The notes under the pieces were generated by a model, which saw nothing but the letters and a program-made list of their open reading frames with translations, had not been told where the DNA came from and searched no databases. This document shows, in pieces, positions 1 to 64,000 of a DNA stretch of 64,000 bases. Position 1 is the stretch's first letter, and each line of letters begins with the position of its first letter. A program made the translations under genes and the position numbers. The stretch comes from Amphiscolops sp. MND2022 (taxonomy: Eukaryota), in assembly GCA_964187785.1 (NCBI GenBank), contig OZ076409.1, positions 4,094,001 through 4,158,000 on the forward strand, written 5' to 3'.

Positions 1-979
1 TCTACAATTGCTACGATTTGTTCATTGAGTAGAAAACTGTCATTTCCTCCTACATTTTCAAATTAAAGAAGTTTTAATTTATCCACTAATTCGTCTGGAT
101 CAGATGGGAGGAAGACGTACTGTTTGTGTAGCTTCGCGTAGCTTCGCCATTTAATCCACTTCCCACCTAATTGTTATCGATAGTATTAACCCCAAGGGGG
201 AAACTGCGCGGATTGTTGATGGCGAGAGTACAACGCTTCAATAAAATAACATCTCGTTGATTTTTTATCTCTATAATATATGTTATATTCATATCATTTA
301 GGGAACTATAAATTGTGTCCAGGTTATTTATTTCTCTATCAAATTGAGTGTTAGTTATAAAATGTTGAAGATCTGGGTCATTTAGATTGTATGAATGCTC
401 ATTCTGGAAAGTCATTGTTGAACCTTTGATTAGTACAGGTTGTGGATTGAAGGGGTTAATTGTGAATAAAGTCGGGTTGTCTTGTGTAATTGGTTCTAAA
501 CTAAATTGACTTTTGTTTTTGTCATTAAGAAGGTTGGAAACTGTCTTAACGATACTAGAATCAACTTGGTTGGAATTAACAAGACTGGCAAGGAGCTGGT
601 TATTGCGATTTGTAATATCATTATAATATTGTAATTTGTAAGTTTTTTTGCAGATTATTATTACTTTCTTGTATTCCTTCTTTAATAGCTCTTGTCTGAT
701 CTTCTATTGCCTGTGTGGTTGTTTGAGAAGAATCATGTAGTTGTTGGTTAATGGCTTGTAGTTGCCTTTCAGATGCCTGAATTTGCTTTTCAGATAATTG
801 TTTCTGGTTTTCAGTAGCTTCCGCCTGCTTTGTAGTAACAGGTTCAAAAACTTTTTCCATATCGTAGTGAAAGTCTTGCTTCCCTAGTTTCTCTTTTAAC
901 CTTTCTTTGTGTAGTAAAGATTTTGTTTCTTGCAATTTTTTAATTTTTCCAAGTCGTCCCTATTACGAATTGAATACAT
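1..979 (-). pseudogene. Polinton-associated coiled-coil protein with C-terminal LPSDPDELVDKLKLL..GGN..NEQIVAIV motif, disrupted
   Basis: ATG at 979; ORF pieces 621-935 and 167-415. Reverse complement of 1-125 reads YVFLPSDPDELVDKLKLL*FENVGGNDSFLLNEQIVAIV, a motif I recognise from Polinton/adintovirus proteins. Confidence 0.65.
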
Positions 980-1005
980 TTATTAAGTATAATTAGTAAA
1001 TATAT

Positions 1006-1403
1006 TTAATGAATTTTCCCCAAATATAAACCCTTCCCTTGATGAACAAATTTTAGAATATCAGGAGCAGTTGCAGCAATGAGTTTTGGATTTTTACTTG
1101 CTGCTGCAGTTCCAATATTTGCTGCTATTTCCAATGCGCGGCCTGGATTATTGAGTATTTTCTTTCCAACATTCTTGGCTGCAGAACCCAAATGTTTAAA
1201 GAAGTCTCCTAATACTTCCCCATTTATTGTTTCATCTGATACAATAAGACTTTTATTTCTTCTACAAGTAGTGGAAGTACCTCTTAATAGTTTTACAGGT
1301 AATCCTGTTTTTTTTGTGTAATATCTCCACGAATATTTGTGGTAGCGGAATAATGTTTTCCACCAACACAATATGAATTGTTTTTAAATTTATTGAAACT
1401 CAT
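1006..1403 (-). pseudogene. Small Polinton virion protein: Cys-containing N-terminus plus basic amphipathic helix (pVI/cupiennin-like), frameshifted
   Basis: CVGG...TCRRNKS followed by GEVLGDFFKHLGSAAKNVGKKILNNPGRAL; lies next to the penton and protease genes. Confidence 0.6.
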
Positions 1404-1431
1404 ATACTGTTATTAAATCTAATTTAATTAA

Positions 1432-2502
1432 TTAAATCTTGATAATTTGAACTGTAAATGTTAATGTCTCCCCGTTGAAATCAACTCTGTTGTGGATGGA
1501 GTCTTCAAGGAAAAATTGGATGATGTCCAGTCGTGTTTTGTTTATTTTTTTTTACAAAACAGTGGTTGGTTCTTCTATGACTTTATATCCGGGTCATATA
1601 CATCCATTAAAATTAAATGAAAATAAAATTTGTTCTCGTATACCATTAACAATTGAACCATCTACGCAGTCACACTTCAGATGAACTTTGTTTGTGGTTG
1701 TTATCATGACAGGTTTTTCTGAAGTGTGAGTTCCCGCTTGGTAAACCTTGTTTGTAAATCCAAGGACTTTGTTAAGATCAGAGTTAAAATGAATAGGATT
1801 TGAGGTTGTTGAAACTGATTTCATCGATATTGTGTCGGGTATTATGTTGAATTCAATACTAAAAACTGTAAGATCTTTTTTGAATTTTGGTTTGTCAACC
1901 AAGTCATACTCCGAATCAGTAATTATTTGCTTAATGGCATTATTTATTTCAATCAGTTCCTATACACCTGGTACTAACTGTATTTCAATAAACTCATTCT
2001 CAATTTCAAAGTTTGGAATAGTTATAGCAATGTTGCTCTTTATTTGCTGTAAATAGTCAAAATCTTTTGTTTTTGGCAGTTTCTTCTTTTTTTTTATAAC
2101 TAGTTGTTAGAAATATGTTAGCTTTTTCTATATATTCATAGTAAAGTTTATTATTTTCTAAATTATAAGTTTCATATAGTTTTTTATATTCGGCACCACT
2201 CCAGTGTCAAACTCAAGTGCATCGTGTTGTTCATCTTTGAGAAGAATTTGTAGTTTGTTATTCTTTTCAGTAATTGTATATACGGTGTTGTATACTTCTA
2301 AACTTGTTACCCCCATCATCCATTTTTCATTTAGTTGGAGAGGAACATCAAATGAGAAAGATTCTTTTTGTTTAGTCATTTTAAATTCTAGAGTTTCTTG
2401 TGGGTTAGAATGAGTATTTTCAACAATTTCTTGATTAGATTTTGCAATACTTAAAAGAAAAGATTCTTTTTTATCATATGTTACAAAGGTTGATAGATCC
2501 AT
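1432..2502 (-). pseudogene. Polinton minor capsid (penton-like) protein, frameshifted
   Basis: ORF pieces 2158-2502 and 1594-1902; VHLKCDCVDGSIVNGIREQILFSF, then in another frame PGYKVIEEPTTVL..KINK...VDFNGETLTFTVQIIKI*. Confidence 0.75.
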
Positions 2503-2710
2503 TTATTAAGAAAAAATTATGCATGAAATTGTTTAAATCTACTAGCAACTATGTTATTTATGAATTCTTGCCTATCTTTCGATAATTTTTTCTTGTTCGG
2601 ATTCTTGTTCGCGAAGCTACGCGGATTCTTATACGCGAAGCTACGTGGATTCGGAATATTTTTATGAGATTGTATAATTCTAAATTGAGCTGAATAAGTA
2701 TTAATTTTCT

Positions 2711-3120
2711 TCACTTATTAGTCATGAATAACTGGTAGTATAAGTTTAGTACAGCATTGTTGAAGCCAATTAGGTGTGTAAGAAATAAAATGTATAAACA
2801 AAAAGCTGCACAATAGCTACCATTTTTCTGAATTTGATATTCTGAATAAATACCAGATTTAATGAAACTCATTATGTTAAGTGGAGGTGGACAGCCATAT
2901 GAATCAAAATAAAACTCGTTAACAAACATAACCCAATGTGTTCCTTTAGTTGGATGTAAGTTAACTATACCACTGGTAGTGGTAAACTTATCATCTCTCA
3001 TGTATATTCCACACTCGGTTATGTTCATGAATTTTAAGATTTCTTTTGTTTTTACATTAAAGTTGCTTCATTTGTTAGTCTGTATTTTTCAGCAAATTCT
3101 TTGAGTGATAAATATTTCAT
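2711..3120 (-). pseudogene. Adenain-like cysteine protease (Polinton maturation protease), 5' frameshift
   Basis: Motifs IVNL..GTHWV, YFDSYGCPPP and QIQ..GSYCAAFCL (His/Asp/Gln/Cys catalytic order). Upstream ATG at 3120 is in a different frame. Confidence 0.85.
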
Positions 3121-3640
3121 TTATTAGTTATTTTGCCATGTTAAAATCACCTAAACTGAGAAAAACCAAAATTGGAATGTCGTATTTTTTATTTATGTGT
3201 TGTGTTTTGCGTTGCGAAAATTTGCGTGGTGGTTATTTTTGCAGAGCTTCGCGCAAAACGTCGCGAACACTTGTGTCACCACTTGGATGCACATGGCCTG
3301 ACGTTGTGAAAAAACGCTAATTTCAATAATTTGCCCAACTTGAATGTTTTTGTTGCTTGGCCTGAATCGGCATTTCGCTTACTACTTAGCATGCTTTTAC
3401 ATTATTTCCTATGACGTAATTATTATGTAACGTGGATTGTGCCCCGGTTATGTTCAGCAGCTTTAGATAAGAGTATGAACAATCAACGAGAGAAAGCAAA
3501 GCGAACAATTTCAAAAATGGTAATAATGGTACCAACTAATGAAAGAGACCTTAATGAAGTTTTTCAACTACTGGAATCCTGTTCTTTCAATCCAAAAATT
3601 TTCATTCCAAAGAGCTGGTAAAATAATAGTTTTTTTGATA

Positions 3641-4790
3641 GTGTCGCAGGCTGCCGCTTGTGACGGTACCAAAATAACTACGACGGCAAGCGGACAAGAA
3701 GTAGCACCCGGTACATTACCCATATACTAGGAATTAAAACTCCATGAACTTTTTATATTGCTTTTACCTTGAGATACAATGTTTTTGTAAATTAAACGGA
3801 TAGATGTCCTTATTGGAAACTATTCCCACATTTCAATATTACGATAAATATTTCAATGTGAATCCTGGTTTGTTAAGATTTTAGTTTAATTGTTGCGCAT
3901 TAGTCTGTAAACGTGAATTTGCTATTCAATGTGCTGTAACGATAAAGTCAATTCAAAGCTGAATAGAATTATCTGCAAGGCAATAAGGAAACGAGTTCAA
4001 GTGAACGCAACTCTGATTCCGGAAACCTCACTTGAGATCAACATTCCAACCAATCACGTTGCTTCATTTTGTTGTACTGGTGCGACTTTAATTAAATAGT
4101 GGTCAAGTAAGGCCAATTGACTCAAGGTAATTATTTTAATCTACGCTTTGGTCAAATGGCCGATTTCGGCCATTTCAAACAGACACAATTTTGCTACTTT
4201 AATTATCGTAGTAACCAACCTATGCTACTGTAATTGTGATCTTAGTACCAAATTATCGTTCTTGTCCTGTTCTGATGATTTAATGAGGCTGATATTTCAT
4301 TAATGGACGAATAAGGCAATTTGCCCCTTTTCTTCCAATGCTCATCTAATAATTTGGATTTGGCCAAATCCGGCCCTATTATGAAAACGCTGTATTTTAC
4401 GCTATTATAGTAAATAGTATTGTGTTGAAGTATCCATAAGACTTTGCATCTATTTTCATTCTTAAGCGAACTCAACCTCACTCATGTGGAGGCACGTGCC
4501 GACCCCGTTCTGTGAAGTTGAATGCGTCAAATTCCATTGTTGCATAGTAACACTTGTTGACACCCTAATAATGATGTTTTGTTAGTTATGTTGTTTGAAG
4601 TTGCGGTATGAGTTAAATACCTTTCAAAATGTTGTCTGCTAAATTCCCAGGATATGTAGAATATTGGGAAAATGTCATGTGCATTACATACCTTATGACA
4701 TCAATCTTGACTAGAAATATGTGGAAAATGTGGGCGTATTCCACTCAGGGGTATAAATACCGGTGTTTAGCCTGAGTGGGACACAAATCA
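3641..4790 (+). repeat. Left copy of element 1 direct repeat (LTR-like)
   Basis: GTGTCGCAGGCTGCCG...GGGACACAAATCA is repeated at 14309-15465 with scattered mismatches. Confidence 0.9.
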
Positions 4791-4795
4791 GATTT
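4741..4795 (+). promoter_or_regulatory. Probable TATA box and initiator of element 1
   Basis: GGGGTATAAATA about 30 nt upstream of TCAGATT; gag ATG follows at 4882. Confidence 0.55.
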
Positions 4796-4881
4796 AACGT
4801 ATCTAGTAAAGATTGTTCTACAAACGGTTTACTGTTATTTTCCGAGTTAAGTAATTCATTGTTTATTTCGGACTTTTCTCA

Positions 4882-5355
4882 ATGCCTACTACTAGAAAGC
4901 AAAAGAAAGCGAGAAAATCAAGAGGCTTAGAAATCCTCTCAGATATTGAGAACCTTGACATCATGCTAGGTGAGAATCACTTCAATGAAACTGAAAGGGA
5001 TGAGAGCTTAGACAGTGCTTCCGTCAGAAGACATGATAGTGTTACGAGCAAAAATCTAGAAAATGAAGGTGGTAGCTCATACTCTAATCATATGAATTCT
5101 ATTGTCAGAGCAAACACCGTTAACGGACAAAATTCAGCAGACGTGAGTTCTCAAACTGAGTGCGGCACTTGTGGCAAGAAGAACCATCCGGAAGAACGAT
5201 GTTGGCAAGTCGCAGGTGCACACCTTAAACCCAAGCGCACCAGATCCGAGGATTCAAACGATAACAAATTGAATTCCAAAGCTCAAAAACCTCCGATTCA
5301 GCCAACATCGTCCAATTCTCAATCCTCATCTTCCAATGATGAGTCAAAAAACTAG
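4882..5355 (+). pseudogene. gag: gag remnant, apparently internally deleted (N-terminus fused to zinc knuckle)
   Basis: CGTCGKKNHPEERC is a CX2CX4HX4C knuckle only about 93 aa after the start; there is no room for a capsid domain. Confidence 0.7.
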
Positions 5356-5839
5356 CTTCGCCACGACTCCAATAAAACCAGCTAGTCTCTGTCCGACAAA
5401 ACATCAAATCGGACCCTCCAACTAAAAACTTTCACAATTACCAACAACAATTGATGGGCTATCCTTCTGTTGTCTGGCAGCAACAGATGGAAAGAGCTAC
5501 CATGATTACCTACAATAATACCCATTTGTTCCAGAAACCAACTCCTGTTTGGGATCCTGATCATACAGCTACCTTTGCCACCCAATTCAGGCCCATTCCC
5601 CTGGTAGATGATTATAATCCTACATACATTGACCCAGATTATGGACGAGACCCTTATTGGGACACTGAACTATACAATCAAGACCTGTTACAGTTCCAGT
5701 ATGTCCTAGATGACATCGAACACTACAACAAGACAGCACACGAAAACCCTCCAATTACCCACAACAAGAAAACCAGAGCGCTAATTGAAAACTGGCAAAT
5801 GAATGATGGTACAAACCATCCGGTGTTCCCAAACCCCTA

Positions 5840-8800
5840 GGGAACCGAGAATACTGAAACCTGTGACGAACCAATCTCGCAATCATTATTAGATGAAAAA
5901 CAATTCCAGAATATCCTCATTTCCAAAGACGCCGAACCAGACTGTGTACCCCTGTCAACAACCATCAAACTTAAATGCAAAAAACGCATGTTGTATTTCC
6001 CAATGGACTTTGAGGAATTGTCCATAGATGGACTAATTGATACTGGGGCACTTTCTAGTGCAATCCCAGAAATGAACCTCCGGAATATCCGACTCCTATC
6101 TCCACAATCAGTTATCCGGGAAGGTCCACCTCCGAATTTCCAAATCATGGTCGCAAACGGGCAACCAGACACTCCTAAGAGTATGATAGAGCTTAAATTT
6201 GAAGTTGGTGACATTGAGTTTCACGAAATTTTCATGGTAATGGAACATTTGACAGGACCGATTATTGGACTAATGTTCCTTCAGAGAAACCATACAGTGC
6301 TGGACATGAGGCAAGGAATACTGAACTTCCCGTTCTTTTCGATGCAGCTGAAAACAGCTGACCACAAATACTCCAACGTACTAGAGCCGATTCTCAACCC
6401 CACTGAGATAACCATTCCGCCAAATGACAGAATCCTAATTAGGACCAACTCCTTACTGTAGCCTGAGAATGCTGTTACTGGCATTTTACAACCGAGTGAC
6501 CTTCTACATGAAGAAGGGGACATCACATTTTGCCCAGCCTTGGTCACCCTGAATGATGGAAGTATACTGATACCAGTGAACAATTTCACGAACCACCCTT
6601 ACAAACTTAAAAAGGACTTCATATTGCCAATTTTTCTGTCATGACGCCGGAACAAATGAAGTACGTACGTCAAACAGATAGATCCGGCATCAACCTGGCA
6701 CTTCCTACAACAGGACAAGAGCAAGCGGCTCACTATGTCAGCAGTCTCATCAAGGCGATTAAAAACCCGCAAAGTCAAGAACATTACTGGTTTCTAGTTC
6801 CGAAGATCCCAGGCAACCCGGAAGAACATACACCAATACAGAAAAGGCTCTTACGAGAATTACAAGCCTTACAGGACCAGGAGACCCTTGATACTACAAA
6901 AGATCCAGAATCTCGGTCAAAGTTCCTTCAAAACTTCGACTGGAAAGACTCTACTCTGACTCCTGAAGACAAGGACAAAATCGAAGACTTATCAGTGGAA
7001 TTCCATGACATCTTTGCTCGACACCGATTCGATATAGGCATGAATGAGGACTTTAAGGTAAAACTTACACCTAAAGACGATTCCCCAGCCTATAGCCAGA
7101 GCCTCCCAGCACAAATAAATTTGAAGGAGGACAAATTAGTCGAACTAGCAATGCCCCTTAAATATGGAATTATAACGACTCTACCATTTTGGAAATACAC
7201 CAGCCCAATATTTGCACAAAAGAAACCAAATGGGAAACTCCGACTCCTGGTTGACTTGAGAAAAATCAACAACCTAATCTCCGACGAGTATATCAATAAT
7301 AACCACCCAGTCAGTACCCTAGTCGACGCTGCCCAGCACATGGCAGGCAAGAAACTCATTTGCGAATTGTACTGTTCACAAGCGTATCATTGCCTCCAGA
7401 TGGCTGACCAACGTTGAATCGAAATGTTAGCATTCAACTTTGCAAGCCGCACGTTCGCATACCTACGTTTGGCACAGGGCCTTAGTCGGTCACTGTCCGC
7501 ATTTTCAAGCTTCATGAGGGAATACCTTGACAAAGTCATAAAAGTGGATCATAAAAGCCCAGTACGTAGATCAGCTAACGACGCTGATCACCTCATTGCC
7601 AACCTGAGAGCAACTTTTAATTGCATTCAGGAGGCAGGCCTTGAATTGACAATGCACAAAGTCATTTGGGTGCCACAGAAAATGATTTCTTCGGCAGAAC
7701 AATCACCTCACAAGGCGTCAAACCCCAAAGGCAAAATGTTCAAAACTTCCTTGGAAAAACCAAATTCCCAAAGTCGAAAAAAGTTTTACAGAGATATTTG
7801 GGCTTCCTGAACAACTACCGAATATACGCCTCGCTCCAATCTACAAGATGCTGAAAAGCGACGAAAAAGTCCTGATAACGAAAGAATTGGTTCAACAATT
7901 TGAGGAAATCAACAAAGCGCTTGACAGATGTTGTGATTTGGCCCTACCACAACCCATTCCCAACAAGCAAATTGCGATGATGACTGACGCAAGCTTTGGT
8001 GCAGCCGGATACGCAGTCTTAATTGAAGACGACCCGAATCAGAAAATTACGTCACTCAGAAAGTCGTATGCACCGGTCGCTTACGGATCAAAAACCTTCA
8101 CCCCAGCAAAAATCAAGACGTCGATTTATGCCAAGGAATTTCTTGCAATTTATTTTGCATTCAAAGGATTTGGCCATATTTTCTGGGGTGGTCACCCGAA
8201 TTGGTCATTATCCTCACAGACAACAAAGCAGATTGTTTCAAACGAAAATCGTAACCCCAGCTCTGTGGAATGCGTGTGACTATGTGATTCAGTTCAATTT
8301 TGTCATAGCACAAATCCCAGGAGAACAAAAAACAGCAGCAGCCTAATTGTCCCGTCTGAAAGCAGACCCGAGAGACAAATTGGTCATGAAAATCCGAGAA
8401 GATGTACAAACCCTACCCATCGAAATAAATTTCCAATCCGCAGGGGTGTCACAGGAAGAACAAATCTTCTACACCAACGACGATGAAACAGAGGAAGAAT
8501 ATTGGGCGACGAAAGAAGCAATCAGGAAAAATCTCGCCATAGACGAGCCCACTGTAACAATACAACTCTGTCCACAAATTTGGTCAAACAACAACATGAT
8601 ATACAAGTCCGATTGCGGAAGACGAACCAGATCATTATCGAGCAATCCGAAGATGCAGTACTACAACAATTGAAGGCAAAACTCCTTCATGAAGATTACT
8701 CATAGATTCTACTGCAACAGGACGCCCGATAAAGACATTACGCCAACAACTTGGAAGGAATCTAAGTCAAGGATGAGATCCTGACCAGGCAATACTATGA

Positions 8801-10521
8801 CGAAACAGGGAATGTAAAATACCATCAAATTCTACTCCCGCAACACTTACTCCAGGAATTGCTTCAATTTCTACATGGGACAGCTCATAAACACCCTGGA
8901 ATCTCGAAAATGTTGCAAGAGATCAGACAGAGGTATTACTACCTTAGCATGGCAAAACATGTTAAAAAGTGGGTAGAAGGGTGTGAACAATGCGCAAGAG
9001 ACAAACGAGTCCCTAATACAACGATTACGCCTGAACTGCTCAACTTGCCGGAGTGGGAACTTGGACCCGAAGACGCCATGCAGATCGACTTATTGCCAAA
9101 TCTTCCCCCAAGTGGAGGGTATGAAATTGTCCTAACGGCAATCGATGTATTCTCCAGATTTCTATTCGCCTATCCTCTTACAGACGCATCAGCGATCAAT
9201 GTATCAAAAGTAATCATTGATATTATGACCAAACATGCATACCTACCGACGACGCTTGTTACTGATAAAGGCACTGCATTCACTTCCACAATTATTGCCG
9301 AAATTACGCAAATTTTGGGAATCACACTCAAATGCGCCACAACAAAGCATCCGCAAACAATTGGGAAATTGGAGCGGACTCATGCCTCATTGAACAAATC
9401 TCAAAATGGCATGTGGTGAATACCGCCGACAATGACATAAATACTTGCCATTAGCAGTCCTGAATCATAATACCAGCTATCATGACAGTATCGGTTGTGA
9501 ACCGACAAGAGTGTTCCATGGAAGAATTCCATACAACGTCTTGGATCACAAGCTTGGAAGTAATCCAAACGAGCAGATCCACCCAACAACCGAATTTGCT
9601 GAAGAAATCCAAAACAGGACAAAAAGTTTGATTGACAAAACCAAACAAAAGATTATGCAGTCGTATATCAAGTACAAAGAATACTATGACCGCAAAGCAA
9701 AAGCTGCCCCATTAAAGGAGAATGAATACTGTTTCGTATTACAGCCGAAAGCGGATCATCAAGGTTCAAAAATCCCATTTCGAGATTATCGTTGGGTCGG
9801 ACCATTTATAGTCCAAAAAGCCTTACCTAATGAAAATTACATTGTCAGACGGATAAATAGAAAGAAGACTCAAGTATTGCATCGAATCCGCCTTAAAAAA
9901 TTTGTTCCCAATCAATCGCTTGAGGACAATTTCCGAGAACAGAGATTACAGCCTGATAACGAAATTGTCATTCCGCAAGACGACCAGTATATCATAACGT
10001 GGGAAACAGACTTTGGTGAACAGCTAGCTACACGAGGCAACGAACCTATTCCGACTAGCTGGCCAAACGGCGAACAGCCGAGTGCGGCACAACCGAATCC
10101 AAGTGACGCACAAGAGAATGAAGTGGATTTTATATAATCACGAGCGACGAATCGAATTACGCTGACCGTACGGCGCACAGCCGGAATGAACAATTAACTG
10201 ATGACGTCACTAGAAGAAATGAAGCTAGTGAAGCGACTAGAGATGAAGGATCTGATTGACCAAATCCGGCCGGTCACCCAAAAAGATCAAGAAAAATCTT
10301 TGCCGAATACGGATAAAGGACTGAAAATAGATGAAAAATTTTCACAAAGAAATCCGATGAATGAAAAAGCTCAACAAAACACTCCAAACAGGGGGGATGA
10401 TATTATCGTGCTCGAAATATCGCAAGATGATGTTAGAAACGGAAATCTGAGTCCTAGAGGTGGGAGATATAATCTCAGACCTAATCCTAATCCAAACTAC
10501 TCAGAGGACTTCAGATACTAG
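5840..10521 (+). pseudogene. pol: pol (aspartic protease, dUTPase-like spacer, RT, RNase H, integrase), fragmented
   Basis: LIDTGA; SPIFAQKKPNGKLRLLVDLRKIN; QGLSRSLSAFS; MTDASFGAAG..KEFLAI; HKHPG..CEQC, QIDL, TDKGTAF, GKLERTH. The YxDD motif is destroyed. Confidence 0.92.
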
Positions 10522-10750
10522 AAAAGTCTGAATTCAGCTCAGAAGACGAGCCCTGAATTCTATTTTCTTTTCTTTTTTCTTTTTTCCAAGTCCCATGACA
10601 GCAATTTTTGAATAAATAATGGGACGTATCGGTGACCCCTGCAGAAATCATAGATATGGGGTACAAAGAGAAAGTGGGAACAAACAAAACAACAAAAGGA
10701 ATGAACAAAAATTACGGTTTGAGTGTACATAAATACATATGTACAAATAA

Positions 10751-12920
10751 CTATTTAGACGATCCCTGCCTGGGGAAGCTCTTTACAGAAGAAGTTGGGG
10801 ACTTAGTCCCGGCACTCCCAGAACGCTTCCTCTTCATGCTACTAGGGATATCCAAAGCAGGCTGCTTGCTCAGGGCACTGGATGACGCAGTTTCTTCTAC
10901 AGTCCTAACGCTGGCAGAAGTGGTAACAGAAGCAGCCTTGTACGACGACAACAGAGACTTATATATTCGAGACCGCCCAAACGAGTCAAAAAAGGTCCAT
11001 GTGTCGTAGTCGTTAGCGAATGCGGCTCGTCCAAAGTCCACCGATAGAAATGAGAACTTTGCCAGACTATCGTCACTACTGCAATGGGCTACCGAATCAG
11101 ACACCCCAACCATGTAGTTTTGAGACGGGAGCGCCACATCAGTGAAACGACCTTTAAAATCAGACGAATTGATTCCCCCAATAACAACGGCGGGTGACGT
11201 AGGGCTGCTGGTTGTAAGACAAAGGCAACAGAGCTTAAACAAATACAGAGGGCGAGGACGATAATGTAAAAACTCGAGGCCCATCAGGAATCCAATCAGA
11301 TCTTGCGACGTCTCGGAGAAATCAAAATTGGAAGGATATGTACCTCGGAGGTAATCTAGAAGCTCAAGGTACTCATCTCGGTAAACGGACTCATCAGCAC
11401 TGGTTACCCAGGAACGCAGGAGTAAGGTAGTATACAGGGTCTCAAAGTGGCGAAGAGCAACTTCAGTCGGTCGCTTATGGAGAATAAAGGGATCAAAGGC
11501 AGCAAGTCCCTTAACGATATCGGAATTCAGTCCGGACTGACGAAGGGTAGCATCGAGGAGGTAACCAATGTATTGGAATGCGCTGGTTACGAAGTTTGTT
11601 TTTACTGCCTCAGCTGTTTTCTGGATAACAGACGGGGAAGCATCGGTACAGAGTGGATCCCTTCCGCTTTCTGTTTGCTGGCAGTATTGACTTTCAAGGT
11701 GAGTTTTTGCCGGATAAGAAACTCGTCCACGCTCATGTACTTTCCTTCCGAAGTTTTGAGAGCAAGAAGGACGAACCAGGCATTTTCGAGTGGGGCAGTA
11801 TCAGGGGTGTAGCATCGAAAGCATAACTTGTGGATGAAGCGACATACCTCTCCACACAGGAAAAATGATGCGTCTCGTCTCTGGCTCAAGTTAACTGCGA
11901 AGCTGGTTACATCTGAAAACATAAAGTAACATCCAAACTCGGACACACAACCAGCATTTTGAATGCTATAGAATCTACTAACAATCACTGACGAGGAGTC
12001 GAAAAAATTCCAGCTTAGCCACGAAGAATTCATCGCAAATAATTGACCATTCGAAACTCTGCACCTGCAACAGAAATATGTCCTGAAAACCCTGTTATAA
12101 CAGACCCTGAGATAAGGAAATTAAATCCTTTACAAGAGACTAGAAGGAACTTGACCAGAAAAGACATCTCGCCATTGAATGCACTCCTTGTCCTTCCTGT
12201 CTGGGGAGTACTTCGTCAGGTAAAGGGTGATCTGTTTCCAATGAGCAATGAGTTCGCGGCAGAGCTCGGGTATCTCCTGCAAGTTCAACCTGCTGGCAGC
12301 TAAAGCCTAAAAGAGACAAACCCAAGTAAACATAGGGCTCTAACCGCAACCAAACTACACCCTAACCTCATCCAGTCCTATGGCCCGATTATGTTATGAT
12401 CTACTTACCCGGCTGAGGTTGGTGGACTTGAGGACCCAGGGTTCGGCATGTGGGTTTCCAACGGCGACAATCAGAGCTTGGAGGACAGAAAAGAAGTCGA
12501 TCTTCCCAAACACAGAATAGCTCAGTTTGTGCATTAAAGTGGGAAGGTCCAAGTTGTCAAACCGGAAGCAGGTTTGGATCCCTCGGCTGAAGAAGGAAGA
12601 CTGATTAAGGGTTTGGATCAGACCAATGGGGTCCATAGAGCAGGCAACAATGTCAACGCTTGTAGACGTGACAGAGAGCAGACGCGGCAGACATCCCAGT
12701 TCGCCAGTTATATCCGTGGATGGCAGGGCACTACGGCACACAAAGACCCGGCACAACTCACTGCTTTTCCAGAACCGTATCGACATGAATCTGAAGGTCT
12801 TCTTCTTCTCGAATTCAACAGAGAAACATTGCTCGCTGGTAATTTGCTCGGCGATGTCTTCCATTGCTCGGTTGAAGTAATGCTGGAAAATGACCTACAC
12901 AAGAAACATCAAATTTAGAA
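10751..12920 (-). pseudogene. Antisense accessory ORF(s) of element 1, unknown function, disrupted
   Basis: Consecutive minus-strand ORFs 12394-12864, 11602-12033 and 10751-11284 with coding-like composition, converging on the pol stop. Confidence 0.55.
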
Positions 12921-13629
12921 AATGAACTGGGACACTGGACTAGGACTAGCGGTGTAAATACAGAATACGGTGAATCTGGATGACTGTCGTAATCAGGGAT
13001 GCAAATATAGAGAATATGAAAATGTAATGAATACAAATAAAGAAAAGGAAATGAAATTCTGCAACAATCTGGAGATTGAAAGTTGGAGTTCGTGGCTGAA
13101 GAAATTACCAGACTAATATTATGTGATTATCTACATATTTAAAACTGTACTTGGAGTCTGCCAGCGAAATGTACAAGGATTTTACATCATTTACAGCCTA
13201 TGTAGATGGTGGCCGATTATGGCCGTTTGCCTTAATTTGTTTTGCCGCTTTGTTCTGCTATCCCAGTTACCTTTAGTTAGAATTTCGCCATTTTGAATTA
13301 TTTAGAATTATTATTCTCGCCATTTTATTTATTCATTTTTCATTTTATTGTTGGACGATTCTGATTGGCTGAAGCCATTTTGGGAAGGTTTGGTGTCGCG
13401 AGCCGTTAATTACGTCAGGTTATCAAAGGCAATCGACCGTCAGCGGAATTCCATTCAGAAAAGTTTATGCCGGATTAGGATAATCAACCGAAATTTTAAC
13501 CGCCAAATTAGAAACTTCGGGAAAAGGCCTCATTCGGCTTACTCTGACGAGACGGTAAATTCATTCTAAATTCGACCCGGCTAGAGTCAAGTTGCTTGAT
13601 AAAACTCGCAAAATTGCTAGAAAATCATC

Positions 13630-14398
13630 ATGAATTAATTCAACAGAGCAAGGAATCTTTTTGGTTCCATAGACTTAAGCTCAGAATCTTCAGCTGATTC
13701 AGTGATCTACATAAGTAGTGACGAAGAAGCTTCCGATGGATGGGACTCAGACTGGTCAACAGACACTGAGGAAATGATAAAGAGGGTGGAAACGCAAGTG
13801 AAGGCCTGCCCTATACCATTAGCGGGAAGGAGAATGACAACCGCAACCGACGAACCGGGCACTAGTACTTCGTCCTCTGAAATGCAGATTAGACCTAAAC
13901 TGGGCAAGGCCTACTTTGATGAAAAACTCTGTTACGCGCCACCAAGAGGCAATGTGAAAAGGAGGATCGAACTGTGCAAGACAATTCTACCAGTTGCAGA
14001 ATCACCTATGTCGCCACTGCTCATGAGGGGGACCTTCTCAAGACACACCTTTATCGCAAGCCGAGAGTAGTAGATTTCATGCGTCTTACCAGATACAAGG
14101 CTCACTGCCCTATGCGGTTATTAGCACTCAAAGGTGCACCAGTTGAATGGTGTGTGGGAAATCAGTTGACGAGATCAAGGCCCAGAAGATAAAGAGGTAT
14201 ATGGAACTATCAACGCCACGGAGTGAGCCGGCGTATATCTCTGCACTCAGAAAGGAAGCGTACACAAACGGACTTAATGCAGGCAGTCTACTTTTTATAA
14301 CACCCGCTGTGTCGCAGGCTGCCGCCTGTGACGGTACCAAAATAGCTACGACGGCAAGCGAACAAGAAGTAGCACCCGGTACATTACCCATATACTAG
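13630..14398 (+). pseudogene. Sense 3' accessory ORF with acidic N-terminus and Cys/His motif, disrupted
   Basis: ORF pieces 13702-14070 (VIYISSDEEASDGWDSDWSTDTEE) and 14147-14398 (HCPM...VCG); the stop lies inside the terminal repeat. Confidence 0.55.
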
Positions 14399-15465
14399 GA
14401 ATTAAAACTCCATGAACTTTTTATATTGCTTTTACCTTGAGATACAAGGTTTTTGTAAATTAAACGGATACATTGCCTTATTGGGAACTATTCCCACATT
14501 TCAATATTACGATAAATGTTTCAATGATGTAAATCCTGGTTTTTTTTAGATTTTAGTTTAATTGTTCCGCATTAGTCTGTTAACGTGAATTTGCTATTCA
14601 CTGTGCTGTAACGATAAAGTCAATGCAAAGCTGAATAGAATTAACTGCAAGGCAAAAAGGAAACGAGTTCAAGTGAACACAACTCTGATTCCGGAAACGT
14701 CACTTGAGCTCAACATTCCAACCAATCACGTTGCTTCATTTTGTTTTACTGGTGCGACTTTAATATAATAGTGAAGGCGTAGTAAGGCCAATTGACTCAA
14801 GGTAATTATTTTAATCTACGCTTTGATCAAACGGCCGATTTCGGCTATTTCAAATAGACACAATGCTGCTACTTTAATTATGGTAGTAACCAACCTATGC
14901 TACTTTAATTGTGATCTTAGTACCAAATTATCGTCTTTGTGCTGTTCTGATGATTTAGTGAGGCTGATATTTCATTAATGGACGAATAAGGCATTTTGCC
15001 CCTTTTCTTCCAATGCTCATCCAATAATTTGGATTTGGCCAATTCCGGCCCTATTATGAAAACGCTGTATTTTACGCTATTATAGTAAATAGTATTGTGT
15101 TGAAGTATCCATAAGACTTTGCATCTATTTTCATTCTTAAGCGAACTCAACCTCACTCATGTGGAGGCACGTGCCGACACCTTTCTGTGAAGTTGAATGC
15201 GTCAAATTCCATTGTTGCATAGTAACACTTGTTGACACCCTAATAATGATGTTTTGTTAGTTATGTTGTTTGAAGTTGCGGTATGAGTTGAATACCTTTC
15301 AAAATTTTGTCTGCTAAATTCCCAGGATATGTAGAATATCGGGAAAATGTCATGTGCATTACATACCTTATGATATCAATCTTGACTAGAAATATGTGGA
15401 AAATGTGAGTGTCATCCACTCAGGGGTATAAATACCGGTGTTTAGCCTGCGTGGGACACAAATCA
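14309..15465 (+). repeat. Right copy of element 1 direct repeat
   Basis: Aligns end to end with 3641-4790. Confidence 0.9.
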
Positions 15466-18400
15466 TGTTGCGATCACGAATAATGTTGCAATTCGATGGT
15501 GATAGTGGTTTGCTGAAGATGGTATGATGAATTGGTGTATACCAGACTTTTCAACTCCCTTGTGTATCAACTGCGTAATCATTTTGTACGCGGTGGCTAA
15601 ATCGGGACATTCAGAAGTAGCAGTGAATGTCATCATTAGGAATCATGGGAGAAAAAATTTTGGTAGAAAATGTGGTTTTAAATAAAGGAAAAGACATCAT
15701 AATTTGATTAGCATATTTTGATAGATTTACTGTCAATGAGTTGATAGCGTTACTTTTTAATAAAGACTAAGAAAGCAACTGATCTAAAATTGACAGACTT
15801 CCCAGGTTTTTGATCTTTGCGAATCTGTGCAGATCTGCAGGATTTTTTCTGCAGGCCTCTGCAAACATCGTTGCACTGAATCTAGAAGATCCATATAGAT
15901 CTGCAGGATCTTTACAGAGGAGGGTAGATTTTCTTTAAAGATTTTTGCAGAAATACGTTTCCTGCAGCTTCTAAGGAACCAATATACTGCATTTTTGGAC
16001 TTCTTTAACTACTTCATCAACTGTTTTAGTTGACCAAGGCTCAGTCGGTTGATCAGTAAAAATTCTCAAGAAGGAAAATTTGTCCCCATCACAGTAGTTT
16101 TGATGACTGGAGAATGCGCCGTATCAGTTATACACCGTAATTTATCCATTTCACTTGAACTTTCCAGAAGTGGTTGTTGAACTTTGGGGAGCTCGTTTGC
16201 GTCCTTGACTTCGTTTTGACGGATGAAATTTGACATGTGGCAACCTTCTGGGTTGGTAGATGTGTTGATAAAGTGTTGTTGTTGTAATATTTCCGGAACA
16301 TGGCTTGTTGGAGTAATTTAAATAACTTCTGGTAACTCGGAATACGTTATAGTAATATATTGGCCATTGTTTGGATCTGTAAAGATCTGTAAAGATCTTC
16401 AAAACTCTACAGATCTGTACAGATTACTGCAGAAAAATGTTTCATCATTTTGCCATAAATTAGATTTCTCTCGAGTTTCAAACATTTTTATTATTCGTTT
16501 GACATTGCTGTGGGGTTTTTATTGTGTTGCTAAGTAGGTCGTTTTTCTTCGAATCTGCACATATCCGCAAAGATCTACAAAAATCCTGCAAGGACTTGTG
16601 GTTTGAAAAAGAAAAGCAGGAGATTTTGTGATTTAAGTTGATCATAAGATGGGTTAGAATAGCTAGGTGTGATGTGGCAAGACAACGTATTCACAGTTCC
16701 CAAGGCAACATTTGTAATAGTTTTTAGTAGGCGCGTTTTCCTTTTAAAGAGAAATGCCCTATTATAGCAGTGACTTTTTTCTTCAGACTACAATCCTCGC
16801 ACTGATCGGCCCACTTGTTAGAAACAATACTGTGATATACCTATACTTTATAATCGATCATCCCCTCTCCACTCATTTGTTGATTGTCTACACGTAGCTA
16901 ATGTATCTTGAAAAAAATAATGTATCTCATTCATATTCAAAACCATACCTACACTCTAAACTAATTATCTGATATTTAACCGCTCACAATTCTAATAAAG
17001 TCTTCACCATCCAGTTGTCATCCTCTCTAAAAGACCTAATATCTGCATCTCTATAAGCGTCCTCTTAAAGTACTTAACATCCCGTCTCTGAAATAATCTT
17101 ATTTTACGCTATTATAGTAAATAGTATTGTGTTGAAGTATCCATAAGACTTTGCATCTATTTTCATTCTTAAGCGAACTCAACCTCACTCATGTGGAGGC
17201 ACGTGCCGACACCTTTCTGTGAAGTTGAATGCGTCAAATTCCATTGTTGCATAGTAACACTTGTTGACACCCTAAAAATGATGTTTTGTTAGTTATGTTG
17301 TTTGAAGTTGCGGTATGAGTTAAATACCTTTCAAAATTTTGTCTGCTAAATTCCCAGGATATGTAGAATATTGGGAAAATGTCATGTGCATTACATATCT
17401 TATGATATCAATCTTGACTAGAAATATGTGGAAAATGTGAGTGTCATCCACTCAGGGGAATAAATACCGGTGTTTAGCCTGCGTGGGACACAAATCATGT
17501 TGCGATCACGAATAATGTTGCAATTCGATGGTGATAGTGGTTTGCTGAAGATGGTATGATGAATCGGTGTATACCAGACTTTTCAACTCCCTTGTGTATC
17601 AACTGCGTAATCATATTGTACGCGGTGGCTAAATCGGGACATTCAGAAGTAGCAGTGAATGTCATCATTAGGAATCATGGCAGAAAAAATTTTGGTAGAA
17701 AATGTGGTTTTAAATAAAGGAAAAGACATCATAATTTGATTAGCATATTTTGATAGATTTACTGTCAATGAGTTGATAGCGTTACTTTTTAATAAAGTCC
17801 ATGAAAGCAACTGATCTAAAATTGACAGACTTCCCAGGTTTTTGATCTTTGCGAATCTGTGCAGATCTGCAGGATTTTTTCTGCAGGCCTCTGCAAACAT
17901 CGTTGCACTGAATCTAGAAGATCCATATAGATCTGCAGGATCTTTACAGAGGAGGGTAGATTTTCTTTAAAGATTTTTGCAGAAATACGTTTTCCTGCAG
18001 CTTCTAAGGAACCAATATACTGCATTTTTGGACTTCTTTAACTACTTCATCAACTGTTTTAGTTGACTAAGGCTCAGTCGGTTGATCACTAAAAATTCTC
18101 AAGAAGGAAAATTTGTCCCCATCACAGTAGTTTTGATGACTGGAGAATGCGCCGTATCTGTTATACACCGTAATTTATCCATTTCACTTGAACTTTCCAG
18201 AAAGGGTTGTTGAACTTTGGGGAGCTCGTTTGCCTCCTTGACTTCGTTTGGACGGATGAAATTTGATTTGTGGCAAACTTCTGGGTTGGTAGATGTGTTG
18301 ATAAAGTGTTGTTGTTGTAATATTTCCGGAACATGGATTGTTGGAGTAATTTAAATAACTTCTGGTAACTCGGAATACGTTATAGTAATTTATTGGCCAT

Positions 18401-19150
18401 TGTTTGGATCTGTAAAGATCTGTAAAGATCTGCAAAACTCTACAGATCTGTTCAGATTACTGCAGAAAAATGTTTAATCATTTTGCCATAAATTAGATTT
18501 CTCTCGAGTTTTAAACATTTTTATTATTCGTTTGACATTGCTGTGGGGTTTCTATTGTGTTTCTAAGTAGATCATTTTTCTTCGATTCTGCACATATTCG
18601 CGAAGATCTACAAAAATCCTGCAAGGACTTGTGGGTTGAAAAAGAAGAGCAGGAAATTTTGTGATTTAAGTTTATCATAAGATGGGTTAGTATAGCTAGG
18701 TGTGATGTGGCAAGACAACGTATTCACAGTTCCCAAGGCAACATTTGTAGAATTGGGGGAAAAACTTGTAATAGTTTTTATTAGGCGCGTTTTCCTTTTA
18801 GGGAAAAATGCCCTATTATAGCAGTGACTTTTTTTAGACTACAATCCTCGCACTGATCGGCCCTCTTGTTAGAAACAATAATGTGATATACCTATACTTT
18901 ATAATCGATCATCCCCTCTCCACTCATTTGTTGATTGTCTAAACGTACCTAATGTATCTTGAAAAAAATAATGTATCTCATTTATATTCAAAACCATACT
19001 TACACTCTAAACTAATTATCTGATATTTAACCGCTCACAACTCTAATAAAGTCTTCACCATCCAGTTGTCATCCTCTCTAAAAGACCTAATATCTGCAGT
19101 TCTATAAGCGTCCTCTTAAAGTACTTAGCATCCCGTCTCTGAAATAATCT
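15068..19150. repeat. Tandem segmental duplication, two ~2.04-kb units (15068-17099 and 17100-19150)
   Basis: TATTTTACGCTATTATAG...CCCGTCTCTGAAATAATCT occurs twice head to tail; the second copy has a ~20-nt insertion near 18750; paralogous ORFs at 16151 and 18184. Confidence 0.95.
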
Positions 19151-19243
19151 GAAATAAAGAAATAACGTCAAATCTAAAAACAAGTACTTCATCTGGTGGG
19201 ACCAAAGCATCTCCTTCTATCCTTCCCTTTTTCTACAACTTTC

Positions 19244-19602
19244 TGTACTAATCACAACGCCGTGATTCGACCAAAAGTCGGTAAAAAATACAAATTGTTC
19301 TGGACTAACCATCTTTCAAAATGGTTCGACCTCGAAGTCGGTACATCTCAAACTTCTGTACTAATCACAAAACAGTGATATAGCTTTTTGCTTTTTTGCT
19401 AGTACAACTTAACCTTCTGTACTAATCACAAAAAAGTGATTCAGCTTCGTGCTGGTATAAGTGTTTTCTGTACTCATCAAGTTGGTTCGACTCTTGTCAG
19501 CACAGTATAAGTACTAACCTTCTTTGATTCGACATTTTGTTGGTACACCCTTTTCTGTACTAACCAAATTTCTCTTTTTGGTTCAACTTTTTTGTTGGTA
19601 CA
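19244..19602 (+). ncRNA. Array of seven predicted three-way-junction RNA motifs (cis-element candidate)
   Basis: Consensus TGTACT-AAYCA-loop-TGRTT-CGAC-loop-GTCG-GTACA, with compensatory changes between units and variable loops. Confidence 0.7.
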
Positions 19603-20454
19603 ACTCATTTCCATATCTTTTGTATAACTTTAATGCCTTCTCTAAATGATTCAGTTAGTATTTCAAAGATCATTTTATACCTTGTTGGCCTACTTGCGAT
19701 TGTCCTTTTCGTTGTCGACAAATTTAGAATTGGTTTCTTTCCCAGATAAATCTTTTTCAACTCTAACCATTGTTCCTCACCGAAAATCTTGCAACTATAA
19801 TCGTTTTTGTTTCATACATTTTTGCCCCGCTTGTTTTTCTTATGCTCCTCGTTGGAACAATAATCACTTCTCTTTTCCACTATTTTCCCAATCACACATA
19901 CCCTTTCCCCATCTTATCTCTTCATAAACTCTATCTTTTTCATATCTCACTCAATTTTAGTATAATCAACTCCTCCTTTATTTAACCACAACTCCATCAA
20001 AATTTCAACTGCTCTCGTTTCATCTATTTATGTTCCTCTTTCAAAGAGAAGTTCTCTTACACTCAAATCCTTTTATCGCTCTTTCGCAACTCCTCATAAC
20101 CACATTTTTCATTCTTCTTTCAAAACCATGTTTTCACTCTTTTCTCTTTCCCCTCACTAAAATCTGTTCCTCAAACTCCACAGATATTTTTATCCACCCC
20201 CAATTGAACCATTGAACCTTCTATTCACCCTGACGTCATTTTTGATAGTGTTTGGTTGACTTATTACCCTCATCGTCATTCATGAAGGATGACCCACCTC
20301 CTCCTTTAATTCCACTTCTTTTCTCTTGATGATTCTCAGAAAGAGTCTACCCACATTGTTGCAACCGTGTTGCAAGTTACTATAGAAGAGATGTGCTAAT
20401 GTAAGATATCGAATCAATTACTTATCGTTATTACACGAAGAAGTATGAAAACAT

Positions 20455-20890
20455 TTTCTACCGATATTGAAAATCGGAAAAAAAGCTTTGGTTAGTTGAG
20501 AACGTCTACCGACGCAAACTCGAACCAGATGGTCAGTAGAAAAGAAAGCCGAAAGTTGAAAGAAAAAAAGACGAACTGGTTTCAACCAGTTTAAGTACTG
20601 GTGTTTTGATTTGATTTAGCTGGAATTATCAAGTTATATTTTAGATCAAGATGGTTAGCGTTGAAGTCGACAACTTGAGACGCTAACAGAGCTGCACGTA
20701 TTAGGTCTAGAAAACAGCTGTGGTGGTGAAGAATTTATTGTCGGTCTGTATATATTATAAATCAGAAGTGCTTTAAAGTTTTTTGTTAAGGTAAAAAGTA
20801 TTTACGTCGTACATCTGGATAAATGGTAGACAAAAAATAATATGGCAGACAATGTATATGAGAGTAGATCACAAGTGAATGAGTGGAGGT
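20455..20890 (-). repeat. Inverted diverged copy of the leader plus 1-2 junction units of the gag-less family
   Basis: CTAACAGAGCTGCACGTATTAGGTCTA matches 45937-45962 and the reverse complement of ~17030 and ~19085; the unit TCTACT-GACCA-tc-TGGTT-CGAG-tttgc-GTCG-GTAGA is on the minus strand at 20505-20540. Confidence 0.7.
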
Positions 20891-21843
20891 GAAGTAAAAG
20901 TTATTTTGAAGTTGTATCACTGTTTTAATACCCTTAATACTTCCAATAAAACTTTAGGATAAATAAAAGGGAGCTGTTATGGAATTCTTCACAATTTAGG
21001 CCAAAATTTTGCAAAAAAGCGAACCACTTAGATCCACTCCTTGATCAGGTGAAAAAATTTAATAATGAATGTGACATTGACGAACGTTGTGTATAATGCG
21101 TTGACAAAGAGACAGAAAGATATATATTTTTTTGTTTTTAATTTTCTAATCGTTGGAACGGTTTCTCGATTCGGGGCGAGGTTAGTTAGTCTTTACAGCA
21201 AATATTTGAATAGAAAACTACTTGCTTCCCTTGAAAAACGGTTTTTTAAAACTGAGAAAGTATACTCCAGCTGAGAAAGTATACTATTCCATGTATCCCT
21301 CACTTCTGAAACTTCAGAAATTAAGATACTTTATCCAAATTGTAAACATTTATAGATTTTCATGCCACCGTAAACCCGCCATGATAACAGACAGTTAGTA
21401 TTGCCGCTTTGAAAACATACAAGAGAAACGATACTCAATTAACTGTCTGGCACCATGCCGATTTATTTGAAGAAAAAAACAAAAGTGCCAAGGTTCATTT
21501 TCCGATGTTTGGGGGTTAAAGGTGTGCATTGGGGGCATTTTTTAAGTGTGCGAAAGGTTTCCGCTGAAATTTCCAGTTTCAACAGAGTGTGAAGTTCTGA
21601 TCGGGATCTACTTCATCCGTTTGCGGCTGCTTCACGAAAAGTGTCGATGTAGATCACAAAACCGCTTTGAACGTGTTTTGCCGGACTTCTGGTCCAAGTT
21701 GAATTCCGATGTAACAAAAAACACGATGCAGATTAAGCTATTGATGCACAAATTTTCGGAACAAACCGTGTTCGAAAATTGTTTGTACAATGGACTCTTT
21801 ACCCAAAAATTGTGTGTAAAGAATCTCGACCCCTTTTACTAAC

Positions 21844-22047
21844 CAACAGTGTAGCCGATTATCTCGACTTCACAAAAGCCCAGTGTGTGGTACTTGTGTC
21901 TGATTTGAACTTCATTGCCAGTTATGAATCCACCCAGACAGTAGACTCCTGCCCAAGTACCGGGTTTTGTTGACGTCATCACCCCACAAGGTAGGCATTG
22001 AATGCCGTGAGAACACACATCAACCCAGAGTCCTTCCACTTCAAAGG
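21844..22047 (-). CDS. Candidate host exon: C-terminal half of an F5/8 type C / fucolectin-like domain
   Basis: ctgatttcAG acceptor, GTTAGT donor, 204 nt, phase 1-1; ends LGFCEVEIIGY like the L.LCEVEV.G signature. Confidence 0.6.
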
Positions 22048-22381
22048 CTGAAATCAGATACACTCCCAGACTGAACTTGCGAAAAAAAGACGCTTTGATT
22101 CTGAAGTGACAAAACGGGCATACGAAAAACAATTTTTGGAAGAATATGTTCAGATTTTTTTCAGTCTTCCATAGAGAAACAAATTGATCCAAACTAGAGT
22201 GAAAATTCATTGCTGCACTCCCACTGGAGTTAGGAATAAAAACCGATAGGATAAGAAAACCGCTTCAGATCTAACATTTCAATTGGACCTGGTAAACTAC
22301 AAACTCGGGTGAACCACAAACGAACTAATAGGTTCTATTCAGTCTACCTTATACCTCAAGACATTGCCCGTATTATCTTAC

Positions 22382-22606
22382 CAATCTGCAAGGTCATGAT
22401 GTTGATATGACTGACAATTGACCATGGAATTTCCAAACTGACCCACGATTCGCCAGCTCCTGCGGTCGATAAGTAGCACTCGGACTCACTTTTCCCATAC
22501 ACACCGTCAATCGCCTTATCGATCGAACTCGCATTTCTAATCCACGCAGACGAAAACTCGCCGCCTCTGCGTACCTCCACTCTCCGTATCTCCTCCTTGA
22601 CTAATT
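22382..22606 (-). CDS. Candidate host exon: N-terminal half of an F5/8 type C / fucolectin-like domain
   Basis: AG acceptor, GTAAGA donor, 225 nt, phase 1-1; KAIDG...C..T....SWVSLEI...VSHINI. Confidence 0.62.
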
Positions 22607-23299
22607 CTATACACAATTTACAGTATCTAACGAACGTTGTTAATAATAACCTCAAAGATTGAATGAGAGAAACGAAAGAGTTGAGATTAATGAATTGCTG
22701 TTCTGTTTGAATGATTTTGAGTCTCTTTCAATTTTTGGACAGAGGTGGTTTTCACGGGAGTGTTTGTAAGGTAATTGTCTATAGATGTTCATTTTGATAT
22801 TTTCTTCTTTTAATTTCTCCTCCTTTACGTAGAGTTCGAAAAATAACAATTTCATGTCAGCAGAAACTTAGTTTCAACATTATCTTGAGCAAATTCATTA
22901 TTCTTGCTCTTGTATTGAAGTAAGATACATTTTCAACATCTCATATTTTACATCATTTTAGATCAGATCGTCGAAAGGTTTGAGTGTCGTTTGAGTGACA
23001 GCTGTTCATGTGAAATAAGTGTAGATTTCAAGCGAACTAAGCATTAACCATTATAAACGAAAACAATTTCAGATTCAATAATGATTGCAGTTTCTTTATT
23101 TGTTGGCAAATGGGCGACATGGTGAAAAAGCTCCACAAAAAAGTGTCACTGTTTTTCAACATTAGTTCACAGTTGACGGGTGTTGAGTTTTTTGACGGAT
23201 TGGATTACAAATTCGTTTTAGTGAAATTCACCGAGTGAAGTGACTCGGCTTCTAATTTAACTGAAAAAACTGGATATTTGAAATGAGTTGTTGTTAGAA

Positions 23300-24018
23300 T
23301 TTATCCTAGAAAGAGGAGAAGTGGTTATTATGTTATTAAAAAGGCATCAAAAACTTATCGTTATGATAGAAATTTACTACAAACTTAAATACAAAATTTG
23401 CACAAAACATGGAACAAAATATTTTGTGGTACTATGCATAGTAGTCAGGGACGGGAGAGGAGGAGGAAAAATAGGCTGGGCTTGAGGGACTAAAAAGATT
23501 AACAGCAATTAAATTATTTGGGGAATTGCGATCGATGAAAACTTTGAGGTTAGGGTTCTTTTGAGATAAAGGACGAAGATGATTATACTGCAATTGTGAT
23601 TGGTGGGAAACTTGGATAAATAAGGGTTTCAACCTGTGAGAAGAAGCCGTTTTTGCTAGCACAGAACGAGAAGGGTGAACTTGAAAGTAAGTGTACAAGT
23701 TCATTTATAATAAGAGCCATGTTTGAAAAGTCTAAAATCAGTGATAATTTTGAGAGTCTAAACATTGGTCACAGTTTTTAAGGGCTTCATTGTAGTTATA
23801 GAGCTTTTGTTTACCGATTACATAGATTACAATTCGTTTTGTGATGGAGCCAGCCTCACCGGGGGGCAACTAATGTTTCTGTGGATGACGATGCTTTTGT
23901 GTTTGAAGAGGGGCTGTGAGACGACAGACAGCAGCGCATAATTGAATTTCAGCGTTTTTGCAGTGGGCATCTTGAGGCAGTGGAGACATTAAAGTAGTAG
24001 ATGGATTGGAAGGAGAGC
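23300..24018 (-). mobile_element. 3' remnant of an old related element that was the target of the 18.7-kb insertion
   Basis: QLQYNHLRP in ORF 23432-23704 matches SLQYNFLRP of the 430-aa ORF; same strand as the decayed pol on the other side of the TSD. Confidence 0.5.
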
Positions 24019-24022
24019 TAAA

Positions 24023-24291
24023 TGTACTGACCTACATTAATAACCAATAGTATTTAGATGTTTATAGAATGTTCTAGAATGTACATTTATTTGTTATTGA
24101 ATGATTGTAAATCTCTACTCCTTCAGAGAGAGAAAACTAATAATCAGTTTTCAGTTGACTTCCTTTTAGTTCTGCTCCTGACACCTCGAACTAGTAGTAA
24201 TAAAGTAAGCTAGCTAGCCTGTCTCTCAGCCGCTTTTAGTAGTTGCGTATAAGACCATCCAAAGAACTAACCAACCATTAAAAGCAGCACA
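24023..24291 (+). repeat. 5' LTR of element 2
   Basis: TGTACTGACC...AGCAGCACA; contains AATAAA; I count 7 substitutions relative to the 3' LTR. Confidence 0.96.
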
Positions 24292-24294
24292 ATT

Positions 24295-24310
24295 TGGTGC
24301 GACTTGTAAA
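24295..24310 (+). promoter_or_regulatory. Primer-binding site (tRNA identity not assigned)
   Basis: TGGTGCGACTTG starts 3 nt after the LTR end. Confidence 0.65.
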
Positions 24311-24531
24311 ATTTTTTTTTGCCTTTTCTCCTGGATGATTTCTCTCCTCTCAACAATCATACAAATACCACTCTCCATCTTTGAAATTCTCTGGAATTGC
24401 AGTGAAATCTTTCTAGAATTTCTTGAAAGTTTAGTCTGTGATTTTCTGAACTTCATCAATAAATACATCATCGTTCGAAACACAATTTCTCCACTACAAC
24501 AAATAATTTAAATATAACAAATTTTCTTCAC

Positions 24532-24862
24532 TACCGGTTTATCACGTTTTCTAACACGTTGACACGGTTCTTCCTCCTGTTCTTTTAGCCATACCGGTTT
24601 ATCACGTTTTCCAATACGTTGAAACGGTTTCATTTCGTACTGATTTATCCATTGTGACACAGTTCTGTTTTTCTTCTTTTTCCAGACTGATGTATCCAAA
24701 GTGACACAGTTCTGTTCTCTATACTGATTTAACACAGCTAATCCGGAAGCTTGTTGAAACAGTTCTTTGATGTTTGTCTGGTTTATCAAAGTTTTCTAAC
24801 ACCTTTGACACAGCAACATTTGTCTGGTTTATCAAGGTTTTCTAACACCTTTGACACAGCAA
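24532..24862 (+). ncRNA. Leader array of seven predicted hairpins with a conserved asymmetric internal loop
   Basis: Units (A)CYG-RTTTA-TCA-[variable stem-loop]-TGA-MA-CRG(T), with ACCG/CGGT versus ACTG/CAGT covariation. Confidence 0.62.
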
Positions 24863-26104
24863 CTTTCTTCAATCCTGCTATCTTGAACGTCAGGTGGACT
24901 CCTGGTGTAATAGTTGACTGAGTGCATGTCCAACTCCGCTCACCTATAAGCACATACGTCTCAAGATCAACTTCGTGTTGGCAGAATACCTGGATTTTCT
25001 ACTTTTACGTTTCGGATCCCCTTTTTATAAAATTTCCTACAAAAAAATTTCAGAAACAGACTCTGAAAACAAGAAAAAGGCAACCAAGACTAACTACAAA
25101 AAACAACCACGCACTATTCCTTTTCCTTTCATATTGTCGACAAACAATACAAATAAATTCACAAAACTTAAATAATACAAGCAACTTCAAAACGTTTTCA
25201 ATAACCAACAAAAATAACAATATCAAATAAACTCAACCTTACCTCTAGTACTTCCAATAATAATAGTTTTAACATAATCCTACAAAACAATTATTTTAAC
25301 AAAATACCACATACAATTTTCACAACCCTTTTGCTTTAAAACTTAAAATAAGGCATGTAAATAACACAAACACAGTAAAGTTAGTTTTCTACTTTCAGGC
25401 ACCCACAATTCCTATCCCCTCCCGTAAGACTTAGACAATCAGACAGCCTCACCAGCTTACTCTGATTCTAAGACTGACTAAAAACCTTAGTTAAGTGTAA
25501 ACGTCTTTAAGGAGAATCGAGAGGACACCGAACTACGTTCGAATCTTCAAAATTCTCAGGAAGTAAAAGTAAAAATAAAAGAAACAAAGATCAAACTTTG
25601 ATCGTGATCAGTATTGATCAGACTTTGGATAGTGGACGTTGATTGTTCAGAGTTCCACTCCCTTAGTCTTAAAACACACAACCCACTTAAAATTAAAACA
25701 ACCTTAGTTTTTTCTGGACGTGTCAGTAACCTTATGTTAGACACCTTAAAGTGATCCAGACTTAAAATAACATTTAGTTTCTGTTAGCAATCCTTTGAGG
25801 TTGAATACAGATCCTACTGCACCCGCTTATTTCTTCTCTATCCTAAACTATTAACTTCTCAAATAACTTCAAATTACAATACAACTTATATGAACCCAAA
25901 CCAAGAAATTTATCCTTTCAACTTTTACATTCCACCAATTAGCTCACTTCAAAACCCTACACCAAACGATTTTGAAAGATTAATTGAACGATATCAACGA
26001 TATTTCTTCCTTATCATAAATCAACAAAGAAATTACCCAAGAGCTCGAACTTAGAAAATCTTTATACAAGACATTTCAACGTTATAACCTTCACATTATA
26101 ACAT

Positions 26105-29100
26105 GTGGGAAAAGGTTACCACAGTAGTACTCATTACAACATACACGTTTTGTGTCTTATTTATAGTTTGTGTTCTTCTCGAAAAAATACTTACGGTGAT
26201 AAGAGACAAACTTTAAAAATGACCACAACAACATTTTTACCTTTTCACACACCCATCATTAAAAATGCAAAAGTTGTAATATTAGAACTAAACCCATTTC
26301 TACAAAACATTATTTCACATTATACACAACCACTCCCATTTGAAAATGAACCACACACAATTGAAACAACCCCTCTTATTAGAGAACATTTGGACACATA
26401 CCTTTTCTATATTAGATATAAAGTTTTAACAATCACCGAAGAATACCCAACTTTTCAAATATCCTTTCCTCAACAAAGACTTAATTCATCTCATATATAC
26501 AGAAGAACAATAAACCCAATAAACCTTCAAGTTCCTATTAAACAAGTTTTTCATGCTTTTCTAAATAATGTAAAAGACCACAATTTAGCACACGAAATTC
26601 CAAAATATAGTCCAAATGCACTCGACGATCTTCAACGATACATAGACAATTTCGACGTAGAAATTATTGAAAGATTGGTTAATCCTGAAGACAACCCTCA
26701 TCATTGGTTACAAGCTGATATATTACGAATTCAAAATTTCATCTACCATTACTTCAAAGACCTAACATTAAATGACCAAACAATTCCTCAGATCAAAGTA
26801 ATATCTTTATTTCTCAGAAAATACTTCAGATTTAATTATCAACTATTATGGTCCCAACAAGATCAATCTGCTTTTACAGCATTTCCAGATCATTTTACAT
26901 TAGAAGAATGTTTACCATTCATCATCAGTGAACAAAATGAACATCCCTACTTTCATAAACCACAATTAATTACAAAACAAACCTTAGATTACATACGTTT
27001 CGATCCTCTATTAATTACAGAAAATGATCTATTCGCAGATAATAGACCTTACCACTATCAACAAAATTCTCAAGATCAACAAAATTTACATTTTAACACT
27101 AACAATTCTACTGAAGATGATAACACCGATCAGGAAAACACAACCCAACAACAAAATCAATCTGAAAACTATAACGATAATGAGTTTACTACCCAAGAAT
27201 CTACAATTTCAACACATAATCCATCACAAACAGGGACATCAACATCAGTACATACTCACTCCTTTAGAGTTCCCACTAGAGTTGTAAACCAAAGACAAAC
27301 TACACATAGTCCTCAATCTCACTTAGCTACATCTCCAAACCGTAATATAACTTTTAACCTTCCACATACAGATGACATACACGATGAAACCCATGATACA
27401 TTACAATATGATACTATGACTACATCTAGTGCTCAGAATATTTCTGTTAATGTTGCATCTCCAACAAGAACTACCTCTGATTCTACAAGATACATTACTC
27501 GACCTAGATATGATCCTCCATCAATTCCCTCCGCCTTTCGCTCAAACAGATCGACCACTTCTAGCAACAATTTTAATGATAATCCTCAAACTTCCAACCG
27601 ATATTACGATCCATTTAATTATAACTTTTATCCCCCATCAAATACAACTAACAATACAAATACCAACCAACACCACTCTCAAATTAATACAATTTCAACA
27701 ACACAGAACCCCTTCATACAATCATCAAATACCAATACGTCCCAGAATATATATTCTCAAAACCAAGGAACCTCGTGTACTTCCACTTCTTATTCTAATA
27801 TTACACAGGATTCTCAAAGAAGACTTCATAATCCTCCACTTACACATATCCCAACTGATCCTCTGTATCAAACGCATCCAAATCCAAATCTTAACCCTAA
27901 TCCTAACCCATTACCACCAAATACAATCCAACATATACCTCCACCACTCACACAACAATTAGCTTCTCCACCCCAATATCTACCAGTGCCACAAGATACC
28001 TTTATAAACATGTCCGCTTCAATACCAGAACCTATGAAACCTTTTGATGGTTTGGACCATTCTTACACCCCCGAAGAATATCTACAACAAGTCGAAGCAA
28101 GATTAACCTTCGCCATAGGTGAAGAACCTCAAAATAATCCTATGAAATACAAATCTTGGCATAATAGACGCATGGCTTACATACAATGTTCATTAACAGG
28201 AACAGCTCTCGATTGGTACACTAACCTCCATATATCATATAAACAACAATGGAATTCCTTTGTACAACTATTCAAAAAACAATTCTCATCTCAAAAAACT
28301 GCTTACTACGCTCAAGTAGAAGCTATGTCACTCATGAAAAAGGATAATGAAACAGTTCGCCACTTCGCCCTTAGAGTACAACAATTAGTTAGAAAGGGAT
28401 GGTGTAATGAAAATGCAGCTACCATAAATCTCAAAAATAATGAAATCTTTACAAAAGGGTTACCAAAGAAGTTAAAAGATTTTGCCCATAAACGACAAGT
28501 TAAACATGTATCAACATTACTTGAACCTTCAATACCATTTCATACACTTGTTAGACATGTCGATTCTGAAGATATTGCTAATGAAAAAATCAGAACTAAC
28601 GACTTAGCCCTAGAAATAAACAAAGTATCGCTTGAAGAGGATACTAACAAAAAAGAATTTGAATATGAAGATCAGATAATGGTTACTCAAACTGGAGACC
28701 CAAATAACAAAAGCAAACCAGCGTATAGAAAATAATGTTCCTATTGTCACAAAAATAATCATAGTATTTCAAATTGTTATCAAAAACAACGTGATGACGA
28801 ATACCAGAAATACAATAACCAAAGATCACGAACTCCTCAACAATCCTTTGTACAATATTTTCGCAGTAAACCTAATAATCCTCAGGAAAATCGAAATGAC
28901 AATACAAACTCTTACTCCTCAGATAATGATCGTAATAAATATAATCAAAACTACTATAATGATAGATACAGAAACAATGATAGATATCGTAGCAATAGTA
29001 GAAAATATTCGCAAAACAACTATAGATCAAACTCTCGACAAAGATATTATAATCGATCCCGAAGTCCATATAGATCTCGATTTGATAATTATTATCAAAG

Positions 29101-32100
29101 AAGAACTCCATCTAGATCTCCATATAGACCTCCATACAGAAATAACTCAAATTACAGATATAATTCTCGCTCAAGATACAGATCTCGTTCTCAATCACAA
29201 GGAAACTCATTTAAACGATATAATTATCGATATAGCTCTCCATCAAGACCTAGAGATTTTAGAACAAGATCTAGAACACCCTCAAGAAACAGACAACAAA
29301 ACAGAATAAATCAAGTAGACGTTAAATCTGCAAAAGAAAATGATAGTACAAAATTTGAAATCCACACCTGTCAAATGACTGAAATAGCTAATACAATCAC
29401 CCCTTATAGTTGGTTTCATCCACTATATATTCACGCTTCTGAAACAAATGATAACATATTATCTTCAAAATTAGAAATCTTATTCCTCTTAGATACTGGA
29501 GCTTCCATATCTGTTTTGAATTTACCAACATTTCATGTAATTTCCAAACAATTAAACATCAATGTTCCAACTAACCTCCAAAACAAAAGAGCCAAAACTC
29601 TTACAGTTGCAAACCAAACTGAAGTACCAATAATACATTATATTTCGATGACCTGTTTCACTGAAGTAAATCACAAAACACGATCCTTCAATATTGATTT
29701 TGCCGTAGCAAATATCAAATACAACATTCTTGGAACACCCTTTTTCAAAAAGCACATCCAAAATATTGATTTTCAACAAAACATTATGACGTACACAGAA
29801 CAACATCCAAAGCTTTCAACAAAAACTACATTTTCCACATTTACAGAAAAAGATTACCCATATATTTCTTACATTTATACTATTAAATGTAAGGAACCAA
29901 TTCACTTTAAACCAAGGTCAGGAAAAACCATACATTTTCCAATTAAAAACTATTCAAATCTACATTTTGAACTCGAAGATAATACGAAGTTCTACCCAAC
30001 AAACCCATATACATATTTCTTACAAAAATTCAAAAATATCTTTCATTTCTTAGATATGATAGTCAATGAAAAAAGCAAAGACTCATGTGCAACCATAATT
30101 CAAAACTTTACATCTTACCCAGCTACATTACCACGAGGAATTATTGGATATATAGAAATACCTATTACTCAAACAACTCCTCCTCACTACAGAGTTAACG
30201 ATGTAAATTCACTTATTCACTCTGTAATACATGCATATCACCCTGATACCACAACCCCGATTAAACAAAATCCATATACAGATATGAACTTATGTACTAG
30301 GGTAATACCACAATCCCTATTAGAAATAAACAAGATAGAAATTAACGACAAAACACTTCAACTTCCTATACCTTCTGTTACTGGAAACCTTCGACCTTCA
30401 GATAAAATTCGAAAAGATTTCCCTCCATTACCCTATTCTACAGAAAACCAACAATTCATAAAGAAGTTCAATTTCGAATACTCAGATTTAACCGATACAG
30501 AATATGTAAATCTCTGCAATATTCTAATTAATAACCAAAATTGTTACGTCAAACATAAAAATGACGTAGGAAAGATTTCTACTCCCTTTCGAATTAGAAT
30601 TAAAGATAATTGTAAACTTCACACACAAAGACCTTCTAAAGTACCTATCCACTATAGAGATAGACTAAATAAACTTTTACTAGAACTCGAAAAATACAAC
30701 ATCATAAAACAAATTGGTTCAACAACAGATGAAAAACATACTATTGGAACAACATTTTTAAACCCTTTAATTATTATCCCAAAAGGAGACGCAATAAAAG
30801 TTGTTTTAGACGCAAGACATTTAAACTCAAACACTAACCAAGAACTTGAATCTTGGCCTATTGAACCTTTAGCTCCTCAATTAGCTAGAGCTAATAAAAA
30901 ATACAAATCAACTATTGATCTAATGTATGCATATGCTCATACACCATTAGATGAAGAAACAATTAAACTTACAGGATTTTCATCCGGTGACAAATTATAC
31001 GCCTTTATCCGTGGATTTTACGGATTAAAAGGACTTCCAAACTTTTTCACAAAACAAATGTCAACTTTCTTTAGATCACTTATAGACAAACGTTCTGCGT
31101 TAGTTTATATAGATGATATTTTATTACTCGCAAATGAAAAACAAGAAATGTTTGAACTTATAAAAGAATTACATACAATAGCATCTCGAGAATATCTCAA
31201 ACTTGCACCTGAAAAATCGTTCTACATGTTACTCAAAGTAAAATTCCTTGGACATGAAATTGGTAACAACACAATTAAACCAATTCCATCCAAAATTGAA
31301 GCTATTAAAAGAATACCATCACCAAAAGAAAAGAAAGATGTTATGCAATTTTTTGGCAGTGTTAACTTTTATTCAAAATTCATTGAAAAACTTCATATAA
31401 ACCTTAAACCATTGTATACATTACTACATGATGATGTTAAATTTCAATGGACACCTGAATTAGAAAAAATATTTCAAAATGTTAAAAACGTAATGACAGC
31501 AGACACTGAATTAACAATACCCAACACCACGCATCCATTTTTCATAACAGTAGATGCTTCGTTAGTAGGTTTAGGCGCAGTCTTATTCCAAATGAACGAA
31601 GAAAATAAGATGAAATTAATCTCTTATAACTCCAGAATTCTCAATACACAAGAACAAAAACTTTCAACTTTAGACAGAGAACTTCTTGCAATAGTTTACG
31701 CATTGCAAATATATAAATTTTTGATCATTGGATCCCCCCATTCTATATATCTCTTCACAGATCACAAGCCTTTACTACATTGTTTCGCAAAGAAAAGAAA
31801 TCTTAGTCCTAGATTCTATAGAGCACAAATGCAACTAACCAAATTCTCCAAATTAAAAATCATTCATACCCCTGGAAAAAATTTAACTGTAGCAGATATG
31901 CTTTCAAGAACCTTTACAAAAGAACAGCTACAAGTACACCAATTACGACACAAACAATTACCACCTCAAATAGATTTCTCTATCATGAAAGATAATCAAC
32001 TCAAACCAGTACATTATTTAGTAAAACATGAAGAAATAAAATATAATCAAAAGAATGATTGTCATCCTATCCTTGCTGACTACGGAGACGACCAATTCTC

Positions 32101-34516
32101 CATCCGTATAAATAACAAAGGAGAAGATATACATATAAAGCCTTTAGATTCCTTCTCTTTTCAATCTATTGTTCCATTCGAATCAAAATATAAAAAGCCT
32201 ACAAAAAACCAAGCAAAATCTCTTTTACAACAATCGACAATTCTTAATGATACTGACATTCTTAGTGATGGAGATGAAATAACATCATCAAATAATATCC
32301 AACAACAAAACTCGAACATAGTAAAAGAACACACCCTTGCTATACAATATCCTACCAAATCTGACTATTGTAAACAACAAGTTCTATTTTTTGATCCATC
32401 CTTTTTCAAATACATAAAATAATTTAATTACTTCTTCCTACCAGAAGATACACAAATAACCATTGAAACAATAAAAGCTCAACAAAATCAAGATACTGTT
32501 TTACAAAAGGTTTACCAATGGATACTTAATAATGAAAAACCCTTACAAATAGACCCAACAATTGCAGCTAACTCTTTCTTATTAGTATATTACAAACTCT
32601 TCAACCAATTATATATTAATCATGATACAAAAATTATCCATCTTGATCCATTTTTTGATCCATCCTTTTTCAAATACATAAAATATTTTAATTACTTCTT
32701 CCTACCAGAAGATACACAAATAACCATTGAAACAATAAAAGCTCAACAAAATCAAGATACTGTTTTACAAAAGGTTTACCAATGGATACTTAATAATGAA
32801 AAACCCTTACAAATAGACCCAACAACTGCAGCTAACTCTTTCTGATTAGTATATTACAAACTCTTCAACCAATTATATATTAATCATGATACAAAAATTA
32901 TCCACATAGATTATCCTAATCTTCACGATTCCAACCCGAATCAAAGAGACAAAATATGTCTACCATTTAAACTTTTCCACACAGCTTTTAACAAACTTCA
33001 TGCTCATGGACATTCAGGAATAAAAATATCCATCAAAGCTTTCAACCAATTTTACTTCATACCGTACCTGAATAAATGGATGTCAATATTCATCCATGAT
33101 TGCATTGAATGCCAACAAAATAAACATATTAACCAAAAATTACAAACGGCATCTATACAAACCTTCTCACAAAATGCTTCATATTTTAATTACCGAATAT
33201 CAATGGATACAAAAGGACCTATAAACCCACCATCAAATCAAAATTCATACATTCACGTTATAGTAGACGCTTTTAGTCACTTTGTAGTAACAGTACCCAT
33301 AAAACAAAATAATGCTCAAAACGCTGTTAACTCATTACTACATCATTGGATAACAAAATTTGGACCTCCTGTATACCTAGTTACCGACCGTGGAACAGAA
33401 TATATTAATTCAGAATTTGCAAATCTTTGTACCACAATGGGAATTAGACATTCACCAAGAACTCCTTATGCACCATGGACAAATGGTTTAGTTGAAAATC
33501 AAAACAGAAATCTTGGAACTCATCTCAGACTTTTCTTACATAACACTCCAGAAAATTGGTCAACTCAAGTCCATATGTATGCTTATGCACATAATTCACA
33601 ACCACTTTCTGAATTAAACGTATCTCCATATGAAATAGTATTCCATACTATACCCAGAATTCCAATCAACTTTGAACTCAATCTCCAAAGAGATACATAT
33701 AGAAATTGTACCTCTCAATATTGTCAAGAATTACCACTTCATACACACTATGAAAAATCAAATCTAAACCCTTTCTTTCATAAAATTTTATCTAAACCAA
33801 TTCCACAATGGATCTTAGCTACTGAAACTGCTATGATACAGATATACCATACGGTATATGAAAACACAAAAAGAAAGATTAATTCCTATGCTTATTTTAA
33901 CAAAACATATCACAATCCAAGACCCTTAGATATTGGTACATTTGTACTAAAAAGAAATTTTCTCCATGTTCATTTTTCCGATAAATTAAAACCTCTCAGA
34001 ATTGGCCAATTCAAAATTATTAACAAACTCTCCGACATAACATATGAAATTGTTAATCAAGATGGTTATACATCGCACATACATAGAAATCATTTAATTC
34101 CTTATCATCCAAAAGAACCAGTTATTTTCCCTTTCATACAACAATATAACCCTCATTTATTTAATGACTGTCATTCAAATACAAACGATCAAATAATTAA
34201 CTCTGATGAAGACAAATTTACAGACGAAGAACAATTTCCTTCCACAACATCTAATAAAGAAACGGATATACCATCCACGATTGACTTACAACCAGAACCA
34301 TTTAACCAATATTCTTCATTTCCATATAAACAAAAAGAACAAATTCCTCAAAATACCTCCCTGGATAACCAATCAGATTTTCATGACTATGGTAATTTTA
34401 TTAATCCCCGAAGACACTCCTATAATAGATACGATTTCCGCCCACAACCAAGAAAAGACTACCGACTCTTCCTTGGTGAAAAGGATATAATTTCACTTTC
34501 TCAAAAATCCTGCTGA
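26105..34516 (+). pseudogene. gag-pol: Single-frame gag-pol polyprotein of element 2 interrupted by two in-frame TAA codons
   Basis: ORFs 26105, 29375 and 33080 share one frame. Capsid-like PFDG..PEEYL..LTGTALDWY..ETVRHF; knuckle CSYCHKNNHSISNC; LLDTGAS; VLDARHLN, YIDDILL; TVDAS..DRELLAI..TDHKPL; HAHGH..CIEC, SMDTKGP, TDRGTEY, NGLVEN. Stops at 28733 and 32420. Confidence 0.93.
32386..32904 (+). repeat. In-frame 264-bp tandem duplication between RNase H and integrase
   Basis: ATTTTTTGATCCATCC...AAATTATCCA at 32386-32640 and 32650-32904; copy 1 has TAA where copy 2 has TAT. Confidence 0.93.
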
Positions 34517-34699
34517 AATACGGAATACAGAAAGAAATACACACAAAGAAAGTTTGAAAGAAAGAAAAAGTTTGAAGCTTAATGCGAAAATAAATGAAAT
34601 TTATTTCACGAATGAGAATAAAAGAAAGAAATCTTAAGTGATATAAAACTATAACTATTTTACAAGCTGAAACTATTTATCATAACACAACGATTTCAA

Positions 34700-36155
34700 A
34701 ATTGATAGACATATTCACTCACCATCATCAACTACAAATAATTCTTCTTCTAGTTCAACACATTCACTCCAAAGATTACCTGAATATACAGCATATTTAA
34801 ACTCAGATACAGACATACTGGATTCCTCATCCTCAAATCCCAGTCCATCCGCTCCATATACTCCTGATAGAGTACCAACAACACCTACTAATACACCTAT
34901 AACCCAAACTCAACCACTAATATTAACAACTCAATCACAACCTATTTCACGAAATCTAACACTTTAGAAACAAATTCACCACTTTCTGACCCTAATGATG
35001 AAACACCTACAATACCAAATACACAAGATACTTCAGATATTTTGAATAGACCTCCTCTTCCACCGATTACTACCACTCGTTCTATTCATATCCCTGATCC
35101 TAGCTCAGTCCTACAATACATAAATTCTTGTCCACACAAAGTACCAACTGCAACGAAAACAAAAAGAAAAACTCCTTTACCTACATTACCACAAAATCTT
35201 GATTTACCATCATCAAGTAATATTCCAATAACATTTTCACCAGAACCTTCATTAAAATCACCAACGAAAAAATCACAACAATACCCAACTCCTTCACCAT
35301 CTGAACTAAGTTCCTTCACATTTTCTCAAATATATCCCAAGCTTGAATTACAACGTGTACATTCAACAACTACCTCTTCATTAACAGATTTATATCATAA
35401 AGATAAAGACTCTGACTCAACTGCTAGTACTAGAGTACCAAGACATAATTATAACCTTCGATCTCAACAACAAAGAGATTCTCAAGAATTACAATCCTTA
35501 ACTAGTTCAAGTACAAACTCAAGACTACTTCGACAACACGCCCAACCCAGATTGGACACTTCTTCTCTTTCCTCATCTCAGCCCACTATACCATCTTCTC
35601 TATCACTACCATTTCAAATCACATCAGGATTTGAAACAGCCTCTCTTCTTTCTGAAGAGCCAGCAACTATATCAGATAGCGCAGCTAATTTTTCACGAGT
35701 TTACTCACCTAGTTCAATAGCATCAAACTCTTCTATACAATTACCTGAATAATTTTTAGAAGAATTCTCAAAACCTCCATCGCCAAATCCTCACGAATAT
35801 CCTATTCGTGTTAACTCAAAAATTGTTCGCACGCTTAACGAAGATCCTCGATACACGGTATTACCTGCAAGATTTATAAACAATAGTTCACTCTCAACTC
35901 AAAGAAAACAAAGAGAACTACGAAGATTACAAGAACAACAACTCACATTAAAATTTGAAGTAGAAGTCACATTCAACTCGTTAGGACCTCATCCATTCTC
36001 ACTTTCAATAAGAGTAGCACATAAACCAACCCCATCACCATTCATTGTTACCTCCATTTCCTACCTTTGTGACGCAGATTTACCTGAGATTAGAACAGGA
36101 CATATAAACTTTTTTAATCCCTACTCAGGACTCAATTATAGATCAATATTTTAAC
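34700..36155 (+). pseudogene. Accessory ORF2: Ser/Thr/Pro-rich disordered protein with a C-terminal globular domain, disrupted
   Basis: ORF 35042-35752 continues in frame past one TAA to 36155 (PHEYPIRVNSK...NFFNPYSGLNYRSIF); similar S/T/P-rich coding lies upstream in another frame. The start is uncertain. Confidence 0.65.
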
Positions 36156-36156
36156 C

Positions 36157-38733
36157 ATGAACCAAATCACCTTTACCTTTTATTTAATATATATAATACA
36201 AGTTGTTAAATACACGTATATAATAAATATAGTTCACTCTTTAGTTCACCCTTCAACTGTTCCCAAAGTTGACACCACCAATTCCGAAAATCATATTTCA
36301 GACCAAGACCCTAACATTTTAAACTTAATGGTATCTCATTATAATTGTGCAAAACAAAATAACTTAAGACAATTCAGTTTATTAAATGTAGAACCATGTA
36401 AACAAGCACCCTCAGATATACAACACACAAAAACCCAAGCAACAGTTTATGTTAGAGCAAAAGCCAAAAGAATAAAAGCCTTTAAATGTGAAGCATATAT
36501 AAAGACTGAGAAAGTCTGGTGTTCACAAACATTCACATCTAGTAGACGATATGATCGTTTACAATGGGGACAAAACACATTAGAACTTCCAAAAATATTG
36601 GACCCTATTGAATGCAAAAATATGATCAGATATTTAAACGCGACTGATAGCGAAGAATTAAACAACTACAATATACAAAGCTCTTTCTCATTGTTCGACG
36701 ATAGTAATTATCAAAACACAATTGAACGAATTCAGACACCATTTAGAGTAAAAAAATTAAATACATGGCATATTGGAACCTTCGTATTTGACGAAAATTA
36801 TCCTGATTGGATAGTTAATGTTACACAAAATACATACTCTAGATGTCGATCAGACCGCGAACATTTAATTACCCGACAAAGTTGGAAACTTAGAATTGTT
36901 AACACCGCAATAGATTATGACGATAAAAACAATCAATTAATACATGACGGACACATATTACAATGTTATCATTCAGACGGATTTTGTAAACCAACGACCA
37001 AAACTCCATATACATTAACATGGTTTGATGAAAAATTTTGCCTCATATTTCAACTTCCAGAATTCATTGGTAGACTGACACGAATCAAAGATAGATATTG
37101 GATAGAAACCGATACCTTTATTGAAACTTCAAACATCACACAAAAACTTCAAACCGAAGGAATACAAGGAACAAAATACCCTAATATAAAAACACCACAA
37201 TCAAAAGTAAGCAATCCAAGCCTTTCTCGATTTGAAATATACCCAATTGCCCAAACCTTCTGTGGAAAACCTGAACCATTATTTTCAACACAATATGATG
37301 ACATCTTTGTTACATACTTAGATGGTTTTGATATGAACACAGGATTACCAAAACCACACTCAATAATTGACCAAACAATCAGTGGAAATATAAAATATGA
37401 TGATTCAAACAAAAGGTATATATTCCCTGCATTGAATATATCAAACAATTTTGCCACTTTAGACTATGATGCCCACATTAATACAAAGATTGATTTCACA
37501 ATAAATCATGTATTTAAAACCATGACAGTACAAGAACTAAACACTCTTCATACAATATGTGAACTAGAAAGAACTCAACTGTTAACAATCCTAGCAATGT
37601 CAGTTAAAAATCCTCAATTAGCCGGTTTTCTTTTAACTGGAAATCGTAGTAACTTTCTCTACGTTGAAGGATCTACAGCATGGCTGTATGATTGCCCTCA
37701 TTTTATATCACCACTATACAAGGCAGATAAATGCTTTGATAGAATTCCTATACACTACAGAGAAACGATAATGTATGTTGACCCAATAACAAGACAAACT
37801 TTTAACTACGCAACACCAATTGAATGTGGAAATAACCCACAAAATATAATAGAATTAGATCCAGATTCCAACGACGGAGATTTTTATGTGTTAACACCAG
37901 AACCACTCAAACGAGAAGCACCACAAATGTTTAAACCTACCCAAATTAAAACAACAATCACTCCTAATACATTTACCGCCCAAGATGCCGGTATATACTC
38001 AAATGCAGAATTAGATCAATTCTGGAATAGAGTATTTTTCGCTAAACATTAAGACACAACTCTTCAATTACTTGGAAAATCATTAAGCTATGATTTCATT
38101 TCAATGCATAATGAAAAACACTCATACTCAGGACATAATCCCTATAATCATTTAAGGAGTGGAGTACATGACAACTTGTTAAACCTTTTACCACTTTTTA
38201 ACCCTGACTGGTTCAGTCAAGCATTCATTAATTTCTCTGGATACCCATGTTATGTTTTAACCCAATGTGGAATTTATTTTTCAACATTCCTTTTCATTAG
38301 AGAAGTTTTAACATTTTTACTAAAATTCTACAGAACAATTAGCATAAAATATAATCTCCAAAGCAACATTTCCATTTTGAGTTCAATAGCCCAAGGATTT
38401 TTTAATATAGTTACATTGGAAATGGTAGCCGATTTAAATAATACAGGAAAACGAAAACGGATATATACTAAACACAAAATTACAACAAGTGAAAATGATA
38501 ATATCCTATTGCCGGAAAAAGAATTAAACAATAAACGAAGACACTCTGATACTGACTCCCCTTATTTACCTCCTAAATATTCCAGTAAGAATTCAACATT
38601 TCAATCACCGCAAAAGACACACCCAACTAATGTAAACGATATTAATTCTCAGGACTATGACCCAATAATGTCAAATGTAATAGCGGTACCGGAAAGTCCT
38701 GCTGAAGTTTTTATAAAATTTAATCCCTCCTAA
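36157..38733 (+). pseudogene. env: Envelope glycoprotein, chuvirus-G / herpes gB-like class III fusogen, one in-frame stop
   Basis: Hydrophobic N-terminus, Cys-rich ectodomain, ICELERTQLLTILAM..NPQLAG...WLYDC..CFDRIPIHY..YVDPITRQ..PIEC, C-terminal transmembrane stretch and tail. TAA at 38050 where the paralog has Ser (KHSD). Confidence 0.82.
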
Positions 38734-39149
38734 CTGAAAAGCAATAATTTAAAAAACAAATTAACCTCAGAAAAAGTTCACAAAATTATCAACTAAATTC
38801 TTCTCAGTTTCAACTTTCATTCACACCCAAATTCTCACTCGGACCGGTCTCTCCTTTTCAACTCAACTCAACTCTCAACCAGAAGACTTCAACTGGATTT
38901 TCAGTCCATCTAAACGACCGAAATCACAGAAGTTTCTATTCCTGGAATAGATGCCACTGTGATTGTTGATGTTTTCAACTCATCATTGACTCAGTATTCC
39001 CATATTGTAAGTACAATTTAAACTTTAATTCTAACAAACAATTTAATGGATAGGAAAGACATAACAAAACTTTTCCTTAGTATTAGAAATAATGTAATCA
39101 AATGTTATAATCATTATTTTAGCTCTACAAAAACACGCAAGTTTAAATA

Positions 39150-40442
39150 ATGGAATCCTTGCCCGAAATTGATGTAGTTAACTCTAATCCCTCTGAATTG
39201 CTTGCATCCCCTTTGAATATAACTATTCAACAAAATGTTAACGAAGATAAAAACTCTTCCTCCAACTCTCAAGACCCTATAAAAAATATTCCTATTGAAC
39301 AAGTAGATCATGTTAACACAAGATCTCAAAAAAGAAAGTACCCAGATAAAACCGCAGATAAAACTTTTATGGAATCTGGCGCTTGCCCTCCTTTCCTAAA
39401 ACCAATTAAACAAGATGAAGATAGAGATTGTGAATTAGTTCCTATTCTCTCGTCAAAACAATTCACCTTTCAATCTCAGTTAACTTGGTTATACATGATT
39501 CCAACAAAATACAAATTCATCATCAGAGAATTTAAAAATGATTATCATACATCAATTGCTTCAAAATTGATTACCCCATATGATTGGTGGTTAAACAATA
39601 AAGTGAAAATTTTCTCACTTCAATACAACTTCCTCAGACCTACTCCATATGATCTTCGAACAGAAGAAAATGATGCAAATTTTTTGCCATACCAAATCAA
39701 AAAGGCCCACCATATGACTTATCAAAAGTTTCTTCAATATAAAGAGCCCGATAATTATATATTCTTCAACTCCAAATATACATCGCCATTCACTTTCAAC
39801 TCAGAATATTTAATAGATCATACCAAAACAAAAGGAAAACTTCGAAACTATGACCCGCTGAAACAAAGTTTTCTCTTTCTTCCAAATGATAACCCAAAAA
39901 GACCAATCATTTTACCACAAGAATACCTCATTCTAAACGACGATTCGTTACTACAAGAAGATATACCTCAACATATATCTGATCCTCTTCCTCCACTTCA
40001 ACATATAGCCTCTCAACCTTTGGGAGACTGTGAAAAGTCTTATTTTCACGCAATGATCAAAAAGGGATATTCAAATAATGAATTAATTTTCATTATTTCT
40101 CACCTGCTTTCACTTCTTACAAATGGAAATCACAAAGAATATAAAAAGGCAAAACAAGAATCGCCTGAGAAAACCAAAAATGATATTCCTCAACCACAAA
40201 GTTTTCGCCCAACAGATGAATTACAGGAATATACAGAAATCCTGAATATCATAAAACCGTATCATCATCCAAACCGAGATATTCTTATAACAATCGCTGA
40301 AATCGTAAATACCCTTGAACAAGCCCGAAGCATAATACAAAATATCGTATTTGATACGACAAGAATTAGCCAATCAGCTTTGTGCATTCGCACATCCTTA
40401 GACGAATTCAACTACACTATTGAAAAAATGCATCGATCTTAA
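39150..40442 (+). CDS. Accessory ORF4, 430 aa, unknown function, conserved in element 3
   Basis: Intact ORF; blocks QLTxLYMxPT, TSIASK, VKIFSLQxNFLRP, KYTSPFT, LRNYDP and PQEYLI are shared with 60841-62253. Confidence 0.85.
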   Translation: MESLPEIDVVNSNPSELLASPLNITIQQNVNEDKNSSSNSQDPIKNIPIEQVDHVNTRSQKRKYPDKTADKTFMESGACPPFLKPIKQDEDRDCELVPILSSKQFTFQSQLTWLYMIPTKYKFIIREFKNDYHTSIASKLITPYDWWLNNKVKIFSLQYNFLRPTPYDLRTEENDANFLPYQIKKAHHMTYQKFLQYKEPDNYIFFNSKYTSPFTFNSEYLIDHTKTKGKLRNYDPLKQSFLFLPNDNPKRPIILPQEYLILNDDSLLQEDIPQHISDPLPPLQHIASQPLGDCEKSYFHAMIKKGYSNNELIFIISHLLSLLTNGNHKEYKKAKQESPEKTKNDIPQPQSFRPTDELQEYTEILNIIKPYHHPNRDILITIAEIVNTLEQARSIIQNIVFDTTRISQSALCIRTSLDEFNYTIEKMHRS

Positions 40443-40960
40443 CTGGTAATTATGGGATAATAGCTTTAAAGTTGTTAACACTTATCACTTAATCTCTTAA
40501 CAACCTGTCAAAATTAATTGAGTCTACACGCATATGCCTGCTATGCATGATTATAATACATGCTTGATGTTAAAATACACTTTTAAAATGAAATAACATA
40601 AAAATTTCAATCACGACATAAAAATTTTCAACGAAATTTCTCAATTGCTCCTCCTTTTAATGGACCGATTTCAACAAATAAGTACTTATATGAATTATAT
40701 TTATATACCCTTCAAAAGACTTCCAAAATACAACAACTTAATTCTTAAAATTAAAAAGTTATAACATCACAAAAGTCAATAAAAAAATGTCAACTACGAT
40801 ATTCTATTTTAAAAGGAACTTTTAAACAAACTAATCTATTTTAGGTGAATATCGTCACAACTGCTTCTTCAGCATTCCTTCCTCCTCTCAGGCCACCCAT
40901 TCAAGAAGAATTCCACAGTATCTTCTACAGTTTTCAACGAAATTTTCTCATTTCTTCAAT

Positions 40961-41437
40961 ATGACAACTATTCACTCTGGCGACATTGACTGCCCGATAG
41001 CTCCAATTCTTTCAACCTCTTCAGCTCGATTGCGATCCTTGATACTGAAAAAGCATTTAACGACATTAAATGCGCAGCTTCGAACAGACAAAAAGGCACA
41101 CCCACATCTTACAAGGATGATATTGCTTAATATGTTCCAAATATTCCAAATAACAAGAATAAATTTCGACCAATATCTCCATATTCATAAACATCCCGAC
41201 ACTTATTCAACTCAAAAGGATGCCACTACCCAAACAGAACATACTACCATCAAACCCAAACGTTTAGTACGAACTCTATCCAATAGAATGCGTTCCGAAA
41301 TGGAAAAACAACGTCTAAATTCTTATTGGCCCTCAGATGACAATGATGACACTGACGAAGACCTTCAAAAAGATCCTCCAGAAGCACTTTTAGACGATAA
41401 CTATCCGCACAAAACATATACTTACGTTTCCTTCTAA
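40961..41437 (+). CDS. Accessory ORF5, 158 aa, unknown function
   Basis: ATG-initiated ORF with an acidic tail; its N-terminus resembles the ORF at the same position in element 3. Confidence 0.6.
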   Translation: MTTIHSGDIDCPIAPILSTSSARLRSLILKKHLTTLNAQLRTDKKAHPHLTRMILLNMFQIFQITRINFDQYLHIHKHPDTYSTQKDATTQTEHTTIKPKRLVRTLSNRMRSEMEKQRLNSYWPSDDNDDTDEDLQKDPPEALLDDNYPHKTYTYVSF

Positions 41438-42491
41438 TATCAACAGACGCCACCAACAGCACCCGTCTACTCCGATCTTCGAATTCCACAGATTAAACGA
41501 GAAACAGATCAGCACCCATCTTCAACTTCATAGCCGCCCAACAGTTGCCCATCTTCATTCATCTGCTGACCCTTCTTCATCCATCTTCCAATCTTCAATC
41601 GTCACCCACATGCTCACCCAAAGATGATCGATAATTAATAATAAAGAAAACTCAAAGAAAAAACATTGTGCATGATAACATTTCGAAAAAGTTTCAAACT
41701 CATCTAATATTTAAAAGAATTCAAACTTTTACCGAAATTATTCATTATGTAGTTATTATTTCAAATTTCATCCCCACCCACATTTATTTGCCCAAAATCT
41801 TTTACTCACACCCGTACCGATATTTATTTGCTTTCTTTTTAAAGAATAATTAGTAATAATTATTATTTTTCGGTGCTATCCTACCCAACAAAAAATTCAC
41901 AAATATTATCAACAAATCTTTTCAAATTTCAACAAAACCAGCTCAAAATCAGATCAAGCACATTGTTCAGATCAAATTCGAATAATGACAGACCCAAATT
42001 CTCAAAGTTTTCAACATTTGTTACATAACAAACCCGCCAAAGTTAATTACAACCTGAAATCTTTTCAAACGAATTTCACGTTCGATAAAAATTATTTCTC
42101 AACAATATTATTTCAATAACTCTTTGACCTCTAACTCGTATGATGTTTGCTCACGTTTGTTCAATGCGAAGTTCATTCAAAACTTCAACAGAAGCATAAA
42201 ATTGAGCATCTACCAGTTCAAAAAACAAGCCGACGAAAGCATAGTGAAAAAGAACACTTTGACGCTTTTGAACTGTAGTCGCACCTACGAGGTGTCAATC
42301 AAAATTTTGACAATTCGAGGTACACCAATGAGTCGAACTTACACCACTTTTCACGAGACTTATGCCAATCATCCATCTAATGAAAAATGTTAACTAGCTG
42401 AAACGCTAAGAACATTTAAACAAAAAATTTTTTCTTCATTTCAATTAATGATGCTACTTTAAAATTTTATTTTATTTAAAACCGGGATGGA

Positions 42492-42760
42492 TGTACTGAC
42501 CTACATTAATAACCAATAGTATTTAGATGTTTATTGAATGTTCTAGAATGTACATTTATTTGTTATTGAATGATTGTAAATCTCTACTCTTTCAGAGAGA
42601 GGAAACTAATAATCAGTATTCAGTTGACTTCCTTTTAGTTCTGCTCCTAACACCTCGAACTAGTAGTAATAAAGTAAGCTAGCTAGCCTGTCTCTCAGCC
42701 GCTTTTAGTAGTTGCGTATAAGACCATCCAAAGCAATAACCAACCATTAAAAGCAGCACA
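42492..42760 (+). repeat. 3' LTR of element 2
   Basis: Copy of 24023-24291, preceded by AAAACCGGGATGGA and followed by TAAA. Confidence 0.96.
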
Positions 42761-42764
42761 TAAA

Positions 42765-45700
42765 TATATGCATATTGGATTTTAGTCTGAGTCAGGAGTA
42801 GTTTCGTGGAAATGTGATGTGAAAAAATATGATGGAAAGTTTTTCAATAAAATTTCACAGCATAAAACTTTCACAGCATAAAATAGTGTGAAAGTTAAGC
42901 AAATGCGAGTCTGGTTTGTATATTGTTGAGATTTAGTGTGTAAAATTGTATGAGATGGGAGTTACTGTCAATATAAGTGTTGAAATTGTTTATGATGTGT
43001 TGAAAAAGGCACTGGCTTTAAAGAAAAGAATTACAATTGGAAATTTTTGTTTTTTTTTCATCAAGTCATAGACGTTAGAAAGCACGGGGTCGTTTTGGGC
43101 TGGTAAAAAACTTTGAAAGGTTAAAAGTGTGTTGGAAGGTAAGCAACAGTTGAAAAGTGCTGCAATGAGCAAAAAAGATGGAACAAAAAATGGTGAGAAG
43201 TCTTCATGAACTTTTTCTATTGAAAGATCTGGTTTTAGTTAGGTGACATCAAAATGGTTGTGGTGTTTTATGTTTTAATTCAAAGGATTTAATCGTGATT
43301 GTAGAGGAATGGAGAAATGTAGACGCAAGTCAGCAACGGCTAAGTTGGATCCAGCGGTATGTACAAATCTGAGGTTTGAGAATTTGGTTATTAACATTTG
43401 AGCTTATATATTTTGTCTGTCTGTGAGGTTACCATTTATTGGATTTTCGTTAGTAAAAGGCCTTATTGGGACTTTTGACCCAATAAATAGAAATTCATAT
43501 GTTGTGAGATCAAGGATAAAAGCACAGCGTTCTCGGTCAAATTTTAAAATATTTTGTTCTTGAGTATTTAAATCACGAGATGTACAAAAAACTAACATTT
43601 GTTTATGGAATTAGGTCGTAATCAAATTTCGGCCAAAACAATTAGGGAGGCGTCTACTGTGCGGTAGAACAGGTGAGACGTATTGAAGATGGCAAGCTCT
43701 ACATTTTTTTGCAAAACGTTTCAACCTCATTGAAGAGTTTCGGCCATATCTGGAGCCCATTCAAGAGAGATATTATCATGAGGAAGGGTATAAAAAAGTG
43801 ATATTTTGAGTTTGATATTAAATGTGGTGCTGGATTCTATTGAACCAACAAATCACATTGCTTTAATTTTCGAAGTGGGAGTTTTTGATTGATGAATACC
43901 AAATACTTTAGGTTGCATGGGTTTATTAGTGTTATTTTGAATTGCACGTCCAAAGAAACTAACAGTGTGGATGATAAAAATGATTTTCCGAAAGCAACTG
44001 TAAACGTATAAGTATTGGTTTAGTGAAATATGAGTACACTAGTTGGTGTAAATGTTCAATAGGGCAATCATGTGAGGTTTAGTGTGAGCTAGAAGCAGTA
44101 CGTCATCAATTTGGACGAGCGCGAAGCCTTCATCAATAGGTTTCTTTAATAATGAGTACATTTGTTTTTTGAAAAATTGCTCCTCCCAAATCATAAAAAC
44201 CTCGAGTAAATGCAGGGGGATTATCATGAGATGAAAAGTGTGTGAGAGTTATTGTTCCTTCATCAAGCGGAACATGTGCAAAAGCGTACATGAGGCCAAT
44301 GGCGGTTCAGAGTTTTTTGTTACCTCGGGTCAGTTGAGGGGCTAAAGATTCTATTCGTGAAGATTCAAAAAATTGATCAGCTTTAGAAAGTAGGTGACTA
44401 TCCTCTCAATCATTTGAATAGTATCTCTTTTGGAAATACAATTGAGAAGACTTAAAAATACAGTTCCATGAGAGAGAATGAGAGCTTTTTTTTCGAATTA
44501 TCTTATGATGTTCAGGTTCATCAAGAAGTTTTTGAAAATTTCTCTCGGTACTGATTAAGATCTTCAGTGGGTTGTTGACGTTGGAGTTTCAAATTAGAAT
44601 TGAGACGGATTGTAAAAGGGGTAGCTAGATTGCAAAACAAGATTGCGATGGCATAGCTGTTTTGATCTTCACCAAGTATGAAGCAAGGTTGAAATTATTT
44701 ATCATTTGGGAAATCAGAAAACCAAAAACTAAGTTTGTAGCGGAGTTTTTGAGTTTCAAGCGAATAAGGAAGGGAAAGTTTTTTGTAAGGAACTCCCTAC
44801 AAAAACGACGAGTAGGGAGTTCAGGATCAAAACGATTTTCATATATTGAATGGAAAAATGAGAGATCTAAAGAATTTACATCGTTAATTGGTTACTGGGG
44901 GTTTTAATATACTTGTCAGGTACTTCGATATATTCAATCCAGCCTGGCGGAAACATGCGTCATTTTTGATTCATCACTGAACAATTGTGTTGCTAAATTT
45001 GAAGGAAATAAAACATAGAATTCAGGCGTGTATTAAAATTGTGTATGGAATTGCCGGCAAGACTGTTTCGTTTTCTGATCAGTGGAATGATAATGGTGAT
45101 GTAGGTTAAACATGAAAGTAAATAACTAGCGCTCGGTTTAGAGTAATGTTTTTAGTGAAATCGTTTTCTCTTTTTGCAATGAGTGAAAGAATAATGGCGT
45201 TTGATTCATGAGGTTTGTTAAAAGTTATGATCATATTTATAATTTAAGGCATTAACAGATTTTTGTTCACGTAACGGACTGCCAAGGAATAGACTTTTAG
45301 TATCTGCTACTAAGAAGGGCACAATTAACGTTCGAGTGTTTCGAAGTTGTTTAGTTAGTGATAAAATCGAAGTTAGTAAAAAGAAAAAAGGCAAAATGGT
45401 AAAACTGTATGAGGTGAAGAGAAATATTGTCACAAGATTTCCGGTGAGAAACATTGGAGAAATACAAACCTAATATTTTTTGGGCGTTGAAATCAAGAAT
45501 GAAATTGTCGGCTACAAGTTCAATGAGTGCAAAAGTTTCAAAAAGGTACAAATTATCATTAGCATACAAAGAAGATCATTATTCGGGGGCGTTAATTAAA
45601 ATCGGAACTGTATTGCACAGACTGAAATGTCGAGGTGAAGAATTTTGGTTAGTGCAGAGGAACGGATGTACCGACAAAGATGTCGAATCACTTGCTTGTT

Positions 45701-46100
45701 GATTAATAAAGAAAAGGATGATGTGTACCGACAACGAAGTCCATCAACTTTTTTATAGTTAGTACACAAATGATTTTTTTCACGGATAATTATTATCGAC
45801 CAAATATGTTTTAGTCCACTTGGGGGGGGGGTGGAGTCCACTTGGCCGCACCAGAGAAAGTATTTGTGTTTTGTTCGATAGTTTTTAATATCTTAGATTA
45901 CGATTGAACGGGGGGCAAGTGTATTTTAAGGAGACACTAACAGAGCTGCAGTAATAGGTCTAAGAACAACTGGAGACGAAGAGACGAAGATTTTCTTTGC
46001 CGTTCTTGTGGTGGTATAAAACAGAATTCCTTTACAATTCAATAATAGAATGTATTAGGTGATCAATACGACGTAGAGTGAATTATTATTGTGAGACGGG
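42765..46100 (-). mobile_element. Heavily decayed pol (degenerate PR, RT, RNase H) of a relative of element 2, with leader and junction array but no visible gag
   Basis: Fragments PFLVADTKSLFLGSP, PPGWIEYIEVP, INDVNSL, MYAFAHVPLDE, ALVQIDDVLLLA, LNTQEQ..DRE and AQNDPVLSNVY are colinear with element 2 pol. Confidence 0.8.
45612..45770 (-). ncRNA. Second copy of the three-way-junction array (about three degraded units)
   Basis: The minus strand reads e.g. AATCA-acaagcaag-TGATT-CGAC-atcttt-GTCG-GTACA. Confidence 0.6.
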
Positions 46101-46422
46101 TACGTTGGTGTCTAGACAAATATATGGGTGTAGTGAGACGTTTATATCATCAGGCGAAGGACGATGGTTATATAAACCGTTTGAGTTTGAAACAAGTTGT
46201 CGTTGTTGAGAATGTCAAAACACTCAAGGGATATCCTGTTTTGAAAAACATGAAAAAGTCGCGAAGTAACGAATAACAAGCCGGGACCGGCATACTTCGG
46301 CGCCATATCTAAGGTTCAAAAATAGCAAAAGGACTTCAAAGTGTCAAGTATTCTTTTACAGTACCTAAAAAACCCAAAACTTGGAGCGAATTGGAGCGCT
46401 GGTGCTCGCTAAAAGGGGGACT

Positions 46423-46861
46423 TGAGCTGTTAAAGCTGTTGGATGTATATCTTTAATTCTTTTACTGAACACATAAGAAGTTCTTTTAAGTCTTAACAGG
46501 AATACCGTCTAGAAAACTATCTTCATTTCACTGAACTGAGTAAGACTAAGTTAAACTGAGATCTCAGAATTCCTTTTTCTTCCTAAATGAGAGTACTTGT
46601 CAGATCACAACATTCGAGTTACTCTGAGTATATAGTTTCAGTTAGTACATCAATCAGTATTCATATTAGATAGAATTAAAATCATTACAAGATGAGAATG
46701 ATGGGATTACATCTATAATGAAATCATTCGAAATGTTATCATCTCAATAATGAAGTTTTAACTTCTAAGTATAATGGCATCTGTCATGCTAGTTGGTCAG
46801 GGAGTTTAATTATACTTTTACAAATATTAGGATTCTTGATGTCATGCATCATGACGTCACA
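46423..46861 (-). mobile_element. Solo LTR related to the element 3 LTR
   Basis: TGAGCTGTTAAA...CATGCATCATGACGTCACA flanked by a GACT duplication (46419-46422 and 46862-46865); both ends match 49406-49818. Confidence 0.85.
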
Positions 46862-46865
46862 GACT

Positions 46866-47280
46866 CTTTCGGAGTTTTCAGCATCGATTGTTGCGAAATA
46901 TCAGAAAATTTCAGGGGGACGCTTCGGGAATTTTTTTTTTCGAAAAAAGTGTCAAAATGGCAGAAATAATTAAAAGGGGGACCTTTTGGGATTTTTTAAC
47001 AACCATTCTGTCGCCAAACATAAAAAAAATGAAGGAGGACCCTTTGAGGATTTTTTTGAAAAATAAACAAAAAGAGGGGATGCTTTAGTCTCGCTTGTTA
47101 CTGTATGTTACGCGAAAAAAAGGAAATATTTTCTTCAGTTCGCTAGGCCAAATGATCCATTTTGGCCCCATCAAAATTCGTAGAAATTTGTAGAACTATT
47201 TTGGTTAGTTCGTATGGAATGGAAAAAAAGAATCGCTATGATAGTCGTGTTTCACTTCATGAAGCGCTGACTTAAAACCA
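46866..47280. repeat. Low-complexity dispersed repeat with AAAGGGGGACCCTTT-type units, interrupted by the solo LTR
   Basis: Recurrent aggggg(g)ac..ttt(g)ggattttt units at about 46412, 46913, 46973 and 47032. Confidence 0.55.
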
Positions 47281-47818
47281 TAAAAGGTGAACACTTGTCC
47301 TTGAAAGATGTTCTACACTGCTCAAATTGTCAAGACAAATTCGAAGATGAGTCTTTTGCTCGTTTGTAGGTGATATGAAAGTGAGGTACAATTGAACGCA
47401 GGAACCTTTTAGCCGATGTTAGTGCACTCCTAGGCAAGAAAACTGTATAAAGTGAACTTTTCGGAGAGGCAATTTTTAGCTTTCAAATAAAACCAAACTT
47501 AGCCCTGAAAGAGTCGAACATTTTTCTTACATATTACGCCGACTACAAAGACCTCGCTTCGGTCAAGGCGTGTGAAGAATCAACTGTCGTTTAGTCCTGA
47601 ACTACACCAGCTCCCAAAGTATTCCTGGTCACTTTGATGATTTTTTATACAAAAGTTCGTATTTCAAAATGAAAAGGAATTGTCAAGTGAAGCTTCAAAA
47701 GAGTTTAGGTTCCATTTTCTTAAACCCCAGTCTTGAGTGTATCGCTTCTGTTCTAGTACACAGTACCAATCTAGAATTCTCCTATTTTCATAAAAAATGC
47801 ATTAAAATTACTTCTCAC

Positions 47819-48034
47819 CCGTGCCAAAAACAACAATTTCGCTAGGAAGTATTTGTAGGTTTGGAATTGTAGCGACAACCTCGTTCACTGAAAAGTATTC
47901 ACCGCTGTTGCATTGAAAATTGATCATTGAAAATGTTTCAGAAGAAGCGCTTGCAAGATCTCGTGAGCCACAAGAGAAACAGTTTGACGTGTGACTGTCA
48001 CATATATCAGCAACCACAAATCCCGAAAGTGAGC
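47819..48034 (-). CDS. Candidate host exon paralogous to 21844-22047 (C-half of an F5/8-like domain)
   Basis: ttttccAG acceptor, GTGAGA donor, 216 nt, phase 1-1; DIC..SNCFSCG..C..G...NEV..SEIVVFG parallels DVC..QCLPCG..C.GG..NEV..CEVEIIG. Confidence 0.5.
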
Positions 48035-49405
48035 CTGGAAAAATATTGGAAAACACCTGCTTCACAGTTTTCTATATAGATTTTCTTACTTCTGGAAGTA
48101 ACTCTTGCTGAAACTTCTCAAATTTAAAGTTTTTCATAATACTATCCTACACAAGATACCACCAATAGAATATTCAGCACATATCTTACTGCATGACGGT
48201 TGGTTGCAACGTTAAAGCTGAAAACAGCTGGTGGTAGCAGGTGAAATGGTACAGTAGGGGTAAAACGTTGCCACAAGTTGTTGTTGCGTTTTTTGCAAGG
48301 TGTTGCAACAAATTATAAATCTATCTAAGGCGTCGAGGAGTGGTTTGAAACACGCAATGTGGTCTCAAAGGTAAAGACAACACTGACTAGGATCCCCTGA
48401 GGCCGGTTTTCAACAGGGTAGGATTCCCCCACGAAGCCGAGTTTGCAACGGGGTAGAATTCGTCCTAAATGACATCTGAAGCTGTTCGTTTTGGTTAAGA
48501 TTTTATTCAGCGGACATTCTTACCATTTGCTTGAATCCCTCGAATGTTTGCCAGAACTAACCTTGAAACTTTGGTGCAAGTGAAAGGAACAAGCTGTACA
48601 GAACTTGCCAAACGTGGTATCAACGATTGAAACGTATTATTCCTTATTTGCAACGGTGGTTAGCTAAGAGGAATGTTAATATTACCATCTATGTTTGCGA
48701 GAGTTCTTGGGTAAGTGGAGAGCTCTCTTTGACTGAAATGCTGCTGGTTCTGAAATTTGCTTCAATTCCTAATTATTTCCTTTCAAACTTTGGAGAAGTC
48801 TAAAGTTTCATGTTTCAACACAACGGTGTAATCTCTTTGCTTCACATTAATTGAATTTGGTATTTTTTATACTGAAACATTTTCGCTGAAAGGAAGCCCT
48901 TGCCAACATTTACCAGTTTTTGGTTGAATATGATTTTACTTTAAAATATTGAGGTTACGAAGTATAAACTTCGCTATTTTTTGAGAAAAGAAGAATTCGG
49001 CAAAATCTTGCTTCAAATATCGTAGCTCAATTTAATGAATAATTTTTCAAATGTCTGTTTAAAACAGGAAATTTTGAAAGGAAACGTGACCTATTTTGAA
49101 TCAACTGTTACATCAATCAATAAAGAAACGTTAGATTTTTTATCAAACCAAAAATAAACAAAGAAATACAAAAATTGTATTATCTTCAAAATTGTATCAT
49201 TAATTTCTTCACTCAAAGGCGTTCCATGGGGTGTCGTTACATTGTAAAAAAGTGTTACTGACCTGCACAACCAATTCCTCATTGAAAATGAGCAATTTCG
49301 AAATTTTAGCGACACTTTTGGTCAATGGGGTGCATCTTCACCTAAGTTTTTTAGATCTTTTGAAAACATTGCAGGAAAGCTTCCCAAGACGATTCATCTG
49401 TGGTC

Positions 49406-49818
49406 TGAGCTGTTAAAAAGGGTGGTGGTTGTTTCTTTTAGATGTTTTATTACGGACATAAGAAGTCTAAGATTTTAACAGCGGGGTCGTCTTACTTTAT
49501 GCCTTGTAGCTAGCTAGTTCTAAGTACAATCTATTTCTGAGATCGCAGTTCTTGAAGTGCTAGAGAGAAGACTGATCGTCAGAATGAATTCTCAATTTCT
49601 CCGAGTAGATATATTCTATTAACTAGGGTAGGTTTCATCAATTAACAATGTGACAGCAACAGGATGAATCTAAGAAGCTTGTTACAGGATATATTAGATG
49701 AAGTTTCTTCTAGAATAATTAGCTTTCAAATGAGATTACATTTACTAATTACTTTGGTTAGGAGATCAGAGTATTTCAGATTTATAGAATCTTTGAGGAC
49801 ATGCATCATGGCATCACA
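49406..49818 (-). repeat. 3' LTR of element 3
   Basis: Minus strand TGTGATGCCATGATGCATG...TTTAACAGCTCA; boundaries set by homology with the TSD-flanked solo LTR. Confidence 0.75.
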
Positions 49819-51336
49819 ATCAACCGGGAATTTAAAAATAAAATTACATTTATGCACTTTGGGTTTGAGGAGTTCTAAAAGTTTTTGTTTCAGATGTTAT
49901 ATGCATGGGTTTGTTTCATATGTGTTATACATGAGTTGCATGAGTTTCGTTCTGTAGTGTACCATACTTAAGGAGTGAGAACAACCTGAGACGATTTGAC
50001 TTCTTACGTCATAGACGATTCAATTGGTGCAAAAAGGTTCAAGTTCTTTCAGTTTCTTTGACTGACAGTTTTCGATCAAGTTATTGTTGACAACTATTTA
50101 GTATTTCATGTTTCTTTTTCGTATCAGCCATCGGCTTGTTTGAAAAAATTTGCATCAACATGAGTTAGTCAGCATAGAAAACTTTTCAAGTTGAAGAATT
50201 AAAGCGTGAAGTTGTCAATGAGTTGTGAACCAACATTGGCGGGTATGTGAACCAAAAAAGAAGAAGTTTCGAAACGTCAAGGTTCTAGTGAGAGTTCATT
50301 TTCAACTAAAGTGAAGAGTAGAGCAGAAGCAAAAAGTTCAAGAAAGAAAAGAACTTTGTCAATTGCAAGTTTCAAACATTGAAGAACGAGAAGTTAGAGT
50401 TTTGAAAAGTTCAAAAGAAAATTTTGGAAAATTTTTGGGGAATGCTTTTGGGAAGTAAAACAAAAGTGTAGAACATGTTTTGTAAAAGAAACATTTCGTC
50501 AAAAAGCTTAGAAAATTTCTTGTGCTGTAGGTAGGATTTGTGTTCTGTAAAAGATGTGGATTAGAGATATATGTTTGAAGTGTATTATAGATGGAACAAT
50601 AGAATTAGATAAGGTTATGTCAATGTACTATATACAAGACAATGGAAGAGGATAATATTGCGGTTACAAAAGTAATTATAGGTGAATTTTTGTGGGGGTT
50701 AGCAACAGAGGGGGTAATTATAGTACGATTATAGAAGATTAAGATTATATAAGAGTATATAGCACTACGATGAAATGAGGGTTAAGATTATACAGTGTAT
50801 TGGAGTTAGAATTTGATTAGAATAGATTACAATAAGCTATAAGTTATTTAGTTAAGATGAACTATATTTTTACAATTGAGGGTTATAGATTAGTTAAAAT
50901 TGACTATATAGTTCAGTTTGAAAATTGACTCAATTGGAATCACATTGTTTGAAATTTGGAGAAGAGTGCAGTCCATTGGAGTGTGAAGACCAGTCAAGTC
51001 GACGAAGTAGTGACTGCCACAGAGAAAGACCAGTGAAGAGGCAGGTTGAGAAAGAGAAAGATGGTTGTCGTACAGAAAGACCAGTGAAGAGACAGAGTGA
51101 GAAGAAGACCAGTGACGATGACAAGAAGAATGTTGGCAGCGTCTGCGAACCCAGAGTGTGGATGGATGATGTTGACCATCGTGTGGGGGTGTAGTGAAGA
51201 GTGTCAGCATGTGTAGAAGAAGTTCTTTGGAGGAGTGATCAGCAACCACATTTCGGGGCATCATCGAAGAAAATGAAGGAATGAAGACGAAATGCAGTTG
51301 AAGAGTAAATTAAAAGTGAGTAGAAGTTTTTGTAGA

Positions 51337-51752
51337 TTATTGAAACAGAGGATGTTGCGGCGGAGGATGTGCTTGATGCACATGAGGGTCGTAGTATTCA
51401 AGGGTTTGGGTGTACCCAAAATCTTTGAGAACGTTATTGAAGGCTAGGATTGCTTCTTGTATGGCAGTTTTGAAATATTGGTCTTTTGATGTAAATGCAG
51501 AATTTAAAACGAAAACAACATTGGATGCAGTCTCGGAAATTGCGATTTTTGGGCCAGCCAAATGAATGCGAGAGTACTGTTCGAAAGTAATATTTTTCGT
51601 CTTGATCTGGGCAACATTGTAGAGAACTTTGAGAAAAGCAATACTCGTCTTGGGGTGATTTTTTTCTTGTTGATTTCAAGAGAAAGTTTATAAGCCATTG
51701 TATGAAAGATGGCGGCTTTGAGGCTGTGTACTTTTGATTGACTGGAAGTCAT
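51337..51752 (-). pseudogene. Element 3 ORF5 counterpart, frameshifted
   Basis: Overlapping ORFs 51504-51752, 51434-51679 and 51337-51561; N-terminus MTSSQSKVHSLKAAIFHTMAYKLSLEINKKKI. Confidence 0.5.
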
Positions 51753-52073
51753 AGTTATTATATCTTCTATTCAGCGTTGGGGGCCATGACGAGAGTGTGC
51801 TGTAGAAGAAGAAGAAGAAGTGGAGATGTTCTGAAAGAGTATGGAAGGAGGAGGAAGAAGAATGGATGTTTCTAAAACACACGGAGTGTAAGAAGTTTGA
51901 CAACGACAATAGAAGAGAAGTACCATATATAAATGGTGCTAGAATGTATCATACATAGTTTTGTGCTATACTGTCTTGTATGTCTTGTATCATTGTTTTA
52001 TGTGTAGTTTTTAGACATAAATAGTTATTTTTGACATGTACTATAAAAAAGAAGTATGTACTTTAAAGATAGT

Positions 52074-53023
52074 TGTTGGCGCCAGTCAATTGCGAGATCA
52101 GAAACTCAAATTCGAACGTGACTGATGAAACTTACAACTCAAAACACTTAGAAAATTTATCAAGATTTTAGATGGAAAAATACAAGTCTAAGCAAAAATG
52201 ACCCTATGTAAAAAAACACCACCCCCCCCGTCCCGGAAAACCACTGATTCAATCACCTTGAAACTTGGCACACATATAGTGGTGGTGATACACTAACTTT
52301 TCACTCTTAACAACCTACCCCGTATCTCCCCTGGGTTCCGAGCAATTAACACCCAAAGTGACCTAGGTCGGACCCCCTGAAATCCCAATTTTGATATAAT
52401 AATTATTATGTGATTTTCTCATATGACCTTGAAGGAAATTCATCTCTGTTGAAATTAATGATATTTACATTGTGTAAACATACTTTCTAACCCACCTAAC
52501 CAACATGCCAAAACCACCACATTCTTTGTTTACTTAGTCAATAACTTCATTTTATGCTTTAAATGTCATTTATTTATACAACATATTTCAACTGATATTT
52601 GCTTATATTTACTGTAGAATTGTAAACCATATGTATACCATTATTAGATAGAGATTTTCTCCACTGTATAGCTATAGTCAAGTTGGGTCTCAGGACCGCG
52701 AGACTAATTAATCAACTTCTCAATCTTCACAACTTTTCGCTAGTGTCAGAGCGACTAAGTAGCTACTCTCATAGTTGGAGAGCCGGAGCGCGTGAAGATA
52801 CTGTGAGGGAAGTGTGTGCAGGATCACATCGGATCCAATTCAGTGCAAAGCGGAATCGCAGGAGATTCCACGGGTCACATCGGACCCACCAGCCAAAAGA
52901 TACAGTCCTTTAAACAAGAAAACCAGGAATTGTTTAGTGACGGTCCACAGCACTAAGCAACGGATCAGGGCGGCGTAAAGCTTGTCAAGCCTCAGCGCAG
53001 GATAAGGGCAAGCAGCCGTTACA
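52074..53023 (+). repeat. 5' LTR of the BEL/Pao element
   Basis: TGTTGGCGCC...GCCGTTACA. Confidence 0.97.
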
Positions 53024-53025
53024 TT

Positions 53026-53043
53026 TGGTCCGCCGACCCGGAC
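53026..53043 (+). promoter_or_regulatory. Primer-binding site, tRNA-Tyr-like
   Basis: TGGTCCGCCGACCCGGA resembles the TGGTCCTTCGAGCCGGA PBS common in BEL elements. Confidence 0.65.
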
Positions 53044-53162
53044 AACTCGTTGGTGGACGACCCGGACTAGAAGAGGAAGACGAGGACGAAGACGACTCGT
53101 TGGTGGACAACTGAGAAGATTGCCCAAGAAGTACAAGGGTCTGGATCTTGGAGTCTCTGATT

Positions 53163-53354
53163 TGTGTCTCTGGGAGATTGGGCTACTGTGTCTCTGGGAG
53201 ATTGGGCTACTGTGTCTCTGGGAGATTGGGCTACTGTGTCTCTGGGAGATTGGGCAACTGTGTCTCTGGGAGATTGGGCTATTGTGTCTCTGGGAGATTG
53301 GGCTATTGTGTCTCTGGGAGATTGGGCTTTTGTGTCTCTGGGAGTTTGGGCTAT
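53163..53354 (+). repeat. Minisatellite, 8 x 24 bp, in the BEL 5' UTR
   Basis: TGTGTCTCTGGGAGATTGGGCTAY units. Confidence 0.97.
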
Positions 53355-53393
53355 TGTGACTTTGGGAACTGAGTTCAAACAAGAGGAGAAGAG

Positions 53394-56300
53394 ATGGCAG
53401 AACCAAAACGGTTCGATATCAACAAAATCGAAAACTTTCTGAAGAACTCTGCTGACAAAGCCCAAACGTTGAGTTATTGGAATGCAGCTGTCGAACACGG
53501 TAAGACTGTTAAAGTAATTGATGAGAACCTAACTAGCAATGTTGACGACAAGCAGATAGCAGATTTACTGCTAAGACGAACAGATTCCATGAACAGGAGG
53601 GATCGGCTCGTTAAGGCAGTCGAAAATGCGATCAAAGTCAAGTATCAACCGCAGATACCCGAAATCTTCTCAACAGTGAACAAAGAAATGCAGAGCCGAT
53701 TGGCTGAGTTGCAGCAGCAAAGCTCTAGCGTTGGAAGGGTACAAATGCTGATGTCAGCATTGCAAGACGAAAATCAGATACTAAATTACTTGGATCTTGA
53801 CGAAAAGAAACGTGCTATTGATAGACTAATGGATAGCAACAAAAAGTTGCGGGAAGATTCAATCGCAAATGGCAAAATTGTCGACGAAGAAGATTATGCT
53901 GCAGCATGTCAAGAATTGCTGCAGAAACGGTCTGACATTAAAACGAAAATTGAAGATCTGCTGAAGACAGGAGAAGGAGGAGCCATTTTGCGAAGTCTTG
54001 AAGACGCTGAACAAAGACTGGCAGACGTTCGCGCAAGCGTAGCCGCAGACAAATCAAGTAGAAATGGCACTTCACCACAAAAGGAGCCCGAACCAGACGA
54101 GGAGCAGAAAGAAGACAATGGTCATAACGCGGATGACAGCCAAGAGCGAAACAAATGTGCTAGATCATTGCCAATAGACGAATTGAGCATACATTCGCGA
54201 AGTAAAAGAACCAAAAGCAACAAAACGTCTGTGATTTCAAAAACATCTAGTGCACGACGATTTCTCGATTTGGAGCTGAAATCTTTGAAAGAACAAGAAG
54301 AACTTCAAACCCGCCTAGAGAAACTGAGACGTGAAGCAAACGAAGTTAAGATAGCTAGCTTGCAAGATGAGATGGTTAGCGTGCAAGAGGAGATGGCCCG
54401 CAAAGCCAAAATTGCTGAAAAGGAACTACAATTGGCGCAAGTGTCGAGTAGTGATGGGTCTAGCTTCCGAAGTATCTCACCAGTCGGGACTCCAGATGAC
54501 AATCTGACGAAAGTCTCAGGATGGATGGACAAGACAGAAGAAGCTGAAAACGTGGCATTGACGACTAACGTGCCATCTGTATACCAGCAAACGTCCATCT
54601 CAGCACCAGTGATTACAGTACAATCGATGCAAGGAGGACAATGCTCCGCGCTAGTGAGGGACTTGAGTCCTCCAGTGAAACCGACTATATCAACCGAAGC
54701 CGCTAGTCGAGGTATTGGAAAGCACAGAACAAAGACTGTCATAGATGCTGTCAGTCAAAGAGCAACAGCACAACCAGAAGTGAAATTCGCCCCATCGAAG
54801 CCGTCGATGACTCTCAGTGCAGACCCGAATTGGTTACCGCCTACGTTTGGAGGCATCCAGAGTGGTGCATTTCAAGTACCACAGCTTGCGAACACACAAA
54901 AACAGTATTTGCCCAGTCAAGGACCAAACTTTGCCTCAAATGCAAAAGATGACTACTACATCAGATCTAGCTTGCCAAAATTGAAGTTGGCAGAATTCTC
55001 AGGTGACCCATTGGAGTGGCCAGAGTGGTCACAACTATTCCAAGCAACCGTCCATGCAGCGAACATAGACGACAGTGTAAAAATGAACCACCTGAAAACA
55101 ATGGTCACGGGAAAAGCGAAAGAGGCTATTGCTGGTCTGGGTTACACTGCTGAGATGTACAATGTGGCGTGGAACGTTCTAGTTCGAAACTTTGGAAAAC
55201 CTCAAATGGTTGTGAACGCCCAGTTGAAGCGAATCTATTCCTTCCCCTCGATGAAACCTTATGATGGAACCGCATTGATCAAGTTTGCAAGAATAGTGTC
55301 GAGTTGCGTGAATGTTTTGACACAATTCAATTACGTGGGAGACCTAAACTCAGAAGGAGTTTTAGGCAGTGCCACAAGGAAGTTAACACTGGACACGAAA
55401 ACGAAGTGGCTCACTTATGTCAAGCAAATGAGCCTGTGTCAACCTGGACTAGCTGTGTTCAGTGAATGGCTTAATGATATAGCAGATGTTCAAGACGAAT
55501 TGCTTTTGTCTTCAAACCCGAATGCTGATCGCGCGAAGTCGAACTACAAGGAAAAGGCCAAAGGCTCCACGTTTGCCACATCAACAACAAACACAACCAG
55601 TGACAACTCAAAATACCAGCGAGAGTGTGCGCTGAAAGATGGCAAACATCCAATATGGAAATGTGAGAAGTTCAAGAAGATGAACGTCGAAGAAAGAGGA
55701 CAAAAGGCGAAAGAGCTGAAATTGTGCTTCAAATGCTTGTCAGACGCACATCAGATGAGAAATTGCTCTGGTAGACTCTGCGATGTGAATGGTTGCGGAA
55801 AACCTCATCACAGATTGCTACACAGAACATACAAGAACGTGGAACAAAAGAAAAATGTTGAAAATGTTGATGAGGTCTCCAACCTGTCCTCAATGAGAAG
55901 CAGTGGAGTGCTTCCAGTCATTCCAGTATTGATAGGGAGTGGGAGCAAAACTGTGAAAACGTTCGCTTTGTGCGACTCTGGAGCAAGCCTGTCCTTTGTG
56001 GACGAGAGCCTGATGAAAGCGCTAAATCTGACGGGACAGCCAGTGGAATTGAATGTTGCAGGGATTCATGGAACGTCAGATATTAGTAGCAAACGACTTC
56101 GAGTCAGGATTGGAGATCAGGACGGAAAAGTCAAAGAAGATATCATGGCCTATAGTCATCCCGACGTAAATGCAGGAAATCGAACGTACAACCTCAAGAA
56201 ATTGAAGGAAGAATATCCACACCTGTCAGTGCTGAAAGATTCTACCATCAACCTGAAAGATGTGAAAGTCATCTTGGGCCAAGATTGCTACCACTTGCAT

Positions 56301-59300
56301 AGAGCAATCGACTATAGAAAGTGTGGAAACGCCAAGCCCTGGGCAGTGCGAACGAAGCTGGGATGGATGCTCAGTGGACCATTGCCTCAGCAAGAGACAG
56401 CAAAGCTCGCAACTGAAAGTCTAGTTGCAGCAGAAGTGGACCCGTTAGCGGATCAAGTGAAGTCTTGGTGGAGCATGGAATCGTATGCTTCCAATTGCAG
56501 CGTATCCGGTAGGTCCAAGGAAGACGAGCGAGCCCTCGAAATGCTCAAAGCAACCACGAAGTTCGACGGAAAGAGATACGAGGTCGGGCTACTTTGGAAA
56601 AATGCAAAGCCGCATTTGCCAAACAATTACAGTTCGGCAGTAAGTCAATTGAAGTCTCTCGAGCGCCGACTGGAAAAGGATGCGAACTTGAAACAACGCT
56701 ACAAAGAGACAATTGATGTGGACGTACAAAAGGGCTTTGTGCGAGTTTTGGACGAAGCAGAGCTTGAAAACACTAATTCAGACCTTCAGTGGTATGTTCC
56801 GCATCTCCCTGTGCTGAACCCGAACAAGCCGGACAAAGTGAGACGAGTGTGCAACGCTGCCTCAAAGTTCGGAGGTGTTTCGCTGAATGATAACTTGATG
56901 GCCGGTCCAGACCTCCTACAATCGCTGATAGGAATTATCTTCAGATTCAGGGAAAAGGAAATCGCCCTGACAGCAGACGTCGAAGCAATGTTTCTCCAAG
57001 TGAAAGTACCCCCTACTGATTGCAGAGTACTGAGATTTTTGTGGAGAGAAAACCACACTGACCCTATCTCTGTGTATGAATATGGAAGACACATTTTTGG
57101 AGCCAAGAGTTCGCCAACATGTGTCAACTACGCTTTGCAACAAGTCGGACGAGACAGCAGAGATGACAATGGGATGGTTGCAAAGTTGATCGACAGAAAC
57201 TTCTATATGGACGATTTTGTGAAGTCAGTAGCTTCAGGGGAAGAAGCTGTAGAAGTGTACAAGTGCTTGCGAAAATCCTTAGCGGATCGTGGCTTTCAAC
57301 TAACGAAATGGATCTGCAACTCAGAGAAAGTAATGGAAGAAATTCCTTCTGAAGATAGATCAGTCGCGCTAAGCAAAACATTCGAAGCTGAACCCTTGGC
57401 ACCCTCTATCTTGGGACTCCAGTGGAATGTGGAGTCAGACAGTCTTGAGATTTGCCGCGGTACGGGAAAAGAGGTGCCTGTCAAGATCACTCAGAGAATT
57501 GTTCTATCTCACGTATCCTCTGTGTTTGACCCGTTGGGATTGTTTTCCCCCTTCACAGTGAGAATGAGATTGTTGCTCAAAGGAATTTGGAAGAAGCATG
57601 GGCAATCGTGGGACGAACAAGTTTCTCCAGAAGACGAGATTGCTTTCAAGGATTGGGCATCGGAGTTGAGTCACATGAATGAAATGGCTATCAAAAGAAA
57701 GTATTTATCGAAAAATGCTGAAGTAGTGGACTTGCATATTTTCGCCGATGCGTCCCTGGAAGCAATGTGCATAGTTGCCTACTTTCGAGATCAACAAACT
57801 GGAGAGCTTGCCTATGTGGTAGGGAAATGCCGAGTAGAGCCAATGAAGCAACAATCAATTCCCCGACTAGAGCTACAAGCAGCTATGTATGGAACCCGAT
57901 TAAAACAACTGATCGTAGACGAACACGACATTCAAACTGAACGAACTTTCTTTTGGACGGACTCGACAACTGTTTTGCAAAGGTTGCATGGAGCTGACAA
58001 GAAACAACCGGTGTTTGTAGCGAACAGAGTCGCCGAAATCCTTGACAGTTCAACCATTGATCAGTGGAGACATGTCGAAGGAACCTTAAATCCAGCCGAC
58101 ATTGGGACAAGAGGAAAATTGGTTCTTGAACTAGAAAAGAGTGAGTGGTTCACAGGGCCGGCATGGCTTCGAGGGAAAGAAGATGCTTGGCCACAAACTT
58201 CACCACAGTTGTTCCAGCAAAAAACAGAAGACATAGAACAAGTCTTTGAAGTCGGGTCAGAAGAAAAGGACATTGATTGGGAGAAGTTCGGTTCTTTCAG
58301 ACGAATGACCCGCATCTTCGCCTATTGCCTTCGGTTCAAATCAAAAATCAAAGGAAAAGTGGTGATAACAGAAGAAATGCAGCTAGTGATCCGACTGTTA
58401 CTGCGGAAGAGCCAGATGGAAAGTTTTGGTCCAACATATCAAGCATTGGCAGCAGGTAAACCAATGGCTGCATCTGATCACTTGAACAAACTGTCACCAT
58501 TTATGGACGAACAGAACCTCATGCGATTAAGAGGACGACTACGTCATGCTGACGCGAGTTATGAAATGAGACATCCAATTTTGCTGTCTGCAAAGCATTC
58601 AATAGTGAGGAAATTGATTGAAGATGCGCATGAAAGTAACTATCACGAAGGAACAGAGTATGTTCGCAGCATTTTGCAGCAAAATTACTGGATAATTGGA
58701 CTCCGAAACGCGCTCAGAAATGTGAAGTTGAAGTGTGTTAAGTGCAGAAAGCAACAAGTTGGAGGAGTTCAACCTTTCATGGCAGACTTACCTAAAGAAA
58801 GATTGGAAGAAAGAGTTTTCCCTTTTGCCAATACTGGAGTAGACTATTTTGGACCATTCGAAGTGAGATTCATGAGGAAATCAATGAAACGGTGGTGTTG
58901 TCTATTCACATGTTTGACAACAAGAGCTGTGCATGTTGAAGTTGTGCCCAGCCTTGAAGCCGACGCATGTCTTGCTGCAATTACGAGATTCATCGCAAGA
59001 AGAGGAAAACCCAACGTCATTCTAAGTGACAATGGAACAAATTTCGTGGGCGCAGCAAGAGAGATGCGAGAATGGATAGAAGCTTGGAATCAATCAGACA
59101 TTGAGCAGTCTTTGGCTCTAAAGCAAATAAAATGGAAGTTCAACCCCCCAGGAGCTCCGCATTTTGGAAGTGTTTGGGAGCGAATGGTTAGAAGCTGCAA
59201 GAAAGCTATGATGGCAATAGTCGGAAACAGAACACTGACAGATGATGTATTATTCACAACAATGTGCCTGGTCGAGCAGATATTGAATTCGAGACCTCTG

Positions 59301-59797
59301 ACTAGTGTCAGTGATGATCCTGAAGATTTGGAAGCTTTGACTCCAAACCACTTCCTGCTAGGACGCGCAAGTCCAGCAACCCCATTTATTCCTGACGCTC
59401 AGCGATATACAGATCTGAGAAGAGTATTCAGAGTATCACAAGCATACGCAGATATGATCTGGAGCAGATGGAATAGAGAATATTTACCCCAATGGAATGA
59501 GAGATCTAAATGGAACAAAGAAGAAGTTCGACAACTAGAAGTCAATGATTTGGTTTGGATAGTGGATGAGAATGTGAAAGAGCACACTACAAGATGGGCA
59601 GAGTGTTGGAAGTCTATCATGGAAGCGATGGGCGAGTGAGATCAGCGCTGGTGAAAACTGAAGATGGAAAACTGAAACGACCAGTAGTGAAACTGGCACC
59701 CATGTTCTACGAAAGTGTTTTTCAGGAGAAAAACAGGGCCGGCAATGTTGGCGCCAGTCAATTGCGAGATCAGAAACTCAAATTCGAACGTGACTGA
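53394..59797 (+). CDS. BEL/Pao Gag-Pol polyprotein (Gag, zinc knuckles, PR, RT, RNase H, IN), with a frameshift near the C-terminus
   Basis: LPKLKLAEFSGDPLEW; CFKCLSDAH..C..CGKPHHRLLH; LCDSGAS; FYMDDF; IFADAS; GVDYFGP, SDNGTNF, WERMV. The true C-terminus (MGRVLEVYHGSDGRVRSA) is in another frame after about 59580. Confidence 0.95.
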
Positions 59798-60694
59798 TGA
59801 AACTTACAACTCAAAACACTTAGAAAATTTATCAAGATTTTAGATGGAAAAATACAAGTCTAAGCAAAAATGACCCTATGTAAAAAAACACCACCCCCCC
59901 GTCCCGGAAAACCACTGATTCAATCACCTTGAAACTTGGCACACATATAGTGGTGGTGATACACTAACTTTTCACTCTTAACAACCTACCCCGTATCTCC
60001 CCTGGGTTCCGAGCAATTAACACCCAAAGTGACCTAGGTCGGACCCCCTGAAATCCCAATTTTGATATATTAATTATTATGTGATTTTCTCATATGACCT
60101 TGAAGGAAATTCATCTCTGTTGAAATTAATGATATTTACATTGTGTAAACATACTTTCTAACCCACCTAACCAACATGCCAAAACCACCACATTCTTTGT
60201 TTACTTAGTCAATAACTTCATTTTATGCTTTAAATGTCATTTATTTATACAACATATTTCAACTGATATTTGCTTATATTTACTGTAGAATTGTAAACCA
60301 TATGTATACCATTATTAGATAGAGATTTTCTCCACTGTATAGCTATAGTCAAGTTGGGTCTCAGGACCGCGAGACTAATTAATCAACTTCTCAATCTTCA
60401 CAACTTTTCGCTAGTGTCAGAGCGACTAAGTAGCTACTCTCATAGTTGGAGAGCCGGAGCGCGTGAAGATACTGTGAGGGAAGTGTGTGCAGGATCACAT
60501 CGGATCCAATTCAGTGCAAAGCGGAATCGCAGGAGATTCCACGGGTCACATCGGACCCACCAGCCAAAAGATACAGTCCTTTAAACAAGAAAACCAGGAA
60601 TTGTTTAGTGACGGTCCACAGCACTAAGCAACGGATCAGGGCGGCGTAAAGCTTGTCAAGCCTCAGCGCAGGATAAGGGCAAGCAGCCGTTACA
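59746..60694 (+). repeat. 3' LTR of the BEL/Pao element
   Basis: Near-identical to 52074-53023; preceded by the purine-rich GGAGAAAAACAGGG tract. Confidence 0.97.
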
Positions 60695-60840
60695 ATAGTC
60701 CTGAGATTTCATTCAGAAAGCAAGATATTATTTTGATTAAGTAGGTAAAAACGTGTATACTTTTGATATAGTGTCAAAGATGTATCATAGAGTGTACCAG
60801 AGAAGAAAAATTAGGAAATTTGTATTACCTGTAGGAGAGT

Positions 60841-62253
60841 TTAATGAAGATTAGTTGAGTTAAAAAGAGTAGTTATAGTTTCCAAAGCAGATTGAATTGC
60901 TTGGGATGATTGGGTGATGCGTTGAGAGTCTAAATCGAGTGTCTGAAGAAGTTTGTGTGTTCTGTCATAGCAGTGTAGTATATGTGTGAGTGTTGTGATA
61001 GGTGTTTCAGAGGAGTTTCGTTTATAGGGTTCAAGTAAATTTGTCATGTCGCGAAGTGTTCGGTTATTCAGTACAGGGGAAAGTTTGTCAGGAGCGTTTT
61101 TTATAGGTGAAGAGTGTGATTTATGTTCAGTTTTTTGTTCAGCTTGTACCATAAAAGAAATAGTTTTTGCAGAAGTGAAGAGAAGTTCATTGTAGGAATA
61201 CGTTTGCTTGTAGAGTGCTGTATAGTAAGTTCTATCTTTATCGTCAAGTGGAGAAGATACTAGGTGTTTAATGACAGTGAGAGGTTTGACAATTTGAGTA
61301 GGAATGCTGCAAGGCAACAAAAAGTCATCGTAATATATGAGGTATTCTTGAGGTACAATAAGTGGACGTGAAGTATTATTGTACGGAAGCAAACAGAAGT
61401 ATTGTTTTATAGGGTCATAGTTTCGAAGGTAGCCTGTGATACAAGAGTGGTCAAGAGTGTACATATTTGTCATTGTGAACGGTGATGTATATTTGTAATT
61501 GACGAAAATGTGATTTTGTGGTTTCGTGTATTGTAGAAATTTAGTATACGTTTGATGATGAGTAGCTTTTTGTGAAATAGAAAGGAAAGATGGATCGGAT
61601 TCATCTGTTTTGAGATCGTAGGTAGAAGGACGGAGAAAATTGAATTGTAGAGAGAAAATTTTGACTCCATTATCAAGCCAATATTGGTATGGACCCATTA
61701 TTTTGGAGGCAATTGATGTGAAAAAGGCTTGATTTTTGTCATATAAGCGAAATGAATAATCAGTAGGGTGCATATAGAGAGAAGTCAGTTGTGCTTTAAA
61801 GACGAAATCGCCATTAGAAAGAAGTGGGAACAAATGATCATCACGATTCGTACAAAGTGAAATTTTTGAAGGTATTGAAGGAGGATATATTGGTGAAGAA
61901 AGAAAGACTGGATCTTTCATAATTTCATATCGCTTTTTTGGAGGAGGTGGTGTTGTTCGTGTATGATCAGTATCATCTTGTGAAGGAGCAGGTTGTGAAT
62001 TTTCGTGTTCAATTTTTGTGTTTTCCATTTGTTCAAGAAAAGTTGGAGGTGTTTGTTCAGAAGTCTCGATATAGAGAACAGGAGAATCATGTAAAAGATG
62101 TCTAGTTATGAGATCTGTTGGGGTTGTTTGTTCAAGCTGTGTTTGTAGATCAAGTTGTGCCTGTTTTTGTAAGTCAAGTTGTGCTTGTGTCATTGTGTTT
62201 AAAGGAAAAACATCAACAGTCACAGTGTTATCTATTTCAAGAGGCCTTAGCAC
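60841..62253 (-). CDS. Element 3 ORF4 homolog, 470 aa, unknown function
   Basis: Intact ORF with extensive similarity to 39150-40442. Confidence 0.85.
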   Translation of the reverse strand: MLRPLEIDNTVTVDVFPLNTMTQAQLDLQKQAQLDLQTQLEQTTPTDLITRHLLHDSPVLYIETSEQTPPTFLEQMENTKIEHENSQPAPSQDDTDHTRTTPPPPKKRYEIMKDPVFLSSPIYPPSIPSKISLCTNRDDHLFPLLSNGDFVFKAQLTSLYMHPTDYSFRLYDKNQAFFTSIASKIMGPYQYWLDNGVKIFSLQFNFLRPSTYDLKTDESDPSFLSISQKATHHQTYTKFLQYTKPQNHIFVNYKYTSPFTMTNMYTLDHSCITGYLRNYDPIKQYFCLLPYNNTSRPLIVPQEYLIYYDDFLLPCSIPTQIVKPLTVIKHLVSSPLDDKDRTYYTALYKQTYSYNELLFTSAKTISFMVQAEQKTEHKSHSSPIKNAPDKLSPVLNNRTLRDMTNLLEPYKRNSSETPITTLTHILHCYDRTHKLLQTLDLDSQRITQSSQAIQSALETITTLFNSTNLH

Positions 62254-62769
62254 TTTAAAGTTAAAGTACTTTAAATGACACTAACGAGTGGATTTATCAA
62301 CGTTAGTTGAAGAGTTTTTGAAGACTGTTATGATGAGAGATGTGTTATTGGATTGAGGAAGATGAACTTCTGCAAGGGTTTCAAGCGGTGGAGGAGTAGC
62401 AATTGTGAAAAGATGAAGTAGTAGGCGAGTGTGCAGGAAGAGAGTTTGCAAAAACTGAGAAAGTGTTCAAGAAGATGGAGGAGGAAAAGGATAGTTTATC
62501 CGTGAATAGATTTTAATTGGTGTATCCGTAGTAGAGGTGACAAAATTGGTCATTAAAGTGTCATGTTGAGTAGTTAGATTGTCATTCGGATGAAAGTTTT
62601 TATGAGTATAATTAGGAAGTGGAGGATGTTGAACAGGAAAGAAAGGAAGTGGAGCAGTTTTTTGGTGGGATTTGTGGTGTCGTTTCGGAAACAAGTTAAA
62701 TTTAGGAAATTGAATTTTGTTTGGACGTTTAGTATAGAAAGGTGGAGGGGAAGTAACATCAGTAGAATG

Positions 62770-64000
62770 ATTAATTAAAATTTTGAAGTGTCAATAAAAT
62801 TATCTAAGGATTTGGATTTTAAAAGTGTACTTTTGGGTTTTTTGTTTTGAGTCTCATTGAGGTCATTGACCATTTGTGCTGTAAGAACTTTAAAAAAACC
62901 ATGTGCTATGGAGTTAAAAATGGTAATATTTTTTTTAGATTATATTTAATAGATATTGTTTTGTAAAGTTTGACAATGAGTGTGAGAGTAGTTTGTACAA
63001 AAAGAATGTAGAAAAGTATATACCACATTGTGTGAGAATATAACAAGGGTATATATCCAAAAAGTGCAATAAAAGCATCTGAAAACCATGTAGGCGTAAA
63101 AAGAGGAGTTAAATTCAAGAGTTTATCATGTAGACCTATACGTAATGTATTGTAAGGATTACCAGACTCTTGAGGGGAATCTGCATCATAATTAGGAGTA
63201 TTAGATGAAATGAAAGAATAGCTAAGAGCTTTGCCTAGTAATTGAAGTGTAGAATCAGAATGTTTAGAAAATAAAAAACGATTCCAAAATTGGTCAAGTT
63301 CTGCATTAGAATATATACCAGCATCTTGAGCTGTAAAAGTGTTAGGGCGTATTGTAGTTTTAATTTGTGAAGGTGTAAACATTAGTGGAGGTTTGCGTTT
63401 AATAGGTTCAGGTCCAAGAATATAAAAATCTTGATCATCTGAATCAGGATCTAGTTCAATAATGTTACGTGGATTATTATCACATGTAATTGGTGTAGCA
63501 TAGTCATAAGTTTGTCTTGTAATGGGATCAACGTACATTAAGGTATCTTTATATGTTTAAAATGGATAGGTATACGATCAAAGCATCGATCAGCTTTGTA
63601 TAAAAAAGATAAAAAATGAAGACAGTCATAAAGCCAGGCGGTTGAGCCTTCAATGTATAAGAAAAAACTTCGATAACCGGTTAAAAGAAAACCAGCAAGT
63701 TGAGGGTTTTGTACTGACATTGCGAGTATTGTAAGAAGTTGATTTCGTTCTAATTCACATATTGTATGAAGAGTATTTAGTTCTTGTACTGTCATTGATC
63801 TAAAAACATGGTTAATAGTGTAATCTATTTTCGTGTTTATATGTGCGTCATAATCAATGGTAGCAAAGTTGTTTGAAACATTAAATGCAGGAAATATAAA
63901 TTTGTTATTTGAAGTGTCCAAAACTATTTTACCAGAAATATATTCATCAATCATAGAATGAGGATTGGGTTGTCCTGTATGCATATTGAAACCATCAGTG
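62770..64000 (-). pseudogene. env: Element 3 env glycoprotein, 3' part, frameshifted
   Basis: NNFATIDYDAHINTKID..TVQELNTLHTICELER..YVDPITRQ..AQDAGIYSNAELDQFWNR is nearly identical to element 2 env. Confidence 0.9.

Follow-up and report, generated by a model that had tools for sequence, protein, structure and literature searches.

Several described systems resemble the leader array reported here. According to the available portions of PMC13736810 and PMC5784592, the MLV Psi and HIV-1 core signals share with it a location between the primer-binding site (PBS) and gag, multi-helix junctions, palindromes and UCUG motifs that are paired at rest; the HIV-1 core signal has a three-way junction (PMC5784592, same portion), and in MLV the UCUG that is paired in the monomer is freed on dimerisation and binds NC (PMC13736810, same portion). 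As described there, these signals are single folded domains, whereas the present array consists of four to eight near-equivalent units of changing number, with a putative function. In Ty1, packaging signals and Gag sites are placed near the 5' end in the part of PMC4974528 that was available. Coronavirus RSMs are lineage-specific repeated RNA structures (2–8 copies) linked to selective packaging (PMC8206606, available part); they conserve a loop or internal-loop sequence, whereas the array studied here has free loops, a conserved junction and an integrated, reverse-transcribing host.

Variable-number leader repeats are also found in the env-bearing gypsy elements of Drosophila, the errantiviruses, with 5'-UTR tandem repeats of 307 bp in ZAM, 102 bp in Tirant and 151 bp in rover; in the available portions of PMC5408687 and PMC12992720 these are described as DNA-level or chromatin elements and no RNA structure is mentioned, whereas the present units are 40–50 nt long and have covarying stems. 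The "ancient errantiviruses" of Chary and Hayashi (PMC13524379, partial text) show the same LTR-PBS-gag-pol-env order and an HSV/gB-type env, but the family studied here adds three small hydrophobic ORFs and two 3' ORFs; "UTR" and "acoel" are absent from the main text of that paper as available, and the PBS found here from 7 text supplements. The small hydrophobic ORFs recall the sORFs of Drosophila MDG1 (bioRxiv 10.1101/2025.03.14.642691, in its available part), although the present family also has an env. No such array in a gypsy leader was found described in the full-text literature, in a search of mostly open papers with TE databases outside it.

The stretch analysed (the window, 64,000 nt) carries on its + strand, at 19244–19602, a structured array of seven tandem units, each built as TGTAC-T-(hairpin 1)-(hairpin 2)-GTACA (Table 1). 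In this copy 94 of the 102 proposed pairs form, as counted by hand from the sequence, and the folding z-scores against shuffles (-4.6 on the + strand, -3.9 on the - strand) are above chance and pick no strand. Unit coordinates were obtained with a model built on 47 units, five of them from the window array, so these five match it by construction. At family level the third pair of hairpin 1 is U-G in the unit 5 class, and the unit 6 class has a lineage-level C-A mismatch in hairpin 1 (12/18 units).

Table 1. Coordinates of the features discussed (window positions unless a locus is named).
Feature	Position	Strand	Remarks
5' LTR, about 305 bp	18884..19191	+	recurs alone at 3' end of relatives
PBS, tRNA-Met(CAU)	19194..19207	+	decayed here, 11/14 letters match
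Pyrimidine-rich PBS-array spacer	19208..19243	+	from sequence
Unit 1	19244..19285	+	AATCAC/GTGATT; CGAC/GTCG; 14/15 pairs
Unit 2	19301..19345	+	AACCA/TGGTT; CGAC/GTCG; 14/15 pairs
Unit 3	19357..19406	+	CAGC/GCTG at family level; TAGC/GCTA and enlarged loop private to this copy; 14/15 pairs
Unit 4	19418..19459	+	AATCAC/GTGATT; CAGC/GCTG; 15/15 pairs, one G-U
Unit 5	19469..19504	+	degenerate in window copy; 11/14 pairs; model match E 0.064
Unit 6	19510..19547	+	degenerate; short hairpin 1; 11/13 pairs
Unit 7	19556..19602	+	AACCAA/TTGGTT; CAAC/GTTG; 15/15 pairs
Small hydrophobic ORF1 homologue	19633..19743	+	65% identical to young copy's 48-aa ORF
Small hydrophobic ORF2 homologue	19770..19880	+	73% identical to young copy's 37-aa ORF
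Small ORF3 partial homologue	20051..20149	+	sequence homology to family
Partial LTR copy, no array	16833..17099	+	inside 2-kb local tandem duplication
2-kb local tandem duplication	15068-19150		96% identical; copies LTR part, not array
Two further decayed relatives	20400-20770; 45614-45766	-	LTR end, PBS-like site, one to three units
Separate decayed gypsy element	3641-15465		1157-bp LTRs
349-aa ORF in that element	10751-11800	antisense	no Pfam match
Intact-looking BEL/Pao element	52074-60694		950-bp LTRs 99.8% identical; 2088-aa ORF
24-bp minisatellite in BEL/Pao element	53163-53367		
Broken ORFs, Polinton/adintovirus-like look	1-3100	-	no Pfam match in four frames tested
Young family A element, 18.7 kb	24022-42760		env-bearing
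Family A array	24533-24862	+	seven internal-loop hairpins; outer stem ACCG/CGGT vs ACTG/CAGT
Perfect three-helix fold near 5' end of family A LTRs	24033-24083; 42502-42552		
Orphan ORFs after env	39147-40439; 60844-62280; L190 4356-7428		no Pfam match

In the 1.07 Gb genome searched, the half-unit pattern gave 992 exact matches and its reversed control 0, and the parser recovered 3 units from 133,539 nt of shuffled loci. These matches, and the pairs formed, bear out the seven-unit tandem array with paired stems proposed in an earlier sequence-only reading, which is confirmed in part. A generic junction finder gave 26 matches per strand and was not specific. The array was absent from the Tandem Repeats Finder listing, and a simple satellite was rejected as a reading of it. 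In Rfam 15 no family reached the gathering threshold for window 17000–22000 (best E 3), as the same reading had anticipated, and one young leader gave 0 matches at E up to 5. The exact whole-unit pattern found 0 stretches in viral contigs; two single whole-unit matches in metagenome contigs lay in protein-coding-looking DNA without an array and were put down to chance. Hammerhead ribozymes also form arrays of repeated three-helix motifs in retroelements, namely retrozymes and Penelope-like elements, with a conserved, unpaired, catalytic core; this identity was rejected for the present units, which have no catalytic core, have junction strands of 1, 0 and 0 nt, and match nothing in Rfam.

The array is hosted by a decayed and truncated 5' fragment (18884–20338) of an env-bearing Ty3/gypsy family, and copies across the genome share this stretch together with the array. 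The separate gypsy element upstream is not the host. The idea that the array is part of an LTR was rejected, as the LTR ends upstream of the array and is found by itself at the 3' end of relatives (L039 7639–7941, L040 and L043, among others). Homology to the family extends no further than about 20338, so that the window copy lacks gag, pol and env; ending short of gag, and belonging to a subfamily whose copies are about 20% different from one another, it is regarded as a relic. Membership in Ty3/gypsy with env follows from LTRs, PBS and, in a young relative with 322-bp LTRs that are 100% identical, a 4-bp target-site duplication. In array-bearing relatives a gag is followed by RT, RNase H and integrase in that order, a downstream fusion-glycoprotein env and a further ORF, in agreement with the retroelement context first proposed; a search for RT homologues returned 895 matches. 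Young relatives encode a 2637-aa gag-pol, env and two orphan ORFs after env. Their Gag has one CX2CX4HX4C (CCHC) knuckle followed by an Arg/Ser-rich tail, and env matches the Pfam family Monjiviricetes_fusion, which we take to be gB-like.

In the window copy some 40 nt separate the tRNA-Met primer site from the array, and ORF1 begins 30 nt beyond the end of the array. A PBS-like site lies upstream of 77/92 arrays; the spacer is mostly 32–60 nt in older subfamilies and about 70–80 nt in young ones. The PBS matches a genomic tRNA-Met(CAU) gene, called by ARAGORN, over up to 14 contiguous nt in 6/29 close relatives and over 11–13 contiguous nt in 60/60 young copies. The tRNA pattern itself had 509 reverse-strand matches, most of which may lie in a large cluster where tRNA-Met and tRNA-Arg genes are repeated in tandem (G000 C12 from 35.59 Mb, L302). 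Between array and gag three small hydrophobic ORFs of 48, 37 and 78 aa are found (young copy L189, 934–1555); in young copies ORF1 measures 48 aa in 30/30 and 44–45 aa in 28/30. The orphan ORF after env is conserved at 33–89% identity across families and is accompanied by a further ORF. The two accessory ORFs had no Pfam match; ORF4 had none below E 0.03 in 8 members, and its predicted model (pLDDT 34.6) was unusable. Elsewhere in the genome (G000 C8:46.94–46.95 Mb; L009–L012, L026, L038 and L039) LTR and array recur as a 1.94-kb tandem repeat of at least 5 copies. In the window, the broken ORFs of 1–3100, with a protease-type motif, have a Polinton/adintovirus-like look.

The array search was pattern-based, so that remote subfamilies may be missed, and gave 525 candidates, 40 scored and 52 matches. 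With a parser whose anchors leave the variable stem columns free, 107/120 loci gave arrays; 92 arrays with 442 units remained after overlap removal, and 406 units formed the covariation set after eight near-duplicates had been dropped. Five of the 15 stem pairs covary, namely positions 3 and 6 of hairpin 1 and positions 2, 3 and 4 of hairpin 2, which are paired in 86, 78, 88, 89 and 84% of the 406 units, respectively, versus 75, 57, 70, 73 and 80% after shuffling; four of the five are transition pairs, and a CpG contains one. The other ten, including the whole TGTAC/GTACA closing stem, are nearly invariant and show no covariation, and nine of them were parser anchors. Arm spacing varies by more than 10 nt.

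Sorting by order and loops assigned 254/406 units, from three subfamilies only, to classes. For the seven unit classes of the window subfamily 38/42 class-level cells pair versus 32.4 when shuffled (p 3e-4), or 31/35 with the CpG pair left out (p 0.004), p-values that overstate independence because units and copies are related; since classes share descent, about five or six independent compensatory events only are represented. A separate count on 47 hand-picked units bore out the excess of paired cells (0/500 shuffles) but not the number of covarying pairs (102/500). Net divergence between subfamilies, from 12, 22 and 4 arrays, was 0.001–0.031 in stems (a figure that anchoring biases downward), 0.18–0.34 in loops, 0.13–0.20 in linkers and 0.08–0.09 in the LTR. 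Among young copies, which are 84–100% alike, 1965/1965 stem cells are paired in one subfamily (29/30 loci, one left out) and 2681/2700 in a second (30 loci); their arrays hold 4–8 units, which duplicate and are lost. G makes up 23% of stems versus 3% of the remaining leader. In one young subfamily 73 units share a single stem haplotype, yet differ in loops and linkers.

Selection on pairing, the central claim of the sequence-only reading, is supported by the five covarying pairs and by stems that diverge less, and loops that diverge more, than the LTR. Its example TAGC/GCTA does not hold as covariation: it occurs in 1/406 units, private to this copy, as chance decay would allow. Loops and linkers do vary freely, as it stated, but the primary sequence is not variable throughout, the junction being nearly constant. 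We regard the array as real and selected, and as probably structured at the RNA level within the leader of this env-bearing retroelement clade.

As to the strand, singleton variants (n = 177) comprise 35 G-U, 35 A-C, 103 other and 4 Watson-Crick combinations, and variants common to at least three units (n = 10) 6 G-U, 1 A-C and 3 other. The shared G-U excess has p 0.006 against the singleton share; G-U against A-C alone gives p 0.11 and is not significant. U-G pairs are fixed in two unit classes and C-A in one. The lean of shared variants to G-U favours the sense strand and hence RNA, and a fold of the array as sense RNA is suggested by these comparisons. The G-U pairs originally cited for such a fold are minority states and largely private decay (the closing stem of unit 4 has G-C in 35/37 units of its class, and the pair cited for unit 6 is G-C in 14/18); its backing comes instead from the family-level G-U states.

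The 181 unit monomers folded are predicted to close as three-way junctions with a median probability of 0.98. Because GUAC is self-complementary, each 3' arm can pair within its unit or with the next. For three young arrays a ring of hairpins comes out ahead by 10–36 kcal/mol with Turner 2004 and Langdon 2018, whereas with Turner 1999 and Andronescu 2007 separate junctions lead by 5–21 kcal/mol; in eight older arrays linker hairpins are mostly the preferred form under Turner 2004. Testing the register by its outer pairs gave no discrimination (0.85 vs. 0.84). The first arm of an array is a 5' arm and the last a 3' arm, spare arms being present upstream in 3/59 and downstream in 3/30, which suggests that the closed monomer is the ancestral unit, although such edges also fit the ring. 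The three-way junction proposed for each unit is thus plausible as a predicted fold, but with a palindromic closing stem it is one of two registers, between which the energy sets divide 2:2.

At the corresponding place in the leader, the two sister families A and C each have covarying repeats of another kind, and the unit words of families A, B (the window family) and C are mutually exclusive. Across families RT is 76–81% and capsid 62–64% identical, the NC region 36–45%; all have the PBS in common, as well as frames resembling small ORFs ahead of gag, with small ORF1 detected in C and weakly matched in A. The internal-loop hairpin module of family A has 1405 candidates in the genome. Family C (L255–L284), whose PBS pattern has 1971 genome matches, carries tandem bulged hairpins with an ATTC(C/G)T bulge about 160–345 nt after the PBS; they were present in 27/30 loci sampled by that pattern, with stems CTGAC/GTCAG in 50/79 and CCAAC/GTTGG in 22/79 units.

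The reading that fits best is that of a family-specific, multivalent Gag-binding packaging/dimerisation signal, a candidate function to which we give a probability of about 0.45, because it accommodates position, multiplicity, family specificity and a knuckle-bearing Gag. At the DNA level the array sits 32–80 nt after the PBS in most copies and before gag, as a packaging signal would; it has a conserved secondary structure, with suggestive evidence for the sense strand. In the full-length RNA it likely folds in the stretch from the primer site to small ORF1, where its four to eight units could offer the element's own Gag a multivalent landing pad and mark the genome for packaging. The CCHC knuckle and Arg/Ser-rich tail of Gag would bind the array, and the palindromic GUAC arms may swap partners within or between RNAs, exposing the UCUG that overlaps each 5' arm. 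UCUG precedes young units in 128/131 and 172/180 cases; the units carry UCUG-UA only, and the MLV motif UCUG-UR-UCUG is not present in them. The mutual exclusion of the A, B and C units makes a self-encoded partner more suitable than one host protein.

Position alone cannot separate packaging from control of translation or nuclear export of the unspliced RNA, whether by blocking or redirecting scanning, by recruiting ribosomes to the small ORFs and gag, or by binding an accessory protein as Rev/RRE or CTE do. This is the main rival since gag is the fourth ORF, and we consider it possible though less than probable. The array fills most of the leader before small ORF1, the gag start is overlapped by the stop of small ORF3 (TAATG), and the elements encode two accessory ORFs without Pfam match, while ORF4, only 33–35% identical between families, could be a family-specific partner. 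Against such control, an AUG lies within a loop in some copies (16 in 29 and 27 in 30), and the unit number of 4–8 in young copies is freer than in usual IRES domains, which vary less in number. It is unlikely that the units are sites for a host STAR-family protein, with QKI/SF1-type ACUAAY words (the branch-point consensus) held in stems or released, even though every unit contains UACUAAY, the variable letter stays within Y, the density is 15 per kb in arrays versus 0.8 elsewhere, and SF1 and QKI compete for ACUAA (PMC13004596, available part). In either register the predicted fold keeps the word paired, the second hairpin is left unexplained, and words per leader amount to 0.0 in family A and 0.23 in family C versus 4.6–5.9 in the window family.

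Still less likely is that the repeats act as DNA, as enhancer, insulator or heterochromatin-nucleating sites in the manner of ZAM and Tirant. Repeats of that kind are described at the errantivirus leader position (PMC5408687 and PMC12992720, available portions) and the junction words are nearly invariant, but DNA sites predict neither the two-arm change at five positions nor spacing that varies by more than 10 nt, nor a one-strand lean to G-U. Lowest of all we place a neutral by-product, in which units would be duplicated and homogenised as templates switch, the arms staying matched through correction of the palindromes. Units do duplicate and get lost, reverse transcriptase slips between repeats, and CpG decay could turn CGAC/GTCG into CAAC/GTTG. 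Such a process sits poorly with stems that diverge less than the LTR next to loops that diverge two to four times more; homogenisation would carry the loops along, yet these differ among the 73 units with one stem haplotype, and three families each hold a different structured repeat.

The preferred reading of a Gag-binding packaging/dimerisation signal can be taken further, though we rate the extension doubtful: the clade would label its genomes with interchangeable RNA barcodes, a three-way junction, an internal-loop hairpin or a bulged hairpin according to family, each read multivalently by its own Gag, and in the window family the palindromic arms would let modules exchange partners, switching the array between closed junctions and a cross-linked scaffold of dimer or condensate type. 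To our knowledge, the way in which a gypsy-type element selects its own RNA from hundreds of relatives in the same genome has been poorly mapped beyond yeast Ty1 and Ty3, and the RNA structure of Ty3 itself is stated to be uncharacterised in the available part of PMC4974528. Rfam does not contain the array motif. Its 45-nt module, which varies naturally in number, together with the two sister-family modules, forms a ready test of cognate versus non-cognate pairs, a set that bears on Gag recognition, avidity and register switching.

Follow-up and report, generated by a model that had tools for sequence, protein, structure and literature searches.

A reiterated hairpin array in the 5' leader of a giant envelope-bearing gypsy-type element, a candidate RNA docking signal

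Introduction

What does a run of seven similar hairpin-like units, placed between the primer-binding site (PBS) and gag of an envelope-bearing LTR element, do for the element that carries it? The question is raised by a stretch of 64,000 nucleotides from the assembly of Amphiscolops sp. MND2022 (GCA_964187785.1, contig OZ076409.1, positions 4,094,001 to 4,158,000, forward strand), hereafter the window, in which an initial annotation had read such a run as a reiterated packaging or export signal and had proposed that related elements may each carry their own structured array, a possible RNA identity code. Packaging and export signals of envelope-bearing gypsy elements are little described. In RSV, the signals A-psi, M-psi, and micro-psi comprise several stem-loops between PBS and gag (available sections of PMC5035971), and the Drosophila gypsy insulator packs 12 Su(Hw) sites into a 340-bp part of the 5' UTR (PMC3383448, the accessible part of which also names 5' UTR repeats of ZAM, Idefix, and gtwin).

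Results

The host of the array is an 18.7-kb LTR element of the gypsy type with a class III envelope. Its 5' LTR (24023–24291, plus strand), with TG...CA ends, and its 3' LTR (42492–42760, plus strand) show 7 differences over 270 aligned nucleotides, and the element is flanked by a 4-bp target duplication, TAAA. In the 5' LTR, AATAAA abuts a strong donor-like GTAAGC at 24205, poly(A) signal and donor overlapping within 24199–24211. The PBS-like word TGGTGCGACTTG occupies 24295–24306 (plus strand) and reads TGGTGCGAC from 24295; no tRNA genes were found in the 64-kb window. A leader of 1.9 kb with eight upstream ATGs precedes the gag ATG at 26219. The gag-pol region (26219–34516, plus strand) encodes Gag (Retrotrans_gag; its capsid region is followed by a CCHC knuckle and a long tract rich in Arg and Ser), a protease-like motif, reverse transcriptase (RT), RNase H, and integrase, in the RT-RNase H-integrase order of gypsy elements, and env, coding for a class III fusion glycoprotein, is placed downstream of pol (36157–38733, plus strand). 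The Pfam matches in the element are PF03732, PF00078, PF17917, PF00665, and, for env, PF24664. Behind env lies ORF4 (39150–40442, plus strand), a conserved 430-aa protein with 220 homologues, one cluster of 705 members, and 432 representatives at E ≤ 0.001, which matches at 40% the ORF4 of a second element in the window (60841–62280, minus strand). ORF4 matched no known family, and its predicted structure (pLDDT 34.7) has no recognisable RNA-binding fold. A small ORF behind it (40974–41437, plus strand) has no Pfam or PHROG match.

The LTRs, the target duplication, the PBS, and the gag-pol-env order make this an envelope-bearing Ty3/gypsy element (an errantivirus in the sense of PMC13524379). 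As had been annotated, it is full-length and has an envelope gene, but this copy is not intact: in-frame stops and a 264-nt duplication disrupt gag-pol, and env is broken by a stop. With its Ty3/gypsy gag-pol, class III env, LTRs, and PBS, the element resembles the HSV/gB-type “ancient errantiviruses” of PMC13524379 as far as the available sections describe them; it differs in its 18.5 kb between LTRs and its extra ORFs, and that survey excludes LTR pairs more than 14 kb apart. The terms “UTR,” “stem-loop,” and “acoel” are absent from the main text of that paper, and term searches of its supplements did not turn up the PBS-like word. Close homologues of the element's proteins were found only in ENA assemblies, in clusters of 163–1183 members, and hits with a named source are at most 35% identical. 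Protein searches found no relatives in IMG/VR, JGI, or GTDB, nor did a pattern search of IMG/VR; the sole JGI match lies singly in a telomere-capped contig lacking array or retroelement context and was judged to be due to chance.

Of the second, related enveloped element the window contains the 3' part (60841–64000, minus strand), with an env of 71% nucleotide identity and the leader outside the window, and a young BEL/Pao element (52074–60694) with LTRs 99.8% identical and an open polyprotein of 2088 aa contains a 24-nt tandem repeat (53163–53367). Three repeats of about 60 nt with GGGGGAC/T-run words lie at 46889–47057. A 2-kb tandem duplication at 15068–19150, with GATCTG microrepeats inside it, begins with a 398-nt segment common to the repeat at 3641–4790/14309–15465. 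Several short ORFs at 167–3067 (minus strand) look like what we take to be Maverick/Polinton-type genes.

The array itself spans 328 bp (24533–24860) between PBS and gag. The annotated seven units some 240 nt after the PBS are indeed there, the first starting 238 nt after it, and the basal stems are those described: ACCG/CGGT in U1 and U2, ACTG/CAGT in U3–U5, and CTG/CAG in U6 and U7. All units lie on the plus strand and belong to four types. U1 (24533–24568) and U2 (24593–24628), a 60-nt duplicate of U1 with 77% identity, form one type, and the short U3 (24639–24663) and U4 (24686–24710), which are 90% identical, have no apical stem and form another; just before U4 runs a pyrimidine tract with CAG at its end. 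U5 (24723–24763) is the most stable unit and stands by itself, and U7 (24823–24860) is a 46-nt tandem copy of U6 (24777–24814) with 96–97% identity. Common to all seven is a basal stem of 3–4 bp with the core RTKTAWC...TGAMA, the gap between the two conserved core halves ranging from 5 to 21 nt. The units follow each other at periods of 60, 46, 47, 37, 54, and 46 nt, separated by spacers, 89 nt in total, that are 50–86% pyrimidine (80–86% in four of the six). A protein-coding repeat was rejected, the periods not all being multiples of 3 and all six frames containing 4–10 stops. Degenerate 21-nt palindromic repeats lie between PBS and array (24381–24428).

A search pattern of the core plus three complementary flanking bases matched seven times on the plus strand of the window, always within the array, and once on the minus strand, as compared with a mean of 0.5 and a maximum of 3 in 30 shuffled windows; the pattern was derived from the units themselves and demonstrates clustering only. 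Covariance model R1 scored the seven units at 33.9–60.1 bits, a match by construction, and the next match at 14.1 bits, so that this model reveals no eighth unit. No Rfam family was matched at the gathering threshold (0/6 and 0/3 weak matches). In a kink-turn, tandem G.A/A.G pairs come after a bulge of 3 nt, and direct reading of both strands failed to find this arrangement.

Folding energy gives the array little distinction. Folding no better than shuffled controls had been named in the initial annotation as an outcome that would refute its reading, and this is what was found for the whole array on the plus strand (z −0.29; 40 of 100 shuffles as good). The minus strand (z −1.71) does better, also when spans are limited to 50 nt (z −2.4 vs −1.3 on the plus strand), and of the seven units folded singly on the plus strand only U5 is significant (z −3.7). 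In a leader context of 730 nt, basal-stem probabilities range from 0.03 to 0.98 in unrestricted folding and reach 0.58–1.0 only if pairs are limited to 60 nt; the best-folding window of the leader lies elsewhere (25582–25701, plus strand, z −3.8). The RNAalifold consensus of the units retains the basal stem alone. Covariation among the seven units is thin, one of nine pairs being two-sided, and a control slid by one position scores higher (0.159 vs 0.127). Weak intrinsic energy would be compatible with units that are stabilised by a protein.

Above the basal stem, the details of the annotated hairpin hold in part. The asymmetric loop of RTTTA opposite MA is one of two registers: UGA pairs with UCA, leaving this 5x2 loop, in 91.2% of cells, or with UUA, leaving a 2x2 loop plus bulge, in 93.9%, and pairing probabilities are mixed between the two; in U4 the left loop reads ATGTA. 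The TCA/TGA step exists in four of the seven units, U3 and U4 having TCC and U5 having ACA. The variable apical stems of U1 (p 0.039), U2 (p 0.037), and U7 (p 0.013), with 4–5 Watson-Crick pairs, are significant by shuffling, those of U5 (p 0.14) and U6 (p 0.17) are not, and U3 and U4 have none. MAFFT misaligns the apical arms, and U1 and U7 were compared by direct reading: around an identical 10-nt loop segment, TTTTCTAACA, the arms are CG/CG in U1 and AGG/CCT in U7, and the third pair of the basal stem is C-G in the former and T-A in the latter.

Contigs from four of seven public runs (X1, X2, X3, and X5), one of them a marine metagenome, were aligned on 24280–25120 and show that the array is present in other runs. 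Coverage of the array by X1 and X2 contigs is incomplete, and its gaps carry no weight; X3 and X5 have many variants in common, which limits their independence, and X1 is possibly close to the source. Among the substitutions listed (40 of 70), 13 fall in the array: seven in spacers, one in a loop, two to a letter common to other units, and three in basal stems. None of these 13 breaks a stem, for of the three in basal stems one creates a G-U pair and the other two together turn a T-A pair into C-G. In one X5 contig both sides of a U6 basal pair are changed, the second side being read from the loose end of the contig. Among the indels listed (12 of 33), ten fall in the array, six in spacers, three in apical loops, and one at a terminal mismatch. 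In total, 13 of the 23 listed array variants lie in spacers (binomial p 0.003, with rows that are not independent). Summed depth in X3 was 1381 over U1 and 1579 over U4 vs 127, 7.6, and 2.8 in neighbouring bins that consist largely of spacer, which suggests that relatives align on the units and not on the spacers, depth being no measure of copy number. Contig joints indicate that units were skipped, reordered, gained, or lost in other copies. A palindromic dimerisation loop is a feature of retroviral psi, and the apical loop of U5 in the window copy carries the self-complementary hexamer TCCGGA; the X3 loose-end consensus has a non-palindromic loop, and the hexamer could easily be due to chance.

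Directly 3' of the array lies a single three-way junction with a long inserted arm (24875–24984, plus strand), composed of the helices CUGC/GCAG, followed by a U bulge, AUCUUGA/UCAAGAU, which holds the inserted arm, and CAAC/GUUG. The inserted arm (24887–24960, plus strand) contains a CAGG/CCTG hairpin as well as the alternative pairings GTTG/CAAC and TGAGTG/CGCTCA, which could form a pseudoknot. Folded alone, the junction shows pair probabilities of 0.8–1.0 for most of the pairs listed, and in the full leader context it is unstable in five of six settings. Among the variants listed, none lies in its three helices; the inserted arm has seven, of which one breaks a pair.

Junction units also follow other PBSs in the window. 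Array B (19243–19604, plus strand) has seven three-way-junction units beginning 49 nt downstream of the PBS at 19194, and array C (45612–45768, minus strand) has three, 85 nt after a PBS at 45853. Element C retains an RT remnant 38–61% identical to the focal Pol, and no coding remnant was detected for element B. Across the ten units, 6 of 14 pairs are two-sided and covariation reaches 0.300, a score reached by none of 500 shuffles and compared with at most 0.076 in slid controls, the junction structure having been defined by us from the same sequences that were scored. The structural case for arrays B and C is stronger than that for the focal array. Counts of G-U (5) vs A-C (6) in the junction units do not pick a strand. 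Many B and C units read TACTAAY, which we take to be a branch-point or STAR-protein-like word. A junction descriptor restricted to Watson-Crick pairs matches at 24875–24984 and in none of 300 shuffled leaders (7 of 300 with G-U pairs allowed), covariance model R2 recovers the focal junction weakly (13.8 bits, E 0.71), and models R1 and R2 give no cross-matches between hairpin and junction units. The focal junction is of the same type as those of arrays B and C, and the focal element combines a private array with one shared junction. The proposal that related elements carry structured arrays of their own is borne out insofar as B and C have arrays after their PBSs, but these two share one type; the identity code is likewise only partly upheld, the focal element having one copy of that same junction.

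Discussion

The array is probably a structured cis-acting RNA, its function being predicted from sequence, and we consider it likely that structure in it is under selection. Its position, its pairing-preserving variation, its presence in other runs, and the distinct arrays B and C fit a reiterated cis-acting RNA signal, as the initial annotation had proposed; folding energy and a covariation limited to one pair weigh on the other side. Repeats, position, pairing-preserving variation, and the shared junction are directly observed. Folding in vivo, action as RNA, binding of Gag, and a role in packaging are what we infer from them. We assign a probability of about 0.45 to the specific reading that the array, lying where psi would, is a reiterated protein-docking signal and has the element's own Gag as its most probable reader.

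Under this model, the array would act on the unspliced genomic RNA of the focal element. Each unit would form a modest hairpin with one invariant internal-loop module on a short basal stem, the module consisting of R.A and U.M mismatches beside a UUA/UC/UGA segment that may slide between two registers. The apical part would be a dispensable, variable cap, and pyrimidine-rich spacers would keep the units apart. Units presumably arose by repeated tandem duplication, with number and order differing between copies. Hairpins that are weak and repeated, keep one module invariant, leave their caps free to vary, and are set apart by unstructured spacers resemble multivalent protein sites. A multimeric protein, most probably the Gag of the element itself with its CCHC knuckle and Arg/Ser-rich tract, could bind many such weak sites with avidity. 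Arginine-rich tracts of this kind read widened internal loops. Gag binding would then mark the RNA of about 18 kb for packaging, and the downstream three-way junction may be an older module common to the lineage. Speaking against packaging, NC sites of retroviral psi are G-rich and the array loops are pyrimidine-rich.

All of the structural evidence applies equally if the same RNA structure has another reader, a host or accessory protein such as ORF4 that exports, localises, or translationally controls unspliced RNA in the manner of CTE or RRE, a possibility that we hold as tentative. The donor-like site in the LTR means that unspliced RNA may need an export signal, the 1.9-kb leader has its eight upstream ATGs, and ORF4 is conserved. 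Known RNA export elements are mostly located in env or the 3' UTR, however, and ORF4, with its low-confidence structure and lack of family matches, offers no recognisable RNA-binding fold. CTE and DR are precedents named in the available sections of PMC5035971.

It is unlikely, in our view, that the array acts at the DNA level as a set of transcription-factor sites, an insulator or enhancer in which hairpins would be incidental. The weak folding energy fits such sites, and the array contains more of certain words than expected, namely WGATAR (4 vs 0.79), TGACA (5 vs 0.85), and the T-box-like TNACACCT (2 vs 0.05), in copies that are not independent and with assignments to factor classes that we presume from familiar motifs. 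The array is also, as in gypsy-type insulators, a reiterated motif in the 5' UTR: like the Su(Hw) sites of Drosophila gypsy and the repeats of ZAM, Idefix, and gtwin, its degenerate units cover some 330 bp immediately interior to the 5' LTR in a gypsy element with env (328 vs 340 bp; PMC3383448, available part). In contrast to those DNA sites, the focal units vary with pairing kept, and a distance of 5–21 nt between conserved halves would hardly be tolerable for a DNA-binding dimer; two-sided stem changes find no explanation in a DNA site, and the neighbouring junction arrays covary strongly.

It is quite improbable that slippage in reverse transcription expanded one quasi-palindrome neutrally, with the paired changes brought in by template switching. 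The near-identical pairs U6/U7 and U3/U4, the joints at which units were gained and lost, and the scarcity of formal covariation speak for it, but the core stays constant where spacers and caps have diverged, and structured repeats occur at the same place in three elements. Moreover, template switching perfects palindromes, whereas here the bulges and the internal loop persist. That the array controls splicing, its pyrimidine tracts with terminal AG (near 24589 and 24685) and CTAAC words in the loops of U1, U6, and U7 serving as decoy acceptors, seems very improbable to us, for even though the branch-point consensus resembles CTAAC and the TACTAAY of arrays B and C, both found by direct reading, and four of six spacers are strongly pyrimidine-rich, CTAAC varies in U2 and in other runs and is missing from the focal junction.

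Repeated internal loops or hairpins serve as multivalent protein sites in HIV RRE and TAR and in the Xist A-repeat, the latter with U-rich spacers. The focal array shares with these and with the MPMV CTE the repetition of protein sites, and with the A-repeat the kind of spacer, and it differs from them in position and in having no sequence or Rfam match. As in retroviral psi, including that of RSV, several stem-loops lie between PBS and gag of an element that encodes a CCHC-knuckle Gag; retroviral psi, in contrast, is a set of unlike hairpins, whereas here one internal-loop module with pyrimidine-rich loops occurs seven times (compared with PMC5035971, available sections). No such array is described, for env-bearing gypsy elements or otherwise, in the literature covered, which consisted mostly of papers outside subscription and included the accessible part of PMC6451197.

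A repeated and naturally varying module is its own alignment, from which the geometry recognised by a protein can be read. More speculatively, the lineage of giant enveloped gypsy elements may build its genome-selection signal from small RNA modules reiterated after the PBS, an ancestral three-way junction, present once in the focal family and 3–7 times in others, plus family-specific arrays such as the focal one, so that module type and copy number would form an RNA address code that works by avidity and evolves together with Gag. If this were true, families within one host would sort RNAs according to the type and number of their modules. Family copies number in the hundreds, so that co-evolution of RNA signal and Gag among co-resident families could be tested directly in this genome.
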